From Bacteriovoracaceae bacterium (GTDB taxonomy: Bacteria; Bdellovibrionota; Bacteriovoracia; Bacteriovoracales; Bacteriovoracaceae): a DNA stretch of 64,000 nt. This document shows positions 1 to 64,000 of the stretch, piece by piece (positions within the stretch are counted from its first letter, which is position 1; each line of letters starts with the position of its first letter). A program made the position numbers and the translations under genes. Under the pieces are notes generated by a model. That model saw nothing but the letters and a program-made list of their open reading frames with translations. It did no database searches and had not been told where the DNA came from. Where the stretch lies: contig CANEUH010000017.1 in the NCBI GenBank assembly GCA_947441615.1, positions 10,807-74,806 of the forward strand, given 5' to 3'.

Positions 1-1
1 A

Positions 2-352
2 GCTGCCTCCGTGGTACTTTTTTCAACTGTGGCCGTTCAAAAAGGCATGAGTTTTCATACCTCCATCGCGATGGCCAAAGGGGCCATAGAAGGACTCACG
101 AGAAGCCTTGCTATTGAGTGGGCCCCAAAAATAAGAGTTAATGCGATTGCTCCTTCTCTCGTTGATACTCCTCTTGCCGCGAAAATCACTGGTAACCCCA
201 AGACTCTTGAAGTCACCACTGAAAAGCACCCTTTAAAGCGCATCGGAAATCAGATGGATATCGCACAAGCGGCCCTTTTTCTTCTGGAAGATAAGTCTTC
301 TTGGATGACGGGCCAAGTTCTAGCAGTGGACGGAGGACTATCCATCGCCTAA
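2..352 (+). CDS. short-chain dehydrogenase/reductase (SDR) family oxidoreductase, C-terminal part; 5' end lies outside the window
   Basis: The frame is open from the window edge. The tail KGAIEGLTRSLAIEWAPKIRVNAIAPSLVDTPL...MTGQVLAVDGG is the typical SDR C-terminal half. Confidence 0.75.
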   Translation, partial: AASVVLFSTVAVQKGMSFHTSIAMAKGAIEGLTRSLAIEWAPKIRVNAIAPSLVDTPLAAKITGNPKTLEVTTEKHPLKRIGNQMDIAQAALFLLEDKSSWMTGQVLAVDGGLSIA

Positions 353-361
353 GATAGGGGC

Positions 362-1336
362 ATGAAAATCCTTATTACTGGTGGCGCTGGTTACATTGGC
401 TCTCACGTCGTGAAGGCCCTGGGTGAGCTCGGTCACGACATTATCGTTTATGACAATCTCTCCACTGGGCACAGAGAAGCTCTTACTTTTGGTGAACTGG
501 TTGTTGGGGATCTCTCCGATAAAGAAAAACTCGAAACACTATTTTCCAAAAATAAATTTGAAGCCGTTCTCCATTTTGCTGGAAGTATTGTGGTGCCGGA
601 GAGTGTGACGAATCCCCTTAAGTATTATTTAAACAACACAGTGAATTCACATTTTCTGATTTCTCTATGCCAGAAATTTTATGTGAATAAATTTATCTTC
701 TCATCTACTGCTGCTGTTTACGGAATGCCCCAAACAGGAATTTGTACGGAGGAGTCTGACCTTCGTCCCATCAATCCTTATGGCCAATCAAAACTCATGA
801 CGGAGCACATGCTTCGAGATGTATCTTCTTGTTCAGATTTTCGTTATGTGGCCCTTCGCTACTTTAATGTCTCGGGAGCTGACCCCGAGGGAAAAATTGG
901 TCAATCTTTTCCAGAGGCGACTCATCTTATAAAAGTGGCTTGTGAAGTGGCGACTCATAAAAGAGCATCGATTCAAGTTTTTGGTACTGATTATCCAACT
1001 CCTGATGGAACATGTGTAAGAGACTATATTCATGTTTCGGATCTTGCCGACGCTCACGTGAAGGCCCTCATGTATCTCAATCAGGGTGGAAAATCAGACA
1101 TTTTAAATTGCGGTTATGGCCACGGTTTCTCGGTTCGTGAAGTTCTCTCGCGTGTAAAAGAAGTCACGGGTGAGAATATTAAAATCGTGGAGTCCCCAAG
1201 ACGTGCAGGAGATCCAGCGAGCCTCACCGCCAAAGTTGATCGCATTCATTCGGTGATTGGATGGAAGCCCAAATATGATGATCTTAATCTCATCATTAAA
1301 TCTGCCTATGAGTGGGAAAAGAAGCGTCCTTACTAA
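362..1336 (+). CDS. galE: UDP-glucose 4-epimerase
   Basis: N-terminal Rossmann motif ILITGGAGYIGSH. PYGQSK (YxxxK) catalytic motif. The RYFNVSGADPEG and VRDYIHVSDLADAH blocks are typical of GalE. 324 aa. Confidence 0.85.
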   Translation: MKILITGGAGYIGSHVVKALGELGHDIIVYDNLSTGHREALTFGELVVGDLSDKEKLETLFSKNKFEAVLHFAGSIVVPESVTNPLKYYLNNTVNSHFLISLCQKFYVNKFIFSSTAAVYGMPQTGICTEESDLRPINPYGQSKLMTEHMLRDVSSCSDFRYVALRYFNVSGADPEGKIGQSFPEATHLIKVACEVATHKRASIQVFGTDYPTPDGTCVRDYIHVSDLADAHVKALMYLNQGGKSDILNCGYGHGFSVREVLSRVKEVTGENIKIVESPRRAGDPASLTAKVDRIHSVIGWKPKYDDLNLIIKSAYEWEKKRPY

Positions 1337-2043
1337 TGAAAAAAAAAGCCATTGTTGTCCACTCCGGTGGCATGGATTCAAGTCTCTGTCTCGCTCTTGC
1401 TGTCAAAGAATTCGGTGAGAAGAATGTTCTTTCTCTCTCCTTTAGCTACAACCAGCGCCATTCATTAGAACTGACAAGGGCAGCTGAAATTTCAAAACAT
1501 TTTAGTGTTGATCATGTGGAATTAGATCTGTCGTGTTTGTCTCTAATTACGGAGTCAGCTCTCATTGGTAACACCAAAAAAATAGAACACCATTCTGGTG
1601 AAGCTCCGAATACACTGGTCGTGGGACGAAACGGTCTTATGGCGAGACTAGCTTCGATTCATGCTCATTCTTTTGGAGCGAAATGCATTTATATGGGAGT
1701 GATGGAACTAGAAGAAGCAAATTCTGGTTACAGAGATTGCTCACGGGCCTATATGGATATTATTCAATCTGCACTTCGCTTAGATTTTAATGATCCAACG
1801 TTTGAAATCAGAACTCCACTAGTCATGATGAATAAAATAGAAACAATGGAATTAGGCCACCACTTAGGCGTTTTAGAGTATCTTTTAGAAACAACTGTCA
1901 CTTGTTATGAAGGGATTCAAAAAGAAGGTTGTTTAAAGTGCCCGGCCTGTAAATTAAGAAACAATGGGCTCAAGATTTTTAGTCTCGAGCATCCAGAATT
2001 TAAGTACTCCTACCGAGAGAAGATTTTAAATCTTGTTACCTAG
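1336..2043 (+). CDS. queC: 7-cyano-7-deazaguanine synthase
   Basis: AIVVHSGGMDSS PP-loop motif. C-terminal Zn cluster CYEGIQKEGCLKCPACKLR. The ATG at 1336 overlaps the galE TAA (TAATG). The track start at 1312 would overlap galE. Confidence 0.85.
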   Translation: MKKKAIVVHSGGMDSSLCLALAVKEFGEKNVLSLSFSYNQRHSLELTRAAEISKHFSVDHVELDLSCLSLITESALIGNTKKIEHHSGEAPNTLVVGRNGLMARLASIHAHSFGAKCIYMGVMELEEANSGYRDCSRAYMDIIQSALRLDFNDPTFEIRTPLVMMNKIETMELGHHLGVLEYLLETTVTCYEGIQKEGCLKCPACKLRNNGLKIFSLEHPEFKYSYREKILNLVT

Positions 2044-2521
2044 TTGAGGCGAACTCTTTCCAGGAATCTAGTAGAAACTCTTTAATATCTTGGCCATCTT
2101 CTTCATCGGCTTCATCCTCTCCGATATAGTCTTCAATATCTTCAACCATATCTTCAAGTTCATTGATAAATTCGCCTAGTTCCTCGTTCTTGCAGCTTTC
2201 TGAGTGAGTTCCCGAGAGACTCATTCCGGTGAGGAAAAAATCGAGTTGATCCTTACTCGTTTCCAAAAAAAGATGGAGATCTTTTTCAGTAGGAAACATG
2301 TTCATAAGTTCAGATTTTAAATTTTTATTAAGCTCATCCCAAAGTGTTTTAAAGGGAGCTTCAAGAACGGATTTTGCTTCAGGAGTTTCTGAAAGAATCT
2401 CAGTTAAGGCCTTCGCGAAATTGAGGGGCTTTTCAGCACAAAGAATCCCTAAAAAGAAGGCCTTCACTTGCGCCTCGGTCATATCTAGATCTGTTGAGTT
2501 AATGAGTTCTTGAATTTTCAT
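2036..2521 (-). CDS. hypothetical acidic protein, possibly UPF0149/YgfB-like
   Basis: 161-aa ORF with an ATG start and an acidic C-terminus. AFFLGILCAEKP resembles UPF0149 proteins. The family call is weak. Confidence 0.5.
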   Translation of the reverse strand: MKIQELINSTDLDMTEAQVKAFFLGILCAEKPLNFAKALTEILSETPEAKSVLEAPFKTLWDELNKNLKSELMNMFPTEKDLHLFLETSKDQLDFFLTGMSLSGTHSESCKNEELGEFINELEDMVEDIEDYIGEDEADEEDGQDIKEFLLDSWKEFASTR

Positions 2522-2697
2522 GAGCTTACACCTTTAAAAGTTTGGGTAATTATTACCAACTTTCACTCTTTTACTCCACAGTAAAGAAAGAAAAGTGCAT
2601 ACTCAGGTCATGAAAAGTGCAGCTCAATTGGCCACATTCGTTTTATTCGGTACCAAAGTCACTCTCTTCTGTTTTTTCTACAGACAGATTCTAGATT

Positions 2698-3486
2698 TTA
2701 TTTTTTAAACGGATCTTCGATCTTCTCACCATTTTGAAGTCTCCAGATTTTTACCGCACGGATAAAGACGTTGTAGGCAGCGAGTGCTGACACCACAAAT
2801 CCGTGAGTACCATCTAGAAATCCCAGGCGCCAAATATAGTGACGGACGAATCGCCCCAAGGGTCTAAAAAAAAGATAAAGAAGACCAATTCGGCGACCAG
2901 ATTTTTCAAACTTATGGAAGCGATCAAGGGCACCCCAAGTGGTGTAGCGATCGGCCTTCTTTAAATAGGAAGTAACGTCCTTGTAGGTATAGTGAATGAG
3001 CTTGTGTCTTAGGATACTGATTTTCCCTTTAGACTCAATCTCAGCGTGAACATGTTTATTTTGATATTTACACTCATCACGCTTAAATAAACGAATCACC
3101 TTGTCTGATTGCCAGCCGGAGTAATCAATTCTTTTTCCCATGAAGTTATTTCTTCTGTAGATCCAAAAACCAGAATAATCGGTCCCATTCTTCACGAGCT
3201 CTTTAATCTCTGACACAAGTTCTGAAGTAGGTCGCTCGTCAGCGTCCAAAAGAAAAATCCATGGGTGTGAGGCCTGGGGGATCGTCCAGTTCTTTTGGGC
3301 CGCAGAGTGTTCGTATTCATGCTGAAGAAGGCGCACTTGTGGGAAGGATTTTACGATCTCAACTGTTTTATCTGTTGAAAAAGAGTCCACCACAATCACT
3401 TCATCACACCAAAGTACCGACTCAATAGCGGCCTTGATATTAACTTCTTCGTTGAATGTCGGAATAATCGCTGTGATTTTTTGCAT
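2698..3486 (-). CDS. family 2 glycosyltransferase (LPS core type)
   Basis: ITAIIPTFNEE start, VVDSFSTD and LLDADE (DxD) motifs. Divergently paired with a GT9 heptosyltransferase-like gene. Confidence 0.8.
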   Translation of the reverse strand: MQKITAIIPTFNEEVNIKAAIESVLWCDEVIVVDSFSTDKTVEIVKSFPQVRLLQHEYEHSAAQKNWTIPQASHPWIFLLDADERPTSELVSEIKELVKNGTDYSGFWIYRRNNFMGKRIDYSGWQSDKVIRLFKRDECKYQNKHVHAEIESKGKISILRHKLIHYTYKDVTSYLKKADRYTTWGALDRFHKFEKSGRRIGLLYLFFRPLGRFVRHYIWRLGFLDGTHGFVVSALAAYNVFIRAVKIWRLQNGEKIEDPFKK

Positions 3487-3511
3487 AGTTTTAATACAAT
3501 GATTTTAGCTT

Positions 3512-4522
3512 ATGAATGACGCCTCGTCTAAAACAATTCTTATTATCCAGACCGCTTTCATTGGGGACACGATCCTTGCGAGCCACTTTGCACGTGCCGT
3601 CAAAGAGCAGTACCCCCATTCGAAGATTCATTTCTTCCTTAGAAAGGGGAATGAATCAGTCATTCAGGGACTTCCCACGATTGAGAAAACTTGGGTTTGG
3701 AGTAAAGAAAACGGAAAAACAAAAAATCTCTTTAAACTCATTAGGGAGCTTAGAAAGATTCAGTTTGATATGGTCTTTAATCTTCACCGGCACTTTAACT
3801 CTGGGCTCGTGACGGCCTTCATGAAGTCCCCTGTGAAGGTGGGGTTTAAACAAAACCCACTAAGCTTTTTTTACACCAGAAGAATTCATCACCAAATTCC
3901 AGATCCCAGAGGGTGGCATGAAGTTCAGAGAAATCTTGAACTCATTCCTAGTTTTAAAATTGTGGATAACTCCAAAATTTACAAACCTGAACTTCCATTG
4001 CTACCTAAGCATTTTGAAAAAGTGTCGACCTACGTGAGTGATAATTACTTTGTGATGGCTCCCGCCTCGGTGTGGTTTACGAAGGCCTGGAGCGAAGAGA
4101 AGTTTCGTGAACTCACGACAGAACTCAGTCAAATGGGAAAGGTTTATTTTGTGGGGGCTCCAGGAGATAAGGATCTTTGTGACCGCATAAGAAAAGATTT
4201 ACCAAATACGGAAAATCTTTGTGGGGCCTTAAATTTATTGGATTCAGCTGCATTGATGAAAAAGGCGAGAAGAGTTTTTGTAAATGATTCAGCACCACTT
4301 CATCTCGCAAGTTGTGTGAACGCAAAAACCACGGCGATTTTTTGCTCAACTGTGCCTTCATTTGGATACACTCCACTCGCTGATGATTCTGTTGTGGTCG
4401 ATGTAGGAAATTCTCTTTCGTGCCGACCCTGTGGGCTCCATGGTCACAAGAGTTGTCCATTAGGGCACTATAAGTGCTCACAAGATATTGAAGTGAAAAA
4501 AGTTCTTGCTACTATTTCGTAG
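3512..4522 (+). CDS. family 9 glycosyltransferase (LPS heptosyltransferase-like)
   Basis: ILIIQTAFIGDTILASHF N-terminus. C-terminal VNDSAPLHLASCVNAKTTAIFCST block typical of RfaF/RfaC-type GT9 enzymes. Confidence 0.8.
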   Translation: MNDASSKTILIIQTAFIGDTILASHFARAVKEQYPHSKIHFFLRKGNESVIQGLPTIEKTWVWSKENGKTKNLFKLIRELRKIQFDMVFNLHRHFNSGLVTAFMKSPVKVGFKQNPLSFFYTRRIHHQIPDPRGWHEVQRNLELIPSFKIVDNSKIYKPELPLLPKHFEKVSTYVSDNYFVMAPASVWFTKAWSEEKFRELTTELSQMGKVYFVGAPGDKDLCDRIRKDLPNTENLCGALNLLDSAALMKKARRVFVNDSAPLHLASCVNAKTTAIFCSTVPSFGYTPLADDSVVVDVGNSLSCRPCGLHGHKSCPLGHYKCSQDIEVKKVLATIS

Positions 4523-5507
4523 GAATGATTTTTCCGAGTCTTCCTTCATCAGTTGAAAACCAGAGATTTTGATCGGGACCCACTCGCACATTTCGATATC
4601 GCCAAGAGAGATTTTTAAAGTGCTCTTTTTGAGACAGAACCTTAGATCCATCAAGTTTTATTTGCCGAAGGTGCTCCCCTGAGAGTGTTCCAATCCAGAG
4701 ATCATTTTTCCAAAAAGTGATTCCAGACGGAGAAATCGAAGGGGCCCAATAGATAAGTGGATCTTCCATGCCAGCTTTTTTTGTCCCTTCACCAATCTTT
4801 GGACCTTCATATTCCTTTCCATAAGTGACAACCGCCCAACCGTAGTTGGCGTCTTTTTTAATGAGATTAATTTCATCTCCACCTTGTGGGCCCATCTCAG
4901 CTTCCCATAATTCTTTTGTCCCAGGTCTTAAGGTTAGGCCTTGGGGGCTTCGGTGACCTCGGCTCCAGATTTCAGGATTTGATCCATCTTCATTCATCCG
5001 AACGACTTTACCAAAGGTGTTCGTTAAGAGTTGAACAGCTGGTCGGTCTCCTCTCTCGCCTGAGGTGATAAAGACTTTTCCCTCTAAAAACTCAATCCGA
5101 GAGCCATAGTGGTAAGGGTTGGCGTTGGTATTGGCCTCAAAAATTTTTTTAAACTCAGTCACCCTCTGATCTTTTAATTTAAATCGCGCTAGAACTGTCG
5201 CCGATTGGTCTTTAGGTTTAGGTTCAGAGTAGGTGAGGTAGATGAAGCCATTGGTGGGATGAACTCTCACGTCCAATAGACCTGCTTGCGCGAAGGCATA
5301 AACTTTAGGAACACCCAAGACTTCAGACACTTTTTTTGTCATGGGATCAAAGGTGAATAACTTTCCCATTCTTTCTGTGAAAATAACTTTCCCATCAGAT
5401 AAAAAATCAAATCCCCAGATGACATCTTTTTTGGTTAAAAGAGTTTCCATCTTAAATTCTTCTGCGAAGACCGAAAGTGAAAAAAGGAAAACGAAAATCA
5501 TTTTCAT
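4512..5507 (-). CDS. PQQ-dependent (soluble) sugar/aldose dehydrogenase family beta-propeller, secreted
   Basis: Signal peptide MKMIFVFLFSLSVFA from the ATG at 5507. Blocks WGFDFLSDG, GLLDVRVHP, RGHRSPQGL, HGPQGGDEINLI.. and NYGWAVVTYG resemble the YliI/sorbosone dehydrogenase family. Confidence 0.75.
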   Translation of the reverse strand: MKMIFVFLFSLSVFAEEFKMETLLTKKDVIWGFDFLSDGKVIFTERMGKLFTFDPMTKKVSEVLGVPKVYAFAQAGLLDVRVHPTNGFIYLTYSEPKPKDQSATVLARFKLKDQRVTEFKKIFEANTNANPYHYGSRIEFLEGKVFITSGERGDRPAVQLLTNTFGKVVRMNEDGSNPEIWSRGHRSPQGLTLRPGTKELWEAEMGPQGGDEINLIKKDANYGWAVVTYGKEYEGPKIGEGTKKAGMEDPLIYWAPSISPSGITFWKNDLWIGTLSGEHLRQIKLDGSKVLSQKEHFKNLSWRYRNVRVGPDQNLWFSTDEGRLGKIIPTK

Positions 5508-5514
5508 AAAGGCC

Positions 5515-6291
5515 TTAAATCTTTTTAATGAATTTTTCTTTGGGCATCCTGATCCGAGGCCCATAGACCCCTTTCTTGTCACGTTTACCCACACTGATCG
5601 CCATCACAATCTCAGCATGTCTCCCGAGGCCCAAGGTCTTTTTCACTCGAGATGAATCAAGCCCTTCCATCGGACAAGTATCAAAACCAAAAGCAGAAAA
5701 ACCCATCATGATATTCTGGCACCCAAGGGCAGTTGATTTTACTGCCCAAACTCTCATATCCGAGCGAGACATGGGTTCCCTAGGAACGGGTCGAAATAAT
5801 CCAGCAATAGATGCGAAGATCTTTTTACTATACCCAAAAACACTCAGAGGCCCCTGATTGTAAACCATCGGGACGAGTTTTTGATAATAGGCCTTCCCCG
5901 CCGCTGGCGTTTTTTCATTTTTATTTAAAAGATTGAGCATCTCAATACGAATCTCTTTCCATTTATCTAACCGAGCGACACACACAATGATTTCTTGAGC
6001 TGTTCTTGCTGCAGGCTGATTAAAGCAAGCTTCCACAATTTCTGCTTTCTTTTTTGGATTCTGGACCCAGTAAAACTCCCAAGGCTGAAGGTTTGATGAA
6101 TTTGGGGCCATGATTCCCCATTCTAAAACTTTCTCCATGACTTCATTCGGAACTTTCTCGTTGGTGTAAACGCGAACTGAACGTCTGTTATGAATAATTT
6201 TATCAAACTCTTCCTGAGAGGTTTCTAGAATAGGTTCATTGTGATTCATTTCAGGAATTTTACTAAAGATATCGGTTGATTGATCCTTCAT
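5515..6291 (-). CDS. nitroreductase family protein
   Basis: RRSVRVYTNEKVP, APNSSNLQPWEF and CQNIMMGFSAFGFDTCPMEG are typical nitroreductase-fold motifs. Confidence 0.75.
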   Translation of the reverse strand: MKDQSTDIFSKIPEMNHNEPILETSQEEFDKIIHNRRSVRVYTNEKVPNEVMEKVLEWGIMAPNSSNLQPWEFYWVQNPKKKAEIVEACFNQPAARTAQEIIVCVARLDKWKEIRIEMLNLLNKNEKTPAAGKAYYQKLVPMVYNQGPLSVFGYSKKIFASIAGLFRPVPREPMSRSDMRVWAVKSTALGCQNIMMGFSAFGFDTCPMEGLDSSRVKKTLGLGRHAEIVMAISVGKRDKKGVYGPRIRMPKEKFIKKI

Positions 6292-6304
6292 ATCAAAACT
6301 TCCT

Positions 6305-9300
6305 TTAGCTTAAGAGGTGTTGGAAATCTTCCATGTTAAGTTTACCGCTAAAATACTCGTCATCATCTTCGGCCATAAGATCACGGAAGAGTTCACGTTT
6401 ACTTTGCTGAAGAACAAGGACTTTTTCTTCCACAGATTCTTTTATGATGGGCCTGTAAACAGTGAGTTTATTTTCTTGACCGATACGGTGCGCCCGGTCG
6501 ATCGCCTGTCTTTCAACTGCTGGGTTCCACCATGGGTCCATAAGGAAAATGTAACTTGCGGCCGTGAGGTTTAATCCAAATCCCCCGGCCTTAAGTGAGA
6601 TAAGAAAGATTTGAGCGTCCCCATTTTGAAACAGCTCAACTTGCTCCCCACGTTTTTTTATCGTTTGAGAACCATCAATCCGTGCCATCTTCCAACCAGC
6701 AACTTTAATCTTGTTCTCAATCATATCAAGATAAGTCGTAAACTGAGAGAAGACGAGTGTCTTGTGGCCCTCGGTTACGAGTTGCTCAAGATTTTCCATT
6801 AAAAAATCAATCTTCGTTGATTGAAGCTGAGGCTGCTTTTGCCAAAGGCAAAGTTGCCTCATCTCAAGAAGTGATTTTAAAACTTCGCCGTAGCGCTTGG
6901 CCCCTGGGGCGAGCATATTGGACCGGATGGCATTGAGTTTTTGCTGATAAAACTCTCTCTCTTCTGGTGAGAAATCAAGGAACACGTGATTTTCAATTTT
7001 TTCAGGTAACTCTTTTAAGACCTGATCTTTTGTTCGTCTTAGAATAAAAGGTTTTACCGTTCTTCTTGCTAGTAGACGGTTCTTATTTTTGGAGGTTGAT
7101 CTCACGATTCCTAAATCACCCCAAACACCAGGAACACAAAGATCCATAATGTTATAAAATTCAGAAAGATCATTTTCTACAGGAGTACCTGTAAGGCAAA
7201 TTCTGAACTTCGCTTTAAGTTGGCGAGCAGCGTTTGCTCCTAATGAGCGAATATTTTTTAGGTGCTGGACTTCATCAAAAATCAGAATATCAAATTCTTC
7301 ATCACCAAGGGTCGATAGGGATTCTTTTTTCATGAGCCCATAAGAAGTTAAAACAACTTGAGCATCCGTTTTAAATTCTCTCTCATCGCCGTAGTAAATG
7401 GAGTAGGTGAGATCAGAGAATTTTTCTAATTCATTCTTCCAGTTATAAAGAATACTCACGGGACAAATGATCAGAATCTTTTTGATTTTGGTTTTCAGTG
7501 TCTGAAGAAGCATAATGGTCTGGAGAGTTTTCCCTAGACCCATATCATCAGCGAGGCACGCGCCAAATTTATGTTCATATAAAAATCGTAGCCAATTATA
7601 ACCACCAATTTGATAAGGTCTGGCGATCTCTTTGTAGCGTGGATCAATATCGTATTGAGGCATATCCTGCATGGTCATAATCTTTTCGCAGAATAATTCT
7701 TCTTCCGGTGTGAGGGCCCCCTCAATTCCCAGGCGTTTTAATTCAAATAATTCAAAAATTCTAGATCTCTGAAGAAAAAGGCCAAAGCGAGAAAGACCCT
7801 TTGACTGCTCTTTCTTTTCACCCTCAAACTTCGTGTAGCGTTTCATAAAACGCAAAAGATCCTTCTGTTCATCAGATAGTAGAACGAGACCCTTACTTGA
7901 GAGAAGAAAGTTATCTGTTAACTCAGCGTTCTTAATCACATCAAGGTCATCATCACTCACGATAAGATCCATCTGGAACCAATCGAGTTTTTCTTTGTTC
8001 CTCTCAAAACGGATAGAACTCTTCCAGGTACGGATTTGTTGTTGATCGTAAAAGATCGGAATTTTTAAAGGAGTGAGATCCTGGTAGAAACTAGCAATTC
8101 CCTCTAGAAGATTATTTTTTGGGATTTGAAAGATAATTTTACGATCATCTTTTATGTAGAAAGAAGTTTTAAAACCAAGTTCTCCGAAACTATCCAAGAA
8201 GGCCGTAAAGACTTTCCTAAAAACTTTGGTCTTAAGCATAAAAACTTTTTTAAAAGTAGGATCAAAGAAGGGTAGTTCTCCATCATTCATAATGAGTGTG
8301 ATCCACTCATTCATGATGGCCTTTTTAGAGGCCGAGTGAAGATACTTTTTATGAAAGAATGTTTCTCTTTCAAAGTCTTCAATTAGAGTCTTAAAAAAAG
8401 TGAGAGCATCATTTTTTGTTCTAAAGCTTCCGGCCCAACCTTGTTCACTAACAAAGAGAAGAAAGGGTGATGGCATTGGGACGAGTTTTTGATCTTGAGT
8501 AAAGAGTTCTAGCTCAAGGTTTAAAAAACTTTTTCGAGGAGATGGATTAATTGAAAACCGATACTCCATGTCCTCAACAGGAAAACTTTCCCAGGCCTCA
8601 CCTTCAATATAAAGTTCAGCAACCCCTTTTTCTTTAAGAGGTAGGAATAAACGGATAAAATCCTGAATATCACCAATGGTATCAATAAGCTTTAGTTTTG
8701 AGACGAGTTCTCGAATATCATTAGGTTGATCAAACGCTTCACCAGTTTTCCAGTTATAAAGATAAAGAACATCAAATATGGAAACTTCTTTTGTGATTAC
8801 TTCTTCAAAGAGCCACTGAAACTGATAGGCATACTTCTCATCGACATAGAGGACATCTTTGTATTCTTCTAACTCAGAGGCCTTGATGATATTCATGATG
8901 AGCTTTCCCTTCCATTTTGATGGAGCAGGAAAATTCACAACTTTTCGATTGGTAAGAGTGTACTGAAGGGAGCTAAAGGTGGAGTTCATCTTTGCACCCG
9001 GAATCTGTGGTGCACCCTTTAAGAGTGTGCCGTAGCGCTCGACATGGACTCCTTCTTGAGAGAGTAAACTGAGGGAGATGGGATTTCCTTTAATCTCACC
9101 TTGCTTACTTTGAAGATCCATAAATTTTACGAGAAGACTTCCATTATGATGGCATGGTTGAGGAAGAATACAGGTACAGTTTGTCGTGAGTTTATCTTCG
9201 CCTTCAATTCTCTTAAAACTGATCTTCGATTCGTAATTGGTATTATTCTCAGCAATGATGCCAGAAATAATGAGATAGGTTTCAAATGAACCTTTCATAA

Positions 9301-9415
9301 AAGAAAGTGAAACCCTTCCTTGCTCAACCATTTTTCTGGATTGAAATAAGATATTGGGCTGGAAGTGTTTATCCAGTAATTCATTTAAAGAACTTGAGTT
9401 ATTCGTATATTCCAT
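6305..9415 (-). CDS. SNF2-family helicase/ATPase with N-terminal SWIM zinc finger
   Basis: CTCILPQPCHHNGS is a SWIM-like CxC..CxH motif. SNF2 motifs LADDMGLGKT (I), DEVQHLKN (II) and LTGTPVEN (III). C-terminal helicase motif DPWWNPAVERQAIDRAHRIGQ. 1036 aa. Confidence 0.85.
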   Translation of the reverse strand: MEYTNNSSSLNELLDKHFQPNILFQSRKMVEQGRVSLSFMKGSFETYLIISGIIAENNTNYESKISFKRIEGEDKLTTNCTCILPQPCHHNGSLLVKFMDLQSKQGEIKGNPISLSLLSQEGVHVERYGTLLKGAPQIPGAKMNSTFSSLQYTLTNRKVVNFPAPSKWKGKLIMNIIKASELEEYKDVLYVDEKYAYQFQWLFEEVITKEVSIFDVLYLYNWKTGEAFDQPNDIRELVSKLKLIDTIGDIQDFIRLFLPLKEKGVAELYIEGEAWESFPVEDMEYRFSINPSPRKSFLNLELELFTQDQKLVPMPSPFLLFVSEQGWAGSFRTKNDALTFFKTLIEDFERETFFHKKYLHSASKKAIMNEWITLIMNDGELPFFDPTFKKVFMLKTKVFRKVFTAFLDSFGELGFKTSFYIKDDRKIIFQIPKNNLLEGIASFYQDLTPLKIPIFYDQQQIRTWKSSIRFERNKEKLDWFQMDLIVSDDDLDVIKNAELTDNFLLSSKGLVLLSDEQKDLLRFMKRYTKFEGEKKEQSKGLSRFGLFLQRSRIFELFELKRLGIEGALTPEEELFCEKIMTMQDMPQYDIDPRYKEIARPYQIGGYNWLRFLYEHKFGACLADDMGLGKTLQTIMLLQTLKTKIKKILIICPVSILYNWKNELEKFSDLTYSIYYGDEREFKTDAQVVLTSYGLMKKESLSTLGDEEFDILIFDEVQHLKNIRSLGANAARQLKAKFRICLTGTPVENDLSEFYNIMDLCVPGVWGDLGIVRSTSKNKNRLLARRTVKPFILRRTKDQVLKELPEKIENHVFLDFSPEEREFYQQKLNAIRSNMLAPGAKRYGEVLKSLLEMRQLCLWQKQPQLQSTKIDFLMENLEQLVTEGHKTLVFSQFTTYLDMIENKIKVAGWKMARIDGSQTIKKRGEQVELFQNGDAQIFLISLKAGGFGLNLTAASYIFLMDPWWNPAVERQAIDRAHRIGQENKLTVYRPIIKESVEEKVLVLQQSKRELFRDLMAEDDDEYFSGKLNMEDFQHLLS

Positions 9416-9508
9416 CTCGTCTTCTTTTCCAAAAGAATAGTATAGAGAGTTTTTCTAAAATTGGCAGTTAAATAGAGCTTAAAAATTTGGTGAAGAAAAT
9501 TTGTCGGC

Positions 9509-9540
9509 AAAAAAAAGGCCCCTTTAAGGGGCCATTTTTT
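9509..9540 (-). terminator. rho-independent terminator downstream of rpoD (symmetric, potentially bidirectional)
   Basis: The hairpin GGCCCCTT-T-AAGGGGCC (9517-9533) is flanked by an A-run on one side and a T-run on the other. It lies immediately 3' of the rpoD stop. Confidence 0.75.
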
Positions 9541-11278
9541 AGTTATCTAAATAAGACTTAAGAAGCTTGGCGCGAGAGGGGTGACGTAGCTTACGAAGAG
9601 CTTTGGCCTCAATCTGACGGATACGTTCACGTGTCACAAAGAAATCCTGACCCACTTCTTCAAGTGTATGATCCGATTTCTCTCCGATACCAAATCGCAT
9701 ACGAAGAACTTTCTCCTCTCTTGGAGTGAGAGTTGAAAGAACAGAACGAGTCTGCTCAGATAGAGTCACACTCATCACAGCATCGGCTGGAGAAATGATC
9801 TTCTTATCTTCAATAAAGTCCCCTAAAGATGAATCTTCTTCTTCACCGATTGGTGTTTCTAGAGAGATTGGCTCTTTAGAGATTTTAAAGACTTTCTTCA
9901 CCTTATCAACGGAGAGCTCCATCTTCACAGCAATCTCTTCTGGGGTTGGTTCGCGACCAAGTTCCTGGATGAGTTGTCTTGATGTACGAGCAAGCTTATT
10001 GATTGTCTCAATCATATGAACAGGAATACGGATCGTACGTCCCTGATCGGCAATAGCACGAGTGATCGCCTGACGAATCCACCAAGTAGCATAAGTTGAA
10101 AACTTATAACCACGACGGTACTCGAATTTATCAACGGCTTTCATAAGACCGATGTTTCCTTCTTGGATCAAATCCAAGAATTGAAGACCGCGGTTCGTGT
10201 ATTTTTTTGAAATGGAAACCACAAGACGTAAGTTTGCTTCCACAAGTTGAGACTTCGCTTTATCGGCTTTTTCTTCACCAGTAACAATGATGTTGTAAAC
10301 AGATTGAATGTCTTCAAACGCCATACCCGCATCAATAGCGAGACGACGAAGCTTACGAAGAATATCTTCTTGGGTTCTGATCATCTGCTCGATTTTTGCA
10401 TCTGTCGTGAAAAGGTTACGGGCCAATTCACGCTTAAAGGAATCATCTTCCATTAAACGGTCATAAAGGACCTTATACCCATCATCATCATTCACTTCGA
10501 GAAACTTATAGATACGCTCTTGTTGCTCATAAAGTTCACGGAATTGAAGGTAGTAAGATTTTACTGGCTCAGTAAAAGAGTTAATGATCTTACGGTTAAA
10601 AGTAAGGTCAACAAGTTCTTCACCAACTTTATCCATCATTTTTTGCTCTTCTTTATCGAGCTTCTTCAGAGTTCCGTCTTCATTAACGATTTTAGAAACG
10701 AGATCTTTCACGTGCTCAACAACAGCAAAAATTCTGTCGCGTGTATCGTGAATTTCTTTTTCAGAAGATTCATCATCAAGACCACGAACAAGGTCTTTAA
10801 CGAATTCATTCTGCTCTTCCGCTTGAACTACTTTGTTCTTAAGTTTTACAATCTCTTCAAGAGCATGTTTTGACTTAAGACAAGAGAGAACGATTTCTTT
10901 TTCGCCTTCTTCGATTTCTTTAGCGATTTTAACTTCGCCTTCACGAGTCAGGAGGGCCACAGACCCCATTTTCTTAAGATAAAGTTTAACTGGATCACTG
11001 GAAGAGGCGCGAAGCTCAGCTTCCTCATCAACAGTTAAAGGATCTTCAGCAACTTCAGTGCTGGCCTTGTCTGATTCTTCTTCTTCAAGCTCAGGGGATT
11101 TAACCTGAATTCTTGCTTCCTCAATTTTCTCCATAATTTGGTCAATCGATGCTGGGTCTACGATATTCGCAGGTATGGCATCATTGATTTCTTCTGGAGT
11201 TAGGTAGGTTTGATCCTTACCCTTCATCACGAGACGAGAAAATTCTCGAGAATTTAAAAAGGCAACAACTAGTGACAT
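9539..11278 (-). CDS. rpoD: RNA polymerase primary sigma factor (sigma-70)
   Basis: Region 2 ([63 protein letters not shown]). Region 4 ([30 protein letters not shown]). AGGAGA RBS 5 nt before the ATG. Confidence 0.95.
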
Positions 11279-11293
11279 AGTATCTCCTAAAAC

Positions 11294-13168
11294 TTAGGGC
11301 ACTGTATTTTTGAGACTTAAAATCTCTTTATCCAGTTTTGAGATTTCACTCAAAATTAAATCAACTTCTTGCTGAGTAGGTGAGGACTTTTGCTTTTCAA
11401 CGAGGTCTTTTCGTCGAATTTTTAGTTGGTCCATCTTCAGCATTAACTGGTAGTCCTTGAGCATTCGTCCAATGACCTTCTCATTATATTTATTTCCGTA
11501 ATTAAACAGGGCCTCTGTTCCTACTTCAATGACTTCTTTGGTGTATCCACCGTACTGAATTTCATCCTGTACGATTGACACATACTCAGCATCATCGATT
11601 TCCAAATAAATTTTAACGAGCCAGTGAATTAGTTTTTTTACCTCAGGATGCCCAATCGTGGCAAGAAATTCGTCTACCTTAAGGTGCGTCAAGAACTCGG
11701 GATGACAAAGAATTTCCTTCAGGACTAGCCTCTCACTTTTAGTCAGAGGTGGTGGAGCAGAGTTCGAAGTAAGTTCTTGCAAGTTTCGGGCCTCTTCCAG
11801 GGATTGCTCCAACTTTTGTTCGACTTCTTCTAGTTTAGGTCTCTCTTCACGGTGGTGAATCTTTTCTTTTTGATGACTTAGAAATTCTTTATAGCTTTCT
11901 AAAATAGTTGCTGGATCACTTCTTAGGCCCAAACTTTTGGCCGCATTGATGATTCTTTCCGTGGCAGCGAGGTGTTCTTTTAGTGGAGCAACGAGTTCAA
12001 ATGCCTTGTGCAGTGTGGCCAGTTTGAGATCCGTGTTTTCTGGAATTTTTTCTGGATAAATTTCTTGGATCAGGACATCTAGATAAATTGGGGCCTTCTC
12101 TAGTCTTTCAATGAGTGCTAGGCGGCCTTCGTTCACTAAAAATTCATCGGGATCTTTGTGAGGATCAAAAGTGATGTACTTCGGAAGCAGTCCAATAGAT
12201 AAAAAATCATTATTAATTCGATGCATGGCCTTTTTACCTGCGGCATCCGAGTCCATGCCGAGAAAAACATTTTTCGTCATGTTTGAAAGAAGACGCACAG
12301 ATTGATCTGAAAGGGCCGTGCCCATGGTTCCAACAGTTTGAAGAAATCCAAACTGATGCATCATGATCACATCCATATTACCCTCAACGATGATCACCTG
12401 ATCATTTTGCCGGATAGTATTTTTTCCAAAGTAAAACCCAAAAAGAATGGAGCCCTTATCAAAGGCAAACGACTCACCAGAATTTAGATACTTTGGATTT
12501 TGGTCAGGAAGGACTGCTCTAGAGCTATAGCCTCGGATTTGACCTGAGTGATCATGGATTGGAAACATCACACGGTCTCGATAAAAATCATAATGTGAAT
12601 CACGATTTTCATTGTACCGAATGATTCCAATTTCTTTTGCCACAGAGCGGGCGAGATTTCCGTCGGCACCCGGAAGCGTATCTAAGTAGTGAAAGAGGGC
12701 ATTATTCCCTGGGGCATAACCAATTTGCCACTTCTCAACCGTCTCCTCAGTCAATTTTCTCTTTTCCAGGAACTCAACATAAGGATTTGGTTTTTGAGCA
12801 GCGACTTTTTTATAAAGCTTTACTGAGGCATTTAGCACTCTAAAGGCCATTTCAATTTTCGGATTTTTTTTCTTATCTTTTTGTTCTTCGAATGGAAGTC
12901 CGAGAATACTTGAAATTTCTTTTAATGCTTCAACAAATTCCAGGCGCTTAAAATTCATCACAAAAGTGATGGCGTCCCCTCCAGCACCACAGACAAAGCA
13001 TTTATACATGCCCTTGGAGTCATTCACTTTTAAAGAGGGTTTTGTATCTGGATGAAAGGGACACAGGGCCTCGAGATTCGAGCCCTTTTTATTCAAGCTA
13101 ATAAAGTTATTGATGACCAACGAGACTGGCGATTCTTTAATCCGCTCTTTTAGTTGCTCGTATGCCAC
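11294..13168 (-). CDS. dnaG: DNA primase
   Basis: Zn-ribbon CPFHPDTKPSLKVNDSKGMYKCFVCGAGGD. TOPRIM block VIIVEGNMDVIMMHQFG ... GMDSDAAGKKA. GTG start with an AAGGAAG RBS. Lies directly upstream of rpoD. Confidence 0.9.
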   Translation of the reverse strand: MAYEQLKERIKESPVSLVINNFISLNKKGSNLEALCPFHPDTKPSLKVNDSKGMYKCFVCGAGGDAITFVMNFKRLEFVEALKEISSILGLPFEEQKDKKKNPKIEMAFRVLNASVKLYKKVAAQKPNPYVEFLEKRKLTEETVEKWQIGYAPGNNALFHYLDTLPGADGNLARSVAKEIGIIRYNENRDSHYDFYRDRVMFPIHDHSGQIRGYSSRAVLPDQNPKYLNSGESFAFDKGSILFGFYFGKNTIRQNDQVIIVEGNMDVIMMHQFGFLQTVGTMGTALSDQSVRLLSNMTKNVFLGMDSDAAGKKAMHRINNDFLSIGLLPKYITFDPHKDPDEFLVNEGRLALIERLEKAPIYLDVLIQEIYPEKIPENTDLKLATLHKAFELVAPLKEHLAATERIINAAKSLGLRSDPATILESYKEFLSHQKEKIHHREERPKLEEVEQKLEQSLEEARNLQELTSNSAPPPLTKSERLVLKEILCHPEFLTHLKVDEFLATIGHPEVKKLIHWLVKIYLEIDDAEYVSIVQDEIQYGGYTKEVIEVGTEALFNYGNKYNEKVIGRMLKDYQLMLKMDQLKIRRKDLVEKQKSSPTQQEVDLILSEISKLDKEILSLKNTVP

Positions 13169-13178
13169 GTTTCTTCCT

Positions 13179-13892
13179 TCAAATTTTTCTAAGAACTAAA
13201 GACTTTATCAGTGTACCTTGAGATAAAAATATTTTTTCAAATTTCGTGGTAAATTGCGAGAGAAAATGTTCTGGATACTCATTTCTTAAGTCTTTGGAAG
13301 TGAGAAGAACCTCAAAACGATTGTCTCCCTCAAGGTGCTTCAACATCCACTCATAATATCCGTCATGGTCGGTTTTCACAAACAGAGTCCCACCTGGTTT
13401 TAAAACTTTGTGACAAGCATTTAAAAATGGTTTTTGAAATAATCTTTTTTTATGATGACGTGTCTTTGGCCACGGGTCTGGAAAAAAATAAAAAACAGAC
13501 TGCACTTCGTTAGCGTCAAACATAAATTCCAATCTCTCCCCGCGGGCCCGTAGATATCGGAAGTTTTTATGTTCTAGTTTATCTAATTTTTTTGCGACAC
13601 TAAAACTTCTTTTAAAGCGATGGTCTAGGCCTATAAAATTCACATCCGGATACTTTTGACTGTACTCCATCATGAATTCGCCGTAACCGGTTCCAATCTC
13701 AACTTCTATTGGTTTGTCGTTTTTGAATAATTGATTCCACTTCCCAACATTGGTTTCGGCTTCTTCGTCACGCAGAACGAAGGTATCAAAAACTTCAAGT
13801 TTGTCGTGGTAAGGATTGTCGTGCGTATATTTAAAATCTGCTCGATAAACAAAGTTATCGTCCATCGTTTTTTTTAATTTTTCGCTTGTCAT
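13179..13892 (-). CDS. trmB: tRNA (guanine46-N7)-methyltransferase
   Basis: EIGTGYGEFMMEYS SAM motif and FFPDPWPKTRHHKKR signature. The start is placed at the ATG at 13892. The track start at 13910 is a TTG codon. Confidence 0.85.
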   Translation of the reverse strand: MTSEKLKKTMDDNFVYRADFKYTHDNPYHDKLEVFDTFVLRDEEAETNVGKWNQLFKNDKPIEVEIGTGYGEFMMEYSQKYPDVNFIGLDHRFKRSFSVAKKLDKLEHKNFRYLRARGERLEFMFDANEVQSVFYFFPDPWPKTRHHKKRLFQKPFLNACHKVLKPGGTLFVKTDHDGYYEWMLKHLEGDNRFEVLLTSKDLRNEYPEHFLSQFTTKFEKIFLSQGTLIKSLVLRKI

Positions 13893-13931
13893 ATTTAGGG
13901 GAAGTAACAAAAAAACACAATGCAGTAAACC

Positions 13932-13961
13932 AAAAAAAAGGCCTCCCCTTTCGGGAAGGCC
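13932..13961 (-). terminator. rho-independent terminator downstream of fliC
   Basis: On the minus strand, GGCCTTCCC-GAAA-GGGGAGGCC is followed by an 8-T run, about 25 nt after the fliC stop. Confidence 0.75.
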
Positions 13962-13984
13962 GTAGTTTGTCAGATTCTAACGGA

Positions 13985-14818
13985 TTAGCCGATCAATTTA
14001 AGAGCAGCTTGAGAACTCATGTTCGCCTGAGCTAGTACCGAAGTACCGGCAGAAGAAATGATCTGGTTACGAGCTTGCTTAGCAGTTTCCTCAGCATAGT
14101 CAACATCACGGATACGGCTATTTGCAGCACTCATGTTTTCAACCGATGTCTGTAAGTTATTCGTTGTCGACACTAATCTGTTTTGGAGTGAACCAAGAAC
14201 AGCGCGCTGACCCGAAACTCTATCGATGGCTGTATCAACGGCTTCAAGGGAACCTTGTGCGCCATCTTTAGAAGCAATCTCTAGAGAACCTACACCAAGC
14301 GATTCAATACCAGAGTTCAGTTGGCCTGCTTCAAAGGCAATACGGTTTTCAAACTCGTCACCTTTTGTACCAACCTGGAACTCGTATTTATCAGCGTCTC
14401 CGTTCAGAAGTTTTTTACCGTTAAACTCAGTCACCTGAGAAATACGTTCCATTTCTGACTTCAACTGTTGATATTCCAAGTTTGCCATTCCTCTTTCCGA
14501 GTCACCCACAGTATCAGAAGACGATTGGATAGCAAGTTCGCGCATACGTACAAGGATGTTTGAAGTTTCGTTCAATCCACCTTCCGCTACTTGAACCATT
14601 GAAATACCATCGTTCGCGTTTCTGCTGGCCTGTTGAGTCGACCTAATCTCAGCCTTTAATTTTTCTGAGATCCCTAATCCTGCAGCATCGTCTGCGGCCT
14701 TAGTAATCCTTGAACCAGATGAAAGTTTCGAGAAACTTTCTTGTGACTCTTTTGTCACCTTGTTCAAAGACGTCTGCGCCTGAAGTGATGCAACGTTCGT
14801 GTTAATTCTGAAACCCAT
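13985..14818 (-). CDS. fliC: flagellin
   Basis: Conserved N-terminus (MGFRINTNVASLQAQ..LSSG.RI..AADDAAGL) and C-terminus (SRIRDVDYAEETA..ILQQAG-like) flagellin blocks. GGAGGG RBS. Confidence 0.9.
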   Translation of the reverse strand: MGFRINTNVASLQAQTSLNKVTKESQESFSKLSSGSRITKAADDAAGLGISEKLKAEIRSTQQASRNANDGISMVQVAEGGLNETSNILVRMRELAIQSSSDTVGDSERGMANLEYQQLKSEMERISQVTEFNGKKLLNGDADKYEFQVGTKGDEFENRIAFEAGQLNSGIESLGVGSLEIASKDGAQGSLEAVDTAIDRVSGQRAVLGSLQNRLVSTTNNLQTSVENMSAANSRIRDVDYAEETAKQARNQIISSAGTSVLAQANMSSQAALKLIG

Positions 14819-15206
14819 AGACTACCCTCCGGTTAAATTCATCCCAACCTCCCAGTCAGATGATGGAGTGTTCAATTTCCATCATTAGGCAACCATGCCA
14901 TTTTTTGTTTTTATGGCCCATCACCATGATGAAGCCCTGTTGACCAAGCTTTTCGGTGGGCTTTTTAAGAACCTGAGGAATTTTTTTCCGTCTTTTAAAG
15001 AAAAATAAACTGATTTATTTACTCGGGAACATGTCAAGTATCTGTAAAACCGTAAACAAGGGATAGGTGCGGTCAACTACTTCGCCTTTGGCAAATGTAA
15101 ATTGATCTTTTTAATTAACGCAAAGTATTAAAGCGTCCTTTTCTCGACGTAAAGTTGAAACTTGAGTACACTTCAAAAAACAATTTTTTCCAGAGAGAAA
15201 ACCCGA

Positions 15207-16319
15207 ATGAAAATACCATTCATTGATATCCTTCGCTTCGAAAACAATTTTTTTGAGACTGTAACAACGAAAACAACTGAACTCATTAAGAATGGACACT
15301 TTGTTGGTGGACCAATTGTTGGACAATTCGAAACTGCGATAAAAGATTATACAAAAACAGCATTTGCTCTTGGTTGTGCGAATGGAACTGATGCTATTCA
15401 AGTTGCACTTAGAGCTGCTGGAGTAGAGAAGAATGATAAAGTTCTTCTTCCTGATATGACTTTTTGGGCAACGTTTGAATCTGTCGTCAATGTTGGGGCC
15501 GTTCCCTATACAATTGATGTCTCAAAAGAAACTCTTCATCTCACACTTGCTTCAGTAAAAGAGGGAGTAGAGAAGTTTAATCCGAAGGCGATTTTACTTG
15601 TGCACCTTTATGGTTGGGCCTGTCCTGAAACAAATGAAATAAGAAAATATTGTAAAGAAAAAGGTGTGCTCTTGATTGAGGACTGCGCGCAAGCAGTGGG
15701 TGTAAAAATTAAGGGCGAGAGTCTTTTTACCAATGCTCACGTAGCCACGACGAGCTTTTATCCAGCGAAGGTTCTCGGAGCGTGCGGTGATGCTGGAGGA
15801 ATTTTTTCTTCTGAGCAAAAAATAGCTGATACAGCAAAAATTTTATTAAACCATGGACGCACTGGTCACTATGATCACGGCATGATTGGTTGGAATTCTC
15901 GTCTTGGGGCTTACGAAGCAAACTTCATGGTGGAATCTTTAAAACATCTTGATGCGAGACTTGAATCTCGTCGTGTCGTTTGTAAGCAGTACCGAGAAAA
16001 AATTAAAAATCCTGCGCTTAATTTTATCGCTCCTCATAGTGATGTTTGGGAAAATGGGTATCTTTCCGTTGCCATTATGACTCCAGAAACTCGCCCAGCT
16101 TTCATTGAGTATCTAAAAGCGAATGATATTGGTTATGGTACAGTTTATCCAGGAGCTATGAGTGCTCAACCTGGAGCAGCTGCGCATTTAGGCGGGAAAA
16201 TTTCTCACGGACATGCTGAATGGATTGCGAAATCAATTATCAATCTTCCATGTTTTGCTTACATGAAGCAGGAAGAAATTGATTATGTTGTAGAAAAAGT
16301 TAATCAGTTTAAGGCTTAG
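15207..16319 (+). CDS. DegT/DnrJ/EryC1/StrS-family PLP-dependent sugar aminotransferase
   Basis: CANGTDAIQVAL, LIEDCAQAVG and the PLP-lysine block TTSFYPAKVLGACGDAG. ATG at 15207. The track start at 15162 adds an implausible leader. Confidence 0.85.
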   Translation: MKIPFIDILRFENNFFETVTTKTTELIKNGHFVGGPIVGQFETAIKDYTKTAFALGCANGTDAIQVALRAAGVEKNDKVLLPDMTFWATFESVVNVGAVPYTIDVSKETLHLTLASVKEGVEKFNPKAILLVHLYGWACPETNEIRKYCKEKGVLLIEDCAQAVGVKIKGESLFTNAHVATTSFYPAKVLGACGDAGGIFSSEQKIADTAKILLNHGRTGHYDHGMIGWNSRLGAYEANFMVESLKHLDARLESRRVVCKQYREKIKNPALNFIAPHSDVWENGYLSVAIMTPETRPAFIEYLKANDIGYGTVYPGAMSAQPGAAAHLGGKISHGHAEWIAKSIINLPCFAYMKQEEIDYVVEKVNQFKA

Positions 16320-16485
16320 GTTTTTTCTTTATCCACTCTTCAAGTATGAGTGCAGCTTTCTTTGCTAATTTAGGATCATTTTGAATCATTTCATTGAGGC
16401 GTTTCATCAACGCCTCAATGGATTTTTTATCTTGGAGAGTCTTATCTTCTTTACTGGTTTCCCAAATAATTTTTGGCGCACCCAT
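16309..16485 (-). CDS. small hypothetical protein (58 aa, below the track cutoff)
   Basis: Hand translation gives MGAPKIIWETSKEDKTLQDKKSIEALMKRLNEMIQNDPKLAKKAALILEEWIKKKPKP. It starts 7 nt after the stop of the upstream 84-aa ORF on the same strand. There is no family evidence. Confidence 0.3.
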   Translation of the reverse strand: MGAPKIIWETSKEDKTLQDKKSIEALMKRLNEMIQNDPKLAKKAALILEEWIKKKPKP

Positions 16486-16491
16486 AAAAAA

Positions 16492-16746
16492 TTAAGCAGC
16501 AGCTTCAGGGTTACGGCGCTTATGTGATGCAACTTTTGTCATGTGCTCTTCGATAATTTCATAAAGTTCAAGTTTCGTAGATTTTGGATCCATACCATTT
16601 GGCATCACAGAATAAACTACTTCATTATTTACTTCAGAAAAAATAAACCATGTGTTCCCGATCTTTTGGAAAAGAACATCTTTCACATTGTTTTTTACTG
16701 TGTTTGTTTTTGAATTAGTGTTTTTTGAATTTTTCGAAGTTGTCAT
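16492..16746 (-). CDS. hypothetical small protein
   Basis: 84-aa ORF with an ATG start and a Lys/Asn/Thr-rich N-terminus. No recognisable motif. Confidence 0.45.
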   Translation of the reverse strand: MTTSKNSKNTNSKTNTVKNNVKDVLFQKIGNTWFIFSEVNNEVVYSVMPNGMDPKSTKLELYEIIEEHMTKVASHKRRNPEAAA

Positions 16747-16879
16747 AAACCCTCCATGGTTTTTCAGGTGAACTTACTTCCTGTAAGTCCCTTTGATTAA
16801 CTTCTCGGATGGGTTTGTAAAAACTTTAGTCATCTTGAAAAAAAAGTGAAAATTTTTTTTTCAAATATTCCTGATCGTT

Positions 16880-17974
16880 CTAGTATGCGACTTGAAGGCC
16901 TGCATACCCGCCCAACGTGAATGTTGTCCTTGTAGTAAATTTATCATCTCCACGACTCTGCCACCAAGTTGGGTTTTTTCCGGCATTTTTCGCCCGGAAA
17001 ATTGTTGCCGATCCAACCTCTAAGGAAGTGCCTAAAACGAAGTCTAGATCCTGTGAGATGCTTTTACGGTGGTACTGGATAGCGAGCTTTGAAAGAAGGG
17101 AGTTTCCAGCATATTCGCGATTATCGATATTGCTGCCTAGGTTTTGGTTGATATAAAGGCGATCAAAAAGATTGACTATAAAAGTACCTGAGAGATTTAT
17201 TCTATTTTTTTCTCCCTTGTAGGCATCGTAGCTAATAGTGGGGCCAATCCCAAGCTTGATTCCCTTTTCCTCAGAAGTTCTTAGATCATAAAAAGTATAA
17301 GTATTACTGTAATACCTAAACCCAAACGTACCGCCGATAAAGAGTCTCTGCTCATACTTACCCGGTGCTTGCTTAAGGAGAGTGTAATTAAAATCAACTG
17401 GGCTACTGTAACCCTTGGTTCTCACCTGATTCGGATAATCATAACTTTCAAAATTTGGTTGAGTCAGACCCAAAAGAAACTGGCCCCTAAGTCCAGAGAC
17501 CCAGGGAAGGGGATAATTTCTTGGCAGGGGTTCTTCAAGTCTATAATCCGTTGGGTCTTTAGTTAAAATGGTCTGTTCATTTTCCCTAGTATCGTTGAAG
17601 TAAACATAGATGTGTTTTGAAATGACGTAAGAAATATTTCCCAACCGATCAATAACCGGGATGAACTCATCTTCAAGGCCGAAGGTATTTTCTTCTTCTC
17701 CTCTAAAAAGAGGATCTTTTTTGTAGTCGATACTATTTCTAAATGAGCCTTGGACTTCTTTGTATTTTTCTATCGGTGGAGCATATTGATTCATTCCTCT
17801 GTCGTTCGCAACAGAGGGATGAATCCGAATGATTTCACCCTTTCTTAAATACTGAACAACCTTGGCATCATAACTTCGCTCCTGAAGGATAGGGGTTTCA
17901 AGAACTGTAACGACGGCGTCAAGAGCATAGACTTCGGGAATAAAGATGATGAATAAGAAAATGAGACTTCTCAT
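16880..17974 (-). CDS. hypothetical outer-membrane beta-barrel-like protein
   Basis: Signal peptide MRSLIFLFIIFIPEVYA. Alternating aromatic/Gly-rich C-terminal half ending GLQVAY, a terminal-aromatic OMP beta-signal. 4-nt overlap with the upstream gene. Confidence 0.6.
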   Translation of the reverse strand: MRSLIFLFIIFIPEVYALDAVVTVLETPILQERSYDAKVVQYLRKGEIIRIHPSVANDRGMNQYAPPIEKYKEVQGSFRNSIDYKKDPLFRGEEENTFGLEDEFIPVIDRLGNISYVISKHIYVYFNDTRENEQTILTKDPTDYRLEEPLPRNYPLPWVSGLRGQFLLGLTQPNFESYDYPNQVRTKGYSSPVDFNYTLLKQAPGKYEQRLFIGGTFGFRYYSNTYTFYDLRTSEEKGIKLGIGPTISYDAYKGEKNRINLSGTFIVNLFDRLYINQNLGSNIDNREYAGNSLLSKLAIQYHRKSISQDLDFVLGTSLEVGSATIFRAKNAGKNPTWWQSRGDDKFTTRTTFTLGGYAGLQVAY

Positions 17975-18981
17975 TGAAACACCTGAGATATGGAGAACCC
18001 GTAAGATTGGTTGATGGCATTACTGGCCTTTAAATTCACATTCACTTTTTGGTCAACGATACTAAGCCACTGCGATTGAGAATAAAATCCCAACACAAAT
18101 TCACCCCAATCATTTTTAAAGGGTCGCTCCATTGAGACGAGAAGATCTGTCGAATTAAATTTAAAGGAGCCATTCCCGTAAATAGTTTCGGCATTCGCTT
18201 TGGCAAACGGGCCAATTCTCAGCTGAGTTTGAAATCGCAAAGGAGAACCAAAAAAATCAAAATCTTTCGTTTTTAGTTGGGGACCAAACGAAGTAGAGGA
18301 GTAAAAAACATTCCCTCCAGCTTGAAGCGGATAAGAAGCTTTTTCATAATGAACGACAACACCGGCCTTAATGGGGAGGTTCCAATCCGTAAAAAGTTGA
18401 ATCCCATACTGATTACTCGTACCATTAAGTGCCCTTTTGTCTTCAAAAAGGTCCTTCATGTACTGCCCCTGAACAAGACCGACATAGTAGCTAAACTCTG
18501 GAACAACTTTCAACTTCCGATCGTAAACAGTTTTAACTAAATTATTGGGAGCAGGCGTATACTTATCAGGTGGAACGTACATCGTGAGTTCATTTTTCAG
18601 TGGATCAATAAAACGACTGGGAACCTTCCAAGTGACTGACCCATCTTTATTTTGAAGATATTTAAAGCCTTTTTCATCTTCAACAGAAAAATATTTCACA
18701 TACTTCATTTCAGCATTTTTCTGTATCTCATTGGTTTCGATATTTCGAACGGAGCTGCCTTTTTTTAAAGCCCCGTATTGAACTTCACTCTTTTGAATTT
18801 CTTCCATTGAAACAATGTAATAAGGAGGCGTGAAACGGCGATTTTGTCTTTGGTACTTGATCTCTTCGTCAGATTGCTTTTCTGTCGTATAATCAGGCAA
18901 TTTATTTTCAAGCTCATTAATGGCGGATAAATCTGTCGCAGCAAAGAGAGGAGAGATTAAAAATAAAAAGGGAAGGATCAT
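17971..18981 (-). CDS. hypothetical secreted/outer-membrane protein
   Basis: Signal peptide MILPFLFLISPLFA. Beta-strand-like C-terminal half. Translationally coupled to its neighbours by 4-nt overlaps on both sides. Confidence 0.6.
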   Translation of the reverse strand: MILPFLFLISPLFAATDLSAINELENKLPDYTTEKQSDEEIKYQRQNRRFTPPYYIVSMEEIQKSEVQYGALKKGSSVRNIETNEIQKNAEMKYVKYFSVEDEKGFKYLQNKDGSVTWKVPSRFIDPLKNELTMYVPPDKYTPAPNNLVKTVYDRKLKVVPEFSYYVGLVQGQYMKDLFEDKRALNGTSNQYGIQLFTDWNLPIKAGVVVHYEKASYPLQAGGNVFYSSTSFGPQLKTKDFDFFGSPLRFQTQLRIGPFAKANAETIYGNGSFKFNSTDLLVSMERPFKNDWGEFVLGFYSQSQWLSIVDQKVNVNLKASNAINQSYGFSISQVFQ

Positions 18982-19427
18982 TGGCCTCCCCAGTGCCTTA
19001 GGATATTTGAAGCTTTTTCAAGAGTTTCAAAGTTTGAAAGATACTTCACACTATCGCGATCAATGTCGTTAAGAGAAACCCATTTAAAATCATCATGCTC
19101 ATGAGGATCAATTTTAATATTCCATTTTTGATCCAGGATGATAAGAAAACATTCTTCGTGGACTTTTCTGTCTCGGCCATCAGTGAAATCGAACGAGAGG
19201 CCCAGCCCCATCATATCGACGATATGAGTGATATCAAGATTGGTCTCTTCAATGGCCTCTCTGAGACCACCTTCTTCGATCGTTTCACCTTCTTCTATTT
19301 TTCCTGTGACATTTTGCCAGAAGGAGCCGCGCCGTTCGTTGGTGCGAAGAAGTAAAAAATCAAATGAATGACTAGCCTCGTCAATGACTGCCAGAACAAC
19401 CTGAGCTTTTTTAGTTTTATTCCCCAT
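18978..19427 (-). CDS. NUDIX hydrolase
   Basis: Nudix box GKIEEGETIEEGGLREAIEETNL, matching GX5EX7REUXEEXGU. Confidence 0.8.
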   Translation of the reverse strand: MGNKTKKAQVVLAVIDEASHSFDFLLLRTNERRGSFWQNVTGKIEEGETIEEGGLREAIEETNLDITHIVDMMGLGLSFDFTDGRDRKVHEECFLIILDQKWNIKIDPHEHDDFKWVSLNDIDRDSVKYLSNFETLEKASNILRHWGGQ

Positions 19428-19560
19428 AATTTATTATGAGCGACAAGATCAGGAATGTCCAAAATCTCGATTGGAATTTTAATAGCTTTGCTCTGCGTAG
19501 TGGAGTTAAAAGCTCAACTTATAAATTGCGTCATATGCCGCGATTTGATATGAATGATGC

Positions 19561-20247
19561 ATGAATGATTTGAACTCGATCCTTTTTAGTATAGCTGAAT
19601 CACTTCCTGGTTTTCTTTTAGCGATCGTTACTCATGAAGCTGCCCACGCTTGGATGGCCCATAAGTTCGGTGATTCAACGGCTAAAAATCAGGGACGTCT
19701 GACTCTCAATCCAGCTGCTCATTATGATCCGTGGGGAACCATCTTTTTTCCACTTCTCGCGGCCTTCACGAATTTTTCTATGATCGGGTGGGCGAGACCC
19801 GTGCCAATTGATGTACGAAATTTCAAAAATTTTAGATCCGGAATCTTCTGGGTGAGTTTTGCGGGACCATTATCAAATTTAATCCTCGGAACTCTTTCGG
19901 CTGCCTTACTCGCCATTATTGCCACTCAAATTTCTAGTGATTGGAGCTTCTATACAATTGCCATTAGAATGCTTCGCTATTCAGTTTTCATCAATTTTAT
20001 TTTGGCCTTCTTTAACTTAATACCTCTTCCTCCTCTTGATGGATCAAAAATGATCTCTTCATTTTTAAAAGGTAGAGCTCTTTATAAGTATGAAAGCTTT
20101 GCTCAATATACACCGGTGATTTTCATCGTTGTGATGGCCCTTAGTTTTATGGGGATCCATACACTGGGTTATGTTTTATTGCCTGCTCAGACAATGGCAA
20201 ATTATTTAATGTTTTCTTTCCTTGGACTCTTCGGAGGTATTGGATGA
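19561..20247 (+). CDS. site-2 protease (peptidase M50) family membrane metalloprotease
   Basis: HEAAHAWMA (HExxH) lies in a polytopic membrane protein. NLIPLPPLDGSK is the typical M50 second motif. Confidence 0.75.
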   Translation: MNDLNSILFSIAESLPGFLLAIVTHEAAHAWMAHKFGDSTAKNQGRLTLNPAAHYDPWGTIFFPLLAAFTNFSMIGWARPVPIDVRNFKNFRSGIFWVSFAGPLSNLILGTLSAALLAIIATQISSDWSFYTIAIRMLRYSVFINFILAFFNLIPLPPLDGSKMISSFLKGRALYKYESFAQYTPVIFIVVMALSFMGIHTLGYVLLPAQTMANYLMFSFLGLFGGIG

Positions 20248-21083
20248 CTGAGAATGAAATCTTAGTAAAAGTTGATCGCTTCGACGGTCCTCTCGCCCTT
20301 CTTTTGCACCTTGTGCAGAAAGAAGAGATGCGTATTCAAGAACTCGAACTGACAACAATCACGAATCAATACCTAGAATATTTGCAGAAAATGCAGGATT
20401 TAAATTTTGATGTGGCCGGTGAATATCTCTTCATGGCGGCGACACTTCTTTATTTAAAATCTCAAACTGTTGCTGACGAGTCACAAGATCAGAATCTCAT
20501 TAAAATTACTGCCGGGGAAATGGGTCTAGAGATCCAAACTCGTGGAGACCTTATTAAGCGACTTGAAGAGCTTGAAAGGTTTCAGCGTTTGGGCCAGAGA
20601 CTTTGGGGTCTCCCTAAAAAAGGGCACGAGATTTTTGTTCACCCAAAAATTGACCGTAAGGCGATTGAAAACTCCATTCTCACTCCTATTGATCTTCAGC
20701 AATTGACGGAAACCATGATGGATCTGATTCGTCGTGAGAAGAAGAAATATGCCGTCGTTAAGCGTGACCGACTTTCCATTAAAGAGAAACTTGTTCGTTT
20801 GAAGTCGATGCTTAAAGAAGGGGAGACAACTCTCTTTGATAAGCTTTTAGATGAAAATGAAACAGGAATTATTGATAAAGTTATTACATTTATCTCCCTT
20901 TTAGAGCTTGCCCGTCTGAAAAAATTACAAATCTTCCAGAATGAGGACAAGGGCTCCATTTACATTGAGGTGAAGGAGAGTTTAGATTCCTTCGACCCAG
21001 AAACGGCCAATGGATTTGAACCTGAAGGTGAGGCAAATTCAACTCCTAAAGCATCTGCTCCTGCAGAAGCTACGATCCAATAA
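20244..21083 (+). CDS. scpA: segregation and condensation protein A
   Basis: FDGPLALLLHLVQKEEMRIQELELTTITNQYLEYL is a typical kleisin ScpA N-terminus. C-terminal winged-helix block ITFISLLELARLKKL. Confidence 0.85.
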   Translation: MTENEILVKVDRFDGPLALLLHLVQKEEMRIQELELTTITNQYLEYLQKMQDLNFDVAGEYLFMAATLLYLKSQTVADESQDQNLIKITAGEMGLEIQTRGDLIKRLEELERFQRLGQRLWGLPKKGHEIFVHPKIDRKAIENSILTPIDLQQLTETMMDLIRREKKKYAVVKRDRLSIKEKLVRLKSMLKEGETTLFDKLLDENETGIIDKVITFISLLELARLKKLQIFQNEDKGSIYIEVKESLDSFDPETANGFEPEGEANSTPKASAPAEATIQ

Positions 21084-21092
21084 GGAAGTGCT

Positions 21093-22433
21093 ATGGATTC
21101 TTTGAATCATGAAATTAACTATGAGTGGGATCTTTCGACAGAAGTGGAAGAAGTTTTAGCTGAAACTGTTAGTGAAGAATTTTCACTTGAATTAAATCAT
21201 TACGACGATAAGGCCCAAGAAGATATGCTTTGGCAGGCCCGCACTGGTCTTAATCCTGATACACTCTGTGGCTCGATTGAGACGATCATTTTTATGTCTG
21301 ATCGCCCGATCTCGATCCAAAAAATTAAAGCGCAAATTGATAATGAGCTACCTCTACGTGTGATTCATGAATCTCTCCAAAAACTTCAATTGGGTTATGA
21401 AGAAAAACATCACGGGATCCGTCTCGTTGAAGTCGCGGAAGGGTATCAATTCCGTACTAAAGCGACGTATTCTAAATTCGTACAAAATCTTTTTAAAATT
21501 AACTCTCTCGTTTTAACTCCAACAGCTCTTGAGGTTCTAGCGATCATTGCCTACAAGCAGCCAGTTTCTAAAACAGAAGTAGAAAAAATCAGAGGGGTTG
21601 ATTCCTCTCACATTATCCGTGCTCTCATGGATAAGCGATTAGTCAAAATCACTGGTCGTTCAGAAGAACTTGGCCGACCATCACTATTTGGCACAACGGA
21701 AGAGTTCCTAGAAGTCTTTAATCTCGCTGATATTTCAGCTCTTCCTCCAGAATACGAGCTAGAAGAAATGGCGACTAAGAATACCATCGGAACAATTGCC
21801 GATATTAAATCAGTTGTTTTCCGTAGTGATAGTTCTAAAAAGTTTAGCGTTGATGAAACTGAAGAGCTTGATCAACTTTCAGAAAGCATACAGAGTATCG
21901 CTTCAGAAACTAATTTTACGATGCTTCTTAAGTCAGAAGATAAAAAGAAAACTGATGGAGAGTCAGTGGTTCGTAAATCTGCTTTTGATATCTTAGAAGA
22001 CTTTGTTAACCGCGAAGAATCTCTTCGTCAAAATATGGCCGCCATCAGTTCAGAGACTCTTATGAATGTTGTGGAGCCAAAAGTTATCGATGTATCTATT
22101 AATGATGTGATTTTTAATGCTCCAGAAATTGACGAAGAATTTGAAGCGATTCGCGCTCAAGAGATGGCCGAAGTTGATGCCCTTGAAGCAAAAGCGGAAT
22201 TTGGAGATCTTGCGAATGAGGCCTTGGAACTTGAGAAGGCCCTGGATTTTGCTTTTGAGCAATTAACTGGTGAAAAACTTGTAGATAGTGAAATGGAATT
22301 TAATGTCGATCCAAATATCGATAACTTAGACCTCTCTATCGATGAGGCCATTATGAAAGGGAAAGACTTTGATCTTGACCTCTCGTTCTTAAACGAAGTA
22401 TCTGTACCCACATTAGAGACTGAGGGCGAATAA
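21093..22433 (+). CDS. scpB: segregation and condensation protein B with long acidic N- and C-terminal extensions
   Basis: Core GSIETIIFMSDRPISIQKI...GIRLVEVAEGYQFRTK...LTPTALEVLAIIAYKQPVSKTEVEKIRGVDSSHIIRALMDKRLVKITGRSEELGRPSLFGTT matches ScpB. The remaining ~270 aa are low-complexity and acidic. Confidence 0.8.
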   Translation: MDSLNHEINYEWDLSTEVEEVLAETVSEEFSLELNHYDDKAQEDMLWQARTGLNPDTLCGSIETIIFMSDRPISIQKIKAQIDNELPLRVIHESLQKLQLGYEEKHHGIRLVEVAEGYQFRTKATYSKFVQNLFKINSLVLTPTALEVLAIIAYKQPVSKTEVEKIRGVDSSHIIRALMDKRLVKITGRSEELGRPSLFGTTEEFLEVFNLADISALPPEYELEEMATKNTIGTIADIKSVVFRSDSSKKFSVDETEELDQLSESIQSIASETNFTMLLKSEDKKKTDGESVVRKSAFDILEDFVNREESLRQNMAAISSETLMNVVEPKVIDVSINDVIFNAPEIDEEFEAIRAQEMAEVDALEAKAEFGDLANEALELEKALDFAFEQLTGEKLVDSEMEFNVDPNIDNLDLSIDEAIMKGKDFDLDLSFLNEVSVPTLETEGE

Positions 22434-22462
22434 CGCCTTTATAGGTATCGCCCTCTTTCTCT
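22423..22462 (+). terminator. possible terminator hairpin after scpB
   Basis: GAGGGCGA (22423-22430) pairs with TCGCCCTC (22448-22455), followed by TTTCTCTT. The 17-nt loop makes this a weak call. Confidence 0.3.
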
Positions 22463-22502
22463 TAAACCATATTCAACTGCCGGGAGGCAGATAGGAGCTC
22501 GA

Positions 22503-23534
22503 ATGAAGTCGAATCAAGACGTCTATATCCGTTTACAAAAATTCATCGCAGATTGTGGAGTGACATCAAGAAGAAAAGCTGAAGGCTATATCTTAGATGG
22601 CCGCGTGTCTGTGAACAGTAAAGTCGTCACTGAGTTAGGGACGAAAGTTAATCCTGCCACTGATCTAGTAATGGTTGATGGTGTCGCCCTAGAGCCATCT
22701 GCAGTTGATAAGGTTTATGTCGTTTTAAATAAGCCAAGAGCTTATATGACAACTCTATCAGACCCTGAAGGTCGTCCGACGGTGATGGATCTCATTTATG
22801 GTGTTAATCAAAGAATTTTCCCAGTAGGAAGATTAGATTATCTCTCTGAAGGTCTTTTAATTCTAACCAACGATGGTGATCTTGCGAACATGATCATGCA
22901 CCCGAAATATGAAGTTGAAAAAGTGTATGAAGTGAAAGTCTTTGGTCACGTGAATGAAGGACTTCTCGCAAAAATTAAAAGAGGGGTTATGACTGAAGAT
23001 GGTTTGATGAAACCAAAATCAGTCCGAGTGATCGAGCAGCTTCCTAATAAGACGTGGTTAGAATTTAGATTGAATGAAGGAAAAAATAGAGAGATCAGAA
23101 AGATTTGTGATGCCGTTGATTTAACCGTGGATAAACTTCGCCGAGTTGCCATTGAAGGTCTTAACATCCAGTCTCTTCCGGTTGGACAGTATATGTTCAC
23201 AACAAGAAAAGAACTTTTAAAGGCCCTAGGTCTTAATGAGCACGGTGAGAAAGTGGTTCTTCGTAAGTTTGTTTCAGCGAAGAAAACTCTTAACGTGGCG
23301 AAGGTTTCTAAAATAGTTGGTAAAACGGCTCGTCCGGCCGACGATAAGAGATTCCAGACTTTCCGTAAGGAAAATTATTATCAAACAGTTGCTTCCATTA
23401 AAGATCTAAAAATGCGTCAAGCTGAAGAAGATGCAACGAAAAAAGCTGAAGCAGAAGCTCAAGAGAAAGCTTCTCGTTTTGCTAAAACAATGAAGCGTTC
23501 AGATTCAAGAAAAGGTTATGGAAATCAAAATTAA
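22503..23534 (+). CDS. rluB: 23S rRNA pseudouridine synthase, RluB/RsuA family, with Lys-rich C-terminal tail
   Basis: S4 domain (RLQKFIADCGVTSRRKAEGYILDGRVSVN). Catalytic block FPVGRLDYLSEGLLILTNDGDLAN. NREIRKICD motif. Confidence 0.85.
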   Translation: MKSNQDVYIRLQKFIADCGVTSRRKAEGYILDGRVSVNSKVVTELGTKVNPATDLVMVDGVALEPSAVDKVYVVLNKPRAYMTTLSDPEGRPTVMDLIYGVNQRIFPVGRLDYLSEGLLILTNDGDLANMIMHPKYEVEKVYEVKVFGHVNEGLLAKIKRGVMTEDGLMKPKSVRVIEQLPNKTWLEFRLNEGKNREIRKICDAVDLTVDKLRRVAIEGLNIQSLPVGQYMFTTRKELLKALGLNEHGEKVVLRKFVSAKKTLNVAKVSKIVGKTARPADDKRFQTFRKENYYQTVASIKDLKMRQAEEDATKKAEAEAQEKASRFAKTMKRSDSRKGYGNQN

Positions 23535-24621
23535 GAAAGGGAAAATCTTAGTTTACCGTGTCTTTGACATCGGTTCTGAGGTTGACCTCGATAAAGTTGA
23601 ATTGCTCTTTAAGGATAAAAACCTTAAGGAGCGTTTTAAATTAGATCGTAAGCATAATATGTCTCTTATTATCTCAAGCTCTCCGGTGTCGGTGCAGCTT
23701 GGGACATTTGAGATTAGTCTTATGGATCAAAAAGTTTCAGCTGAACTTATTGCTAAAGTTTGGCACTTTGGAACAGTTTCCCTCTGCTTTCAAATTCCCA
23801 TTAAAGAAAACACTCTCTGGCCTGAACTCATTCAAATCGCTAGTTGGATTGAAAAAGATGATAAACTTGAAACCTTTGCTCGAGAAAAGGCCAAAGAATT
23901 TCAAAAAGATATTCAGTCCGCAATTCCTGTGATTACGGAATGGGCGATCAATGAGGATTACGTCACTTACTTTATTCAAGAGCTTGATGGACTAGATGTC
24001 TCACTAACATCTTTACCAGAGAAACTTGATATACCAGCCCTTATTTTAGCAGAATCGAAAGAGGTGCTTTCTGATTCGATGAAAAAAAGTATTTTAGAGA
24101 ACCAGTACCAGTACTCAAAAGATGATCTCGTTGTCGTGGATTGGAACTCAGCTCTCGTGATTGAGCCAAGTGGATCCATGGACGTGCCTCTTGTTATTGA
24201 GTTTGCTCTTAATCAATTATTCGAGATGCGCTACTATGATGATTTACTCGATCAGCGTTTAAACACACTCTATAACGAAGTTGTGGGACGAAAAAAGGGT
24301 CTTTTCTCCAATAAGTACTCACAGCTAGCTGAAGAGGCGAGTCAGATTTATCTCGAGATTTCTGAGATTGTGGAAAACGTGGAAAATTCTTTTAAGACTG
24401 TGGGAGATTTCTATCTCGCGACAATATTTCGGGCCACTTCGAAGCGTTTTAGATTTGATGATTGGCAAAAAAGTATCAATGAGAAACTCGGGAATTTAGC
24501 TGAGGTTTCAAAACTTCTTCACTCAGAGGTGAATGAGTCGCGGAATCAGACGATGGAGATGATTATTGTCATCTTAATTACGATTGAAGTGGTGCCGTTT
24601 GTTTATAATCTCTTTAAATAA
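23518..24621 (+). CDS. hypothetical protein with C-terminal TM helix (possibly DUF155/RMD1-like)
   Basis: 367-aa ORF with an ATG start. Single C-terminal hydrophobic helix MEMIIVILITIEVVPFVYNLF. The family assignment is tentative. Confidence 0.5.
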   Translation: MEIKIKKGKILVYRVFDIGSEVDLDKVELLFKDKNLKERFKLDRKHNMSLIISSSPVSVQLGTFEISLMDQKVSAELIAKVWHFGTVSLCFQIPIKENTLWPELIQIASWIEKDDKLETFAREKAKEFQKDIQSAIPVITEWAINEDYVTYFIQELDGLDVSLTSLPEKLDIPALILAESKEVLSDSMKKSILENQYQYSKDDLVVVDWNSALVIEPSGSMDVPLVIEFALNQLFEMRYYDDLLDQRLNTLYNEVVGRKKGLFSNKYSQLAEEASQIYLEISEIVENVENSFKTVGDFYLATIFRATSKRFRFDDWQKSINEKLGNLAEVSKLLHSEVNESRNQTMEMIIVILITIEVVPFVYNLFK

Positions 24622-24930
24622 TTAATTATCAAAATTATTCAGCTTATTATCATTCAGTGATTCATTTACAGAGTCAACTGCATACTCCACTGCCTGAAGA
24701 CCATAAGACATATTTTTTTGAGTTTGTGGAAAATTTGAATTTTTAATCAGCTCGGCCGCTTTTTTAACAAGCTCTGCACTTGCTTCAAAGTATTCGCCTT
24801 CTTCTTCAGAAGTCACAACAGCTGCCAGGAGTGAATGGATGTTTTTAATCAGTCTGATTTGAGTCGTTGAAAGGCCCTCTGTCTCCATCTTCAAGAAGAG
24901 TTCTTTATCTTTTTTGGCCAAACTTTCCAT
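24622..24930 (-). CDS. hypothetical protein
   Basis: 102-aa ORF with an ATG start. No recognisable motif. Confidence 0.45.
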   Translation of the reverse strand: MESLAKKDKELFLKMETEGLSTTQIRLIKNIHSLLAAVVTSEEEGEYFEASAELVKKAAELIKNSNFPQTQKNMSYGLQAVEYAVDSVNESLNDNKLNNFDN

Positions 24931-25028
24931 TTTTCATCCTTTGGAAGAGCGTTGTAGGTCCTTTATCGGGTCAATTTCTAGGAAATTTAGCTATTTATGC
25001 TGGACTAAAAGATTACGGGTTTTATACC

Positions 25029-25057
25029 TTTACAAGCAGATTTGTGGGGAGTATAAC
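25029..25057 (+). promoter_or_regulatory. candidate sigma-70 promoter for tRNA-fMet
   Basis: TTTACA (25029-25034), a 17-nt spacer, then TATAAC (25052-25057), about 33 nt upstream of the tRNA 5' end. The AT-rich context raises the chance of a false positive. Confidence 0.3.
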
Positions 25058-25089
25058 TACCTTAATTTTCAAGGCTTTTCATTATCAAT

Positions 25090-25180
<91 letters not shown>

Positions 25181-25186
25181 AAATTT

Positions 25187-25699
25187 TCAAATGTCCGGCT
25201 TAAATCTTGAGTCTTTTTTTATTTCTGTTACTGGCAATTCGGCTTCCCAGTAATAAACGCCTGTTCCATATGGCAAGAGTTCATGTTCTTTTACAGAGTA
25301 AATGTATGCAAGAGACTTATGGCTATTTCCGCAAACAGCTGGATAAATTGCGACTTCTTTCAGACCATCATTATTAAGATCTTTCGCGTAAGAATTTTTA
25401 CTCAACTTCACAAAATGTATAAAAAATCCCCCAGCCCAAGGTTCAATTAGTTCATTTTTTGAAAAAAACTTTCCTTTATTAACTAGCTCTAAACGAGTCG
25501 TTGGAGAGCAATCTACATCTTCGGATCTTGCAGGATTTGAACATTCAGGATTTACTTTATTAGGCATAATTAATTTTGTATCTGCATCAAGAATGATTTC
25601 ATCAATGCCAATTACGCTATAAGAGATGGGGACATTAAGGTATAGGAGCAAACTGATTAGCGAGAGATTCTTTATAAATCTTGAAGATCTCGTCAGCAT
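25187..25699 (-). CDS. hypothetical secreted protein
   Basis: 170 aa, ATG preceded by an AGGAGA RBS, and an N-terminal hydrophobic signal-like segment. The start lies 65 nt inside the upstream SLT gene. Confidence 0.5.
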   Translation of the reverse strand: MLTRSSRFIKNLSLISLLLYLNVPISYSVIGIDEIILDADTKLIMPNKVNPECSNPARSEDVDCSPTTRLELVNKGKFFSKNELIEPWAGGFFIHFVKLSKNSYAKDLNNDGLKEVAIYPAVCGNSHKSLAYIYSVKEHELLPYGTGVYYWEAELPVTEIKKDSRFKPDI

Positions 25700-26345
25700 A
25701 TTTATCTCCTAATTTGTTCCATTGGTGGTAATACTTTACTGTCGAATATAGGTCTTTTCTTTTTATCTGATTATTCTTGGTGAGAAGATAGTACTTATGA
25801 GAAAGCCAGCGTATCCCTGCTGCGATATTAATAACTGGGTCGATTAAATCTCTTAATTTAAGTTCAAGAAAATGACCTTGTACCTCAACCATTTTATTTT
25901 CAGGGATTCCTTCTGAGCGATAAAGAGTAGATTGAAGAATTTGCATAAGTCCAGTGGCAGAACTGTTATGTGCACGGGATCTAATTTCTGACCTGAAGCT
26001 GGACTCTTTGGCAATAATGACCTTTACGATGAGTGGATCAAAGTCTTTTGGAAAGGGAAGCCCCTGTTCCTTCCAAAAATTTAACCAAAATCTAATGACA
26101 GAATCTAATTCAGGATATTCATCGAATCCTTTGACTATCCCGATAGGTGTATGGTCGTGCTCACCATGCCAATATAGATAGAGAAGGTTTTCTGGAAACA
26201 ATATTGATTTTTTTCCTCGATTCTTACGATTATGGGCCTTCACATAATACTTGATGCCATTCTGAGAGATCTTCGCATGTCGTTTCACAACATGAGAGCC
26301 AGGGGGAGCCATTTTAATTGTTGGGGGACGTTTAATTAGTGACAT
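25635..26345 (-). CDS. lytic transglycosylase (SLT domain) protein
   Basis: IIAKESSFRSEI...SSATGLMQI is the SLT catalytic Glu/GLMQ signature. The first ATG is at 26345. The track start at 26351 is TTG. Confidence 0.7.
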   Translation of the reverse strand: MSLIKRPPTIKMAPPGSHVVKRHAKISQNGIKYYVKAHNRKNRGKKSILFPENLLYLYWHGEHDHTPIGIVKGFDEYPELDSVIRFWLNFWKEQGLPFPKDFDPLIVKVIIAKESSFRSEIRSRAHNSSATGLMQILQSTLYRSEGIPENKMVEVQGHFLELKLRDLIDPVINIAAGIRWLSHKYYLLTKNNQIKRKDLYSTVKYYHQWNKLGDKYADEIFKIYKESLANQFAPIP

Positions 26346-26403
26346 AGTCAAATCTTATGAACAAAAAATTTCAACGTCCATGACCAAAAGGTGCCTAGTT
26401 GAT

Positions 26404-26718
26404 TTAAGCTGCTAATGCTTGCATCAATGCAGAAATTGTCGATAGTTCTGGATTAAATTCTTTTTTGGGATCTATTAAGTCGTAGAGCGTTCTGCGACCG
26501 ATACCCGCCTTCTTGGCGAGTTTTACTTTATTAACTGTTAAAAGATGGGCCACTAAAACCTCACGAAAAGTTTCTATATCACCGGTCTTGATGCAATCAA
26601 GAAGCGTATCAATAACTAGTTCAACATCCTTAAGTTCGCTACTTTTGAATGGAGCGTGAGCCTTCAAGAATTTCGTTTCTGATTTTTTTTGCCTTTTTGA
26701 TGTCACGATCCTGGCCAT
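26404..26718 (-). CDS. addiction-module antidote protein (HTH antitoxin, COG3636-like)
   Basis: The C-terminal HTH block KLAKKAGIGRRTLYDLIDPKKEFNPELSTISALMQAL resembles TIGR02684-type antidotes. ATG with a GGAGGA RBS. Overlaps the toxin 3' end by 80 nt. Confidence 0.7.
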   Translation of the reverse strand: MARIVTSKRQKKSETKFLKAHAPFKSSELKDVELVIDTLLDCIKTGDIETFREVLVAHLLTVNKVKLAKKAGIGRRTLYDLIDPKKEFNPELSTISALMQALAA

Positions 26719-26950
26719 TTTTATTTCCTCCGTTTAAGGCAATGACTATTGCATCACCCCACATAAATGAATATACTCGGGTCCCATTTTTCCAACGAAG
26801 TTCGATTAAGCCTTCAAAGCGCTTGTGATCACCAAAGTGGCCAAGGGTAAGCATATCTAATCGTGCAAGGATAATTCCCCTTGTTTTTGGAGGCTGCTTT
26901 ACAAGCCATGTATCAAATTCTTCGGTCCTTAGGACTTCGAGATTTTTCAT
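26639..26950 (-). CDS. addiction-module killer protein (RelE/ParE superfamily, COG3657-like toxin)
   Basis: TEEFDTWL..., LARLDMLTLGHFGDHKRFEGLIELRW..GTRVYS and IALNGGNKNGQDRDIKKAKK match the TIGR02683 pattern. Start placed at the ATG at 26950. The track start at 26986 is TTG. Confidence 0.7.
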   Translation of the reverse strand: MKNLEVLRTEEFDTWLVKQPPKTRGIILARLDMLTLGHFGDHKRFEGLIELRWKNGTRVYSFMWGDAIVIALNGGNKNGQDRDIKKAKKIRNEILEGSRSIQK

Positions 26951-27019
26951 AAACTTTATTGTACGGTAATCCGCACACTTTTTCAAGGTTAGTATTTTTA
27001 TTTAAGTGTTTGAAATTTT

Positions 27020-27322
27020 TTAAGCGATCTCAACTTTAAAATCCAAATCAGCTTGATTAACTTGATCTTGAAGAGCAATAGCAACAAAAAATTTCTCGGA
27101 GTCTTTTAGCTTTTGTGCAAACTCATAAGCTCTTTCCACACTGACAAACTTTCTTCCATTTTCAATGTCACCGATATGAGAAACAGTGACTTCCAAAATA
27201 TCGGCGAGTTCTTTTTGAGTAAGATCATCACGAGTGCGGATTGAACGCAGTAGCATAGCAAAGGACATTGGCTCACCAAGTAGGTTTTCCATAAAGTTTT
27301 TAGCATCTTTAATCTTGGCCAT
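27020..27322 (-). CDS. XRE-family HTH antitoxin (HigA-like)
   Basis: HTH LTQKELADILEVTVSHIGDIENGRK. A GGAGG RBS lies directly after the upstream toxin frame. Toxin-first gene order is typical of HigBA. Confidence 0.8.
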   Translation of the reverse strand: MAKIKDAKNFMENLLGEPMSFAMLLRSIRTRDDLTQKELADILEVTVSHIGDIENGRKFVSVERAYEFAQKLKDSEKFFVAIALQDQVNQADLDFKVEIA

Positions 27323-27330
27323 ACTGCCTC

Positions 27331-27618
27331 CTAGTATTTGTGCTTGTTGACTTCAATGATGGTCACAAGCTCAATCTCTCCATCTTTGTTTTGAATATAG
27401 ATTGCTCAGTAGGCCCTATTGAGTCTTACCGATCTTTGGCCTTTGCGGTCACCTGAAAGTGGCTCATCATGGTAGCCGGGAATCTTTCGGGTACTAGCAA
27501 GGCCTTGAGTTGAAACCTGAGTGATCCATGTCAAAAGGGCTTCTTGGATGTTTCGTGGAAGTTTACGAACATCCTTTTCTGTGCTTTTGGTTATGGTTAC
27601 CTGGGTAACAATTCTCAT
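27331..27618 (-). pseudogene. RelE/HigB-fold toxin gene interrupted by an in-frame TGA (codon 71)
   Basis: The frame reads ...PGYHDEPLSGDRKGQRSVRLNRAY-TGA-AIYIQNKDGEIELVTIIEVNKHKY-TAG. The 24 codons after the TGA (27406-27408) are the conserved toxin C-terminus. The family normally has Arg (YRxIY) at this position, consistent with a CGA>TGA change. Confidence 0.7.
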
Positions 27619-27788
27619 TTAAGCATTGTACACCAACTTGGAGTACATGGAGATAAGCATATGTCGATACAGCTAAGACTCCAGAATTGTTAAGGAAATC
27701 AAGTAACTTTTACATGATTTTTGTGGTTTAAACTCAAACGGTTAGATACCTTTTGACGCAATGTTTTGCTCAAAATATAAGTACCCAC

Positions 27789-29072
27789 ATGAAAATTCTA
27801 ACAATCATTTGCTTCGTTTTCTCATTCAATATTTTTGCCGCTGAAGTTGCACCCAGTGATTTTACATTCAAGAATGGAATGGCTGTTTTCGTAGATTTTA
27901 GAGAAGCGGAATACAAAGTAGTTGTTGATTTCAAAAAGAAAACATCAACAGTGGTGTCAAAAGTTCAATTCTACCAAGACAAGAGTGGATTTCCTATCTT
28001 TGACATCCGAACAAAAATACAGCGCTTAATGATTGATTCGAATAAATCATCTGCCTCAGAAGTTACTCCTCCCGGTGCCGAGACAAAACTAAGAGTGCTA
28101 AACCGATATCTCGAAAAAGGACTTCATTCTTTAGAAGTTGAAAGTGATATTGGTGAATTCGCAGGTGGAATTGATTTTGATAGTAATAGGCTCGATTTTG
28201 ATATGAGTTTATCTGACTTATTAGACAGAGAATTTTTTGAAATCTGGGCAGTTTCAAATTTGGAGTATGATCAATTCCCTTCTACATTTGAGTTAACGAT
28301 TTTAAATTCAAAGACTAATCACAAGATCTACCATAATGGCACGACACTTCACCAAAGGCAGAATTTCTTTAAGTTATCTTTTCCGGATTATTTTAATACT
28401 TCTGCGGCATACATCCACATCGCTCCAGTCGGTGCCTATCGAGAAAAGTCTTTTGAGATAGAATCTATTTCTGGGCTAAAGGTTCCAGTATTAATCTATA
28501 CGATGGAGGACCCATCTCCGGATGATATTTTAGATCGTGCAGCTTCAGAAACTTTAAGCTTCTTCCATGAGCTTGAGAGTAAAATTGGTGCCTGGCCTCA
28601 TCAGCGGCTTTTAATACAGATTAATGAAGGACCTGGAGGAATGGAATATCACGGGGCAACTTCATCCGGAATAGAAGACCTAAGGCATGAATTGATACAT
28701 AGCTATTTTGCCCGTGGAGTCATGTCATCAGATGGAAAATCAAGTTGGATAGATGAAGCCATCACAGAGTGGATAACTCATGGATACAAAAATCAGGAAC
28801 TGCCTTGCTTAACATCAAAAGATTGTTCGCTGAAACTTAATGAGCTTCCTTCTTATATTAGACATACAACTGTTTATTATCACCATGGAGAAGCTTTTAT
28901 TTCTTTTTTAAATAACAAATTTAAGTCTCAGGGCGGAATGCTGCCTTTCTTATCTTGGTTTTTTCTAAAGTATAAGTTTATACCTATTAGTACAGAAATT
29001 CTTAAATCTGAATTGGAGCTGTATTTTAATTCTGATTTGACCTATGATTTCGGGACTTACATTTACAATTAA
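27789..29072 (+). CDS. secreted gluzincin metallopeptidase, M1 (aminopeptidase N)-like catalytic core
   Basis: Signal peptide MKILTIICFVFSFNIFA. GGMEY (GxMEN-like) followed by HELIH-x18-E (HELIHSYFARGVMSSDGKSSWIDE). At ~427 aa it is far shorter than a canonical M1 enzyme. Confidence 0.6.
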   Translation: MKILTIICFVFSFNIFAAEVAPSDFTFKNGMAVFVDFREAEYKVVVDFKKKTSTVVSKVQFYQDKSGFPIFDIRTKIQRLMIDSNKSSASEVTPPGAETKLRVLNRYLEKGLHSLEVESDIGEFAGGIDFDSNRLDFDMSLSDLLDREFFEIWAVSNLEYDQFPSTFELTILNSKTNHKIYHNGTTLHQRQNFFKLSFPDYFNTSAAYIHIAPVGAYREKSFEIESISGLKVPVLIYTMEDPSPDDILDRAASETLSFFHELESKIGAWPHQRLLIQINEGPGGMEYHGATSSGIEDLRHELIHSYFARGVMSSDGKSSWIDEAITEWITHGYKNQELPCLTSKDCSLKLNELPSYIRHTTVYYHHGEAFISFLNNKFKSQGGMLPFLSWFFLKYKFIPISTEILKSELELYFNSDLTYDFGTYIYN

Positions 29073-29093
29073 AAGATTAATTTCGGGTGAGTT

Positions 29094-29483
29094 ATGAAGT
29101 TAACACATACTTTCTTTATTTTAATTCTCTTGTCGAAATCCTCGTTTGCTCAATTTATAAACCCGAGTAATCCCCTCAATGCTGCATTAAATACTTCCAG
29201 CGCCATTTTACAATCTTTCAAAAAAGACTCTATTCCAAAAGATTCTTTGATGGGAGTCTGTGAATTCAATGGGGGAACCTGTAACGGAGCAGAAGTCGAA
29301 TTGTTTGAAAGTGATAAAAAAGTTTTTTCTGCAACAATTACATCAAGTTCAGAATTTAAAATTCCAAGGCTTAAGATAGACGTCAGTTATAAGTTTATAA
29401 TAACTTGGAAGAAGCATAATCTAATCGAGGCGCGAACTGTAAATGCAGGAGAATTTGTGAGCATAAAAGTTTCAAGGCCATAA
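29094..29483 (+). CDS. hypothetical small secreted protein
   Basis: Signal peptide MKLTHTFFILILLSKSSFA. The beta-rich body may be a carboxypeptidase-regulatory-like fold, but that is only a guess. Confidence 0.5.
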   Translation: MKLTHTFFILILLSKSSFAQFINPSNPLNAALNTSSAILQSFKKDSIPKDSLMGVCEFNGGTCNGAEVELFESDKKVFSATITSSSEFKIPRLKIDVSYKFIITWKKHNLIEARTVNAGEFVSIKVSRP

Positions 29484-29490
29484 TTTTTTT

Positions 29491-29512
29491 AAATTGACTA
29501 CAAATTGACTAC
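29491..29512 (+). repeat. perfect tandem 11-mer AAATTGACTAC x2
   Basis: Read directly at 29491-29501 and 29502-29512, inside the islet about 130 nt from the attR-like repeat. Confidence 0.9.
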
Positions 29513-29519
29513 GGCCCCT

Positions 29520-29549
29520 CGAAATAGCCCGAAATTCACCGAAATGGAC
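29520..29549 (+). repeat. three CGAAAT motifs phased at exactly 10 bp
   Basis: CGAAATAGCC CGAAATTCAC CGAAATGGAC, with motif starts at 29520, 29530 and 29540. Confidence 0.9.
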
Positions 29550-29640
29550 CGCACTGAAAATTGAATTAACTCTTGAGAATCGTTGATAAAAATTAAGAAT
29601 TACATAAACTTAGAAATTGCTCTTCCCTGACTCATAACCC

Positions 29641-29700
29641 GAAGGTCACGGGTATCAAATCCTGCTCCCGCAACCAAAAATCTTAAAATTTATCTTTCTA
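29641..29700 (+). repeat. direct repeat copy 2 (attR-like): non-functional fragment of the tRNA-fMet 3' half
   Basis: CTCATAACCCGAAGGTCACGGGTATCAAATCCTGCTCCCGCAACCAAAAATCTTAAAATT. It lacks the tRNA 5' half, and the divergent patch disrupts the T-stem. Confidence 0.85.
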
Positions 29701-29910
29701 GTAGAATTAATTTTTCTCATTATTTTCTTAGCTTCAGGTTAGCTGGAGAGGCGGCCATTTGAGAAAATGTCATTCAATCACAAGCATTTAAATGTCAGAT
29801 ACATTTATTGAACAAATCAACTCGTCATCCATTTTTTAATTTCCTTACCTATTGTTTTTCCAATAATATCTGCGTGATTCAAACGTTTGTTTCAGTTAAA
29901 GGGGTATGAA

Positions 29911-31392
29911 GTGAAGCTCGCTTATTTTCTTTGTTTACTTAGTTTTTTTTCTTTTCATGCACTAGGCAATGAAACCTTGAGTATTAGTGAAAAGAGCTTG
30001 CTGGGTCTTTCACTCGAAACCTCACCCCAGTGGGAATCAATTGAGGCTGCTTTCTTGGCTTCAAAATCTGAGGCCATGCAACTCAAAGATAGATTCCGTC
30101 CAGAAGTCTTTGCTCAAGGCAAGTACGCTGAAAATCGTGAAAGACCAATCATTCAATTCATTCCTATTTGGAGCCCCATTAAAACTGCCCAGGTGGGAGT
30201 TCGGCAAGCCTTTAGAGGTGGCGTCTCTTTAAGCGCTGCCGTAGGTACAGATCAAAGAAGTGCAATGTCAGCTGCCGGGACTTTTCGAGATGTGACCACG
30301 ACTGTTGCAAGACTTGATTTACAAGTCGATCTCTGGAGGGATCTACTAGGGCGTTTAAGTAAAGCTCAAATTGATTCGGCGAGCTTGAATCAAGAAAGAG
30401 CTGATCTTGAAAAAGAAATAAACCGCAAAGCTTTCGCAGTTTCCTTGAGAAGAACTTATTGGTCTTTAGTTGCTAACAATGAACAAATTAAAATTTATGA
30501 TGAATTAAAAAAAACGGCACAAGATCAACTTAAAGACTCAAATCAACGCTTACTTGCGGGAGTCAGTGATAAAGGAGAAGTTGCAAGATATGAAGCACAA
30601 GTTGCATCCCGAAAAGGGTCAGCGCTATATTATCGCTACCAGCATGAGATACTGGTTAAACAACTAAAAATGCTTCTACCAGAATTGAAAGATAAAGAAA
30701 TTATTCTCAGTAATTATGATGTTTCTTCAATGATAAAAAACGTTCTTGGTTGCACAGAAATCATTGCATCACAGAGAAATATTCCATTCGATTTTACACG
30801 ATATGATGAGATAACTGAGCTTATAAGAAAAACACAAAAAGAGCAGATGAAACTTGCCTCTAGCTATGATGAGGTCGATTTAAAGTTCTTAGCTACACTT
30901 AAATCTACTGGTCTTGGGAGCAATTCTAACCCAGCTGGAAAGAATGTAGGCTCGTACGGCGCCTCAATAGATGATATGGCAAACAACAATCGTACTGGTT
31001 ACTCTGCAGGTCTTGAACTTGTGATTCCTGTAGGGAAAGGTGACACAAAACAAACTCAAGAGCTTCTCGCACAAAAGAAATTTGATTATCAATTAAGTCA
31101 TAATGATGCACTTATAGGAAATACTCACAACCAGCTCGTCAAAATTATCCGAATTTTATCTGATGTGGTTATTGCTCAAAAAGAAAACTCTGAAGCTCTT
31201 GAGCGCAGGCTTATTGTTCAAAATAGGAAATTTAAAGAAGCGAGACTTAATGTGAATGATCTCATTCAAGATCAAGATGCTTTTTTGAATTCTAGTCTTA
31301 CAACGATCAACACACAGTTAGAGATTCTGAATACTCTTTTTGATTACCTTGTCGTCTTTACGGAAACTCCATGTGAGTTTAACAGGATATAA
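29911..31392 (+). CDS. TolC-family outer membrane efflux protein
   Basis: Signal peptide (M)KLAYFLCLLSFFSFHALG from the GTG at 29911, with an AAAGGGG RBS. Two-repeat coiled-coil architecture with blocks typical of the OEP family. A 3-nt gap precedes the RND gene. Confidence 0.75.
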   Translation: MKLAYFLCLLSFFSFHALGNETLSISEKSLLGLSLETSPQWESIEAAFLASKSEAMQLKDRFRPEVFAQGKYAENRERPIIQFIPIWSPIKTAQVGVRQAFRGGVSLSAAVGTDQRSAMSAAGTFRDVTTTVARLDLQVDLWRDLLGRLSKAQIDSASLNQERADLEKEINRKAFAVSLRRTYWSLVANNEQIKIYDELKKTAQDQLKDSNQRLLAGVSDKGEVARYEAQVASRKGSALYYRYQHEILVKQLKMLLPELKDKEIILSNYDVSSMIKNVLGCTEIIASQRNIPFDFTRYDEITELIRKTQKEQMKLASSYDEVDLKFLATLKSTGLGSNSNPAGKNVGSYGASIDDMANNNRTGYSAGLELVIPVGKGDTKQTQELLAQKKFDYQLSHNDALIGNTHNQLVKIIRILSDVVIAQKENSEALERRLIVQNRKFKEARLNVNDLIQDQDAFLNSSLTTINTQLEILNTLFDYLVVFTETPCEFNRI

Positions 31393-31395
31393 TAT

Positions 31396-34300
31396 ATGAA
31401 ATTCTTCGTAGATTTTTTTATACGTAACTATAAGCTAACAATCGTTGTTACTTGCTTCTTTGTGATCATGGGGCTTCAGGGCCTTTCTCGAATGAAATCT
31501 GAATCGTGGCCACAAGTTGATTTTGCAATGGCAACAATTGTAACACAATACAAGGGGGCGTCTCCCTCTGACATAGAAGCACTTATCACCAAACCAATTG
31601 AAGATGAAATCAGAACTGTTTCAGGTCTAAAGGATGTTAAGTCTATTTCTCAAACTGGTTTGAGTACAATCCTCGTTCGAATCGATATGGATAAAGTTGA
31701 TGAACGAGAGGTGATGGATGATTTGCAAAAAGCAGTTCAGCGCGTTTCTAAGTTTCCAACGGATCTAGAACAAAGGCCAATTTTTACTCAGATTAAATCT
31801 GACGAATTCCCTGCGATGGAAATTGCTATCGTTGCTTCAGGAGAAGAAAGACTGCGTGATCGAATCGCAGACCTTTTGAAAAATGAAATTGAAGATTTAG
31901 ATGAAGTCAAAGATGTGAGACCGATTGGTTACCGCGAAAGAGAATTTACGATTGAGCTTGACCTAACCAAAATGGATAAACTGCATATTGGAGTTCCAGC
32001 AGTTTTGAATAAACTCCAGTCACGGAACATTTCTCTTCCTGGAGGAGATATCAATTCTGGCGCTAGAAAGGACTTGGTAAGACTTGACGCTAAAGTCAAA
32101 GATGCGCGGGAGCTTGGTGAAATAGTCATACGCTCGAATTTTACAGGACAAAATGTTCTATTAAAAGATATCGCTGTTGTTATAGATGGAGCTGAAGAGC
32201 CACGCTCACTTGCTGCCTATGAAGGAAAGGGTTCTGTCAGTTTGATCGTGAATAAAAAAGGTGGGGCCGATACGCTGGATCTGGCACGAAAGGTTCATGA
32301 GATCATCGAAATTTATCGTAAAAACTGGAAAGGTAAAGCTGATTTTATTGTTTACAATGATGAGGGTAAAAAAGTTGAAACTAAATTATCAACCCTTGCC
32401 TCTAATGCTTGGTCTGGTTTGATCCTTCTCATTATCTTCTTAATGATTTTTATGCCTGGTTGGATTGGAGCGATGGCAGCACTTTCTCTTCCTATTGGTG
32501 TGATGACGGTTTTTGGACTCATGCCAAGCTTTGGATTAAATCTTGATTCTATTTCGATACTTGCCTTTATTATTGCCATGGGAAATCTAGTCGATAACTC
32601 AATTGTTATCAGTGATAATTTCGTGGATCTTCGCCGAAAGGGAATGGAAATTGTTCCGGCAGTTAAGAAATCTGTGATGGATTTATGGGCGCCAATTACC
32701 GCAACCGTTTTGACCACGATTGCTTCTTTTTTGCCGATGCTTGTAACTCAAGGGATACTTGGAAAATTTATTGCTCCAATCCCAATCGTTGTGACTCTTG
32801 CATTACTTGTTTCACTCGTGGAATCATTTTTTCTTTTACCGATGCGATTAGTGGTCGTCGGACATAGAGTTAAAGAAACCAAGGCAGGAGAATCTCACTG
32901 GTTTGATAGATTTAAACTAAAATTTGAAGTCTTAATGAACTGGGTTGTCACTCACCGTTATATGACTGTGGGTGGATGTACTGTTCTCATCATAGGTGCA
33001 TTTGCCATGATGATTTTTGGTAACAACTTCATCTTATTTCCTGCTGATCAAACAGAAATCTATATCGCTCGAGTGGAATCTCCTAAAGGAACTCCTCTTG
33101 AAAAAACTTTAATGAATGTTTCGACACTTTCAAAGGACATAAGAAATCTAGTTCCAGATTGGGCCAAACATGTAACTGCGAAGGCAGGCTCCTCAAAAGT
33201 TAGTGGCGATGATCCTAAAGGTGGAGAAGGGGACTCACAAGGACTTGTTGTCATTTATGCAAGTGATCTCGCAAAATTCGGAGTCCCACACACACAATTT
33301 TTAGCAAAGCTGCGGACTCTTGATGTCAAAAAATATGGAACTGTCATTTTTGAGGAATTGATTAATGGCCCACCAGTGGGATCTCCAATCAATGCAACTT
33401 TTCGTTCCAACGATCCTGATCAACTTCAGTCGGCGATTGATCACCTCAGAAATAAAATCGCACCAATTGAAGGAGTCATAGATCTTAAGGTTGATGACTT
33501 TGTAGATGCTAATGAAGTGCTAGTGAAACTTGATTACTTAGATGCTGACCGGCGAGGAGTTAGCGTTTCTGAAGTTGGAACGACTGTGAGAGCGGCATTG
33601 GGTGGAATATTCATTTCAGATGTCACTTTGAATAATAAAGAAGTTAATCTCAATGTTAAGTTCATGGACAACTTTCGCGAAAAAGAAAGTAATTTGGGTA
33701 AGATCAAGGTTACTGATGGTCAAGGAAACCTTGTACCACTGGGAAGTATCGCAACATTTAAAAACATACCAGGCACACCACAAATTAAACGATTTGATTT
33801 TAAGAGAGCAAAGACTCTCGTCGGAGGAGTTGATGAGGCCAACACGACGGCTTTTGCCATTAATAAAATTCTTAAAGATGAGTGGAGCACTATCCGAGCT
33901 CAATATCCTGAGGTCTCATTAGTCTTCGGGGGTGTTGAAGAAAGTACTCAAGAAAGTATGCAGTCTCTCTTTGATGCTCTTATCTTGGCACTCATCGGAA
34001 TATTTGCACTTCTGGTTTTTATGTTTCATTCATTCCTAAGACCTTTTATTATTATGATGACTATTCCTTTAGGATTGATTGGATTTTCTGTTGCTTTCTT
34101 TCTCCACGGAAGACCTGTTTCCTTTATGGCGCTTATTGGAATCATTGGATTAACTGGAATCATTGTGAATTCAGGAATTGTCTTAATTGAATTTATTGAA
34201 ATCGCTAGACGTGAAGGTATGGCATTACACCAAGCTTTGGTTAAGGCTTCAAGCCAAAGACTACTTGCTGTTGTTGCTACTGCTTTTTCCACGGTCTTGG

Positions 34301-34530
34301 GTCTTTTTCCAACTGCCTATGGTATTGGAGGTTCAGACGACATGCTCATACCTATCACTCTTGCAATGGCCTGGGGCCTAACTTCAGGAACACTCTTAAC
34401 ATTAGTTTTCATACCTCCTGCTTATGCGATTTTAGAAGACTGGGTAGCTTTTCTTAAGCGTGTACCAGTTTTTTCAAGAATGATGATAACAATGGAGAAG
34501 ACTAATGAGCCGAGTGGAGACTTAACATGA
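31396..34530 (+). CDS. RND (AcrB/AcrD/AcrF family) efflux transporter
   Basis: 1044 aa with 12-TM plus two large periplasmic loop architecture. N-terminal FFIRNYKLTIVV. SISILAFIIAMGNLVDNSIVISDN (TM4 D-containing motif). Confidence 0.9.
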   Translation: MKFFVDFFIRNYKLTIVVTCFFVIMGLQGLSRMKSESWPQVDFAMATIVTQYKGASPSDIEALITKPIEDEIRTVSGLKDVKSISQTGLSTILVRIDMDKVDEREVMDDLQKAVQRVSKFPTDLEQRPIFTQIKSDEFPAMEIAIVASGEERLRDRIADLLKNEIEDLDEVKDVRPIGYREREFTIELDLTKMDKLHIGVPAVLNKLQSRNISLPGGDINSGARKDLVRLDAKVKDARELGEIVIRSNFTGQNVLLKDIAVVIDGAEEPRSLAAYEGKGSVSLIVNKKGGADTLDLARKVHEIIEIYRKNWKGKADFIVYNDEGKKVETKLSTLASNAWSGLILLIIFLMIFMPGWIGAMAALSLPIGVMTVFGLMPSFGLNLDSISILAFIIAMGNLVDNSIVISDNFVDLRRKGMEIVPAVKKSVMDLWAPITATVLTTIASFLPMLVTQGILGKFIAPIPIVVTLALLVSLVESFFLLPMRLVVVGHRVKETKAGESHWFDRFKLKFEVLMNWVVTHRYMTVGGCTVLIIGAFAMMIFGNNFILFPADQTEIYIARVESPKGTPLEKTLMNVSTLSKDIRNLVPDWAKHVTAKAGSSKVSGDDPKGGEGDSQGLVVIYASDLAKFGVPHTQFLAKLRTLDVKKYGTVIFEELINGPPVGSPINATFRSNDPDQLQSAIDHLRNKIAPIEGVIDLKVDDFVDANEVLVKLDYLDADRRGVSVSEVGTTVRAALGGIFISDVTLNNKEVNLNVKFMDNFREKESNLGKIKVTDGQGNLVPLGSIATFKNIPGTPQIKRFDFKRAKTLVGGVDEANTTAFAINKILKDEWSTIRAQYPEVSLVFGGVEESTQESMQSLFDALILALIGIFALLVFMFHSFLRPFIIMMTIPLGLIGFSVAFFLHGRPVSFMALIGIIGLTGIIVNSGIVLIEFIEIARREGMALHQALVKASSQRLLAVVATAFSTVLGLFPTAYGIGGSDDMLIPITLAMAWGLTSGTLLTLVFIPPAYAILEDWVAFLKRVPVFSRMMITMEKTNEPSGDLT

Positions 34531-35144
34531 CCGAGACTCAGCTCCATGAGACAAAAGATAAAATACTTCATACGGCGAGATTTATTTTTTCCGCTAAAGG
34601 TTTTGAAGGAGCATCAATTCGACAAATTGCCTCTGAAGCTGGTGTAAATATTGCTGCAGTTAACTATCACTTCACTTCTAAAGATAAATTATTCAAGAAA
34701 GTCATCGATCTTGTTTTTCGCGAAACAAGCCAAAACATTCGAACAAGACGACTAGAAAATCCAAATGAAAAAGTAGATGATCTTGCGGTATGGATCTTTC
34801 GGTATTTTTTGGAAAAAGCAGATATTTTACGTTCTGTATTCCAAATGATGTTGTCTGAGAAAGGCTGGGGACCTGAGAATCAATGTTTAGATAACGGTGA
34901 GAAGTTTGGACCTCCCGGAGGTTTAGCGCTGGCCGAGGCAATAAGCCTTGAACTAGATCATGAAGTCAATGAAGCTGATATGTACTGGGCCGTAAAAATG
35001 ATATTTTCAAATGTTGTCCATCTCGCTTTGATGTATTCAAACCATTTTTGTAAAATGCCAAGTGAAGAAAAAAAGTATCATAATCAACATGATTTAGAGA
35101 AAGATATACACCGACTAGTCGGTGTTGTTTTGAAAGACTTATAA
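34527..35144 (+). CDS. TetR/AcrR family transcriptional regulator
   Basis: N-terminal HTH ILHTARFIFSAKGFEGASIRQIASEAGVNIAAVNYHFTSKDKLF. 4-nt overlap with the RND gene. Confidence 0.85.
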   Translation: MTETQLHETKDKILHTARFIFSAKGFEGASIRQIASEAGVNIAAVNYHFTSKDKLFKKVIDLVFRETSQNIRTRRLENPNEKVDDLAVWIFRYFLEKADILRSVFQMMLSEKGWGPENQCLDNGEKFGPPGGLALAEAISLELDHEVNEADMYWAVKMIFSNVVHLALMYSNHFCKMPSEEKKYHNQHDLEKDIHRLVGVVLKDL

Positions 35145-35438
35145 AAATTTATGACCAACTCAAAACTTCTATCGTCTCTAACCTGATTTTCACAATGGCA
35201 ATCTTCCTGTTGCACCTTCGGCTTTTGTTCAACCAATCTTGAGATACTTAAATCTCCCGAAACGGATCGAAGGATTCCATAATTTACGCAAGTAGAATTA
35301 AGAAGAAATTATGAATATCATCTCAGTGTTTTACCATATGATGCTTCCACTCACGAGGTATTCTCAGGTGTTGGTCAAAAGAGAATCCTGACCTATCAGC
35401 CAATGATTTATTATGATTCACCGTAAAACGATAATTAT

Positions 35439-38189
35439 ATGACCGAACAGCATCAAATCATTTGGCATGCTTTAAAGTCTGATGACGTAATCTCTGAACT
35501 TAAAACAAATGCAACGCATGGACTGTCTCAAGCCGAAGCAAAGGTGCGTTTGAAACGATTCGGGTCAAACTCATTACCTGAAACTAAAGTCCGTTCATTT
35601 TTATCTATTTTTTTTCATCAGTTTCTAAGTCCACTGATATATCTTTTGTTGTTAGCTACCATCATTGCGTATTCTTTAGGAGAATTACGTGATGCCGTAT
35701 TGATCCTGATCGTCGTTTTAATGAATGCTATTATTGGAACCTTCCAAGAGGGACGTGCTGAGCAATCAATCGAAGCATTACGTCGATTATCCAAGTTAAT
35801 GGCCCGTGTTTTAAGAGATGGTAAAGAGCATCTAATTGAAGCAATTGAAGTGGTTCCAGGAGATATCCTTATTTTAAATGCAGGAGATGCGGTTCCTGCG
35901 GATGCTAGATTATTGTATGTATCATTCGTTAGCGTGGCAGAAGCTGCACTTACTGGAGAATCTCTTCCAGTTGTGAAAACGATCATTCCTCTTCCTTCCG
36001 ACACACATCTAGCCGATCGTCAGAATATGATATTTGCAGGTACTTATATTTCGGGTGGTCGCTGTATCGCTGTTGTCACTGCAACAGGGATAAAAAACGA
36101 GATTGGTAAAATTGCTAAGCTTGCAGCCACTACGACTCAGCCAATAACTCAATTAGAAGTACGCATTCATCAGTTTGGTAAATATCTTATTCAAGCCGCT
36201 GTTATTATTTTTTTTATCACGATCGGATTTGGGATTTGGCGAGGATTTGCTTTTGCGGATATTTTCATGATTGCAATAAGCCAGATGGTTTCTCTCGTCC
36301 CTGAGGGGCTACCTGTGGCAATCACAATTGCTTTGGCGATCGGTGTGCAACGGATGGCGCGCAGAGGAACTATCATTAGAAGATTATCGGCTGTTGAAAA
36401 CTTAGGTTCTATTACAGTTATTTGCACTGATAAGACAGGTACGCTTACGAGAAACGAAATGACTGTTACTAGTATATACTTACCTTTTAAAAAGAAGGAA
36501 ATAATCGTTACAGGCGCTGGTTACGATCCCGTTGGAGATTTTGAATCTAATGGTTCACCACTTAACCTAAGCAAAGAAAAAACACTTCAAAAACTTTTAG
36601 AGGCTTGCATTCTTTGCAATGATGCTCAATTGCTTGCACCCGATTCTTCAGAAAATCGCTGGCGCATTCTAGGTGATCCAACTGAAGGAGCACTCCTCAC
36701 ATTGTCCGCCAAAAGTGGAGTAGATATTAAGAATGTGAGGAAAGAATTTTATCGCAAAGCCGAATTAGCTTTTGATTCTGATTGTAAAATGATGGCAACT
36801 CAACATGAAGTTTTTGGTAGAGATCTCATTTATATAAAAGGTGCTCCTGAAAATTTATTAGAGTTGTGCCATTTTGTTTATGATGAAGGTCATATTGAGG
36901 TTCTTGATGAAGTTTTGCGAAATGAAGTTCAGGCAGTCTCAAAAAAATTTGCCGAATCAGCACTTAGATTGTTAGCGGTCGGATTCATTAACGATGCCTT
37001 CATTGATTCTACGAAGAAATTCACTGCCTTTAAAGATAAGGTCATTCTGCTTGGCTTGATAGGTGAACTTGATCCGCCCAGAGATGAGGTCGCAAGCTCT
37101 ATACGAGAATGTAAAGGAGCTGGAATTAGGCCAGTCATGATAACAGGTGATCATAAGGCAACGGGGCTTGCTATTGCCAGAACTCTCGGGATTAGTCATG
37201 CGAACGATTTAGCCGTTGATGGTAAGGAGCTGGACCAGCTTACTGATGAAGATCTTCTTGAGAAAATTGATCGCATTAGTGTCTTTGCCAGAGTACGCCC
37301 AGAGCAGAAACTACGGATTGTTAAAGCTTATCAAACCAAAGGGGATGTCGTCGCTATGACTGGGGACGGAGTAAACGATGCTCCGGCATTAGTTCGAGCG
37401 AATGTTGGGATTGCTATGGGAATAACTGGGACTGAGGTGGCCAAAGAGGCTGCAAAGATGGTTATTACGGATGACAATTTTTCAACAATTTTGGCAGCTA
37501 TTGCTGAAGGTCGACTTGTTTATCAGAATATAAAAAAATTAATTCTTTTTTTGATTGTAACTTCAATCGATGAAATTCTCGTTTTATTTTTAGCGCTTAC
37601 CCTCGGATATCCACTACCATTAGCGGCAGTACAAATTCTATGGATTAATCTTGTTACTGAGGGAACACTGACAATCAATCTCATCATGGAGCCATCTGAT
37701 GGTGATGAAATGAAACGGCAACCAGTACCTTCTTCTCAACCATTATTAGACAAGGAGCTGTTGTCAAGACTTCCAGTGATGGTCTTGGCGTCTGTCATTT
37801 CCACATTCGGGTGGTTCATCTATCGGACTTCATCAGGCGCTTCACTAAGACTCGTTCAAACGGAAACATTCACGGTTCTTGCTGTCTGTCAGTGGTTTAA
37901 TGTTTTAAATTGCCGATCATCTACTCAATCAGTTTTCTCTTTGACTATACTTAAAAACCCTTGGTTATTAGGAGGGCTAACTTTGGGGATTTCGCTCCAC
38001 GCGGCAGTTATTTATTGGTCGCCACTGAGTCAGTTCTTTCATACAGTACCTATCAAGACACCGCAATTTGTCGGTATTGGTATTGCCGCAAGTTTAGTTC
38101 TTTGGTCTGAGGAGTTGCGAAAAATTATCACAAGGACATTAATACGGAATAAGAAATTAAAGGGAATTGATGTGAATGGGAAGAAATAG
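35439..38189 (+). CDS. P-type cation-transporting ATPase (P2/P3-like, Ca2+/Mg2+ type)
   Basis: TGES, the phosphorylation site ICTDKTGTLT, KGAPE, MITGDH and MTGDGVNDAPAL motifs. 10-TM layout. 916 aa. Confidence 0.9.
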   Translation: MTEQHQIIWHALKSDDVISELKTNATHGLSQAEAKVRLKRFGSNSLPETKVRSFLSIFFHQFLSPLIYLLLLATIIAYSLGELRDAVLILIVVLMNAIIGTFQEGRAEQSIEALRRLSKLMARVLRDGKEHLIEAIEVVPGDILILNAGDAVPADARLLYVSFVSVAEAALTGESLPVVKTIIPLPSDTHLADRQNMIFAGTYISGGRCIAVVTATGIKNEIGKIAKLAATTTQPITQLEVRIHQFGKYLIQAAVIIFFITIGFGIWRGFAFADIFMIAISQMVSLVPEGLPVAITIALAIGVQRMARRGTIIRRLSAVENLGSITVICTDKTGTLTRNEMTVTSIYLPFKKKEIIVTGAGYDPVGDFESNGSPLNLSKEKTLQKLLEACILCNDAQLLAPDSSENRWRILGDPTEGALLTLSAKSGVDIKNVRKEFYRKAELAFDSDCKMMATQHEVFGRDLIYIKGAPENLLELCHFVYDEGHIEVLDEVLRNEVQAVSKKFAESALRLLAVGFINDAFIDSTKKFTAFKDKVILLGLIGELDPPRDEVASSIRECKGAGIRPVMITGDHKATGLAIARTLGISHANDLAVDGKELDQLTDEDLLEKIDRISVFARVRPEQKLRIVKAYQTKGDVVAMTGDGVNDAPALVRANVGIAMGITGTEVAKEAAKMVITDDNFSTILAAIAEGRLVYQNIKKLILFLIVTSIDEILVLFLALTLGYPLPLAAVQILWINLVTEGTLTINLIMEPSDGDEMKRQPVPSSQPLLDKELLSRLPVMVLASVISTFGWFIYRTSSGASLRLVQTETFTVLAVCQWFNVLNCRSSTQSVFSLTILKNPWLLGGLTLGISLHAAVIYWSPLSQFFHTVPIKTPQFVGIGIAASLVLWSEELRKIITRTLIRNKKLKGIDVNGKK

Positions 38190-38247
38190 AAAAATAGATA
38201 CACTACAAGTATTTGGTATCGGTAATTTTATAGCATTACATTTAATT

Positions 38248-39426
38248 CTAGTAGATAAAGAAACTCACTACGATAGCGAAAAGAACAACTGCCCAAGATG
38301 GACGTCTCCAATATTCGAGTAAAATAAAACAAACACAAGCGAGTGCTAAATCTTTTAAAGAGAAAATAGCACTGGTCCAAACCGGATTATAGAAAGCCGC
38401 TAGAAGAATTCCGACAACACCGGCATTAAGACCCATCATCGATTGACGTATTTTAGAGAGACTTCTTAATTTTTCCCAAAAAGGGATGACTCCAATAATT
38501 AAAAGAAATGAAGGAAGAAAAGTTGCCATCAAAGAGATCATTCCTCCCAAGATTCCATTGGGAGGTACAGCCGAAACAGCTCCTAGGTAACTACTAAAAG
38601 CAAAAAGTGGCCCCGGTATGGCATTCGCCACCCCATAACCGGCCATGAATAAATCATTTGTGACCCATCCAGATGGAACAACTTCTGCCTTCAATAGTGG
38701 TAGGACAACGTGACCGCCTCCGAAGACGAGGGCGCCTGCTCGGTAAAAACTATCAAAGAGATGAAGTGTTTGGTTAGGAAAGACTGCTCTCAATAAAGGC
38801 AATACAACAAGAAGACTTAGAAAGACGGCGACAAAAATCGCTCCAACGCTTTTGCGTCCTTGGTGAATCGGATCATGGGGAAGATCAGTCGTTGATTTTA
38901 AAAAAAGAACCCCGAGAAATCCTGCACCGAAAAGAACTAAAATTTGAATGTAGGGAGAATTAAAATTAAGAACAATAAAACTTGAAATAAGGGCAATCGT
39001 GATTCTTTCTCGATCTGGACATAGTTTTTTCCCCATACTGAGAATCGCTTGGGCCACAACGGCGACAGCAACAACTTTAAGTCCATGCAACCATTGCTGA
39101 TGATCTTTTAAATCAAGGTGAGTTATACCTAGTCCAAAGAAAATGAGAATCACGGCCGAGGGTAATGTGAATCCAATCCAAGAAAGAATCGCTCCAAAAA
39201 TTCCACCTCGAGACAAGCCGATGGCCATTCCCACCTGACTACTCGCTGGTCCTGGTAGGAACTGGCAGAGGGCCACAAGGTCAGCATAGGCTTCTTCACT
39301 AAGCCATTTTTTTTTCTTCACATATTCATCATGAAAAAAACTCAAATGAGCAACGGGACCACCAAAGGATGTAAAACCCAAGCGAAGAGCTGTGAGAAAG
39401 ATTTCTAGATGTCTCATGATTTCCAT
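38248..39426 (-). CDS. chrA: chromate ion transporter (CHR family, two-domain)
   Basis: FGGPVAHLSFF..., LCQFLPGPASSQV and a second-half GGHVVLPLL..., ANAIPGPLF duplicated CHR motif pair. Confidence 0.85.
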   Translation of the reverse strand: MEIMRHLEIFLTALRLGFTSFGGPVAHLSFFHDEYVKKKKWLSEEAYADLVALCQFLPGPASSQVGMAIGLSRGGIFGAILSWIGFTLPSAVILIFFGLGITHLDLKDHQQWLHGLKVVAVAVVAQAILSMGKKLCPDRERITIALISSFIVLNFNSPYIQILVLFGAGFLGVLFLKSTTDLPHDPIHQGRKSVGAIFVAVFLSLLVVLPLLRAVFPNQTLHLFDSFYRAGALVFGGGHVVLPLLKAEVVPSGWVTNDLFMAGYGVANAIPGPLFAFSSYLGAVSAVPPNGILGGMISLMATFLPSFLLIIGVIPFWEKLRSLSKIRQSMMGLNAGVVGILLAAFYNPVWTSAIFSLKDLALACVCFILLEYWRRPSWAVVLFAIVVSFFIY

Positions 39427-39504
39427 TTTATTTGTTTAAACAAGTGATAGCAACCTCTTAGATCGCCCGGTGAAATAGGTCTTAAGTTGTGATAAAATGA
39501 GAGC

Positions 39505-40107
39505 GTGAAATTTTTTATACTCCTCTTTTTATGTTCATGTGCTCAGTTATCCCTCACGGTTGATAATAAACCTCGAAAGGATATTAAATTTATTTCTTAT
39601 GGAAAATATTTTGAAGTGCGGGGTGGAGAAAATATTTTACGTAAAGTGAGCACAGTCACTCTTCAGATTGAATTTAAAGAAACGGGCCCTCAAAATAACA
39701 TTCAAGATATGATGGCGATTTCTGTCGGAGGAAATACTCCTAAAAGTTACGTTTCTAGGGCGAGCCTAAGACTTGAGCCAGGAGGAAGACTGGTTGGAAT
39801 TGCACGCTCTACTGACACCGAAGAGGGGCAGGTCGTGAGAGCGAAGCAGCTTATTTCGAAGGGTAAAGCTCATGTTGCCACTCTTGTGATAGATTATGCT
39901 CAAAATGAAATGAAACTTTATTTGGATGGTAAAGAACTTGAAACTGAGGGAAAAGTTAGTTTTGCCTCCAAAGAGACACCTGATACAGCGTCCATCTCTT
40001 TTGCGGTTGGCTCTGAGGATGATGGATCGAATTTCCATTTTGAGGGGACACTTCGAAATCCCAAAATTTGGACGAGGAAACTTTCGATGGAAGAAATGAA
40101 GAATTAA
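39505..40107 (+). CDS. LamG/concanavalin-like domain lipoprotein
   Basis: GTG start. Signal/lipobox-like (M)KFFILLFLCSC. C-terminal HVATLVIDYAQNEMKLYLDGKE...FHFEGTLRNPKIWTRKLSMEEM is typical of LamG-fold proteins. Confidence 0.5.
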   Translation: MKFFILLFLCSCAQLSLTVDNKPRKDIKFISYGKYFEVRGGENILRKVSTVTLQIEFKETGPQNNIQDMMAISVGGNTPKSYVSRASLRLEPGGRLVGIARSTDTEEGQVVRAKQLISKGKAHVATLVIDYAQNEMKLYLDGKELETEGKVSFASKETPDTASISFAVGSEDDGSNFHFEGTLRNPKIWTRKLSMEEMKN

Positions 40108-40394
40108 GATTCACTACTTTATTTTAAATCCAGTCTCAAACCTACGAACGAACTTAAGTAAGAAAATGTCGTATCAAGAGATTTTTCATTTGCTCCAGAA
40201 TCGATCATCTTGGAGAATTTGGGCCAATTTATTTGATTACCCTAGTTAAATGGCATCGGATCCCTCTGCTAACTAAATGAAAATTGTGGAATTACAGAAT
40301 TAATATTAAGGGATGCCAAATAACCGTCCGATCAGATCAAATGATAAGGACTAAGTTTATGAAAAGAATCTCCATGAATCTCTTTTAAGTTCCT

Positions 40395-41900
40395 TTGTTA
40401 TTACTCATTTATTCTTGTAATAACATCGGAACAGCGAACTTTAATGGGAGTGCTGTGCTTGTAGACACTGGGATCAATTTATCCCTTAGCTCTCCGACTT
40501 CTTCACCTTCAACAGATAATACTCCTACATTGTTAGTTTCAGGACTCAAGTCTGGTCAAGCGATAAAACTCTTCTCTAATAGCACATGTAGCATACAAGT
40601 TGGTTCTGCTACCTCGAGTGGATCATCTGCTTCGGTAACATCAAGTTCGTTGTCAGTTGGAAGTTATCAATTCGCTTTCATTGTAACTGAAAATGGAAGT
40701 ACTTCAAGTTGTTCAGGAGGAAAGCTTTCCTATGAAGTAACGTCCGCTGGCCCAACATTAACTTTTGGTAGTTGGATCACACCGAGTTCTGCTACAACTG
40801 CTGGTTCTGCTGCACAAATGTCTAAAATTAGTTTTACTGTTCTTGGAGCTCAATCAGGAGAGACGGTTACGATTTATACGGATAGTGGTTGTACTTCATC
40901 GGTTGGATCAGCGACTGCTTCTGGTGCACCAGTGACTGCAAACATTTTAACAAATTCATTACCGATTGGAACATCTCAGACATTAAGTCTTTATGCTAAA
41001 GGATCAGTAACTTCTGGTTGCCAGAATCTCTCAAAAACGTTTCACTTTGCTTGTCCAACTGGTTATGTACCAGTGCCTAAAAATTCTTCAGTGGATGCAG
41101 CAGATGATTTTTGTGTGATGAAATGGGAAGCGAAGTGCGCGACTGATATTACAGGGACAAGTTCGTGTGCATTAGGCACGGGGGCCTCAAGTACAACTAA
41201 GGTCGCTGTCTCTACAGCTCAAGGATTACCATGGAGATCTATTACTCAAATTCAAGCATCTACTGCATGTTTAGAACTTAATTCATTAAACGATGTCACT
41301 AATCGCTATGACCTTATTTCAAACCCTGAGTGGATGGCGATCGCACGAAATATTGAAGGGACTGCATCTAATTGGTCTAATGGATCAGTAGGAAGTGGAG
41401 TACTGAGTGTTGGACATACAAATAGTTCCGCCGGAACCTATAGAGCGTGTGATGGATTACTATCTAACGTTACAGCGAATGATTGTACAGTTGGTGGAGT
41501 TAATCCTAACTATAAACGAACACATGTGCTCTCTAATACGCAAGTTATCTGGGACATACCTGGAAACCTTTGGGAATGGGTTGATTGGAGTACGGCCCCA
41601 GGTTTGGCATCTCCACCTATTTGTGGAAATGGTGGGTGGATTGAATTCTCTGATGTCTCTACGACTTGTCCGGGTGCTTATCAGTCAAAAGAATATCTTC
41701 CATTATTGACATACACGGGAGCAATGTCTGGGTATGGTTTAGGTCAAATTCATACAGGTGGCGCCGGAGCCATTATACGAGGCGGTGAATGGTATGATGG
41801 CCTAACTGTACCAGGAATTTTTGCGATGATGGTTCACCTAGGTCCAGGAACATCCATGCCGGAAATTGGTTTTAGGTGTGTTTACAGGCCTTATAACTAG
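40395..41900 (+). CDS. Ser/Thr-rich surface protein with C-terminal formylglycine-generating-enzyme (SUMF1/FGE-sulfatase)-like domain; N-terminus disrupted (see finding)
   Basis: C-terminal blocks GLPWRSITQIQASTAC, NLWEWVDW, IRGGEWYD and IGFRCVYRP resemble the FGE-sulfatase fold. The TTG start has no RBS. An in-frame ATG at 40359 with an AAGGA RBS is separated from it by a TAA. Confidence 0.6.
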   Translation: MLLLIYSCNNIGTANFNGSAVLVDTGINLSLSSPTSSPSTDNTPTLLVSGLKSGQAIKLFSNSTCSIQVGSATSSGSSASVTSSSLSVGSYQFAFIVTENGSTSSCSGGKLSYEVTSAGPTLTFGSWITPSSATTAGSAAQMSKISFTVLGAQSGETVTIYTDSGCTSSVGSATASGAPVTANILTNSLPIGTSQTLSLYAKGSVTSGCQNLSKTFHFACPTGYVPVPKNSSVDAADDFCVMKWEAKCATDITGTSSCALGTGASSTTKVAVSTAQGLPWRSITQIQASTACLELNSLNDVTNRYDLISNPEWMAIARNIEGTASNWSNGSVGSGVLSVGHTNSSAGTYRACDGLLSNVTANDCTVGGVNPNYKRTHVLSNTQVIWDIPGNLWEWVDWSTAPGLASPPICGNGGWIEFSDVSTTCPGAYQSKEYLPLLTYTGAMSGYGLGQIHTGGAGAIIRGGEWYDGLTVPGIFAMMVHLGPGTSMPEIGFRCVYRPYN

Positions 41901-41937
41901 TTATTAATACATCCTTTATTTTCGAAATCATTCGAGT

Positions 41938-41957
41938 GACTCAAAATATATTGAGTC
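41938..41957. promoter_or_regulatory. inverted-repeat operator candidate, copy 1 (GACTCAAAATATATTGAGTC)
   Basis: Arms GACTCAA/TTGAGTC, about 70 nt upstream of the response-regulator ATG. Confidence 0.45.
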
Positions 41958-42024
41958 TAATAAGTTGATACGGAACCGACCAGTTTGATGCTAGAATAGA
42001 TCATAAACTAGACTTCCTATTTCT

Positions 42025-42747
42025 ATGAATAATCCATCGAATCTATTACCAAAAGTTCATCTTCCAAAAATTTTATGGCTTGAAGATGATAAATTATATG
42101 TCTCCCTTTTGAGGGAGGATTTTGAACAGAAGTACCATCTGGATAATATTTCTTCTAGCGATGACTTAAATAAGATTGATGTTCAGGGACTCAATCTTTA
42201 TCAGGCCATCCTTATTGATATGGAGCTTGAAAATGGAAGAAGAGGTATAGAAGTCATAACCTTACTAAAAAAGAATGGCATCCCTGTTCCGATCCTTGTG
42301 CTGTCAAATGATGAAACGATGAGCTCCAAAGTGGATGCTCTTGGCCTTGGGGTTGATGATTATCTTTGGAAGGCCATGGCGCCAGAAGAAATGATTCTGA
42401 GATTAGAAAATGCCATCGCAAGAGGACTTAGGGCAAGGGCTGATACGAAGATCACCTTTGGTCTTTTGGAATTAGATCCTTTTAGGCTGTTGATTAAAAT
42501 TCAAAACACGGAATTAGAATTTTCAAAGATTGAATTTCATCTGTTGATGTCTTTAATAAAAAATCACCCAAGGCCACTGACCTGTGATTATTTAAAACAA
42601 GAAATTTGGCGTCAACCCAAAGTCGAAGTAGGCACGATCAATACTTTTATCTGGAAGATGAACAAGAAATTAAATTCTTGGGATTACCGGTTAACTAAAG
42701 AATTAGAAAATATTTTCATCATAAAAAAGTCACCTGATGAAGAATGA
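42025..42747 (+). CDS. OmpR/PhoB-type response regulator (receiver plus winged-helix)
   Basis: Receiver domain ILWLEDD...AILIDMEL...ILVLSN...DDYLWKAM. C-terminal block ELEFSKIEFHLLMSLIKNHPRPLTCDYL. Confidence 0.85.
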   Translation: MNNPSNLLPKVHLPKILWLEDDKLYVSLLREDFEQKYHLDNISSSDDLNKIDVQGLNLYQAILIDMELENGRRGIEVITLLKKNGIPVPILVLSNDETMSSKVDALGLGVDDYLWKAMAPEEMILRLENAIARGLRARADTKITFGLLELDPFRLLIKIQNTELEFSKIEFHLLMSLIKNHPRPLTCDYLKQEIWRQPKVEVGTINTFIWKMNKKLNSWDYRLTKELENIFIIKKSPDEE

Positions 42748-44017
42748 TTCAAGTTCACCAATCGTAGCTGCAACATTTTCAACAGATCAGTTGTATGTTC
42801 AAAAATTTACCTTCATTTATTGCTGTGTCATTCTCACTTTTTCCGTCTACTTTACGCCCCAGGATTTTAATCTCAAAGTCGCTGTGATTGTTAATATCCT
42901 TTTTTACCTGATCGGCGCTCCTTATTGGTTTCGAAAAAGTAGAATTCCAAGTCTTTATCTGAATTTCGTTTCACAAATTTCAAACGCGTTGGCTTCTGTT
43001 TGGACCTGTTCATTCCTTGGGCCATCGTCGCATATTAACCTCGTTGCAATTCCCCAGTTTGTTCTTGTATTAATGATGTTCGATAAGAAGCCGAAACTAA
43101 AAATTTTTCTTGGAGTCGTTTGTCTCTTCTTACTAATGTTGCCTCTATTCCCATTTGTGAATGAAGTGTATCTCGATAAAAGGATGAAAGAATCAAATCT
43201 TGCCATTTTAAGGAGTCTTATCGATCTTAGTATTCTTACGTTTACGATTTATCAATTTAAAGTGATTGTTGAAAATTGGCGGGATACATTAATGAGAGTT
43301 AAGGAAGAGAAAGCAAAAGTTCTCGAGGAAAGTGTTTGGAGACAAAAGTTACTTAAAATTCTGTGTCACGATATTAAAGAGCCCATGGTTTATACTCTTC
43401 AATACTTAAGGAAGTTGAGAAAAAGAATTGCGTCTGAACAAGATTTAGTTCTCCTAAACCAAGTTGAAAATGCACAGATGGTGATTAGAGAAGTTATTTC
43501 AAATATAGAAAGCTATTCGTCTTCAACCGTAGAAACAGAAATACCAAAAAATTGGATTTCACTTGAGGAGGTTTTAGAAAAAACTCTACCCTGGATTAAG
43601 AGTAGGTTAGATGAAAAATCTATTCAGATAAAATTGATAAATGGTACCGATGGACCAAAATTTTATGTCAATATCGACTCATTTTTATATCAAGTTTTTA
43701 ATAATCTGATTACCAATGCCATTAAATTTAGTCCCAGAGGATCAACAATAGAGCTTGAGGTCATAAAACTTGATAACAATATGGCGAGATGGATCATTCG
43801 TGACTCAGGAAAGGGTATAAAAAGAGAGGCGCTTACGGATTCACTTTTTTCAGAGTTAGGATCTGATGGCGAAATCGGTTCAGGTCTAGGCATAAAAATA
43901 GCCAAAATATTTGCAGGTAAACAAAACGTAGAAATTTCTTGGCATTCAAAATTCATTCATCAAGAGATCCAATTCGAAGGAACTGAAATACATCTTGATC
44001 AAAAAATAATAGCTTAG
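42737..44017 (+). CDS. membrane sensor histidine kinase
   Basis: About 5 N-terminal TM helices. H-box LKILCHDIKEPM. N-box NLITNAIKFSP. G-boxes DSGKGI and GSGLGIKIAKIF. Overlaps the RR gene by 11 nt. Confidence 0.8.
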   Translation: MKNDSSSPIVAATFSTDQLYVQKFTFIYCCVILTFSVYFTPQDFNLKVAVIVNILFYLIGAPYWFRKSRIPSLYLNFVSQISNALASVWTCSFLGPSSHINLVAIPQFVLVLMMFDKKPKLKIFLGVVCLFLLMLPLFPFVNEVYLDKRMKESNLAILRSLIDLSILTFTIYQFKVIVENWRDTLMRVKEEKAKVLEESVWRQKLLKILCHDIKEPMVYTLQYLRKLRKRIASEQDLVLLNQVENAQMVIREVISNIESYSSSTVETEIPKNWISLEEVLEKTLPWIKSRLDEKSIQIKLINGTDGPKFYVNIDSFLYQVFNNLITNAIKFSPRGSTIELEVIKLDNNMARWIIRDSGKGIKREALTDSLFSELGSDGEIGSGLGIKIAKIFAGKQNVEISWHSKFIHQEIQFEGTEIHLDQKIIA

Positions 44018-44086
44018 TCTTTTAACTCACTGGTCAAAAACAGACAACTCTTGTCCCAGAACGTGGAAAATTTCGACCACAAGTCA

Positions 44087-44102
44087 CTCAAAATATTTTG
44101 AG
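44087..44102. promoter_or_regulatory. inverted-repeat operator candidate, copy 2 (perfect 16-bp palindrome CTCAAAATATTTTGAG)
   Basis: Read directly. About 65 nt upstream of the small lipoprotein ORF and the secreted-protein operon. Confidence 0.45.
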
Positions 44103-44164
44103 CTGAAAAAAAAATATCTCACTTTAAATTTAATTATATGAATTTTGATATCTCAAAGGAGGAG

Positions 44165-44281
44165 ATGATGAAGGTTTTTATTATGCTGATTCTCATGACA
44201 GTGCTTTGCGTGTCTTGTGGTTCAGAAAGTGATTCAGCAAGTTCGAGCGGTGGTAACTTTTCACTACAAGGGGAAGGTTAA
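44165..44281 (+). CDS. small putative lipoprotein (38 aa, below the track cutoff)
   Basis: An AAGGAGGAG RBS, then MMKVFIMLILMTVLCVSCGSESDSASSSGGNFSLQGEG. Signal-like h-region with Cys. The stop lies 1 nt before the next ATG. Confidence 0.35.
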   Translation: MMKVFIMLILMTVLCVSCGSESDSASSSGGNFSLQGEG

Positions 44282-44282
44282 T

Positions 44283-44954
44283 ATGAAAAAAATATTAATG
44301 ACTGGAGTTATGACGTCAGTATTATCCCTTGGCGCTCAAGCTGGAGTTAATACAAACGCGCTTGAATTAAAAATTTATAAATTTGCCGTTTCAACTTCTC
44401 CAAACTGCTCAAACCTAACGACCGTGATTACAAATTCTAATCCAAGCTACCAAGATTTTAAGGGGGCCCCTGATCTTGGCTCAGGTGAGCTTGCTGATGG
44501 AACTTATCCCTGTGTGGCGATTGAGTTTTCAGATCAGATTAGAGTGAGCCATGCCGGGCCAACAAATTTTTGTACTCCAACATTTATTCAAGATGTATGT
44601 CGTGATAATGGAGGTGGTGGTGGTGCACCGACATCAACTCAGATTGATGGAAGTACAACAACCTGTACATCTGGAGAGGATAGAATTGTGATGTACATCA
44701 CAACCGCAAAAGATGCTGTTTCACAAAATTGGAATCCATTTAATCGTCCTGGATGTAACACTGCCGGTTGTGGAACAGCAAATACAGATGCTGGGATTCA
44801 TTTAGGCTCGTCTCTTACTGTAGCAGGTGCTGAAGTCGGAAAGTTCACGGTTAATACGGATGGCAAAGTTTGCGATGGAGATGTTGGTGGAAATTGCGCT
44901 GGGACATCTGGTTGCGAGATGTTGCCCCCAGATTTTTCTTTTTCTCAAATTTAA
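44283..44954 (+). CDS. hypothetical secreted Cys/Gly-rich protein
   Basis: Signal peptide MKKILMTGVMTSVLSLGAQA from the ATG at 44283. 12 Cys in the mature part. No known family recognised. Confidence 0.6.
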   Translation: MKKILMTGVMTSVLSLGAQAGVNTNALELKIYKFAVSTSPNCSNLTTVITNSNPSYQDFKGAPDLGSGELADGTYPCVAIEFSDQIRVSHAGPTNFCTPTFIQDVCRDNGGGGGAPTSTQIDGSTTTCTSGEDRIVMYITTAKDAVSQNWNPFNRPGCNTAGCGTANTDAGIHLGSSLTVAGAEVGKFTVNTDGKVCDGDVGGNCAGTSGCEMLPPDFSFSQI

Positions 44955-44967
44955 TTTTCGGTGGAAA

Positions 44968-44993
44968 GGTCGCAAGAGTTCTTTCTTGCGACC
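44968..44993. terminator. stem-loop between convergent genes (10-bp stem)
   Basis: GGTCGCAAGA-GTTCTT-TCTTGCGACC. A perfect 10-bp stem between the 44954 and 45011 gene ends, but the flanking U-tracts are weak. Confidence 0.5.
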
Positions 44994-45010
44994 CATAATT
45001 TAGAAAAAAA

Positions 45011-45991
45011 TTACTCTAAAGATAGTCCAGATAACCAAGTGCGATCAACGACAAGTTGCTTCGCAAAACTTCCACTGATCGTATTTTTTAACATAGGGAG
45101 TGTCGTTAAAGTTGTTAGTGAACCACACAATCCCGTTGCATCAGAAAGATCTGTTGCGAGCCCGCATGGATTTTCAATTGGAGGACAAGAAGGAGATTGT
45201 GAAAAATATCCTGTACCATAAACATAGGTTCCATCTGTTTTCATTTGGATACCACAACCAAGTCCAGTAAAGTTTGCTCCTGGAGAATTCGTTTGTGTTG
45301 AATCTGCAGAAGAAGCACTCGATAACTCAAAAATGCCTTGTAATTTATCCGCTTTAATATGTGTGACACTTGAATAGTACTGGCCGCCATTCTTTTCAAC
45401 ACTGATTTGAAAAACTTCCATGTCATCACCATTCTCATCTATTTTTGACAGCACGGCCATTGTTGGTGGATCTGAATCATTAGATTCAAAACTCGCATTC
45501 GTTTGTATTTCGGCCACATACCAATAACCACCGGCCTTTCCGAAATAAACTTTAAAGTCAGACATTCCCATCGAACTCGCATCTATTGTTTGCACGCAAG
45601 ATAATTCCATGGGAAAACTAAATCCAGAGGCAATTGTTGGTGGAGTAAAAGTAGAAGTTGGAGTATCGGCACAGACAATGATAGCATCTGCGAGACTATC
45701 TAATCTTGAGTCAACGCTATTAAGTCGATACATGAAATCTGTTGGACCGGGGGAGAAGAGTTTACTTTTCATATCATCTAATTCTGAAACAAATAGATTT
45801 TCACCCTTGAGGTTAAAACCTACGGATGAAGATTCCAGTGAACTAGGAAGTGAAGCCTTAGCAATTGTCACCATGCTTGGTACAGGTGATGATGAGCCAA
45901 CACCAGAGCTACTCTCGTTTTTTGAGCAAGCTGAGACTAAAATGATTGCCAGTAAACTGGTTATTTTTAAAGTAGATTTAAATTTAGACAT
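45011..45991 (-). CDS. hypothetical lipoprotein
   Basis: MSKFKSTLKITSLLAIILVSAC has a canonical lipobox (VSAC). Ser-rich linker. No family recognised. Confidence 0.65.
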   Translation of the reverse strand: MSKFKSTLKITSLLAIILVSACSKNESSSGVGSSSPVPSMVTIAKASLPSSLESSSVGFNLKGENLFVSELDDMKSKLFSPGPTDFMYRLNSVDSRLDSLADAIIVCADTPTSTFTPPTIASGFSFPMELSCVQTIDASSMGMSDFKVYFGKAGGYWYVAEIQTNASFESNDSDPPTMAVLSKIDENGDDMEVFQISVEKNGGQYYSSVTHIKADKLQGIFELSSASSADSTQTNSPGANFTGLGCGIQMKTDGTYVYGTGYFSQSPSCPPIENPCGLATDLSDATGLCGSLTTLTTLPMLKNTISGSFAKQLVVDRTWLSGLSLE

Positions 45992-46049
45992 AATATTTCC
46001 TTTCTAAAAATGAACCTTTTAATAATCTTTAAATTAAGACTAAGCTGTA

Positions 46050-46069
46050 CACTCAAAATAAAATGAGTG
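46050..46069. promoter_or_regulatory. inverted-repeat operator candidate, copy 3 (CACTCAAAATAAAATGAGTG)
   Basis: Arms CACTCA/TGAGTG, about 60 nt upstream of the lipoprotein gene that starts at 45991 on the minus strand. Confidence 0.45.
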
Positions 46070-46170
46070 AATTTGACTTTTTATTTTGAAGGACAAGTTT
46101 CCCATCCGAAGAATTGGACAATAAAAATGTAGTGTAAGGGAATGAGGGCAAATATTTTAGGAAATAGCTT

Positions 46171-47259
46171 TTAATCTAATGGATCTGTTACTTTCTTACG
46201 TCTATTGGGATTGTTAATCATAAATTTCATACCAACACTATTTCCCATAAAGCCAAGATTGTATTTTTGTGTTCCATCCATGAAACCATGACTTTGTTTA
46301 TAAAAGCTCAATTTATTTTCATAAAATAAACCAAATCTCTCCTTAGGAGTATTGAATTCAATTCGATTGGTGAGACTTCCGCCATAGCCTTGAATTCCGA
46401 ATTTGTCAGTGTACCCATCAAAATCCCACCAAGCATTTTCTTTAATCATGACTGTGACGTTTTCACCGGTCATGACTCCAACAGCAGCACTTGGGACATA
46501 AGTGAGGGAGCCTAGTTTTGAATCCAGTAAATTAAATCGATGCCCATAACCAATTTCAAAAGTCATTTGTTTATGGGAGTTTCGATTTGTTACGAGTTCA
46601 CTTTCGCCAGGAGTTTGATTATATCCGTCAAAAGGTTTATTGACGTCTTGAACACCATCAACTGAGACTCCATCAATCGTTCCTTTCATATACTTTACTT
46701 GGCCATCGGCCTGAAGGAATTTTGGATGGAAAGCAGAAAGAAAAAATTCATGACCATCCTTTTCAAGACTCACGACAAAAGTATTTGTGGGTTCATCAAT
46801 CATTTGAAAAGGATTATTGCCTTCTTGTTTCCAAGTTTCAGGTGAAAAATATTCTCTCGAACTTCTTTCCGCCCACTCGTAGTCTTTGATTTCAACATTG
46901 TACCTAGAAGATTGAAAACTTATGTCGGAATTAAAGTAGGTTGTGTAAGAGTGACTCGCGTAGAGTCTAATTTTCCATTTATTACTTGGTTTCACTGGAA
47001 GAGGTGGTTCTCCTGAGGATTTTTCAAAACATGTTTCAGGATTAAGATTAATTCCATTTTCTGTGCTTTTTAATAATTCAGAAGTGAGTGACGCCGATTC
47101 TTTTTTTAAGTATTCTTCACAAAATCCATCATCAATCACAATGATGGGCATCGTAATTGGTTTATCCATACACAGAGAAAGGAGATCGAGCTTTTTCATT
47201 GGTTCGGTTTGAGACCAAGCGAGAAAAGGAAAAATGGATAAGAGAAAAAACATTTTCAT
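46171..47259 (-). CDS. hypothetical secreted protein
   Basis: Signal peptide MKMFFLLSIFPFLAWSQ from the ATG at 47259. Beta-rich body. No family recognised. Confidence 0.55.
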   Translation of the reverse strand: MKMFFLLSIFPFLAWSQTEPMKKLDLLSLCMDKPITMPIIVIDDGFCEEYLKKESASLTSELLKSTENGINLNPETCFEKSSGEPPLPVKPSNKWKIRLYASHSYTTYFNSDISFQSSRYNVEIKDYEWAERSSREYFSPETWKQEGNNPFQMIDEPTNTFVVSLEKDGHEFFLSAFHPKFLQADGQVKYMKGTIDGVSVDGVQDVNKPFDGYNQTPGESELVTNRNSHKQMTFEIGYGHRFNLLDSKLGSLTYVPSAAVGVMTGENVTVMIKENAWWDFDGYTDKFGIQGYGGSLTNRIEFNTPKERFGLFYENKLSFYKQSHGFMDGTQKYNLGFMGNSVGMKFMINNPNRRKKVTDPLD

Positions 47260-47409
47260 AGGACACGGATCGGAGATACTGACCCAAAACTCAACGTCAA
47301 ATTTAGTGCCTGACTGGTTTGATCTTGTTTGGGCCAAAAACTTATCTTAGGGAAAAAATAAAAGCGGTGGTGTATTTGTATAATGTATCTCAAAGCTCTA
47401 TATTAGATC

Positions 47410-48927
47410 ATGGCTTCATTATCCTTCGCAGCCTTGGGCGCTTTTCTTTTTTCTTTACCCTTTCCTGGAATCATTTTTACCGCGGGTTTGGGTGAAGGGT
47501 GGCCGTCCTTTTTAATTGCTCTATTGGGTTTATCAGTTCTCGTTAGGGGAATTCTGAGATTACCTAAGAGGAAGAGCTTTTATTTTCTCATGATGTTTTT
47601 TGCCGTTCACTATCTCATGACCTTTTATTGGGTTACTTTTCCGATTCATGAATTTAAAGGTATTTCAAAACCAGTCAGTCATTTATTAGGCATTGTTTTT
47701 TTTCTTATCAATTTTGGACATTATTTTTTAGTTTGGGTTCTGACTAAGAATTTTAATTTTGAAAAGTTTAGTAAAGATGAAAGCCTTCGCTTCCTTGCTG
47801 TAGCTCTGTTAGTTGCGACTTTAGACTTTTATTATCCGCAAATCCTTCCTGTTCATGCAGGACATATCTTTTATTTTCTTTCCTCCTCCTTTTGGGCCTC
47901 AATTGGGGGAACCTCTTTTCTTACCTTTGTCCTTATCTATGGCCTACTTTGGTTTTGGAACTCTGGACCTAAGTTTAAGCTCACCATCGCAAGCATTTTT
48001 GTTTTAATTTTATTGGGTGTTGAATTTATTGACCAATCTGAAAAGGGGGAAGCAAAAAATATCAAGGTCTCCCTAGTCCAGCCGAACGTTCCTAATTTGG
48101 CGAAGATTCAAGCTGAATTTGGCGAAAGACAGGCGCTCCAATCGCTTATGCAGATTCTTGCTCGTCAAACTAGGCTCGCGACGGGGTTAGTTTTCTGGCC
48201 AGAAACAGCCGTGCCCTTACATGTTTCCTATGAAGAAATGTTACCTGGAGAGAGGCAGAATTGGCTCTATCGAGAAATTTTCACTCGCAGTACCTTGGTG
48301 TTTGGTGCTTACCTGAGAGAAGGGGATAAAAAGGCAACTAATAGTTTATTGGCGTGGGATTCAGGGAAGCTTCAACGTTACGATAAAGGCTATCTTAAAC
48401 CTTTCGCTGAAGAACTTCCTTTTGGTGATGCTTCTCCTATGATCGCAAATTTGATAGGACTTGAATACCCAGTCATCAGAGGTTTTAATCAAAACCTTTT
48501 TGAAATTAATGGAGTAAGATTCTTTGGAAGTGTTTGCTATGAATCTTTAAAGCCTAATTACGTAATGCAAATGTTGCGTACTTTTAAAATACGGCCACAC
48601 TTCTTAATCAATGTGGCCAACGATGGATGGTTTGGTAAAACGTCTCAACCTTATCTACATTTTTTAATGAATGAGTTTCTTTCTGAACAACTCAATGTCC
48701 CAATCATTCGAGCCGCAAATACAGGAATTTCTGGAATTGCTTTCCCGGATGGAAGAAAGTCGCTAACGACGGCCTGGCATCAAGAAACAGTCTTGAATGC
48801 TGAGATCACTTACTTTGAAACGAGACCAACTCTTTTTGAAAAACTGGGATTTTTGTCTACGTTTGGTTTTGCAGCGTTGTTATTACTAACTCATTTCCTA
48901 TTAAATTTCTTGAAACGAAAGGGATGA
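47410..48927 (+). CDS. lnt: apolipoprotein N-acyltransferase
   Basis: Multi-TM N-terminal half followed by a nitrilase-like domain with VFWPETAVP (Glu), YDKGYLKPFAE (Lys) and SVCYESL (Cys). Confidence 0.85.
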   Translation: MASLSFAALGAFLFSLPFPGIIFTAGLGEGWPSFLIALLGLSVLVRGILRLPKRKSFYFLMMFFAVHYLMTFYWVTFPIHEFKGISKPVSHLLGIVFFLINFGHYFLVWVLTKNFNFEKFSKDESLRFLAVALLVATLDFYYPQILPVHAGHIFYFLSSSFWASIGGTSFLTFVLIYGLLWFWNSGPKFKLTIASIFVLILLGVEFIDQSEKGEAKNIKVSLVQPNVPNLAKIQAEFGERQALQSLMQILARQTRLATGLVFWPETAVPLHVSYEEMLPGERQNWLYREIFTRSTLVFGAYLREGDKKATNSLLAWDSGKLQRYDKGYLKPFAEELPFGDASPMIANLIGLEYPVIRGFNQNLFEINGVRFFGSVCYESLKPNYVMQMLRTFKIRPHFLINVANDGWFGKTSQPYLHFLMNEFLSEQLNVPIIRAANTGISGIAFPDGRKSLTTAWHQETVLNAEITYFETRPTLFEKLGFLSTFGFAALLLLTHFLLNFLKRKG

Positions 48928-49622
48928 ATCCATAATTTTATCCAAGTATCATTTCCTGTTTGATTTTGTTCTTTAGGTAGATGAACTGGATTTATTCTTT
49001 TTTTTAATAACTGATCCCATATTACAAACATATGGCCTAAATTCTTATGCTGAGTTTTTTCTTGGTGATGAAGTGCATGGTATGCTGGACTTACAATCAT
49101 CTTCCCAAGTATGCCGAAGTGCCAGTTAACCTTCGCATGTGATAGTGCTGAAAATACAAACATGAATATATTTAGGAATACATAGTTTTTATAAGGGATA
49201 CCAAAACATCCGAGGATGATAAATAAAGTCGAATGAGTAATGACTGTTTCGATCGGATGAAATCGCAATGATGAATGCCAGCGTAAATCGCGAGATGAGT
49301 GATGGATGAAGTGAAGTTTCCACAAAAAAGTCTCATGGTAGATTAGGTGCCAAGTATAGGCCCATAGGTCAGCAAAGAAGATTACTAATACCCATAACAC
49401 CCATAATGGGAGGATTGAGGGAAGATTAATAAATGACCAGGTTCCAGATAGTGAAAAATAGTAAAAAAGAACTTTTGAAACGAAAAAGTTCGCAATTATT
49501 GGATTCGTCATACCAAAGAGAAGGTCGCAAAAGAAAGCTCTGCCCAGTGTATATTTTTTCTCCAGTAGCCCGAATGCAACAATATTGAGTCCAATGAATC
49601 CTAAAAATATGATCATGTTCAT
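48891..49622 (-). CDS. fatty acid hydroxylase/sterol desaturase superfamily membrane protein
   Basis: His boxes HLIYHETFLWKLHFIHHSS and YHALHH in a TM protein. The first ATG is at 49622. The track start at 49631 is TTG. Confidence 0.75.
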   Translation of the reverse strand: MNMIIFLGFIGLNIVAFGLLEKKYTLGRAFFCDLLFGMTNPIIANFFVSKVLFYYFSLSGTWSFINLPSILPLWVLWVLVIFFADLWAYTWHLIYHETFLWKLHFIHHSSRDLRWHSSLRFHPIETVITHSTLFIILGCFGIPYKNYVFLNIFMFVFSALSHAKVNWHFGILGKMIVSPAYHALHHQEKTQHKNLGHMFVIWDQLLKKRINPVHLPKEQNQTGNDTWIKLWIHPFRFKKFNRK

Positions 49623-49683
49623 GGGGTCCAAATGAGTTTTTTAAACAACTTAGATCTCAGATGTTAAAGTTAATGTGAAAATC

Positions 49684-49713
49684 TTGGATAATAGTAACAT
49701 AATAGCCTATAAT
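49684..49713 (+). promoter_or_regulatory. candidate sigma-70 promoter placing the TSS at or near the peptide ATG (possible leaderless mRNA)
   Basis: TTGGAT (49684-49689), an 18-nt spacer, then TATAAT (49708-49713). The ATG at 49720 is 6 nt after the -10 and has no SD sequence. The AT-rich background makes this tentative. Confidence 0.3.
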
Positions 49714-49719
49714 TGATTT

Positions 49720-49890
49720 ATGAATGATGATACCAAAGAAAGTGATCCAAATAATTCTGATACTTATTATTTTGGAGGTCTCACGGTAAAAAAAATCGAG
49801 ATTGTTGAGGACGTTTTTGCGATTGCACAGTCTCCAATTAATTGCATTGGACCAATTACTTTTGGACCGTTTGGACCGTTTGGATCCTAA
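49720..49890 (+). CDS. unlisted 56-aa peptide ORF, candidate RiPP precursor
   Basis: Hand translation gives MNDDTKESDPNNSDTYYFGGLTVKKIEIVEDVFAIAQSPINCIGPITFGPFGPFGS followed by a stop. It is just under the 60-aa cutoff. The stop lies 3 nt before the GT2 ATG. The C-terminal core is encoded by the 9-bp tandem repeat TTTGGACCG. Confidence 0.4.
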   Translation: MNDDTKESDPNNSDTYYFGGLTVKKIEIVEDVFAIAQSPINCIGPITFGPFGPFGS

Positions 49891-49893
49891 AGA

Positions 49894-50961
49894 ATGTTTA
49901 GTTTCATTATTCCTGCGTGCCAAGAAGAGTCTCAAATCCGACTTACCATAAGATCCATACTTAAGAACAATTGGGAATCTCCTCCAGAGATTATAGTTGT
50001 TGAAAATGGATCAACTGACCTAACAGCATCGGCCGCCAAAGAAGAAGGGGCCATTGTCCATTCTCTTTCAGTTCAAAGTCGATCCCTTGCAAGAAACTTC
50101 GGAGCTAGTCTTGCCACAAAGGAGTGGTTGGTCTTTCTTGACTCCGATGTTGTCCTCGACGAAAAGTGGAGTGAGGGACTTCTTAAAGCCGTAAAGAATC
50201 CTTGGTATGAGATCATTCAGGGCCCAATCATCCCTTCCGGAAAAGAAAATTTTTTAAATCGATTTAGATATAATCATGTGAGCGAAAAAACCAACGCAAC
50301 CTTTTGCTCATTTCTTACGGAATCATTTATACCAATTCTTAATTCAGCTTGTTTTGCTATTAAAAAGCAAAATTTTTTTGCGATAGGTGGTTTTGATGAA
50401 AACCTTCCTCGGTCTGAGGATCTTGATCTTGGCTTTAGGTGTTTCTTTGAAGGGTTAGTGTTTGCTACGGAGTCATCTATGAGATCCTATGTTTATTGGA
50501 ATCATGGAATTATTGGTTACCTTAAAAGATTCTATTTTCAAGGAGAGTCTATTCGTAAACTTGAAAGAAAATGGCAGATGAATTTGGTAGAGGATGGAAG
50601 GAGACTAGTTTCTATTAGGACAATTACGGAAAAGTTTGGTTTTTTTAAAATTCTAATTCATATTTTACAGTGGTTTGGATGGAAAAAAGAATCTCTTGGA
50701 GACCAAGTTATCATCCAAAAAAAAACAATGTGGCCTTATCGCTTAAGAGGAAGGAACTCCAGGCTTCCCTTCTTTTGGAATTGGAGGTATAAATGGTGCC
50801 CTCTGCCTCATACCCGGTTTGTGTTTGGATTAGAAGATATAAGAATTTATTATCTAAATGAAATTTTTGATATCCTCTATTGGAAAAGCGAAGGAAGCAT
50901 TCAGGATTTAGATGAAAGGCTTGACCTCATTCAAAATCCTGAAGGTTTTACGATTGCCTAG
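49894..50961 (+). CDS. family 2 glycosyltransferase with ~120-aa C-terminal extension
   Basis: FSFIIPACQEE, IIVVENGSTD and FLDSDVV (DxD) motifs. Tightly coupled to the upstream peptide ORF. Confidence 0.8.
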   Translation: MFSFIIPACQEESQIRLTIRSILKNNWESPPEIIVVENGSTDLTASAAKEEGAIVHSLSVQSRSLARNFGASLATKEWLVFLDSDVVLDEKWSEGLLKAVKNPWYEIIQGPIIPSGKENFLNRFRYNHVSEKTNATFCSFLTESFIPILNSACFAIKKQNFFAIGGFDENLPRSEDLDLGFRCFFEGLVFATESSMRSYVYWNHGIIGYLKRFYFQGESIRKLERKWQMNLVEDGRRLVSIRTITEKFGFFKILIHILQWFGWKKESLGDQVIIQKKTMWPYRLRGRNSRLPFFWNWRYKWCPLPHTRFVFGLEDIRIYYLNEIFDILYWKSEGSIQDLDERLDLIQNPEGFTIA

Positions 50962-51590
50962 TTTAGTTTTTTAAATGTCTCTGGTACTGAAAATATTTTC
51001 TGAGGAATAATAGTGTCTATTTTTTTGGCTATATAGATTGCATTTATATCTTTTGCGACTTCTCTGGTTAAAATTAGTGCTAATCGACCCGTTTGGGGTT
51101 CAACAATGCGTTCAATGTCCAAACGATTCATCACAAATGGAGTTACGGAATAGGAACTATACCATAGACTGTAAGTCATCTTCGTTTGATCATTTTTATA
51201 ATATTTAGGATAAAGCTTTTCACCCAAGATTTCCATTGAGTTAGACGGATTACGTGGTTTATCTTCACTAATTTTTAATATTGGTAGTTTGTCATAATTA
51301 ACTAAAGAATATGTTTTTTCTTTCATGTCCACAAAAGTCATTATTTTTTTTTCGTCATCAAATATATAAATAAATTCTTGTTTGTCGTTCGCTTTTAACC
51401 CAGCAGTTGTGACGATAGCTTTCTTGTTGTTTGACATATAAAAATGAAACTCATATTCCCTAGGGAGATTGCCGCTAACATAGTTTTTACTGTAGCTAAC
51501 TTCATAGTAAACATGTCCTGGAAAAGGTTTTGCCCACGCCAATGAGAATACCCAACAATTTATTACAATCAGCATGTAAAATAGCTTCAT
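50958..51590 (-). CDS. hypothetical periplasmic protein
   Basis: Signal peptide MKLFYMLIVINCWVFSLAWA. Beta-rich. No family recognised. Confidence 0.5.
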   Translation of the reverse strand: MKLFYMLIVINCWVFSLAWAKPFPGHVYYEVSYSKNYVSGNLPREYEFHFYMSNNKKAIVTTAGLKANDKQEFIYIFDDEKKIMTFVDMKEKTYSLVNYDKLPILKISEDKPRNPSNSMEILGEKLYPKYYKNDQTKMTYSLWYSSYSVTPFVMNRLDIERIVEPQTGRLALILTREVAKDINAIYIAKKIDTIIPQKIFSVPETFKKLN

Positions 51591-51637
51591 AAGTACCCCT
51601 TTCTCATTTAGTAACTTTTATAATAGCATAAATCATT

Positions 51638-52606
51638 ATGCAGAATTCGCAATTGGCCGATGCTGAAAATAGTGCTTTGATATGGATCCTCAATAAGGCC
51701 CAGGAATGGGAAATTCAGTTTGAGTTAAATCAGCAATTGGTGGAGCATTTCAATATCCATTTATATAGTTGTCATTTAAGGAAGTTCGGACATTTGGCCA
51801 TAGGGTTTGGGGCCGACCATAATAGGCGACGCGCTCAGCTGAAGGCTGCAATGGAATCTTTAGAAAGACGATTGGTAATTGATAACAGTTGGAAACACTC
51901 AAGTGGAACTTCTTTGCATATTGACCCTCATATTGCCCGTGAAAAGGCCATCAATGAGGCACTTGAAAGAGATGCTTTCTTTTGTCATTTCTATACTCAA
52001 ACTTCTTTTGGCCTGTTAGATGATTGTAAGCTCTCGGATGAGTGGAGTGATTTACTTAAAAAAAGAAACCTCATAGGAGAGTTGAGGCGACTTCATTCTC
52101 ATGGAGATATAAACGTAGTAGTAGCAGCACTTAGAGATGAGGAAAGAAAAATTGGTATATGTATCGGACTAGGAGCTAACCAATCAGCCAAAAAGGCAGC
52201 TATTCACGCACAGAATGAGTGTTTGAGTTTTTATTCCTATTTGGTGAGCTCAAAATCTCCTGTTAGTTTTAATATCAATCAATTTCGATCAAAAGAAGAT
52301 TGGAGTGTTTTCGACCATGGTCATCTTGGTAAAGATATAGAATATGGGGAGTGGTTTTGGGATACGTACCTGGCCTCGCCATCCTCCAACCGAACGACTC
52401 TAAACGGATTACCTACGGCCCAGGAATACCAAATCACTGGGGTGATTCAAGATGCGCCCTTTTCTCTTTGGAGGGCAGATCAGACAGGCTTGCAAGAGCC
52501 CTTCTGGGGAAGATATGATGAATTGAATCAAAAGAGATTAGAGGAATTTTGTGGAAAAAAATGGGAGCAGATCATTCGTCCGTCCTATCCCCACTGTTTT
52601 ACATAA
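51638..52606 (+). CDS. YcaO-like family protein (short form)
   Basis: GFGADHNRRRAQLKAAMESLERR, then GTSLHIDPHIAREKAINEALERDAFF, then IGLGANQSAKKAAIHAQNEC. This pattern of G-x-G ... A-x-x-E-x-x-ER and ExxERDAF blocks is characteristic of YcaO/SagD-type domains. Confidence 0.55.
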   Translation: MQNSQLADAENSALIWILNKAQEWEIQFELNQQLVEHFNIHLYSCHLRKFGHLAIGFGADHNRRRAQLKAAMESLERRLVIDNSWKHSSGTSLHIDPHIAREKAINEALERDAFFCHFYTQTSFGLLDDCKLSDEWSDLLKKRNLIGELRRLHSHGDINVVVAALRDEERKIGICIGLGANQSAKKAAIHAQNECLSFYSYLVSSKSPVSFNINQFRSKEDWSVFDHGHLGKDIEYGEWFWDTYLASPSSNRTTLNGLPTAQEYQITGVIQDAPFSLWRADQTGLQEPFWGRYDELNQKRLEEFCGKKWEQIIRPSYPHCFT

Positions 52607-52608
52607 GT

Positions 52609-53103
52609 ATGATTAAATATATTCCAAATGTTTTTTCTAAAGCGGAGCATTCCCTCATCAAAGATTATGCCACTAAACTATACTCACAAAGAGATGTGTT
52701 AGGGTGGGATGAAAAATTTAATCGTCATTTCGTGCACAATCCTAAGCCGCTACAGAAGTTCCATCTTTTGCTAGAGGAATTTATGAGTGAACACTACGGA
52801 AGAAAACTAAAAAAAAGCTATTGCTACTTAGCGATGTATGGACCGAATGGTGTCTGCAAGCGTCACGTTGATCGTATCCAATGCCAGTACTCTTTCGATT
52901 ACTGTCTTACATTTGATAAACCTTGGCCTTTGTTCGTTGAAGAGAATGGCAGTGCTGAAAGATTTGATTTAGAAGAAAACAGTGCTCTGGTTTATCGCGG
53001 TACCGAGCAGTTCCATTGGAGAGAAGATAGGAAAGAAGGTCATTTTTGCCACATGATCTTCTTTCACTTTGTACCCATAGAATTTGAAGGACAATTAATT
53101 TAG
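52609..53103 (+). CDS. 2OG-Fe(II) oxygenase superfamily protein (prolyl-hydroxylase-like)
   Basis: KRHVDR (HxD) ... ALVYRGTEQFHWRE (distal His) ... an RKEG basic residue about 10 aa later. The ATG at 52609 lies 2 nt after the YcaO stop. Confidence 0.5.
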   Translation: MIKYIPNVFSKAEHSLIKDYATKLYSQRDVLGWDEKFNRHFVHNPKPLQKFHLLLEEFMSEHYGRKLKKSYCYLAMYGPNGVCKRHVDRIQCQYSFDYCLTFDKPWPLFVEENGSAERFDLEENSALVYRGTEQFHWREDRKEGHFCHMIFFHFVPIEFEGQLI

Positions 53104-53411
53104 ATAACTTCGATGATTTTGTACTCGATAAGATTTTTTATAAAAGCTGCAACATCCTCTTGAAACTGATTATTATCCCAGTTTTTCCCTTCTTGTAGGG
53201 TCAGCATCTTATTGATCAGGCTTTGTTTTTGAGAAATAGCTTCAAAAATTTCAATTGCGATGCCGTCTATTTCAAAAATCGACTCGTCTTCATTGAAAAG
53301 AAATGCAACAATCTTACCATCCGACTTTCTAAAAGCGACTTCACTACTTAATTGGTAGAATTCTGCGATGTGCTTTTTATTGAAGAATTGGATTAAAGTA
53401 TTTTTGGTCAT
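53100..53411 (-). CDS. PqqD-family protein (stand-alone RiPP recognition element-like)
   Basis: 103 aa. ...SDGKIVAFLFNEDESIFEIDGIAIEIFEAISQKQSLINKM...FQEDVAAFIKNLIEYKIIEV follows the PqqD/RRE pattern: beta strands, a 'L-N-x-x-g-x-x-I' helix, and a C-terminal Dv..Fl..L...gli helix. Confidence 0.55.
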   Translation of the reverse strand: MTKNTLIQFFNKKHIAEFYQLSSEVAFRKSDGKIVAFLFNEDESIFEIDGIAIEIFEAISQKQSLINKMLTLQEGKNWDNNQFQEDVAAFIKNLIEYKIIEVI

Positions 53412-53420
53412 GGATTACCT

Positions 53421-54287
53421 ATGGGGAAATGTTATCAGGATTTAATTCTTAATATCAAGAAAAAGATCGCAGAGATTCGAACCGATGTCGATGACATTAA
53501 TGGGCCTATGGAAATTTTAAACAGCACCCACATGCTGAATGAAAATTTTTTAGATGAGCTTCCAGAAATTCTTCGGGATAGACCAATGGCCCGACAAACT
53601 TTCAATGGTCAAGATTTTAGTCAATTCCCGCTCACCCTGTTGAACTACGAAGGATACAACTTAGATTTATACTTCTGGAACAAGGCCAATACTTCCATTC
53701 ATGATCATAATTTCAGTGGTGCGTTCAAGGTTATTAAAGGCATTTATTTTCAAACGACGTTCCGATTTGAAAAAATAAAAGTATACAATGACTGGTTAGC
53801 GCAAGGGGATTTGAATAAGATTAAGAGTGAAAAGCTCATCGCTGGTGATGTCATAGGTATAAAAAGGGGCAGTGATTTCATCCATGAAACCTACCATTTC
53901 CAGGGAGAATGTGTCACAGCTTGTCTTCGTTCAGAGGCAAGAACTGGACCAATTCACAGTTTCTTTCCACCCTCTCTCAGGCTAAAATCTGTACCCTTTG
54001 ATTTAAAAGAAATCAAGATGCTTGATTATATTCGTTTCCTTATGCTTACTATTGATGAAAATACAGAAACGATTCGCTCTCTCTTAAGTGATTTTAGTAA
54101 TCCTATCCTTTGCCAAATTATATTTAGTTATAATGTTCCTGAATGGCTCAAGCGGGTCGAGCTTAGAAGCATTGCAATGGAAGTATTACAAAACCGTCAT
54201 CAAAATGAGGAATGGTTTCCAGAAATAAAACGCTGCCTTGAAAGGCAAAAGATTATGAACACGAAGCTTGGTCATCTAATGACTTGA
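53421..54287 (+). CDS. cupin-fold protein, cysteine dioxygenase type I-like
   Basis: NTSIHDHNFSGAFKVIKGIY resembles the CDO motif S-x-IHDH-x-x-S-x-x-F-x-K-x-L-x-G. A later FIHETYH could supply the third His. Confidence 0.45.
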   Translation: MGKCYQDLILNIKKKIAEIRTDVDDINGPMEILNSTHMLNENFLDELPEILRDRPMARQTFNGQDFSQFPLTLLNYEGYNLDLYFWNKANTSIHDHNFSGAFKVIKGIYFQTTFRFEKIKVYNDWLAQGDLNKIKSEKLIAGDVIGIKRGSDFIHETYHFQGECVTACLRSEARTGPIHSFFPPSLRLKSVPFDLKEIKMLDYIRFLMLTIDENTETIRSLLSDFSNPILCQIIFSYNVPEWLKRVELRSIAMEVLQNRHQNEEWFPEIKRCLERQKIMNTKLGHLMT

Positions 54288-55104
54288 AAAGCGACTGCCT
54301 TTTCAAAGCACTCACTAATTTCATTTTTTTCAGACAAAAGAGAATCCATTTAACAGGGTCCCAGTTATACCATTTTCTTCCAGCGCGATAATCGTTTGGG
54401 AGCATATGATGATAATGATGGTAGCCATCCCCCATCGTTAAGATAGCAATCCATAGGGAGTTTCCTGCGGTGATATTTTTTAGCGGGCGAGATCCAAACA
54501 TATGGCAGTAAGAGTTGATGAGGAAGATGGAATGATGGAACAAGAAGATTCGAAAAAATCCAAGAAAGAAGAGACCGAAGGCAAGATTTCCAATCAGTAT
54601 CCCTAAAAAAATCGGAAGAATTAATCCCATGAGTATGGATAAAGGGATGATCCATTTATTTTGCCAATTAATCCAGTAATCACTTTCTAGGTCTTGAACA
54701 AAGCTGACGGTGGAGCTGACTTCATCAGAATGAATCGCCCAGCCTAGATGGGCATATAAAAAACCCTTACTGATCGAGTATGGATCCATTTTTTCGTCTT
54801 CCGGATAAGCATGATGATGGCGATGATCTCGTGCCCATTTAAGTGCTGAATTCATAAAAGCAGCTGGCCCTAATAAAAGGAAAAAAAATTTCAAAGAAAA
54901 TTTGGGCGTAAAAGATTTATGGGAGAAGTAGCGATGATATCCAGCACATATAGAAAAAGCGATTAGTAAATATAAAACAAGGAATGTCGTGATTTCTGTT
55001 AGGCCAATTCGAATCCCTCCTGTAAATAAAAAATATAGGCCAATGATGGACATCACAGTACTAAGGGAGAAGAAAAAAATATTTATCCTTTTAAAAGATT
55101 TCAT
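54253..55104 (-). CDS. acyl-CoA (delta-9-type) fatty acid desaturase
   Basis: Three His boxes GYHRYFSHKSF, ARDHRHHHAY and GDGYHHYHH in a 4-TM protein. Confidence 0.85.
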   Translation of the reverse strand: MKSFKRINIFFFSLSTVMSIIGLYFLFTGGIRIGLTEITTFLVLYLLIAFSICAGYHRYFSHKSFTPKFSLKFFFLLLGPAAFMNSALKWARDHRHHHAYPEDEKMDPYSISKGFLYAHLGWAIHSDEVSSTVSFVQDLESDYWINWQNKWIIPLSILMGLILPIFLGILIGNLAFGLFFLGFFRIFLFHHSIFLINSYCHMFGSRPLKNITAGNSLWIAILTMGDGYHHYHHMLPNDYRAGRKWYNWDPVKWILFCLKKMKLVSALKRQSLFKSLDDQASCS

Positions 55105-55308
55105 ACCTAGAGGAGTATCCTTGATAAGTTTTATTATAAATTATTTTGGTTCTTTTTGCAGAAAATAGGTGACTCAAGACATGTGATTTTAAAGTATGGA
55201 ATTTCTACTTACCAACCCAAGCCTTTTCCGAAAACACTCTAAAAGCCTTGTATTGACTAATGATTCCTGATATTTAAGAAGAAAAAATTGATTTAAAGAG
55301 AGCGGTTT

Positions 55309-55977
55309 ATGGCATTCATTGAAGTCACTGATCTTAAGAAGACTTACTCAAGTAATGATAACCAAGTTGAAATTTTGAAAGGCTTGAACTTGGAGATAGG
55401 AAAAGGGGAGTTTGTTTCTCTTATGGGTCCCAGTGGCGCTGGAAAGAGTACTTTCCTTCAGCTTTTGGGAGCACTAGATAGGCCCACCAGCGGAGAAATC
55501 ATTATCGACGGAAAAAAAATTGGATCAATGACTGATAAAGAACTCACCATTTTTAGAAGAAGGAATTTAGGTTTTATTTTCCAGTTCTTTAATTTAATGC
55601 CCACACTTTCTGTTCTTGAAAATGTTGTCCTCCCTTGTTTTCTTGATGGAAAAAAATTAAAAGAAGTGAGGGGAGATGCTGAAGAAATTCTTTCAAGACT
55701 TGGGCTTTCTCATCGATTAGATCACCGGCCTTATCAATTATCCGGAGGCGAAATGCAGCGAGTTGCTATCGCCAGAGCACTCATTAATAAACCTTCTCTC
55801 ATCTTGGCGGATGAGCCAACAGGGAATCTTGATAGTAAGAACGGTAAAGAGGTTCTTTCTATTTTAAAAAACCTCGTCACAGAGTTTAAAGTGACACTCA
55901 TTATGGTTACCCATGATAAATCTGCTGCAGATTATGCTGATCGCAAGATTTTCATGCAAGATGGAACCGTCATTTAA
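55309..55977 (+). CDS. ABC transporter ATP-binding protein (MacB/LolD-type)
   Basis: Walker A GPSGAGKST, Q-loop, signature LSGGEMQRVAIARAL, Walker B LILADEPTGNLD and H-loop VTHD. Confidence 0.9.
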   Translation: MAFIEVTDLKKTYSSNDNQVEILKGLNLEIGKGEFVSLMGPSGAGKSTFLQLLGALDRPTSGEIIIDGKKIGSMTDKELTIFRRRNLGFIFQFFNLMPTLSVLENVVLPCFLDGKKLKEVRGDAEEILSRLGLSHRLDHRPYQLSGGEMQRVAIARALINKPSLILADEPTGNLDSKNGKEVLSILKNLVTEFKVTLIMVTHDKSAADYADRKIFMQDGTVI

Positions 55978-55986
55978 GGGAGATCT

Positions 55987-58599
55987 ATGATTTCAAATCT
56001 TTTTCGATATTTTAGCCTTCGTTATCTTCTCATGAATCCTTTCAGGACTTTCCTGACATTTTTAGGAGTGGCATTAGGAATTTCACTTTTTTTATCCATA
56101 CTCTTATTGAATGATGCAACCCTGAGATCAATGGATGAGAACATTGAATCTATGACAGGTAAAGCTGATCTAACGATAACTTCAGATGGTATGGGGTTTG
56201 AGGATTCTGTTCTTGAAAAGGTAAAAAATATCCCACAAATAAAATCCGCCATCCCACTAATCATTAATTATGCTTACATGGAGAATGGATCTGTTGGATC
56301 TAGTGGGCCAATGATCTTTCTTGGTATTGATCTATTAAAAGATAACTCTGTACGTGAATACAATAAGGAAGGAGGGGATATTATCCCTGATCCTCTAGCG
56401 TTTCTCAATCAAGCAGACAGTATTATTGCAACAAAGTCTTGGGTAAAACGGCATCATTTAGAGATGGAAAGTTCGATTGATCTTCTGACGAAAGAGGGCC
56501 TAAAGTCATTTGCTATCAGAGGAATGATTGATGATATTGGTCCTGCGAAGGCGTTTGATGGAAATATGGCGATCATGGATATCGACGGGGCCAGGTTTAA
56601 TTTTGGCAGGGATGGTCTGTATGATCGAATTGATCTCATCCTTCAAAAAGGTGTGAGTGTTAAGATTCTTAAGAATGATCTTAAGAAGCTTTTAGGTTCA
56701 AGATTTAAAGTTGAAGATAAAAAAGAACAATCAGAATCCATGCAGCAATTGGTGAAATCAATTCAAGATGTTTCTGGAATGCTTGGCCTCATTGCCTTTC
56801 TTGTGGGATTTTTAATTATTGTCAATACTGTGAATACGGCGATTTCTCAAAGAAGAAAAGATATAGGATCCCTGAGAGCATTTGGAGCAGAGTCGGTTCA
56901 TATCATTACTCTTTTTGCCGGTGAGTTTATCTTTCTAGCACTCTGTAGCTCTCTCTTGGGTTGTTGGCTTGGATTTTTAATTGCACAAGGCTCGGCCGAT
57001 CAGGTTGCTGCCGGATTAAATTCAACGCTCTTTACGAATGTTCCAAAAATGGACATTGTTTTTGAGTCTCGGCATCTTTTTTCAGGACTCTTTTTAGGTT
57101 TATTAAGTTCTACGATTGCTCTTGTTTATCCTCTTTATAAAGCACTACAAATTCATCCGATTGAAGCCATTCGACCAACGACGGTTGATTTTGGTCTCCA
57201 TCAAAAACCGAAGGGGCTTGTGTGGGCGGGGAGAGTAGGTTTTCTACTTTTCATTTTTACAGTCATTGCTGCTTATTTTTCCAACACAGAAGAATTTCTT
57301 CAAAATAAAGAAATCCAACCATTTTTTCTTCTTACGGGCATTACGAGTATCATGTTAACGGGACCCTATTTGGTCCTAGTTGTCCTTTCAAATCTTCAAA
57401 GATTACCCCTCCCATTCCTTGTGAAGTTTTCTTTGGCCAATTTATTAAAAAATCCAGGGCGTACAGCGAGTACATCAATCCACTTGTCTCTGGGATTTAG
57501 TTTAGTCATTGTTGTTTCTGCGATAAATATTTCCTTTAAATCCACCATCATCAATTGGGCCAACATCATCACAAGCGCCCCTAATATTGTTAACCTTAGT
57601 TCTTGGGGGAGTCTCTCAGGTCTTCAGGTTCAGCCTCTTCATGAATCTTTAAAAGAAAAATTGCAGGCCCTCCCTCATCTGAATCCAGAAAATAAGTCTC
57701 CTTTAACGGGGATTAGAATCGTTCCCGTTACCATTGAAGGGAGTCGATTTATGATTAAGGCTTTTGACATGCCTGGAGGAAATGCAGAATTTCACTTTAT
57801 TGATCCCATCGAGGGGGACCGTAGAGAACTTGGTAAAAGACTATTTGATCCCCAAGTTGAAAGTGTTCTCTTCTCTGAAACAATGCTGAAGTTTTTTCGC
57901 AAGAAAGTTGGGGATACCTTTACTATGGAAACCCCGATGGGGAAGGCAACATTCGTTATCGCTGGTAACATTAGAGAGTTTGCGAGTCCCAATGGTGTTG
58001 TCTATTTTAATCGTGATGTTTATAAAAAATATTGGAAGGATCCTCTCGTCACTTTGATTTCAATTAATCACTCATCAGATATTTCAAGCCGTGACTATCA
58101 GGCACTCATTGGTCCAGAGTTAAATAAGAAAGAACATCTGATGGTTAATTTACCTTCAAAAATTAGTGAAGAGGTTGAAAAAAATCTCAATAATAATATG
58201 GCGATGTCTGATTCTACGAAGTGGATCGCACTCTTTATCGGTACTCTGGGACTTCTTAATTCATTCTTAATCAGTATTCTTCAAAGATTCAGGGAGCTAG
58301 GTTGTATTCGATCTATTGGCATGACTAAAGGTCAGCTTATTGGGATGATTCTCTTCGAATCAGTTACGTTAGGTATTACAGGAGTCATTATCGCTTTTGT
58401 TCTTACCCTGCCTATCGGTTACATTTGGGTGAATTCCACCTTAAGTCATCTTCTAGGGTGGAAGGTTCAGTTTTACTTTACGGGCATGGATTTTTTGATT
58501 CTCTTTATCGTTGGTTTAGTTGTTTCTTTTTCCGCAGGCCTATTTCCCGCTCTGAAAGCAGCTAAACTAAACTTAAGAGAAGCACTTGAGTACGAGTAA
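55987..58599 (+). CDS. ABC transporter permease with two FtsX-like domains and large periplasmic domains
   Basis: 870 aa. Two repeats of the periplasmic MacB-like domain plus the 3-TM FtsX module: ISQRRKDIGSLRAFGA... and ILQRFRELGCIRSIGMTKGQL.... Confidence 0.85.
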   Translation: MISNLFRYFSLRYLLMNPFRTFLTFLGVALGISLFLSILLLNDATLRSMDENIESMTGKADLTITSDGMGFEDSVLEKVKNIPQIKSAIPLIINYAYMENGSVGSSGPMIFLGIDLLKDNSVREYNKEGGDIIPDPLAFLNQADSIIATKSWVKRHHLEMESSIDLLTKEGLKSFAIRGMIDDIGPAKAFDGNMAIMDIDGARFNFGRDGLYDRIDLILQKGVSVKILKNDLKKLLGSRFKVEDKKEQSESMQQLVKSIQDVSGMLGLIAFLVGFLIIVNTVNTAISQRRKDIGSLRAFGAESVHIITLFAGEFIFLALCSSLLGCWLGFLIAQGSADQVAAGLNSTLFTNVPKMDIVFESRHLFSGLFLGLLSSTIALVYPLYKALQIHPIEAIRPTTVDFGLHQKPKGLVWAGRVGFLLFIFTVIAAYFSNTEEFLQNKEIQPFFLLTGITSIMLTGPYLVLVVLSNLQRLPLPFLVKFSLANLLKNPGRTASTSIHLSLGFSLVIVVSAINISFKSTIINWANIITSAPNIVNLSSWGSLSGLQVQPLHESLKEKLQALPHLNPENKSPLTGIRIVPVTIEGSRFMIKAFDMPGGNAEFHFIDPIEGDRRELGKRLFDPQVESVLFSETMLKFFRKKVGDTFTMETPMGKATFVIAGNIREFASPNGVVYFNRDVYKKYWKDPLVTLISINHSSDISSRDYQALIGPELNKKEHLMVNLPSKISEEVEKNLNNNMAMSDSTKWIALFIGTLGLLNSFLISILQRFRELGCIRSIGMTKGQLIGMILFESVTLGITGVIIAFVLTLPIGYIWVNSTLSHLLGWKVQFYFTGMDFLILFIVGLVVSFSAGLFPALKAAKLNLREALEYE

Positions 58600-59886
58600 C
58601 TAAAAGATGTAATTCGCTCCAAGGCCAATTGAGCTTAAATCCTCGAGCGCACCGAAGGGAGCATTTGAGCTACCTTTAAAGATGAGTCCATACAATTGAA
58701 AGTTAAGATTATTATTGAATTGATAGTCCACTTGCGGAGTGAAAAGATTTGAGTCTTCTTGGTGAAAGTAATTAAGCCAAGAAAACTTAAACTTAAATTG
58801 ATTCAGATCCGATGGTTCAAAATAATAAATAAAGAGATAACCTAATCTAGTTTGGAGATGCTGAGCAAGAATGAAGCGATTCAATATTTGAATTTGTTCC
58901 TGAAGCTGACTGGTTGGTTCTTTTAATTCATAATTGGGATAGTGGTGAACGACTCCTTGCAAATTAAACCGATGTGTTTCAAATAAACTAGACTCAAACC
59001 CAGCAATTAAGTCGATGCGGTTTGGGTCTTTAATATAATCTGAATCTTCAGTCTCTTCTCTTTGTGTGAATGCCCCTTCAAATCTAACAATAAAATCTTC
59101 AAAATCTTTGACTAGATTTAATCCATGCGCGTTTTGTCGAACATACTTAGGGGTAAGTTTCAACTTTAAAGGAAAAAGGCTAAATGAGTCCTGAATAAAT
59201 ACGGGAGTTTTATTAACTCCAGAAAAATACGTGTAATCAAAATCCCAACCTTGACCTGCATAACTAATCTTGGTGGCAACTTCAGGTCTCTTTGATGTTT
59301 CAGGCGAAGAAATTTGAACAAAGTCAGCAATCAATGTTTTGTTTAATAATACGTCAGTTTTGGAGTGAATCCCAACAATCCACTGCTGAAGTGACCATGG
59401 TGAAGCTCCTTCATCCGGGAGCCATTCAATCATTGTACTCGTGTGTCCGCGACGGGTCAGTTGATCATCTGTGACGAGGAGGATATTTCTCTTGCCGGTG
59501 AGAAAATCGGTAGGATTTAAGCCATCGGATTTTCCCCAGGAGGTTATGATTTGTCCTGCTTTTACATTCCAACTTCCAGAGGAAAGTGAAAGATTGAGCT
59601 CGTTTATTTCTGAAAAAAGTTCTCCTGCTTTTAAATTCTTGTGCGGTACGGATAATAAAGGAGATTGAACCTGATAAGAAATCCCTTCAAAATTAAATTT
59701 GATATTTTCATCAATCGAATTTTTAAGTTTTAAAATCCCACCGGCATTCAACTCTGAATGATTCTCAGTCAGGGCATCTAGCTTTCCTAGATAATTTCCC
59801 CAGATCTTACCACCCCAGTCTATCTTTTGATCCTGGGCCCATGAGTGACAAGGGACCAATAGAAAGAGTAATCCAAATTTAATCAT
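58600..59886 (-). CDS. hypothetical outer-membrane beta-barrel protein
   Basis: Signal peptide MIKFGLLFLLVPCHSWA. Alternating beta pattern. C-terminal beta-signal GLGANYIF. 8-nt overlap with the upstream LolA-like gene. Confidence 0.55.
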   Translation of the reverse strand: MIKFGLLFLLVPCHSWAQDQKIDWGGKIWGNYLGKLDALTENHSELNAGGILKLKNSIDENIKFNFEGISYQVQSPLLSVPHKNLKAGELFSEINELNLSLSSGSWNVKAGQIITSWGKSDGLNPTDFLTGKRNILLVTDDQLTRRGHTSTMIEWLPDEGASPWSLQQWIVGIHSKTDVLLNKTLIADFVQISSPETSKRPEVATKISYAGQGWDFDYTYFSGVNKTPVFIQDSFSLFPLKLKLTPKYVRQNAHGLNLVKDFEDFIVRFEGAFTQREETEDSDYIKDPNRIDLIAGFESSLFETHRFNLQGVVHHYPNYELKEPTSQLQEQIQILNRFILAQHLQTRLGYLFIYYFEPSDLNQFKFKFSWLNYFHQEDSNLFTPQVDYQFNNNLNFQLYGLIFKGSSNAPFGALEDLSSIGLGANYIF

Positions 59887-60682
59887 TTTTTCCTAGTCTC
59901 TGTTTAAAGAAAAGATTTTCAGGGATTTTCTTGTTTCCATCGATCTGACTAAATTCCAGGATGGTAAAGTTTCCGTTAGTAAGATTTTTCATATGAAGGT
60001 ACTGAAAGAAAAAAGTGTTTTTTGAGATATTCACAATCTTAGTGGTATTTAATTCTTTAAAAAGTTTTCCTGATTCATCAAAGTAATGAACTCGATCACT
60101 CATGAAATTGTCATTTCGAATCCATAAAAGAAGTTTCGAGTACCCTAGTCGATCAGCACTTGCAGTATTTTTTAACGTCGCAGTGATTTTGTAGCATGAT
60201 AGCTTTTTATCATTTGAAAAATTTGGACAAGCTTCTATTCCCATCTCTTTATAGAGGTAGTCCTCATTTTGAAGTGCCGTGATATCTGAAAAAGAAAAAT
60301 CAGAGGCCATGAAGCTTCCTTTTTGCTGGGAGCTTTCAATCATGCGAGTTTTTTTAAAGGTAGGAAGCCACATGAGAATTTCATTTTTATCCCCCTCTGC
60401 TTCAAGAAAGAGAATGGCCTGGTCTTTTACGGTGGCAGGGGTGTGAAATTTCGTCAGAGTATTATAGTGAATTCCATTTTTCTGAAGACTTCTCCACCAT
60501 GAAAATGTTTTTTCTTGTCTTTTTCTTGAGCCGCCATCAATAATGATTTTCCCCTCGGCCTTTAGTTGAATCATTTTTCTAGAGAATTCGTTTTTCTTCA
60601 TAATCTCAGTGGCCTTCCAATTAGGGGCCGCCAAAATACCAAAAGACAAAAGAGAAAGAGTGATGAAACCCAGGATTTTCAT
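59879..60682 (-). CDS. outer-membrane lipoprotein-sorting (LolA-like) family protein
   Basis: Signal peptide. MWLPTFKKTRMIESSQQKGSFMASDFSFSDI matches the LolA_like family core (W.Y.Pa..r.RRI....r..sFmGSDFsyeD). Confidence 0.7.
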   Translation of the reverse strand: MKILGFITLSLLSFGILAAPNWKATEIMKKNEFSRKMIQLKAEGKIIIDGGSRKRQEKTFSWWRSLQKNGIHYNTLTKFHTPATVKDQAILFLEAEGDKNEILMWLPTFKKTRMIESSQQKGSFMASDFSFSDITALQNEDYLYKEMGIEACPNFSNDKKLSCYKITATLKNTASADRLGYSKLLLWIRNDNFMSDRVHYFDESGKLFKELNTTKIVNISKNTFFFQYLHMKNLTNGNFTILEFSQIDGNKKIPENLFFKQRLGKND

Positions 60683-60712
60683 TATAAACCTACTGAAATT
60701 GTTATGCAGAAA

Positions 60713-61510
60713 TTATAACAAGATTGAAGAGGACCCTGAGAAATAAAAGGGTGAGGAAATTATGGACAGTAGGGGATGTTTTTTGTCGGGTAGTTCGTTA
60801 TTTTTCATCAAATGATTCCACGTTTTTTGGATCGTTGAATTTTGGACTTCTTCCGTGCAAGTTTGGTTACAGATTTGAACTAATAATTGGCATGTTCCAT
60901 TTCGATCTACTCGGTCCATGACTTTGTATGTTAAGCCTCGTGGCAAAAGAACTTCTTCCTCAAGTTGATTAATCAGAATCCCAGGGTGCTTACTTGAGTC
61001 GGTGTAAAGATAAAGAACCCCACTGCCTTTTACTTTTTCTGTATTTACTCCAGCAAAGGCCTCCGCTACCGCTAGTTTTACCGATGTCGAAACAAAAGCT
61101 TTATCCAGGTAGACTTCATTTTTTTCATAGCATTTATTATTCCTAAATCCAAAAGTGACACCTCTAAAAGTCATTAAATTTGATGGAAGCTTTGCTAATT
61201 TCTTTATTCCTTTATCCATGTTTGAGATCGTTTTTTTTAAATCATCTAAATCAGTAAAATAGTAAAGGTCTTCGGCCTTACCAGTCCTTAAATAGCTATT
61301 AATCTCTGGATAGATAGGATCATCATATTCGACATAACTTTGTAGTGCCCAAGCCTCTTCTTCTAAGACTTTCTTTTGGTTTTGTGCTTCGTAGATATCG
61401 CTGTAACCGACAATTGCGGAAAGCTCTTTGTAACTGTAGAAGGGAGAGTGATCGGCCAAGGCCGAAGTCATTGATAAAATAAAATTTAGAATAATAATTG
61501 TTTTTCTCAT
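60713..61510 (-). CDS. secreted ADP-ribosyltransferase, R-S-E (C3/Vip2 exoenzyme-like) class
   Basis: Signal peptide MRKTIIILNFILSMTSALA. ALQSYVEYDDPIYPEINSYLR (Y..IN..LR region), MTFRGV (Arg), FVSTSV (STS) and LEEEVLLPRG (ExE, ARTT loop). Confidence 0.65.
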   Translation of the reverse strand: MRKTIIILNFILSMTSALADHSPFYSYKELSAIVGYSDIYEAQNQKKVLEEEAWALQSYVEYDDPIYPEINSYLRTGKAEDLYYFTDLDDLKKTISNMDKGIKKLAKLPSNLMTFRGVTFGFRNNKCYEKNEVYLDKAFVSTSVKLAVAEAFAGVNTEKVKGSGVLYLYTDSSKHPGILINQLEEEVLLPRGLTYKVMDRVDRNGTCQLLVQICNQTCTEEVQNSTIQKTWNHLMKNNELPDKKHPLLSIISSPFYFSGSSSILL

Positions 61511-61702
61511 ACTGATAAGTGTATCCGGCTCCCGAGGAGTTTAGGGTCTCATTTGAAACAATTACAACTTGTGCCTAGGGTTTAAACATAGCGAATGTAC
61601 GAACTCGAAGGATGTATTATCAGGTACTTAGTAGGTGACAGATTTTGTAAACTTCCAAGATACGAACTTTATCAGGTAAGATTTCTTCCTCTGGAGAAAC
61701 AT

Positions 61703-63013
61703 ATGATGAAGTTACTATTGGCCCTTTGGCTAAGTTCGTTTTCTTTAACTTTTGCTCAAACATCGATTGGTATATCTGAGGCAGACCTAACCCCTGAAAT
61801 GCAAGTTCCTTTGGGTGGCTATGGGAGTGCCGCTAGAAGAAATTGGCCTTTTCAGTTCTTTAAGACTCGTCCATTTCTACGTCTTTTTAAATCAGCACAA
61901 GGCTCTCTTGATCCCATCCGTGCGAAAGTCATGACGTTATATAAAAACAATCAAAGAATTGTTTGGATTAGTTTAGACGTCGTTGGTGCACCAGCAGAAA
62001 TTCACACTGCTCTTTCATCAAAGCTCGCTCCATTAGGAGTGAAATCGGAGCATCTGTTTATCTCTGCAACTCACACCCACTCTGGTCCTGGAGCGCTTTC
62101 GAGAAATCATTTCTGGCAAGTCTTTGCCATGGATCGGTTTCAGAATGATTTTTATCAGTTTTTTATTGATAAAATAGTCTCTGCAGTTAAAGAAGCGATT
62201 GATTCTGAAACATCTGCTCGCTTGTTCAGTCACCGTTTTAAGGCCGATGGTCTTACTCATAGTCGAAGAGCGGGTGGAAATGATATCGATCGGGAAGTCA
62301 CTACATTATTAGCGAGAAGCGATGATGGAAGATGGCTTGGAGGAATCGTGAATTTTGCCATTCATGGAGTTTGTCTTGGTGATGACAATTTATATTTTAG
62401 TTCAGATGTTCCCGGTTCAATTGAGAGAAGTGTAGAAGATTATCTAGAAAAACAAAATCCTTTTTTCTCGTCAAAGAAACCAACTATCCTTTTGATTAAT
62501 GGCGCAGAAGGCGATGTTAGCCCTGATCATTATGGTAAGGAAGGAATGGAAAGAATTGGTAAAGATTTCATTTCAAAATTAAATGAAAGCTGGAGCTCTA
62601 CGGAAGAAATTAATCCAGAAATTAAAGTTAGAAGTACGGAGATTAAATTAGGTACACCGAAAGTCATCTTAAGAAAATGCCTAGAGAAAAACTGGATTCC
62701 TAAATGGTTTGGTCTTCGAATTAAAAGATATATCAATTCAACAACGACACTTTCACAAATACAGCTAGGACAAATGCTCTTTGTCACCTGGCCTGGAGAG
62801 CCAACAAGTGCTCTAGGGTTAGAACTTAAAAATCATATTTATCAAAATGGTTACAACCGTGCCGTCGTGATGGGACTAACGAATGATCATTTGGCATACT
62901 TCACCACTCCAGAGGAATTTTTAGCAGGTGGCTATGAGACCTGTGTGAATTTTTTTGGGGCCGATGGTGGAAACAATATTCTTCAAAAGCATAAAGATAT
63001 CATTAACCAATAA
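61703..63013 (+). CDS. neutral/alkaline ceramidase-like hydrolase (copy 1)
   Basis: Signal peptide MMKLLLALWLSSFSLTFA from the ATG at 61703. LGGYGSAARR, ISATHTHSGPG, NFAIHGV and INGAEGDVSP blocks are typical of the neutral ceramidase N-terminal domain. Confidence 0.6.
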   Translation: MMKLLLALWLSSFSLTFAQTSIGISEADLTPEMQVPLGGYGSAARRNWPFQFFKTRPFLRLFKSAQGSLDPIRAKVMTLYKNNQRIVWISLDVVGAPAEIHTALSSKLAPLGVKSEHLFISATHTHSGPGALSRNHFWQVFAMDRFQNDFYQFFIDKIVSAVKEAIDSETSARLFSHRFKADGLTHSRRAGGNDIDREVTTLLARSDDGRWLGGIVNFAIHGVCLGDDNLYFSSDVPGSIERSVEDYLEKQNPFFSSKKPTILLINGAEGDVSPDHYGKEGMERIGKDFISKLNESWSSTEEINPEIKVRSTEIKLGTPKVILRKCLEKNWIPKWFGLRIKRYINSTTTLSQIQLGQMLFVTWPGEPTSALGLELKNHIYQNGYNRAVVMGLTNDHLAYFTTPEEFLAGGYETCVNFFGADGGNNILQKHKDIINQ

Positions 63014-63020
63014 GGACCTT

Positions 63021-64000
63021 ATGGTGACCAAATTATTTTTCTTTGTATTACTGATCTCTTCGTTTCATGTGTATGCTCAATCTAATCCATTGCTCGTCGG
63101 GATGAATTCCTTGGACATGAAGCCAGCCGTTGGTATTCCCCTCGCTGGTTATGGAGCTGATGAACGCCGTCTTCCGGAATTTATTGATTGGAGGCTCCGT
63201 TATCCCGAATGCACACTCTTTAGGCCATCAGAAGGATATCATTCAGCAATTCGCTCGAAAGTGATGGCCTTAAAGCAAGGTCAAGATCATCTCATCCTTG
63301 TGAGTCTAGATACGATTGGTCTTGAGCACCGTTTAGCTAAAGATGTTCTCAAAGGACTAAAATCTTTTCATATTAAGCCCCATGAACTCGTTTTAACGGC
63401 AACCCATACTCATGGAGGCCCTGGGACTTTAAGTAAAAAGGTTCCACTCCAGATGATTGCGGTGGATCTTTATCGAGAAAAAAATTATCGCTACATTTTA
63501 AATCAGGTCGTGGCATCCATAAAAAGCGCTTTGAAACACATGGAACCAGCGGATGTTTATAAAACTAAAGCGACCATTAATGGTGTTCAGAGAAATAAAT
63601 GGAGGAAAGTAGAAAAATTCGACAACACTGCAGGCTTTATCGTTGCTCGCTCAAGAGCAAGTGGCCAGTGGTTAGGTGGAGTTGTCAATTTCTCTGTTCA
63701 TGGCGGATCGATGCCAGTCGGACTCATGCTTTATAGCTCTGATTTAAATGGGGCCATTGAGCATGAGTTAGAAAATCACTTCGCTTTAAAAAATACTTTT
63801 GTGGGTAAGGAGCCAGTTTTCTTATTTTTAAATGGCGCCGAAGGTGATGTTGGAGCTGTTGGCGGAAGATCGGTCGAGATTATTGATACACTTTCTAAAA
63901 AGTTTATGAGTGAGGCTTCCTCAGCTTTTCTTGAAGAGAACCTGACTCCTGTTGAACCGGTGATTAAATCCGCGAAGAAAAAGGTTTTCCTTGGTCTTCC
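63021..64000 (+). CDS. neutral/alkaline ceramidase-like hydrolase (copy 2, 3' end outside the window)
   Basis: Not in the track because it is open at the window end. Hand translation gives MVTKLFFFVLLISSFHVYAQ...LAGYGADERR...TATHTHGGPG...NFSVHGG...LNGAEGDVGA, a paralog of the preceding gene. Confidence 0.6.
   Translation, partial: MVTKLFFFVLLISSFHVYAQSNPLLVGMNSLDMKPAVGIPLAGYGADERRLPEFIDWRLRYPECTLFRPSEGYHSAIRSKVMALKQGQDHLILVSLDTIGLEHRLAKDVLKGLKSFHIKPHELVLTATHTHGGPGTLSKKVPLQMIAVDLYREKNYRYILNQVVASIKSALKHMEPADVYKTKATINGVQRNKWRKVEKFDNTAGFIVARSRASGQWLGGVVNFSVHGGSMPVGLMLYSSDLNGAIEHELENHFALKNTFVGKEPVFLFLNGAEGDVGAVGGRSVEIIDTLSKKFMSEASSAFLEENLTPVEPVIKSAKKKVFLGL

Follow-up and report, generated by a model that had tools for sequence, protein, structure and literature searches.

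The locus comprises seven tightly packed genes within the window, the whole 64,000-nucleotide stretch analyzed, flanked by genes for lipid-modifying enzymes and a possible exporter (Table 1). All coordinates and motifs named in a first-pass annotation, including the small peptide ORF and the motif blocks of the enzymes, were re-located in the window sequence where it had placed them. The seventh gene, which it had left unnamed, encodes a 210-residue protein with a signal peptide on the minus strand. The strand order across the seven genes is + + - + + - +, so this tightly packed block is not a single operon. The peptide and all core enzymes are predicted to be soluble, whereas the apolipoprotein N-acyltransferase (Lnt), the hydroxylase, and the desaturase are membrane proteins.

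Table 1. Features of the locus, in window coordinates
Feature	Position	Strand	Basis or remark
Apolipoprotein N-acyltransferase (Lnt)	47410..48927	+	Left edge of conserved block
Membrane fatty-acid hydroxylase-superfamily enzyme, accessory	48891..49631	-	PF04116, 77.8 bits
Precursor-like peptide, 56 aa	49720..49890	+	N-terminal region YYFGGLTVKKIEIVEDVFAIAQSP, Cys42, then GP[F/I] repeats
Soluble GT2 glycosyltransferase	49894..50961	+	PF00535, 81.8 bits; uncharacterised ~90-aa C-terminal extension
Secreted/periplasmic protein, 210 aa	50958..51590	-	N-terminal signal-like segment
Short YcaO, 322 aa	51638..52606	+	PF02624, 45.9 bits
Fe oxygenase, prolyl-hydroxylase-like double-stranded beta-helix, 164 aa	52609..53103	+	AF2 + Foldseek
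Stand-alone PqqD-like protein, candidate RRE, 103 aa	53100..53411	-	Family-level PqqD match
3-His cupin, thiol-dioxygenase fold + C-terminal helical domain, 288 aa	53421..54287	+	AF2 + Foldseek
Membrane fatty-acid desaturase, accessory	54253..55104	-	PF00487, 57.3 bits
ABC ATPase, 870-aa MacB/FtsX permease, 428-aa protein, LolA-like TP_0789 protein	55309..60682		Possible exporter

Gene order and conservation

The conserved order is Lnt–peptide–GT2–secreted 210-aa protein–YcaO–oxygenase–(PqqD)–cupin, kept in five lineages (type 1) whose YcaOs are 42–77% identical and whose flanks differ. Five independent lineages share this arrangement despite their different flanks, which makes it more than chance. 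The peptide gene is constantly accompanied by the YcaO, the Fe oxygenase, the cupin, and the 210-aa protein, the last of which occurs in all five type-1 loci and has no family or PDB match in sequence searches. The PqqD-like gene is present in four of the five loci compared, being absent at L006. The genes travel together as a block in relatives rather than belonging to separate neighbourhoods.

A distant cluster type (type 2, L010/L015) encodes a YcaO-like protein, cupin, GT2, clear PqqD, and oxygenase in rearranged order, and from this re-association we argue that the five enzyme families work together. The most distant YcaO relatives found are from Bdellovibrionales MAGs. The family is very rare, with seven YcaO clusters among 5.8 billion and four true representatives of the peptide among 1.84 billion; the enzyme set with its peptide is seen in a handful of uncultured bacteria, and the hosts are Gram-negative. 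In Pfam and NCBIfam searches, a leader peptidase, TfuA, an E1-like partner, and an azoline dehydrogenase were all missing from the locus, and the type-1 block gave no match to a radical SAM enzyme, a peptidase, or a flavoenzyme.

The peptide and its predicted tailoring enzymes

The 56-aa ORF, proposed in the first-pass annotation as a gene missed by the ORF track, is a real, previously unannotated protein-coding gene: six versions were found, and in each related locus the ORF is conserved and evolves under purifying selection (pN 0.13 and pS 0.83 between the window and L003). The N-terminal ~40 residues are conserved (YYFGGLxV…VFAIAQSP), whereas the C terminus is variable, with ~3 to 7 GP[F/Y/I] repeats. 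Despite the varying repeat number, the extreme C terminus keeps GPF-x-[S/P]. The single core cysteine noted earlier holds for five of the six versions, where it lies in an SPxxC motif, but the sixth (L007/P0056) has a threonine in its place and no cysteine at all, yet its lineage retains both cupin and YcaO. GT2 begins 3 nt past the peptide stop in the window; the gap is 2–3 nt in the window, L003, and L006, whereas in L007 and L012 the two genes share 4 nt. Pfam and NCBIfam searches returned no match for the peptide, and neither its sequence nor prediction reveals a signal peptide or lipobox. A sister clade of short YcaOs also adjoins small proteins with a C-terminal cysteine.

The YcaO assignment is significant (45.9 bits, Pfam cut-off 25.7), with the match confined to profile positions 113–260. 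The protein carries MESLERR and NEALERDAFF, and E73, E76, R77, E107, E110, R111, and D112 are invariant even in a 23%-identical relative, leaving both acidic ATP/Mg motifs intact. Its nearest solved structures are the archaeal thioamidating YcaOs 6pe3 (1.3e-7) and 6ci7; it is ~57 residues shorter than 6pe3 and truncated relative to solved YcaOs. Known YcaO-dependent RiPP pathways include the azoline-forming TOMMs and thioamide-forming YcaOs, such as Methanocaldococcus jannaschii MJ1094 acting on McrA. As in these, a YcaO with both acidic motifs neighbours a small peptide that has a leader-like conserved region and Cys, Ser, or Thr in its variable part. The differences are the length of just 322 residues, a SagD-family score of 31.6 bits (cut-off 219), and the lack of an E1-like/Ocin-ThiF partner, TfuA, or SagB-type dehydrogenase. 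To our knowledge, a PHD-like oxygenase, a thiol-dioxygenase-like cupin, and a GT2 are not companions in any YcaO class.

For the candidate RRE, the PqqD-like assignment holds at the level of the family. Although the window protein scores below the PqqD cut-off (18.4 versus 23.4 bits), all four family members match PqqD (best E 1.3e-5), and hhalign aligns the 103-aa protein with the clear PqqD proteins of L010/L013 at 94% probability. The PDB yields weak matches, namely the lasso chaperones TbiB1 and 9x90.

The GT2 has invariant D83xD85 and E175-D176 residues and no predicted transmembrane segment. Its best PDB sequence match is the protein O-GlcNAc transferase GmaR (51 bits), with dolichol-phosphate mannose synthase below it (27 bits). 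The suggestion of a SunS-type enzyme is ruled out by TIGR04195 (11.8 bits, cut-off 350). As in glycocins (SunA/SunS), a GT2-fold enzyme adjoins a ribosomal peptide that usually contains cysteine; however, the PDB match to SunS (E 1.4e-4) covers only the generic nucleotide-binding part, and the paired-helix, disulfide-rich core peptides are lacking.

Neither the 164-aa nor the 288-aa protein belongs to a Pfam or NCBIfam family by profile search, so their folds were assigned from AlphaFold models and Foldseek searches, which bear out the 2OG-oxygenase-like and CDO-like identities first read from motifs. The start of the 164-aa protein was placed at a conserved ATG (52609), 2 nt past the YcaO stop, whereas the ORF program begins it at an earlier TTG (52549); all homologues have 160–165 residues. 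Its model (pLDDT 96) matches 2OG-Fe(II) oxygenases, with the highest TM for Pseudomonas putida P4H (0.74), followed by PHD2 and Dictyostelium PhyA. H86, D88, and H136 (HxD…H) are invariant in 15 sequences, but there is no obvious basic residue ~10 positions past the distal histidine and thus 2OG use is only putative. In Dictyostelium, prolyl hydroxylation of Skp1 by PhyA precedes its glycosylation by Gnt1, and the predicted structure here is nearest to PHD-type prolyl hydroxylases (PhyA 6t8m, TM 0.73), with a Pro-rich candidate substrate and a glycosyltransferase encoded alongside. Unlike the PHD/P4H enzymes, the protein has no sequence-level family match, the G-P-F proline context is different from that in known P4H motifs, and the glycosyltransferase is from another family.

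The 288-aa cupin contains SIHDHNFSGAFKV, and H94, H96, H155, and H159 do not vary across 21 sequences. The best 50 PDB fold matches of its model (pLDDT 92) are all thiol dioxygenases, including CDO (3.8e-9), ADO, PCO4, MDO, and ergothioneine dioxygenase; a profile comparison with CDO gave E 0.005. It shares the cupin fold and 3-His metal site of enzymes whose substrates are peptides (ADO, plant PCO) or small thiols (CDO, MDO), and a cysteine is conserved in most peptide versions. There are differences, however: an additional C-terminal helical domain, no Pfam CDO_I match, no counterpart to the CDO Cys93-Tyr157 pair evident in sequence alignment, and one lineage whose peptide is free of cysteine. 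We know of no thiol dioxygenase in a RiPP pathway.

Lipid-related and export genes at the flanks

The first-pass annotation had allowed that flanking genes might belong to the system, and this stands for some of them. Lnt travels with the cluster most of all: each of the five type-1 loci has it directly upstream of the peptide gene, although the genes before it vary, and its percent identities between loci (68/46/46/43%) follow those of YcaO. It scores 173 bits on TIGR00546 (cut-off 132.9), also matches CN_hydrolase, and shows the catalytic WPE / K / CYE residues. Genes for the hydroxylase and desaturase recur around the block at shifting positions: hydroxylase orthologues occupy the same place in L003 (74% identity) and follow the cupin in L012 (56%), and desaturase orthologues follow the cupin in L007 (54%) and precede Lnt in L012 (47%). 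L006 has neither. The MacB/LolA-like/OMP export set fared differently, being kept in synteny only at the 77%-identical locus in the closest relative (P0002) and absent from L003, L006, and L012; its membership is not supported. A ceramidase is also encoded nearby in the window.

In the dyb cluster (PMC13056109), precursors with a canonical signal peptide and lipobox are proposed to use the host lipoprotein route of Lgt, LspA, and Lnt. That cluster ties a ribosomal peptide product to Lgt/LspA/Lnt-type lipidation, and here lnt lies inside the conserved block. In the present case, however, both signal peptide and lipobox are missing from the peptide, and the tailoring enzymes differ, with a YcaO instead of an MNIO.

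Proposed pathway and alternatives

We favour, at roughly 70% probability, a conserved, undescribed YcaO/RRE-dependent RiPP-like peptide-maturation cluster of uncultured Gram-negative bacteria. Searches of the literature found no description of it, and the profile hits (PqqD at family level), small-ORF conservation, and co-occurrence of the genes all agree with the undescribed combination proposed at first pass. The chemistry and product, which we infer entirely, might be as follows. The N-terminal region would be a leader, bound as a β-strand by the PqqD-like RRE, which would present the peptide to the cytoplasmic enzymes. YcaO would activate a backbone amide with ATP, most likely cyclising the SPxxC cysteine to an azoline, or alternatively thioamidating the peptide. 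The oxygenase would hydroxylate the core, probably at prolines of the GPF repeats, GT2 may glycosylate a hydroxyl or thiol, and the cupin may carry out an O2-dependent oxidation. Several features weigh against this reading: the missing leader peptidase, TfuA, E1-like partner, and azoline dehydrogenase, the alternating strands, the loss of the PqqD-like gene at L006, the cysteine-free peptide of L007/P0056, the truncated YcaO, and the lack of an obvious basic residue after the distal histidine of the oxygenase. That Lnt and the recurrent hydroxylase and desaturase make the product lipid-linked, N-acylated after export, is possible but on balance doubtful: a peptide lacking both signal peptide and lipobox has no evident route to the periplasmic active site of Lnt, and the neighbouring lnt might be just the housekeeping copy.

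Alternatively, the peptide might be a small-molecule scaffold, as in mycofactocin, PQQ, and pearlin, whose GP[F/Y] units or C-terminal GPF-x-[S/P] are oxidised, excised, and glycosylated into a metabolite or cofactor. Like mycofactocin (MftA peptide, MftB PqqD-like RRE, MftF GT2), the cluster pairs a small peptide with a stand-alone PqqD-like protein, also found in the PQQ pathway, and a GT2 whose top NCBIfam matches are MftF and TIGR04283; the two oxygenases and a C-terminal motif kept through varying repeat number also fit. Both GT2 matches fall far under their cut-offs, however (MftF 72 bits versus 280), the peptide does not end in GVY, MftC, MftD, and MftE are missing along with any radical SAM enzyme, peptidase, or flavoenzyme, and there is no sign of excision, leaving a scaffold role unlikely.

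The constant adjacency of Lnt, whose gene probably shares a transcript with the small gene in L006, L007, and L012, could instead mark a neighbourhood for envelope lipid or lipoprotein remodelling. Lnt, GT2, the hydroxylase, the desaturase, and the periplasmic 210-aa protein would be its members. The small protein would then be no substrate but a subunit with an accessory or regulatory role, and a protein or lipid head group would be the target of the YcaO, the PqqD-like protein, and the oxygenases. The recurrent lipid enzymes and the ceramidase fit this, as does the actinobacterial Lnt/Ppm1, in which Lnt adjoins a GT2. We nevertheless consider it quite improbable, as the soluble GT2 is closer to GmaR than to dolichol-phosphate mannose synthase, YcaOs and PqqD-like proteins are peptide-directed families, both lipid enzymes are missing at L006, and the distant type-2 clusters retain the five soluble enzymes but have no Lnt, hydroxylase, or desaturase. 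Adjacency without shared function, with unrelated genes packed in a compact genome, would account for the alternating strands and the several genes lacking family annotation, but it is strongly disfavoured by synteny: order and overlaps persist at 42–77% identity in five lineages with all flanks different, and the five enzyme families re-associate in the rearranged second type. For the peptide-maturation cluster, recurrence of the set in a handful of uncultured bacteria suggests that it most likely represents a new type of ribosomal natural-product pathway.

Organization and conservation of the gene block

The block encodes a 56-aa precursor-like peptide, a GT2 glycosyltransferase, a 210-aa protein, a YcaO protein, a 164-aa protein with an oxygenase fold, a 103-aa PqqD-like protein and a 288-aa cupin. 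The ORF list and the raw sequence bear out all coordinates that the first-pass annotation gave for the block; that annotation had left the gene of the 210-aa protein unnamed. Convergent pairs overlap by 4 nt and divergent pairs are separated by 9-47 nt, with the strands running + + - + + - +; because the strands alternate, the block is packed yet is not one operon. The peptide and the 210-, 164- and 288-aa proteins have no match in Pfam or NCBIfam.

Genes of the block, with positions in the window
Gene product	Coordinates	Strand	Features
Peptide	49720-49890	+	56 aa; stop codon TAA
GT2	49894-50961	+	ATG 3 nt past peptide stop
210-aa protein	50958-51590	-	signal-like N-terminus
YcaO	51638-52606	+	322 aa; MESLERR and NEALERDAFF
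164-aa protein	52609-53103	+	conserved ATG 2 nt past YcaO stop
103-aa PqqD-like protein	53100-53411	-
288-aa cupin	53421-54287	+	SIHDHNFSGAFKV

In a promoter and terminator scan of the region, counts were not above those in shuffled sequence. The best sigma-70-like match of the region (49685-49713, TGGATA-17-TATAAT, 10/12) ends 6 nt before the peptide ATG, which is preceded by no obvious Shine-Dalgarno sequence. This hints that the peptide transcript may be leaderless or carry a very short leader. An Rfam scan of the window returned one tRNA and nothing else.

The block genes co-occur in the same order on contigs of other lineages: Lnt, peptide, GT2, 210-aa protein (-), YcaO, oxygenase, PqqD-like protein (-) and cupin. 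The contigs compared (related loci, numbered L) encode YcaO proteins with 74% (L003/4), 43% (L006), 44% (L007-9) and 42% (L012) identity; L006 lacks the PqqD-like gene. A further contig, found through the protein relative P0002 (77% identical YcaO), begins at GT2 and keeps the order from there on. Genes outside the block differ in every lineage, and even L003, at 74% identity, has other flanks than the window; we therefore take the unit to extend from Lnt through the cupin. Lnt itself scores 173 bits against TIGR00546 (cut-off 132.9), an equivalog-level match, and the E-K-C catalytic triad (WPE, K, CYE) is present in its sequence.

The suggestion that flanking lipid-modifying and export genes could belong to the same system stands for the former only. 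The fatty-acid hydroxylase and desaturase recur as orthologues (47-74% identity) at shifting positions. In the window and L003 the hydroxylase separates Lnt from the peptide gene, and in L012 it follows the cupin; the desaturase follows the cupin in both the window and L007 but precedes Lnt in L012. Such recurrence argues for a functional linkage. Membership of the set of a MacB-type ABC transporter, a LolA-like protein and a 428-aa protein is not supported, since the set is conserved beside the block only in the window and in the nearest relative, the 77%-identical P0002 locus; no dedicated exporter was thus recognized, and Pfam and NCBIfam reveal no leader peptidase in the block. Elsewhere in the window (60713-63013), a member of the ADP-ribosyltransferase exoenzyme family (PF03496, 60.8 bits) adjoins a neutral/alkaline ceramidase-like protein (PF04734, 103.8 bits); the P0002 locus has the ADP-ribosyltransferase in a syntenic position as well. 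In L003/L004 (1-5641), the genes directly upstream of Lnt encode a LanC-like protein, a protein with a kinase domain of the protein kinase type, two unknown proteins and an ABC transporter with a C39 peptidase. These look like a lanthipeptide-type cluster, and the LanC/C39-type genes are absent from the window.

Two distant, rearranged clusters, termed type-2 (L010:1-16400 and the syntenic L015, with L013/L014 partly alike), re-associate a YcaO-like protein, cupin, GT2, clear PqqD and oxygenase. Their companions are carbamoyltransferases, a GDPD, a radical SAM enzyme, a Pol-beta nucleotidyltransferase and a 5'-nucleotidase-like Metallophos protein, without Lnt. No counterpart of the divergent YcaO-like protein of L010/L015 was found in L013/L014. 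Because the five soluble enzyme families occur together in type-2 clusters too, they behave as a functional core. A search of L010/L015 for a GPF-type precursor found nothing similar, only a conserved 92-aa ORF of uncertain relevance. A Metallophos/5'-nucleotidase gene also adjoins the type-1 cluster (the block in the window's order) in L006.

The precursor-like peptide

The small ORF occupies the same position in every related locus examined. Six distinct peptide versions were collected from the related loci and by phmmer, which yielded four true relatives when 1.84 billion representatives were searched exhaustively. All share the N-terminus YYFGGLxV...[I/V]FA[I/V]xQSP, followed by a variable stretch and 3-7 GP[F/Y/I] units, and terminate in GPF-x-[S/P]. 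A short gene beside modifying enzymes, with a conserved N-terminus and variable C-terminal repeats, is what is expected of a RiPP precursor. Comparison of the window and L003 genes gives a pN of 0.13 and a pS of 0.83, and this low pN against saturated synonymous sites indicates purifying selection on the protein. Positional conservation and selection together mark the small ORF as a genuine gene.

Depending on the locus, 2-3 nt separate the peptide stop from the start of GT2, or the two overlap by 4 nt. In the window and L003 both ORFs are in one reading frame, with the stop codon and one codon between them. Since the frames differ in L006, L007 and L012, peptide and GT2 are separate genes rather than a split or read-through fusion.

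The single cysteine described for the window peptide is found at SPxxC in five of the six versions, but the L007/P0056 lineage (P0056 being a protein-search relative) has SPMTP at this position and no cysteine anywhere. In the window, a near-perfect direct repeat of 9 bp (49855-49885; tttggaccg tttggaccg tttggatcc) codes for the GPF units, and slippage there could vary the repeat number between lineages.

Matches of the peptide to large proteins (865, 510 and 1161 aa) were discarded as TPR and IPT repeat artefacts (e.g., DPNNADTYYNKG) and are not relatives. Peptide residues 8-22 (window 49741-49785), SDPNNSDTYYFGG in the window and L003, mimic the TPR repeat consensus (DPNNADAYYNKG), which accounts for the spurious multi-repeat matches; this TPR-like stretch is absent from the other family members.

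Enzymes and accessory proteins

The YcaO assignment is confirmed by a significant match to PF02624 (45.9 bits, cut-off 25.7), but one that covers model positions 113-260 only. Profile matches in the PDB are 6pe3 (1.3e-7) and 6ci7, two thioamidating, TfuA-independent archaeal YcaOs that are the closest solved relatives; the block protein is ~57 residues shorter than 6pe3. Its ATP/Mg2+ motifs (ExxER, ExxERD) are intact, with E73, E76, R77, E107, E110, R111 and D112 invariant in an alignment of eight sequences reaching down to 23% identity, and the acidic motifs align with those of MJ1094. Azoline-forming YcaOs have the canonical Pro-rich C-terminal motif PxPxP, from which the conserved C-terminus here, [Y/F]PHC[F/L][T/A], differs.

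With 7 clusters among 5.8 billion sequences, the YcaO family is tiny. Scans of genome collections and metagenomes returned only short YcaOs of 24-29% identity in another gene context; distant relatives are carried by Bdellovibrionales MAGs. These sister-clade proteins share ERDxFFCH (loci L001:6220-12079, L018, L022, L023, L025, L026 and L027, taken around the YcaO match). Each lies in a conserved operon of different make-up, which begins with the gene of a small protein (~90-110 aa), continues with that of an SBP_bac_5-like protein (~520 aa) and the YcaO, and then has a sensor histidine kinase; in L001 a sigma-54 response regulator gene is found just upstream. Four of five aligned small proteins have a cysteine near the C-terminus, and those of L001/L023 possess a signal-like N-terminus. 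The operon may represent a YcaO-modified signalling peptide system.

The PqqD-like designation of the 103-aa protein holds at the level of its family; the window protein itself scores 18.4 bits against PF05402, below the cut-off of 23.4. All four orthologues match the model (best E 1.3e-5), and hhalign pairs the family with clearly PqqD-positive homologues of two distant loci at 94% probability.

GT2 has a GT-A domain matching PF00535 (81.8 bits) and is predicted to be soluble; D83xD85 is invariant and the DxD and ED motifs are kept. The nearest NCBIfam models are MftF-like, far below their cut-offs, and the nearest PDB sequence is the protein O-GlcNAc transferase GmaR. The C-terminal extension was considered as a fused RRE and rejected (hhalign against the PqqD-like family 3.5%; no PDB sequence match). 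A LolA-like or DUF4412-like nature of the 210-aa protein found no support (hhalign 0.2% against the window's own TP_0789-like protein; no Pfam, NCBIfam or PDB match).

For the 164-aa protein, the earlier call as a 2OG oxygenase holds for the fold and the HxD...H motif, but not as a sequence match to PF13640; Pfam and NCBIfam gave no match at E <= 0.1, and the PDB no sequence match at E <= 10. Its model (pLDDT 96) matches the double-stranded beta-helix of 2OG-Fe(II) oxygenases (Foldseek probability 1.0), with prolyl hydroxylases having the top TM-scores (P. putida P4H 0.74, Dictyostelium PhyA 0.73, PHD2 0.70). The iron triad H86-x-D88...H136 is invariant in 15 sequences. A basic residue ~10 residues past the distal His is expected to bind the 2OG C5 carboxylate, but the last strand (147-156) contains no invariant Arg or Lys, and 2OG use is therefore only putative. 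The invariant R89 or R138 could substitute.

The 288-aa protein had been called CDO-like; the fold and the 3-His site agree with this, but CDO_I (PF05995) is not matched. The best 50 PDB fold matches of the model (pLDDT 92) are all thiol dioxygenases, including CDO, ADO, PCO4, mercaptopropionate and mercaptosuccinate dioxygenases and ergothioneine dioxygenase, and the profile matches CDO chains weakly (E 0.005, 19 bits). H94, H96 and H155 fit the motifs of 3-His cupins and do not vary across 21 sequences, and an additional helical domain spans residues 195-287. The cupin is retained in the lineage whose peptide is Cys-free.

A proposed peptide-maturation system

We estimate a probability of about 0.7 that the locus is, in general terms, a RiPP-like peptide-maturation system, and far lower confidence attaches to each chemical step. 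The conserved N-terminal region of the peptide would act as a leader, bound by the putative PqqD-like RRE. YcaO would use ATP to activate a backbone amide, most plausibly forming an azoline because of the conserved Cys (Thr in the exception); a thioamide is possible instead, because the nearest solved relatives are thioamidating. The PHD-like enzyme would hydroxylate the Pro-rich repeats, GT2 would glycosylate a hydroxyl or thiol, and the cupin would perform some O2-dependent oxidation. The secreted 210-aa protein would have an extracytoplasmic role in immunity, binding or processing.

Because Lnt and two membrane lipid enzymes are linked to the block, a lipid-linked product is suggested. RiPPs can be lipidated via Lgt/LspA/Lnt, a route that needs a lipobox signal peptide (2026; PMC13056109). 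The peptide has no such signal peptide, and its conserved Cys was rejected as a lipobox Cys since there is no hydrophobic signal segment, position -3 is Pro and one lineage has no Cys. Lipidation is a tentative proposal, with the odds leaning against it. Doubtful as a whole is the fullest version, a glyco-lipopeptide in which the GPF-repeat peptide would be YcaO-activated, hydroxylated, oxidised, glycosylated and N-acylated by a dedicated Lnt, its acyl chain being tailored by the hydroxylase and desaturase.

Other readings fit parts of the data. If the product were instead a small molecule cut from the peptide, as in mycofactocin or PQQ biosynthesis, this would agree with an MftF-like GT2, a stand-alone PqqD and repeated peptide units, but the expected radical SAM enzyme and peptidase are missing, and we regard this reading as unlikely. 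Slightly less probable still is that the genes form an envelope-lipid neighbourhood in which the small protein is a bystander, a view that is hard to square with the peptide-directed families and conflicts with the type-2 clusters, where Lnt is absent. Chance adjacency of unrelated genes is contradicted by the synteny and is very improbable.

Judged by its gene content, the putative maturation system would work like a YcaO/RRE RiPP cluster, yet it falls outside every named class considered. Unlike TOMM clusters, it has no E1-like (SagC/Ocin-ThiF) or nitroreductase-like (SagB) partner among 10 locus proteins searched with Pfam and NCBIfam, and its YcaO is far below the cut-off of the SagD family model (TIGR03604, 31.6 bits against 219). 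It differs from YcaO-TfuA thioamidation in that Pfam and NCBIfam give no TfuA match in the locus, from glycocins in that its GT2 fails the SunS model (TIGR04195, 11.8 bits against 350) and is rejected as a member of that family, and from mycofactocin in lacking MftC. Nothing relevant on these enzyme combinations came up in full-text searches of the literature. To our knowledge, neither the thiol-dioxygenase-type cupin nor the minimal PHD-like oxygenase fold is known in RiPP pathways, and neither was seen there in the literature searched. We rate the locus as a candidate for a RiPP-like class that has yet to be described, its precursor family being new and two of its enzyme folds novel for pathways of this kind. 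The source organisms have not been cultured and members of the family are exceedingly scarce, which leaves heterologous expression as the sole route to the product.

If the glyco-lipopeptide version is true, a natural-product pathway would have recruited a lipoprotein-type acyltransferase with no lipobox involved, and a thiol-dioxygenase-fold cupin would carry out chemistry not yet seen in peptide natural products. If the general reading is true, the locus would define a new RiPP class with a new GP[F/Y]-repeat precursor family, in which both new folds work alongside a truncated YcaO without a known partner protein. Both YcaO chemistry and the O2-dependent tailoring of peptides would then reach further than is now known, and it would become a matter for testing whether a natural product can have a dedicated Lnt-type acyltransferase.

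What the first reader, a model, noticed from the sequence alone, without database searches (positions are those of the whole stretch)
49720..49890. Unlisted 56-aa ORF with leader/core organisation and a 9-bp tandem repeat encoding GPF-GPF-G
**Seen in sequence**
- ATG at 49720 and TAA at 49888-49890. The product is MNDDTKESDPNNSDTYYFGGLTVKKIEIVEDVFAIAQSPINCIGPITFGPFGPFGS.
- The N-terminal ~35 aa are acidic and amphipathic, which is leader-like.
- The last ~20 aa contain the only Cys and a Gly/Pro/Phe repeat ending in Ser.
- The repeat is encoded by TTTGGACCG TTTGGACCG TTTGGA (49861-49884), a slippage-prone unit that could vary in copy number between strains.
- There is no SD sequence, and a TATAAT box ends 6 nt before the ATG.
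- A 92-aa antisense ORF in the track (49657-49935) masks this region.

**Inference**
- This is the best precursor candidate for the adjacent GT2, YcaO and RRE enzymes.
- Cys41, Ser/Thr, the Pro/Phe C-H bonds and the Gly-X amides are plausible modification sites.
- The promoter geometry suggests a leaderless transcript.
Basis: partly seen in the sequence, partly recalled or inferred. Interest (0 to 1): 0.8.

Follow-up and report, generated by a model that had tools for sequence, protein, structure and literature searches.

The report
Conserved precursor peptide, new RiPP-like cluster
The unannotated 56-codon reading frame is a real, conserved gene that most likely encodes the substrate peptide of a previously undescribed peptide-modification gene cluster, one that unusually combines YcaO, two iron oxygenases, a sugar transferase and lipid-handling enzymes.

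Summary
The ORF at 49720-49890 (+) is exactly as described. It is a genuine gene.

- **Relatives.** Eleven distinct relatives of 54-82 aa occur in metagenome assemblies.
- **Shared layout.** All have an invariant YYFGGL motif, a conserved leader, and a variable C-terminal part built of 3-8 Gly-Pro-Phe/Tyr/Ile units that ends in GPF-x-[S/P/T].
- **Selection.** Leader dN/dS is 0.04-0.17 while synonymous sites are near saturation.
- **Antisense ORF.** The 92-aa antisense ORF carries stop codons in all three divergent relatives and has dN/dS near or above 1, so it is rejected.
- **Gene neighbourhood.** In every locus long enough to show its flanks, the peptide gene abuts or overlaps a soluble GT2 gene. 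It lies in a block that has diverged in parallel and contains:
  - a catalytically intact Lnt-type N-acyltransferase;
  - a YcaO;
  - a 2OG/Fe(II) oxygenase (AF2 pLDDT 95, prolyl-hydroxylase-like fold);
  - a thiol-dioxygenase-like 3-His cupin (pLDDT 92);
  - a PqqD-type RRE;
  - a secreted 210-aa protein;
  - often membrane fatty-acid hydroxylase and desaturase homologues.
- **Flanks.** Genes outside this block differ between loci.

The precursor reading is therefore well supported. The actual chemistry is inferred only: azoline formation, hydroxylation, Cys oxidation, glycosylation and acylation.

A TATAAT-N6/7-ATG spacing recurs in six lineages. This fits a leaderless transcript but is untested.

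No matching family was found in Pfam, NCBIfam or the literature searched.

The parts
49720..49890 (+). Precursor-peptide gene, 56 aa. Conserved leader is about aa 1-41 (49720-49842), with the invariant YYFGGL at 49765-49782. The variable Cys/Gly-Pro-Phe core is aa 42-56 (49843-49887).
   Evidence: Sequence. There are 11 distinct relatives. Leader dN/dS is 0.04-0.17.
49861..49884 (+). Perfect 9-bp tandem repeat (TTTGGACCG x 2.7) that encodes FGP-FGP-FG within the GPF units.
   Evidence: TRF result. Unit number differs between lineages, and Pro codons are homogenised within lineages.
49685..49713 (+). Sigma-70-like promoter candidate (TGGATA-17-TATAAT). It ends 6 nt before the ATG, so a leaderless mRNA is possible.
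   Evidence: 10 of 12 matches, tied best in the region. TATAAT-N6-ATG is conserved in window, L012, L003, L008 and L001, and TATAAT-N7-ATG in L015. Not tested experimentally.
49657..49935 (-). Antisense 92-aa ORF. It is not a gene.
   Evidence: This frame carries stop codons in L003, L008 and L001, and its dN/dS is 0.9-5.
47410..48927 (+). Lnt-type (apolipoprotein N-acyltransferase family) membrane acyltransferase, always the gene upstream of the peptide or cluster.
   Evidence: TIGR00546 scores 173 bits against a cut-off of 132.9. CN_hydrolase and LNT_N domains were found. The E-K-C motifs are invariant in 7 lineages. It overlaps or abuts cluster genes in L013, L014 and L019.
48891..49622 (-). 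Membrane fatty-acid hydroxylase-superfamily (di-iron) protein. The likely true start is the ATG at 49622.
   Evidence: Pfam FA_hydroxylase E 1.3e-21, with a weak OlsE-like hit. Orthologues occur in L001, L003, L008 and L019.
49894..50961 (+). Soluble GT2 glycosyltransferase. It starts 3 nt after the peptide stop codon.
   Evidence: Pfam Glycos_transf_2 E 7e-23. Best NCBIfam hit is MftF at 72 bits, below its cut-off of 280. Best PDB hit is GmaR. The junction is abutting or overlapping in all lineages.
50958..51590 (-). Secreted 210-aa protein of unknown fold with an N-terminal signal peptide. It is present in every cluster.
   Evidence: No family or PDB match was found.
51638..52606 (+). Divergent stand-alone YcaO, 322 aa, with an invariant ExxERD ATP/Mg motif.
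   Evidence: Pfam YcaO E 6e-12. Weak SagD and McrA-YcaO hits. Motif conservation in 8 lineages.
52609..53103 (+). 164-aa 2-oxoglutarate/Fe(II) oxygenase with a prolyl-hydroxylase-like fold. H86, D88 and H136 are invariant.
   Evidence: AF2 pLDDT 95.1. Foldseek PDB top hits are 2OG oxygenases, including P. putida P4H, PHD2, PiuC and AlkB. Alignment.
53100..53411 (-). 103-aa PqqD-type RiPP recognition element (RRE).
   Evidence: Pfam PqqD is hit by 5 of 5 orthologues, best E 1.3e-5. The window copy scores 18.4 bits, below the gathering score of 23.4. Weak TbiB1 and lasso-PqqD PDB hits.
53421..54287 (+). 288-aa thiol-dioxygenase-like 3-His cupin (H94, H96 and H155 invariant) with a C-terminal helical domain.
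   Evidence: AF2 pLDDT 91.9. All top-50 Foldseek PDB hits are CDO, ADO, PCO or other thiol dioxygenases. The sequence profile matches CDO at E 0.017.
54253..55104 (-). Membrane fatty-acid desaturase-family protein. It recurs in the cluster, but not in every locus.
   Evidence: Pfam FA_desaturase E 2.7e-15. Orthologues occur in L014, L015, L019 and the P0001 contig.
55309..58599 (+). LolD/MacB-like ABC ATPase plus an 870-aa double-FtsX permease. It may be an associated exporter, but membership of the cluster is uncertain.
   Evidence: An ABC or MacB gene is nearby in L003 and L015 but absent near L001.

Best explanation
The ORF encodes the precursor (substrate) peptide of an uncharacterised RiPP-like biosynthetic cluster.

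**Shown here**
- It is a conserved, selected coding gene.
- It has a conserved N-terminal leader (YYFGGL-x-V...VF...P) and a variable C-terminal core. The core is a short, usually Cys-containing segment followed by 3-8 Gly-Pro-(Phe/Tyr/Ile) units, and it ends in GPF-x-[S/P/T].
- It is always juxtaposed with a GT2 gene, abutting or overlapping it.
- It sits in a block that has diverged in parallel and encodes Lnt, YcaO, a 2OG oxygenase, a PqqD-type RRE, a thiol-dioxygenase-like cupin and a secreted protein.

**Inferred**
1. The strand-prone leader segment (LTVKKIEIVEDVFAIA) is bound by the PqqD-type RRE. The RRE presents the core to the cytoplasmic enzymes.
2. The YcaO uses ATP to activate a backbone amide. 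The most likely outcome is a thiazoline at the Cys residue(s) next to the leader/core junction.
3. The prolyl-hydroxylase-like 2OG oxygenase hydroxylates the GP[F/Y] repeats, at Pro or at the aromatic residue.
4. The 3-His cupin oxidises a thiol.
5. The GT2 adds a sugar.
6. After export and leader removal, the cluster's Lnt-type enzyme N-acylates the peptide at the membrane. The fatty-acid hydroxylase and desaturase homologues tailor the acyl chain. The product would be a membrane-associated glyco-lipopeptide.

In the window's clade the gene has its own promoter. The TATAAT-N6-ATG geometry would give a leaderless mRNA.
For: - **Real gene.**
  - 4 homologues were found among 5.8e9 protein clusters.
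  - A profile search of 1.84e9 representatives gave 6 small-peptide hits.
  - Further copies were read from loci found through neighbouring genes.
- **Selection.** Leader dN/dS is 0.04-0.17 with pS 0.56-0.87. All other frames contain stops or have dN/dS near or above 1.
- **Layout.** YYFGGL and the terminal GPF are invariant. The core varies in length and sequence.
- **Synteny.** The gene order Lnt, (FAH), peptide, GT2, u210(-), YcaO, 2OG oxygenase, RRE(-), cupin recurs in the window and in L001, L003, L008, L013, L014, L015 and L019, with differing flanks and some internal shuffling.
- **Co-divergence.** All of these proteins are 42-50% identical to the window copies in the distant lineages.
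- **Coupling to GT2.** Stop and start are 2-3 nt apart or overlap in every lineage.
- **Enzyme identities.**
  - YcaO: Pfam hit plus ExxERD motif.
  - RRE: 5 of 5 orthologues hit PqqD.
  - 2OG oxygenase fold with an HxD...H triad.
  - Thiol-dioxygenase fold with a 3-His site.
  - Lnt above the TIGR00546 cut-off with an intact E-K-C triad.
- **Promoter.**
Against: - **No chemistry has been observed.** Every modification step is inferred from enzyme family.
- **Usual partners are missing.**
  - No E1/ThiF-like or TfuA partner and no FMN dehydrogenase of known YcaO pathways.
  - No leader protease in the conserved block.
- **Cys is not universal.** The L015/P0012 lineage has no Cys yet keeps both the cupin with its 3-His site and the YcaO. 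Cys cannot be the universal target.
- **RRE evidence is uneven.**
  - The RRE is not seen in L013.
  - The window's own RRE scores below Pfam's gathering threshold.
- **Lnt may be housekeeping.**
  - It passes the equivalog cut-off, and I could not test whether the genome has a second copy.
  - The leader has no signal peptide or h-region, so how the peptide would reach Lnt's periplasmic active site is unexplained.
- **Narrow sampling.**
  - The family is known only from about 11 metagenomic lineages of unknown taxonomy.
  - Two scans of GTDB representative genomes found nothing.
Confidence: 0.8

Rival explanations
1. The peptide is a scaffold or multi-cassette donor, not the final product. 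The repeated GP[F/Y] tripeptide units, or the invariant C-terminal GPF-x-[S/P/T], would be modified on the leader-tethered peptide and then excised. The result would be a small glycosylated or lipidated molecule or cofactor. This is the logic of PQQ, mycofactocin and pearlin-type pathways.
For: - A PqqD-type RRE is present, and the GT2's best NCBIfam hit is the mycofactocin glycosyltransferase MftF.
- The extreme C-terminal motif is invariant while the rest of the core varies.
- Unit copy number varies from 3 to 8, as in multi-core precursors.
- The many lipid and sugar enzymes would also suit a small-molecule product.
Against: - The MftF score (72 bits) is far below its cut-off of 280 and reflects the generic GT-A domain.
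- The conserved block has no radical-SAM enzyme, protease or peptidase to excise units.
- 3-residue units have no flanking recognition sites.
Confidence: 0.1
2. The ORF is a real small protein but is not post-translationally modified by its neighbours. It could be a small regulatory or membrane-associated protein of a lipid or lipoprotein-modification locus (Lnt, GT2, FA hydroxylase, desaturase). The YcaO, RRE and oxygenases would then act on something else.
For: - Lnt-GT2 adjacency without any peptide is known from the actinobacterial lnt/ppm1 operons (my own knowledge, not tested here).
- Lnt passes the housekeeping equivalog model.
- The locus holds several lipid enzymes.
- The leader has no export signal.
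Against: - The leader/core conservation pattern and hypervariable repeat core are typical of RiPP precursors, not of regulators.
- An RRE and a YcaO are nearly always present, and no other small conserved ORF was seen in the block.
- Sister clusters share the YcaO-like, cupin, GT2, PqqD and 2OG-oxygenase genes. They lack Lnt and lipid enzymes, yet again carry a small Cys/Gly-rich peptide gene.
Confidence: 0.08
3. The coding gene is the antisense 92-aa ORF (49657-49935, minus strand), or the region is non-coding, and the 56-aa frame is a chance ORF.
For: The 92-aa ORF is open in the window. Small ORFs are common by chance at this GC content.
Against: - The antisense frame has stop codons in L003, L008 and L001, with dN/dS of 0.9-5.
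- The sense frame is open in every relative, with dN/dS of 0.04-0.17.
- The sense-frame product is recovered as a conserved family.
Confidence: 0.01

Closest known systems
YcaO-dependent azol(in)e RiPPs (TOMMs / linear azole-containing peptides such as microcin B17, streptolysin S and plantazolicin)
   Same: - Small precursor with a conserved leader.
- Core in which Cys sits next to Gly or Ser, for example CGSSCGC, SCNCAGCC and SCGSG in relatives.
- A YcaO with the ExxERD motif; its best NCBIfam hit is the SagD family.
- An RRE-type leader-binding domain.
   Different: - No E1/Ocin-ThiF-like partner and no FMN dehydrogenase.
- The RRE is a free-standing PqqD-like protein.
- The YcaO scores far below the SagD cut-off (31.6 against 219 bits).
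- Most of the core is Gly-Pro-Phe repeats with nothing to cyclise.
- One lineage has no Cys.
- Extra enzymes are present: a 2OG oxygenase, a thiol-dioxygenase-like cupin, GT2, Lnt and lipid di-iron enzymes.
DAG-RiPPs, RiPP-lipoprotein hybrids (PMC13056109, PNAS 2026)
   Same: A ribosomal peptide is cytoplasmically modified and linked to the lipoprotein-acylation machinery, including Lnt. A Cys lies at the leader/core boundary in most members.
   Different: - DAG-RiPP precursors carry a Sec-type signal peptide and a lipobox. They use the cell's housekeeping Lgt, LspA and Lnt, and the modifying enzyme is an MNIO.
- Here the leader is acidic with no hydrophobic h-region.
- The Lnt homologue is encoded in the cluster itself. 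No Lgt or Lsp is nearby.
- The modifying enzymes are a YcaO, a 2OG oxygenase, a cupin and GT2.
Mycofactocin system (MftA-F)
   Same: - Short peptide with an invariant C-terminal motif.
- PqqD-type RRE (MftB-like).
- A GT2 whose best NCBIfam hit is MftF.
   Different: - No radical-SAM MftC, no MftD and no MftE.
- The MftF score is 72 bits against a cut-off of 280.
- The C-terminus is GPF-x-[SPT], not GVY.
- YcaO and Lnt are absent from mft loci.
Glycocins (sublancin SunA/SunS and relatives)
   Same: A GT2-family enzyme is encoded next to a small Cys-containing peptide. S- or O-glycosylation of a ribosomal peptide is possible.
   Different: - The SunS model TIGR04195 scores 11.8 bits against a cut-off of 350.
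- There is no helix-loop-helix disulfide architecture.
- Many additional enzymes are present.
Collagen-type (Gly-Pro-X)n substrates with prolyl 4-hydroxylase, and N-terminal-Cys oxidases (PCO/ADO)
   Same: - The core is (Gly-Pro-Phe)n.
- It is paired with a P4H/PHD-like 2OG oxygenase fold and a glycosyltransferase.
- A PCO/ADO/CDO-like 3-His cupin is paired with a peptide Cys.
   Different: - Only 3-8 triplets are present, too few for a collagen helix.
- Pro is in the X position, not the Y position.
- The resemblance is by fold only (TM about 0.7, 11-17% identity).
- No substrate evidence exists.

Membership tests
RiPP precursor peptide (generic definition) | Short ribosomal ORF with a conserved recognition (leader) region and a variable core | tested here: met
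   In 11 sequences, YYFGGL, V23, F33 and P39 are invariant. The C-terminal region varies in length and sequence. Selection acts on the leader.
RiPP precursor peptide (generic definition) | Conserved co-localisation with a leader-binding RRE and modifying enzymes | tested here: met
   Synteny holds in 8 lineages with different flanks. The RRE is not seen in L013.
RiPP precursor peptide (generic definition) | Peptide is actually post-translationally modified and the leader is removed | not testable with these tools
   This needs mass spectrometry of the expressed peptide.
TOMM / linear azol(in)e peptides | YcaO cyclodehydratase with ATP-binding motif | tested here: met
   Pfam YcaO E 6e-12. ExxERD is invariant. 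TIGR03604 scores only 31.6 bits against a cut-off of 219.
TOMM / linear azol(in)e peptides | E1-like/Ocin-ThiF-like partner (fused or separate) and an FMN dehydrogenase | tested here: not met
   No cluster protein gave such a Pfam or NCBIfam hit. The two unknown proteins fold as a 2OG oxygenase and a cupin.
TOMM / linear azol(in)e peptides | Core rich in Cys/Ser/Thr in all members | tested here: inconclusive
   There are 1-5 Cys in 10 of 11 sequences. The L015/P0012 lineage has none, only Thr.
Thioamidated RiPPs (YcaO-TfuA) | TfuA partner adjacent to YcaO | tested here: not met
   The gene after YcaO is a 2OG oxygenase fold. No TfuA hit was found.
DAG-RiPPs / bacterial lipoproteins | N-terminal Sec-type signal peptide with a hydrophobic h-region and a lipobox Cys | tested here: not met
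   Leader net charge is -5. Hydropathy in a 9-residue window peaks at 1.9, and there is no hydrophobic stretch before the Cys. SP[ILM]x-C only loosely resembles a lipobox.
Glycocins | SunS-family S-glycosyltransferase | tested here: not met
   TIGR04195 scores 11.8 bits against a cut-off of 350.
Mycofactocin | MftF glycosyltransferase and radical-SAM MftC | tested here: not met
   TIGR03965 scores 72 bits against a cut-off of 280. The block has no radical-SAM gene.
Apolipoprotein N-acyltransferase (Lnt) family, for the upstream gene | TIGR00546 equivalog score and Glu-Lys-Cys catalytic triad | tested here: met
   173 bits against a cut-off of 132.9. WPE, K-PF and CYE motifs are invariant in 7 lineages. 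Whether it is the housekeeping copy was not testable.
Leaderless mRNA | Transcription start at or within a few nt of the start codon | not testable with these tools
   The only evidence is promoter geometry: TATAAT-N6/7-ATG in 6 lineages. L013 and L019 differ.

The most novel reading that the evidence does not exclude
The cluster makes a new class of ribosomal glyco-lipopeptide. A short collagen-like (Gly-Pro-Phe)n peptide would be hydroxylated by a prolyl-hydroxylase-like enzyme and glycosylated by the coupled GT2. It would also be modified at Cys by a YcaO and by a peptide thiol dioxygenase. A dedicated, cluster-encoded Lnt paralogue would then N-acylate it without any Sec/lipobox signal, and the acyl chain would be tailored by dedicated hydroxylase and desaturase enzymes. 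This would be the first RiPP pathway to carry its own Lnt-type acyltransferase and a thiol-dioxygenase-type enzyme.
Probability: 0.25. Interest if true: 0.85.

Novelty: new variant of a known kind. Interest (0 to 1): 0.68.

Why it matters
- **Annotation gap.** The peptide was not called as a gene in the window's source. A plausible-looking antisense ORF hides it.
- **New enzyme combination.** If the cluster works as inferred, it adds a new RiPP class. I found no precedent for this enzyme set in Pfam, NCBIfam or the literature searched. The set is a partner-less YcaO, a free PqqD RRE, a P4H-like 2OG oxygenase, a thiol-dioxygenase-like cupin, a coupled GT2, and a cluster-encoded Lnt with lipid-tailoring di-iron enzymes.
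- **Testable systems.** It would give tractable models for three questions:
  1. What YcaO enzymes do without their known partners.
  2. Whether PCO/ADO-type thiol dioxygenases act on bacterial peptides.
  3. Whether Lnt-type enzymes can lipidate non-lipoprotein substrates.
- **Evolving repeats.** The repeat core, homogenised by slippage, is a natural example of fast-evolving core copy number.

Tried and rejected
1. **Antisense 92-aa ORF.** Rejected because of stops in three relatives and relaxed dN/dS.
2. **Upstream extensions of the ORF.** P0003 and P0004 were called with 12-15 extra residues. Rejected because the window and L003 have an in-frame TGA two codons before the ATG.
3. **Relatives in genome representatives.** Two GTDB scans, with GT2 and with a YcaO alignment, returned nothing. 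The taxon stays unknown. The window is chromosomal (dnaG-rpoD), 37% GC, and from a diderm-type organism (Lnt, RND pump).
4. **Metagenome scans.**
   - The peptide alignment found nothing.
   - A degenerate DNA pattern for YYFGGL[TK]V gave 120 loci, all chance matches.
5. **Window source.** The window's own peptide and GT2 are not on record in the assembly index.
6. **Peptide family matches.** None in Pfam or NCBIfam.
7. **Rfam.** It found only a tRNA in the window.
8. **Conventional lipoprotein or DAG-RiPP precursor.** Rejected because there is no signal peptide.
9. **Cys42 as the universal modification site.** Rejected because the L015/P0012 lineage has no Cys.
10. **Leader homology with the sister-cluster peptide (...KVVKIEGVAIYAPQSCGGGGCGY).** Not significant by hhalign: probability 1.2%, E 0.043.
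11. **Secreted 210-aa protein.** No PDB or Pfam assignment.
12. **SD absence as evidence for leaderless translation.** Weak, because most ORFs in the window lack a clear SD.
Full report
**Observation**

The window has an ATG at 49720 and a TAA at 49888-49890. The product is MNDDTKESDPNNSDTYYFGGLTVKKIEIVEDVFAIAQSPINCIGPITFGPFGPFGS.

- TRF confirms a perfect 9-bp repeat, TTTGGACCG x 2.7, at 49861-49884.
- TATAAT occupies 49708-49713, 6 nt before the ATG. Together with TGGATA 17 nt upstream it scores 10 of 12, tied for the best sigma-70-like score in 47300-55400. Such matches are no more frequent in that region than in shuffled sequence.
- There is no Shine-Dalgarno motif. Only about a third of ORFs in this window have one, so the absence says little.
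- The antisense 92-aa ORF at 49657-49935 exists.
- An ORF of this size is not unusual by chance, so the case rests on comparison with relatives.

**Is it a gene?**

A search of 5.8e9 protein clusters returned four small homologues, P0001-P0004. A profile search of 1.84e9 representatives returned P0001 and P0004 again and added P0011, P0012, P0013 and P0015. Reading loci reached through neighbouring genes added copies in L013 and L019 and located the P0013 and P0012 lineages in L014 and L015. That makes 11 distinct sequences of 54-82 aa.

A codon alignment of the four divergent close lineages was analysed frame by frame.

| Frame | Result |
|---|---|
| Sense | pS 0.56-0.87 (near saturation), pN 0.07-0.19, dN/dS 0.04-0.17 |
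| Antisense 92-aa ORF | Stop codons in L003, L008 and L001; dN/dS 0.9-5 |
| All other frames | Contain stops in every sequence, including the window |

The N-terminal extensions called for P0003 and P0004 are not conserved. The window and L003 have an in-frame TGA two codons upstream of the ATG. The gene is real, and the antisense ORF is not.

**Anatomy of the family**

- The N-terminus is polar and usually acidic.
- It is followed by an invariant YYFGGL-x-V motif.
- Next comes a strand-prone alternating segment, for example KKIEIVEDVFAIAQSP.
- Then comes a short segment that usually holds 1-5 Cys. The L015/P0012 lineage has none.
- The peptide ends with 3-8 Gly-Pro-(Phe/Tyr/Ile) units, always finishing in GPF-x-[S/P/T].
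- Repeat number differs between lineages.
- Within each lineage the Pro codon of the repeats is uniform: CCG in the window, CCC in L003 and CCA in L008. This is what slippage-driven homogenisation would produce.

**Context**

Eight lineages have enough flanking sequence to read: the window, L001/2, L003, L008, L013, L014, L015 and L019.

In all of them the peptide gene is followed by a GT2 gene whose start lies 2-3 nt after the peptide stop or overlaps it.

The same set of genes recurs around it:

- an Lnt-type acyltransferase upstream;
- a secreted protein of about 210 aa on the opposite strand;
- a 307-322-aa YcaO;
- a 160-165-aa protein;
- a PqqD-like protein of about 103 aa on the opposite strand (not seen in L013);
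- a cupin protein of 285-294 aa (not seen on the short L014 contig, and L008 ends before it).

Fatty-acid hydroxylase and desaturase homologues recur at changing positions. In L019 both are present and abut the cluster.

Genes outside this set differ between loci:

- L001 has a LanC/kinase/C39-ABC cluster.
- L003 has DUF1330/OYE and a pectate lyase.
- L013 has a Metallophos gene.

Lnt, YcaO, GT2 and the cupin are each 42-50% identical between the window and the distant lineages. This is parallel divergence of one unit.

In L013, L014 and L019, Lnt overlaps or abuts cluster genes, so it is operonic with them. In the window's clade the hydroxylase gene sits on the opposite strand between Lnt and the peptide. 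This is also the clade in which the peptide gene has its own TATAAT-N6-ATG promoter-like site.

**What the neighbours are**

| Protein | Evidence |
|---|---|
| Lnt | TIGR00546 at 173 bits against a cut-off of 132.9; invariant WPE, K-PF and CYE catalytic motifs |
| GT2 | Soluble GT-A domain plus a C-terminal domain of about 100 aa; best family hits are generic (MftF 72/280 bits; PDB GmaR) |
| YcaO | Pfam E 6e-12; invariant ExxERD; far from the SagD, McrA and other curated clades |
| 103-aa protein | PqqD-type RRE; the window copy is sub-threshold (18.4 against 23.4 bits), but 5 of 5 orthologues hit PqqD, best E 1.3e-5; weak PDB hits to TbiB1 and a lasso PqqD |
| 164-aa protein | No sequence match; AF2 pLDDT 95; 2OG/Fe(II) oxygenase fold, top hits include P. 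putida P4H, PHD2, PiuC and AlkB; invariant HxD...H |
| 288-aa protein | AF2 pLDDT 92; all 50 best PDB matches are thiol dioxygenases (CDO, ADO, PCO4 and others); invariant 3-His site; extra helical domain |
| 210-aa protein | Signal peptide in all lineages; no assignable fold |

**Sister architecture**

Homologues of the cupin led to L018, L020 and L021.

- A YcaO-like protein, the cupin, GT2, PqqD and the 2OG oxygenase occur there.
- They sit with a radical-SAM enzyme, a carbamoyltransferase and a 405-aa membrane protein.
- There is no Lnt or lipid enzyme.
- A different small peptide gene is present: ...KVKVVKIEGVAIYAPQSCGGGGCGY.
- Its resemblance to the leader studied here is not significant.

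This architecture shows that the five-enzyme core travels with small Cys/Gly-rich peptides. The Lnt, lipid-enzyme and secreted-protein genes are specific to the GPF-repeat family.

**Mechanism**

Shown here:

- a selected precursor-like peptide;
- its genetic coupling to GT2;
- its embedding in a unit with YcaO, an RRE, a 2OG oxygenase, a cupin and Lnt.

Inferred:

1. The RRE binds the strand-prone leader.
2. The YcaO carries out ATP-dependent backbone activation. The most likely result is a thiazoline at the junctional Cys. Relatives with CGSSCGC or SCNCAGCC cores look TOMM-like.
3. The GP[F/Y] repeats are hydroxylated.
4. A thiol is oxidised.
5. A sugar is added.
6. The peptide is N-acylated at the membrane by the Lnt homologue, with acyl tailoring by the di-iron enzymes.

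Unresolved points:

- The conserved block has no leader protease and no E1-like or TfuA partner.
- One lineage has no Cys.
- The leader has no export signal.
- It is unknown whether Lnt is a dedicated copy.

**Known families**

The peptide matches no Pfam or NCBIfam model. The defining features of TOMMs (partner and dehydrogenase), thioamitides (TfuA), glycocins (SunS), mycofactocin (MftC/F) and DAG-RiPPs (signal peptide and lipobox) were tested and not met.

The closest lipid-RiPP precedent is the DAG-RiPP class (PMC13056109). It uses housekeeping Lgt, Lsp and Lnt through a signal peptide.

No paper in the held library contains GPFGPF. None links RiPPs with thiol dioxygenases or links YcaO with cysteine dioxygenase in a biosynthetic context.

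**Limits**

- Taxonomy is unknown. Both GTDB scans were empty.
- The window is chromosomal, with dnaG-rpoD at 9539-13168.
- Metagenome pattern scans added nothing.
- All chemistry is inference.

**Verdict**

I rate it a new variant within the RiPP kind, with interest of about 0.7.

Noticed in passing
L012 2530-2550, compared with window 49685-49713: The nearly identical relative L012 (peptide 96% identical) has an 11-nt deletion between the TGG of the -35-like element and the ATAAT upstream of TATAAT. This changes the promoter spacing. It could be a natural promoter variant or an assembly artefact.
   Followed up: partly
L018 6374-6520; L020 6378-6506; L021 3855-3983: Sister clusters carry a 42-aa peptide, MSKDQNSNGKKKQYTKPKVKVVKIEGVAIYAPQSCGGGGCGY. 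It sits with a radical-SAM enzyme, a carbamoyltransferase, GDPD, a YcaO-like 292-aa protein, the cupin, a 405-aa membrane protein, GT2, PqqD and the 2OG oxygenase. There is no Lnt. This looks like a second uncharacterised RiPP family that shares the five-enzyme core.
   Followed up: partly
L001 354-6903 / L002 290-6878: A lanthipeptide-like cluster lies directly upstream of the Lnt gene in the most divergent close relative. It contains small ORFs, a LanC-like protein, a Ser/Thr kinase, two unknown proteins and a C39-peptidase ABC transporter.
   Followed up: no
window 48891-55104: Gene orientation alternates at almost every gene, with very tight junctions.
- Convergent overlaps: Lnt/FAH 37 nt, GT2/u210 4 nt, oxygenase/RRE 4 nt, cupin/desaturase 35 nt.
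- Only 9 nt separate the divergent starts of the RRE (53411) and the cupin (53421).
- The core layout is conserved in L001, L003, L015 and L019.
This implies promoters inside neighbouring coding regions and possible antisense regulation.
   Followed up: no
window 55309-58599: A LolD/MacB-like ABC ATPase (TIGR02211 at 262 bits, below its cut-off of 308) sits just downstream of the cluster with an 870-aa permease that has two FtsX-type halves. An ABC or MacB-type gene is also near the L003 and L015 clusters. It may export or extract a lipidated product.
   Followed up: partly
window 52549-53103: The mechanical ORF list gives 184 aa from a TTG that overlaps the YcaO 3' end. Relatives show the true start is the ATG at 52609 (164 aa), 3 nt after the YcaO stop.
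   Followed up: yes
P0014 (2281 aa): A very large protein matches the YYFGG-containing part of the peptide profile in 7 separate stretches (E 1e-4). It may be an unrelated repeat protein that shares the motif.
   Followed up: no
window 6305-13168: A Snf2-family helicase (1036 aa) lies next to the dnaG-rpoD pair. This shows the window is chromosomal. A P-type Ca-ATPase, an RND pump and a chromate transporter lie between this region and the cluster.
   Followed up: no
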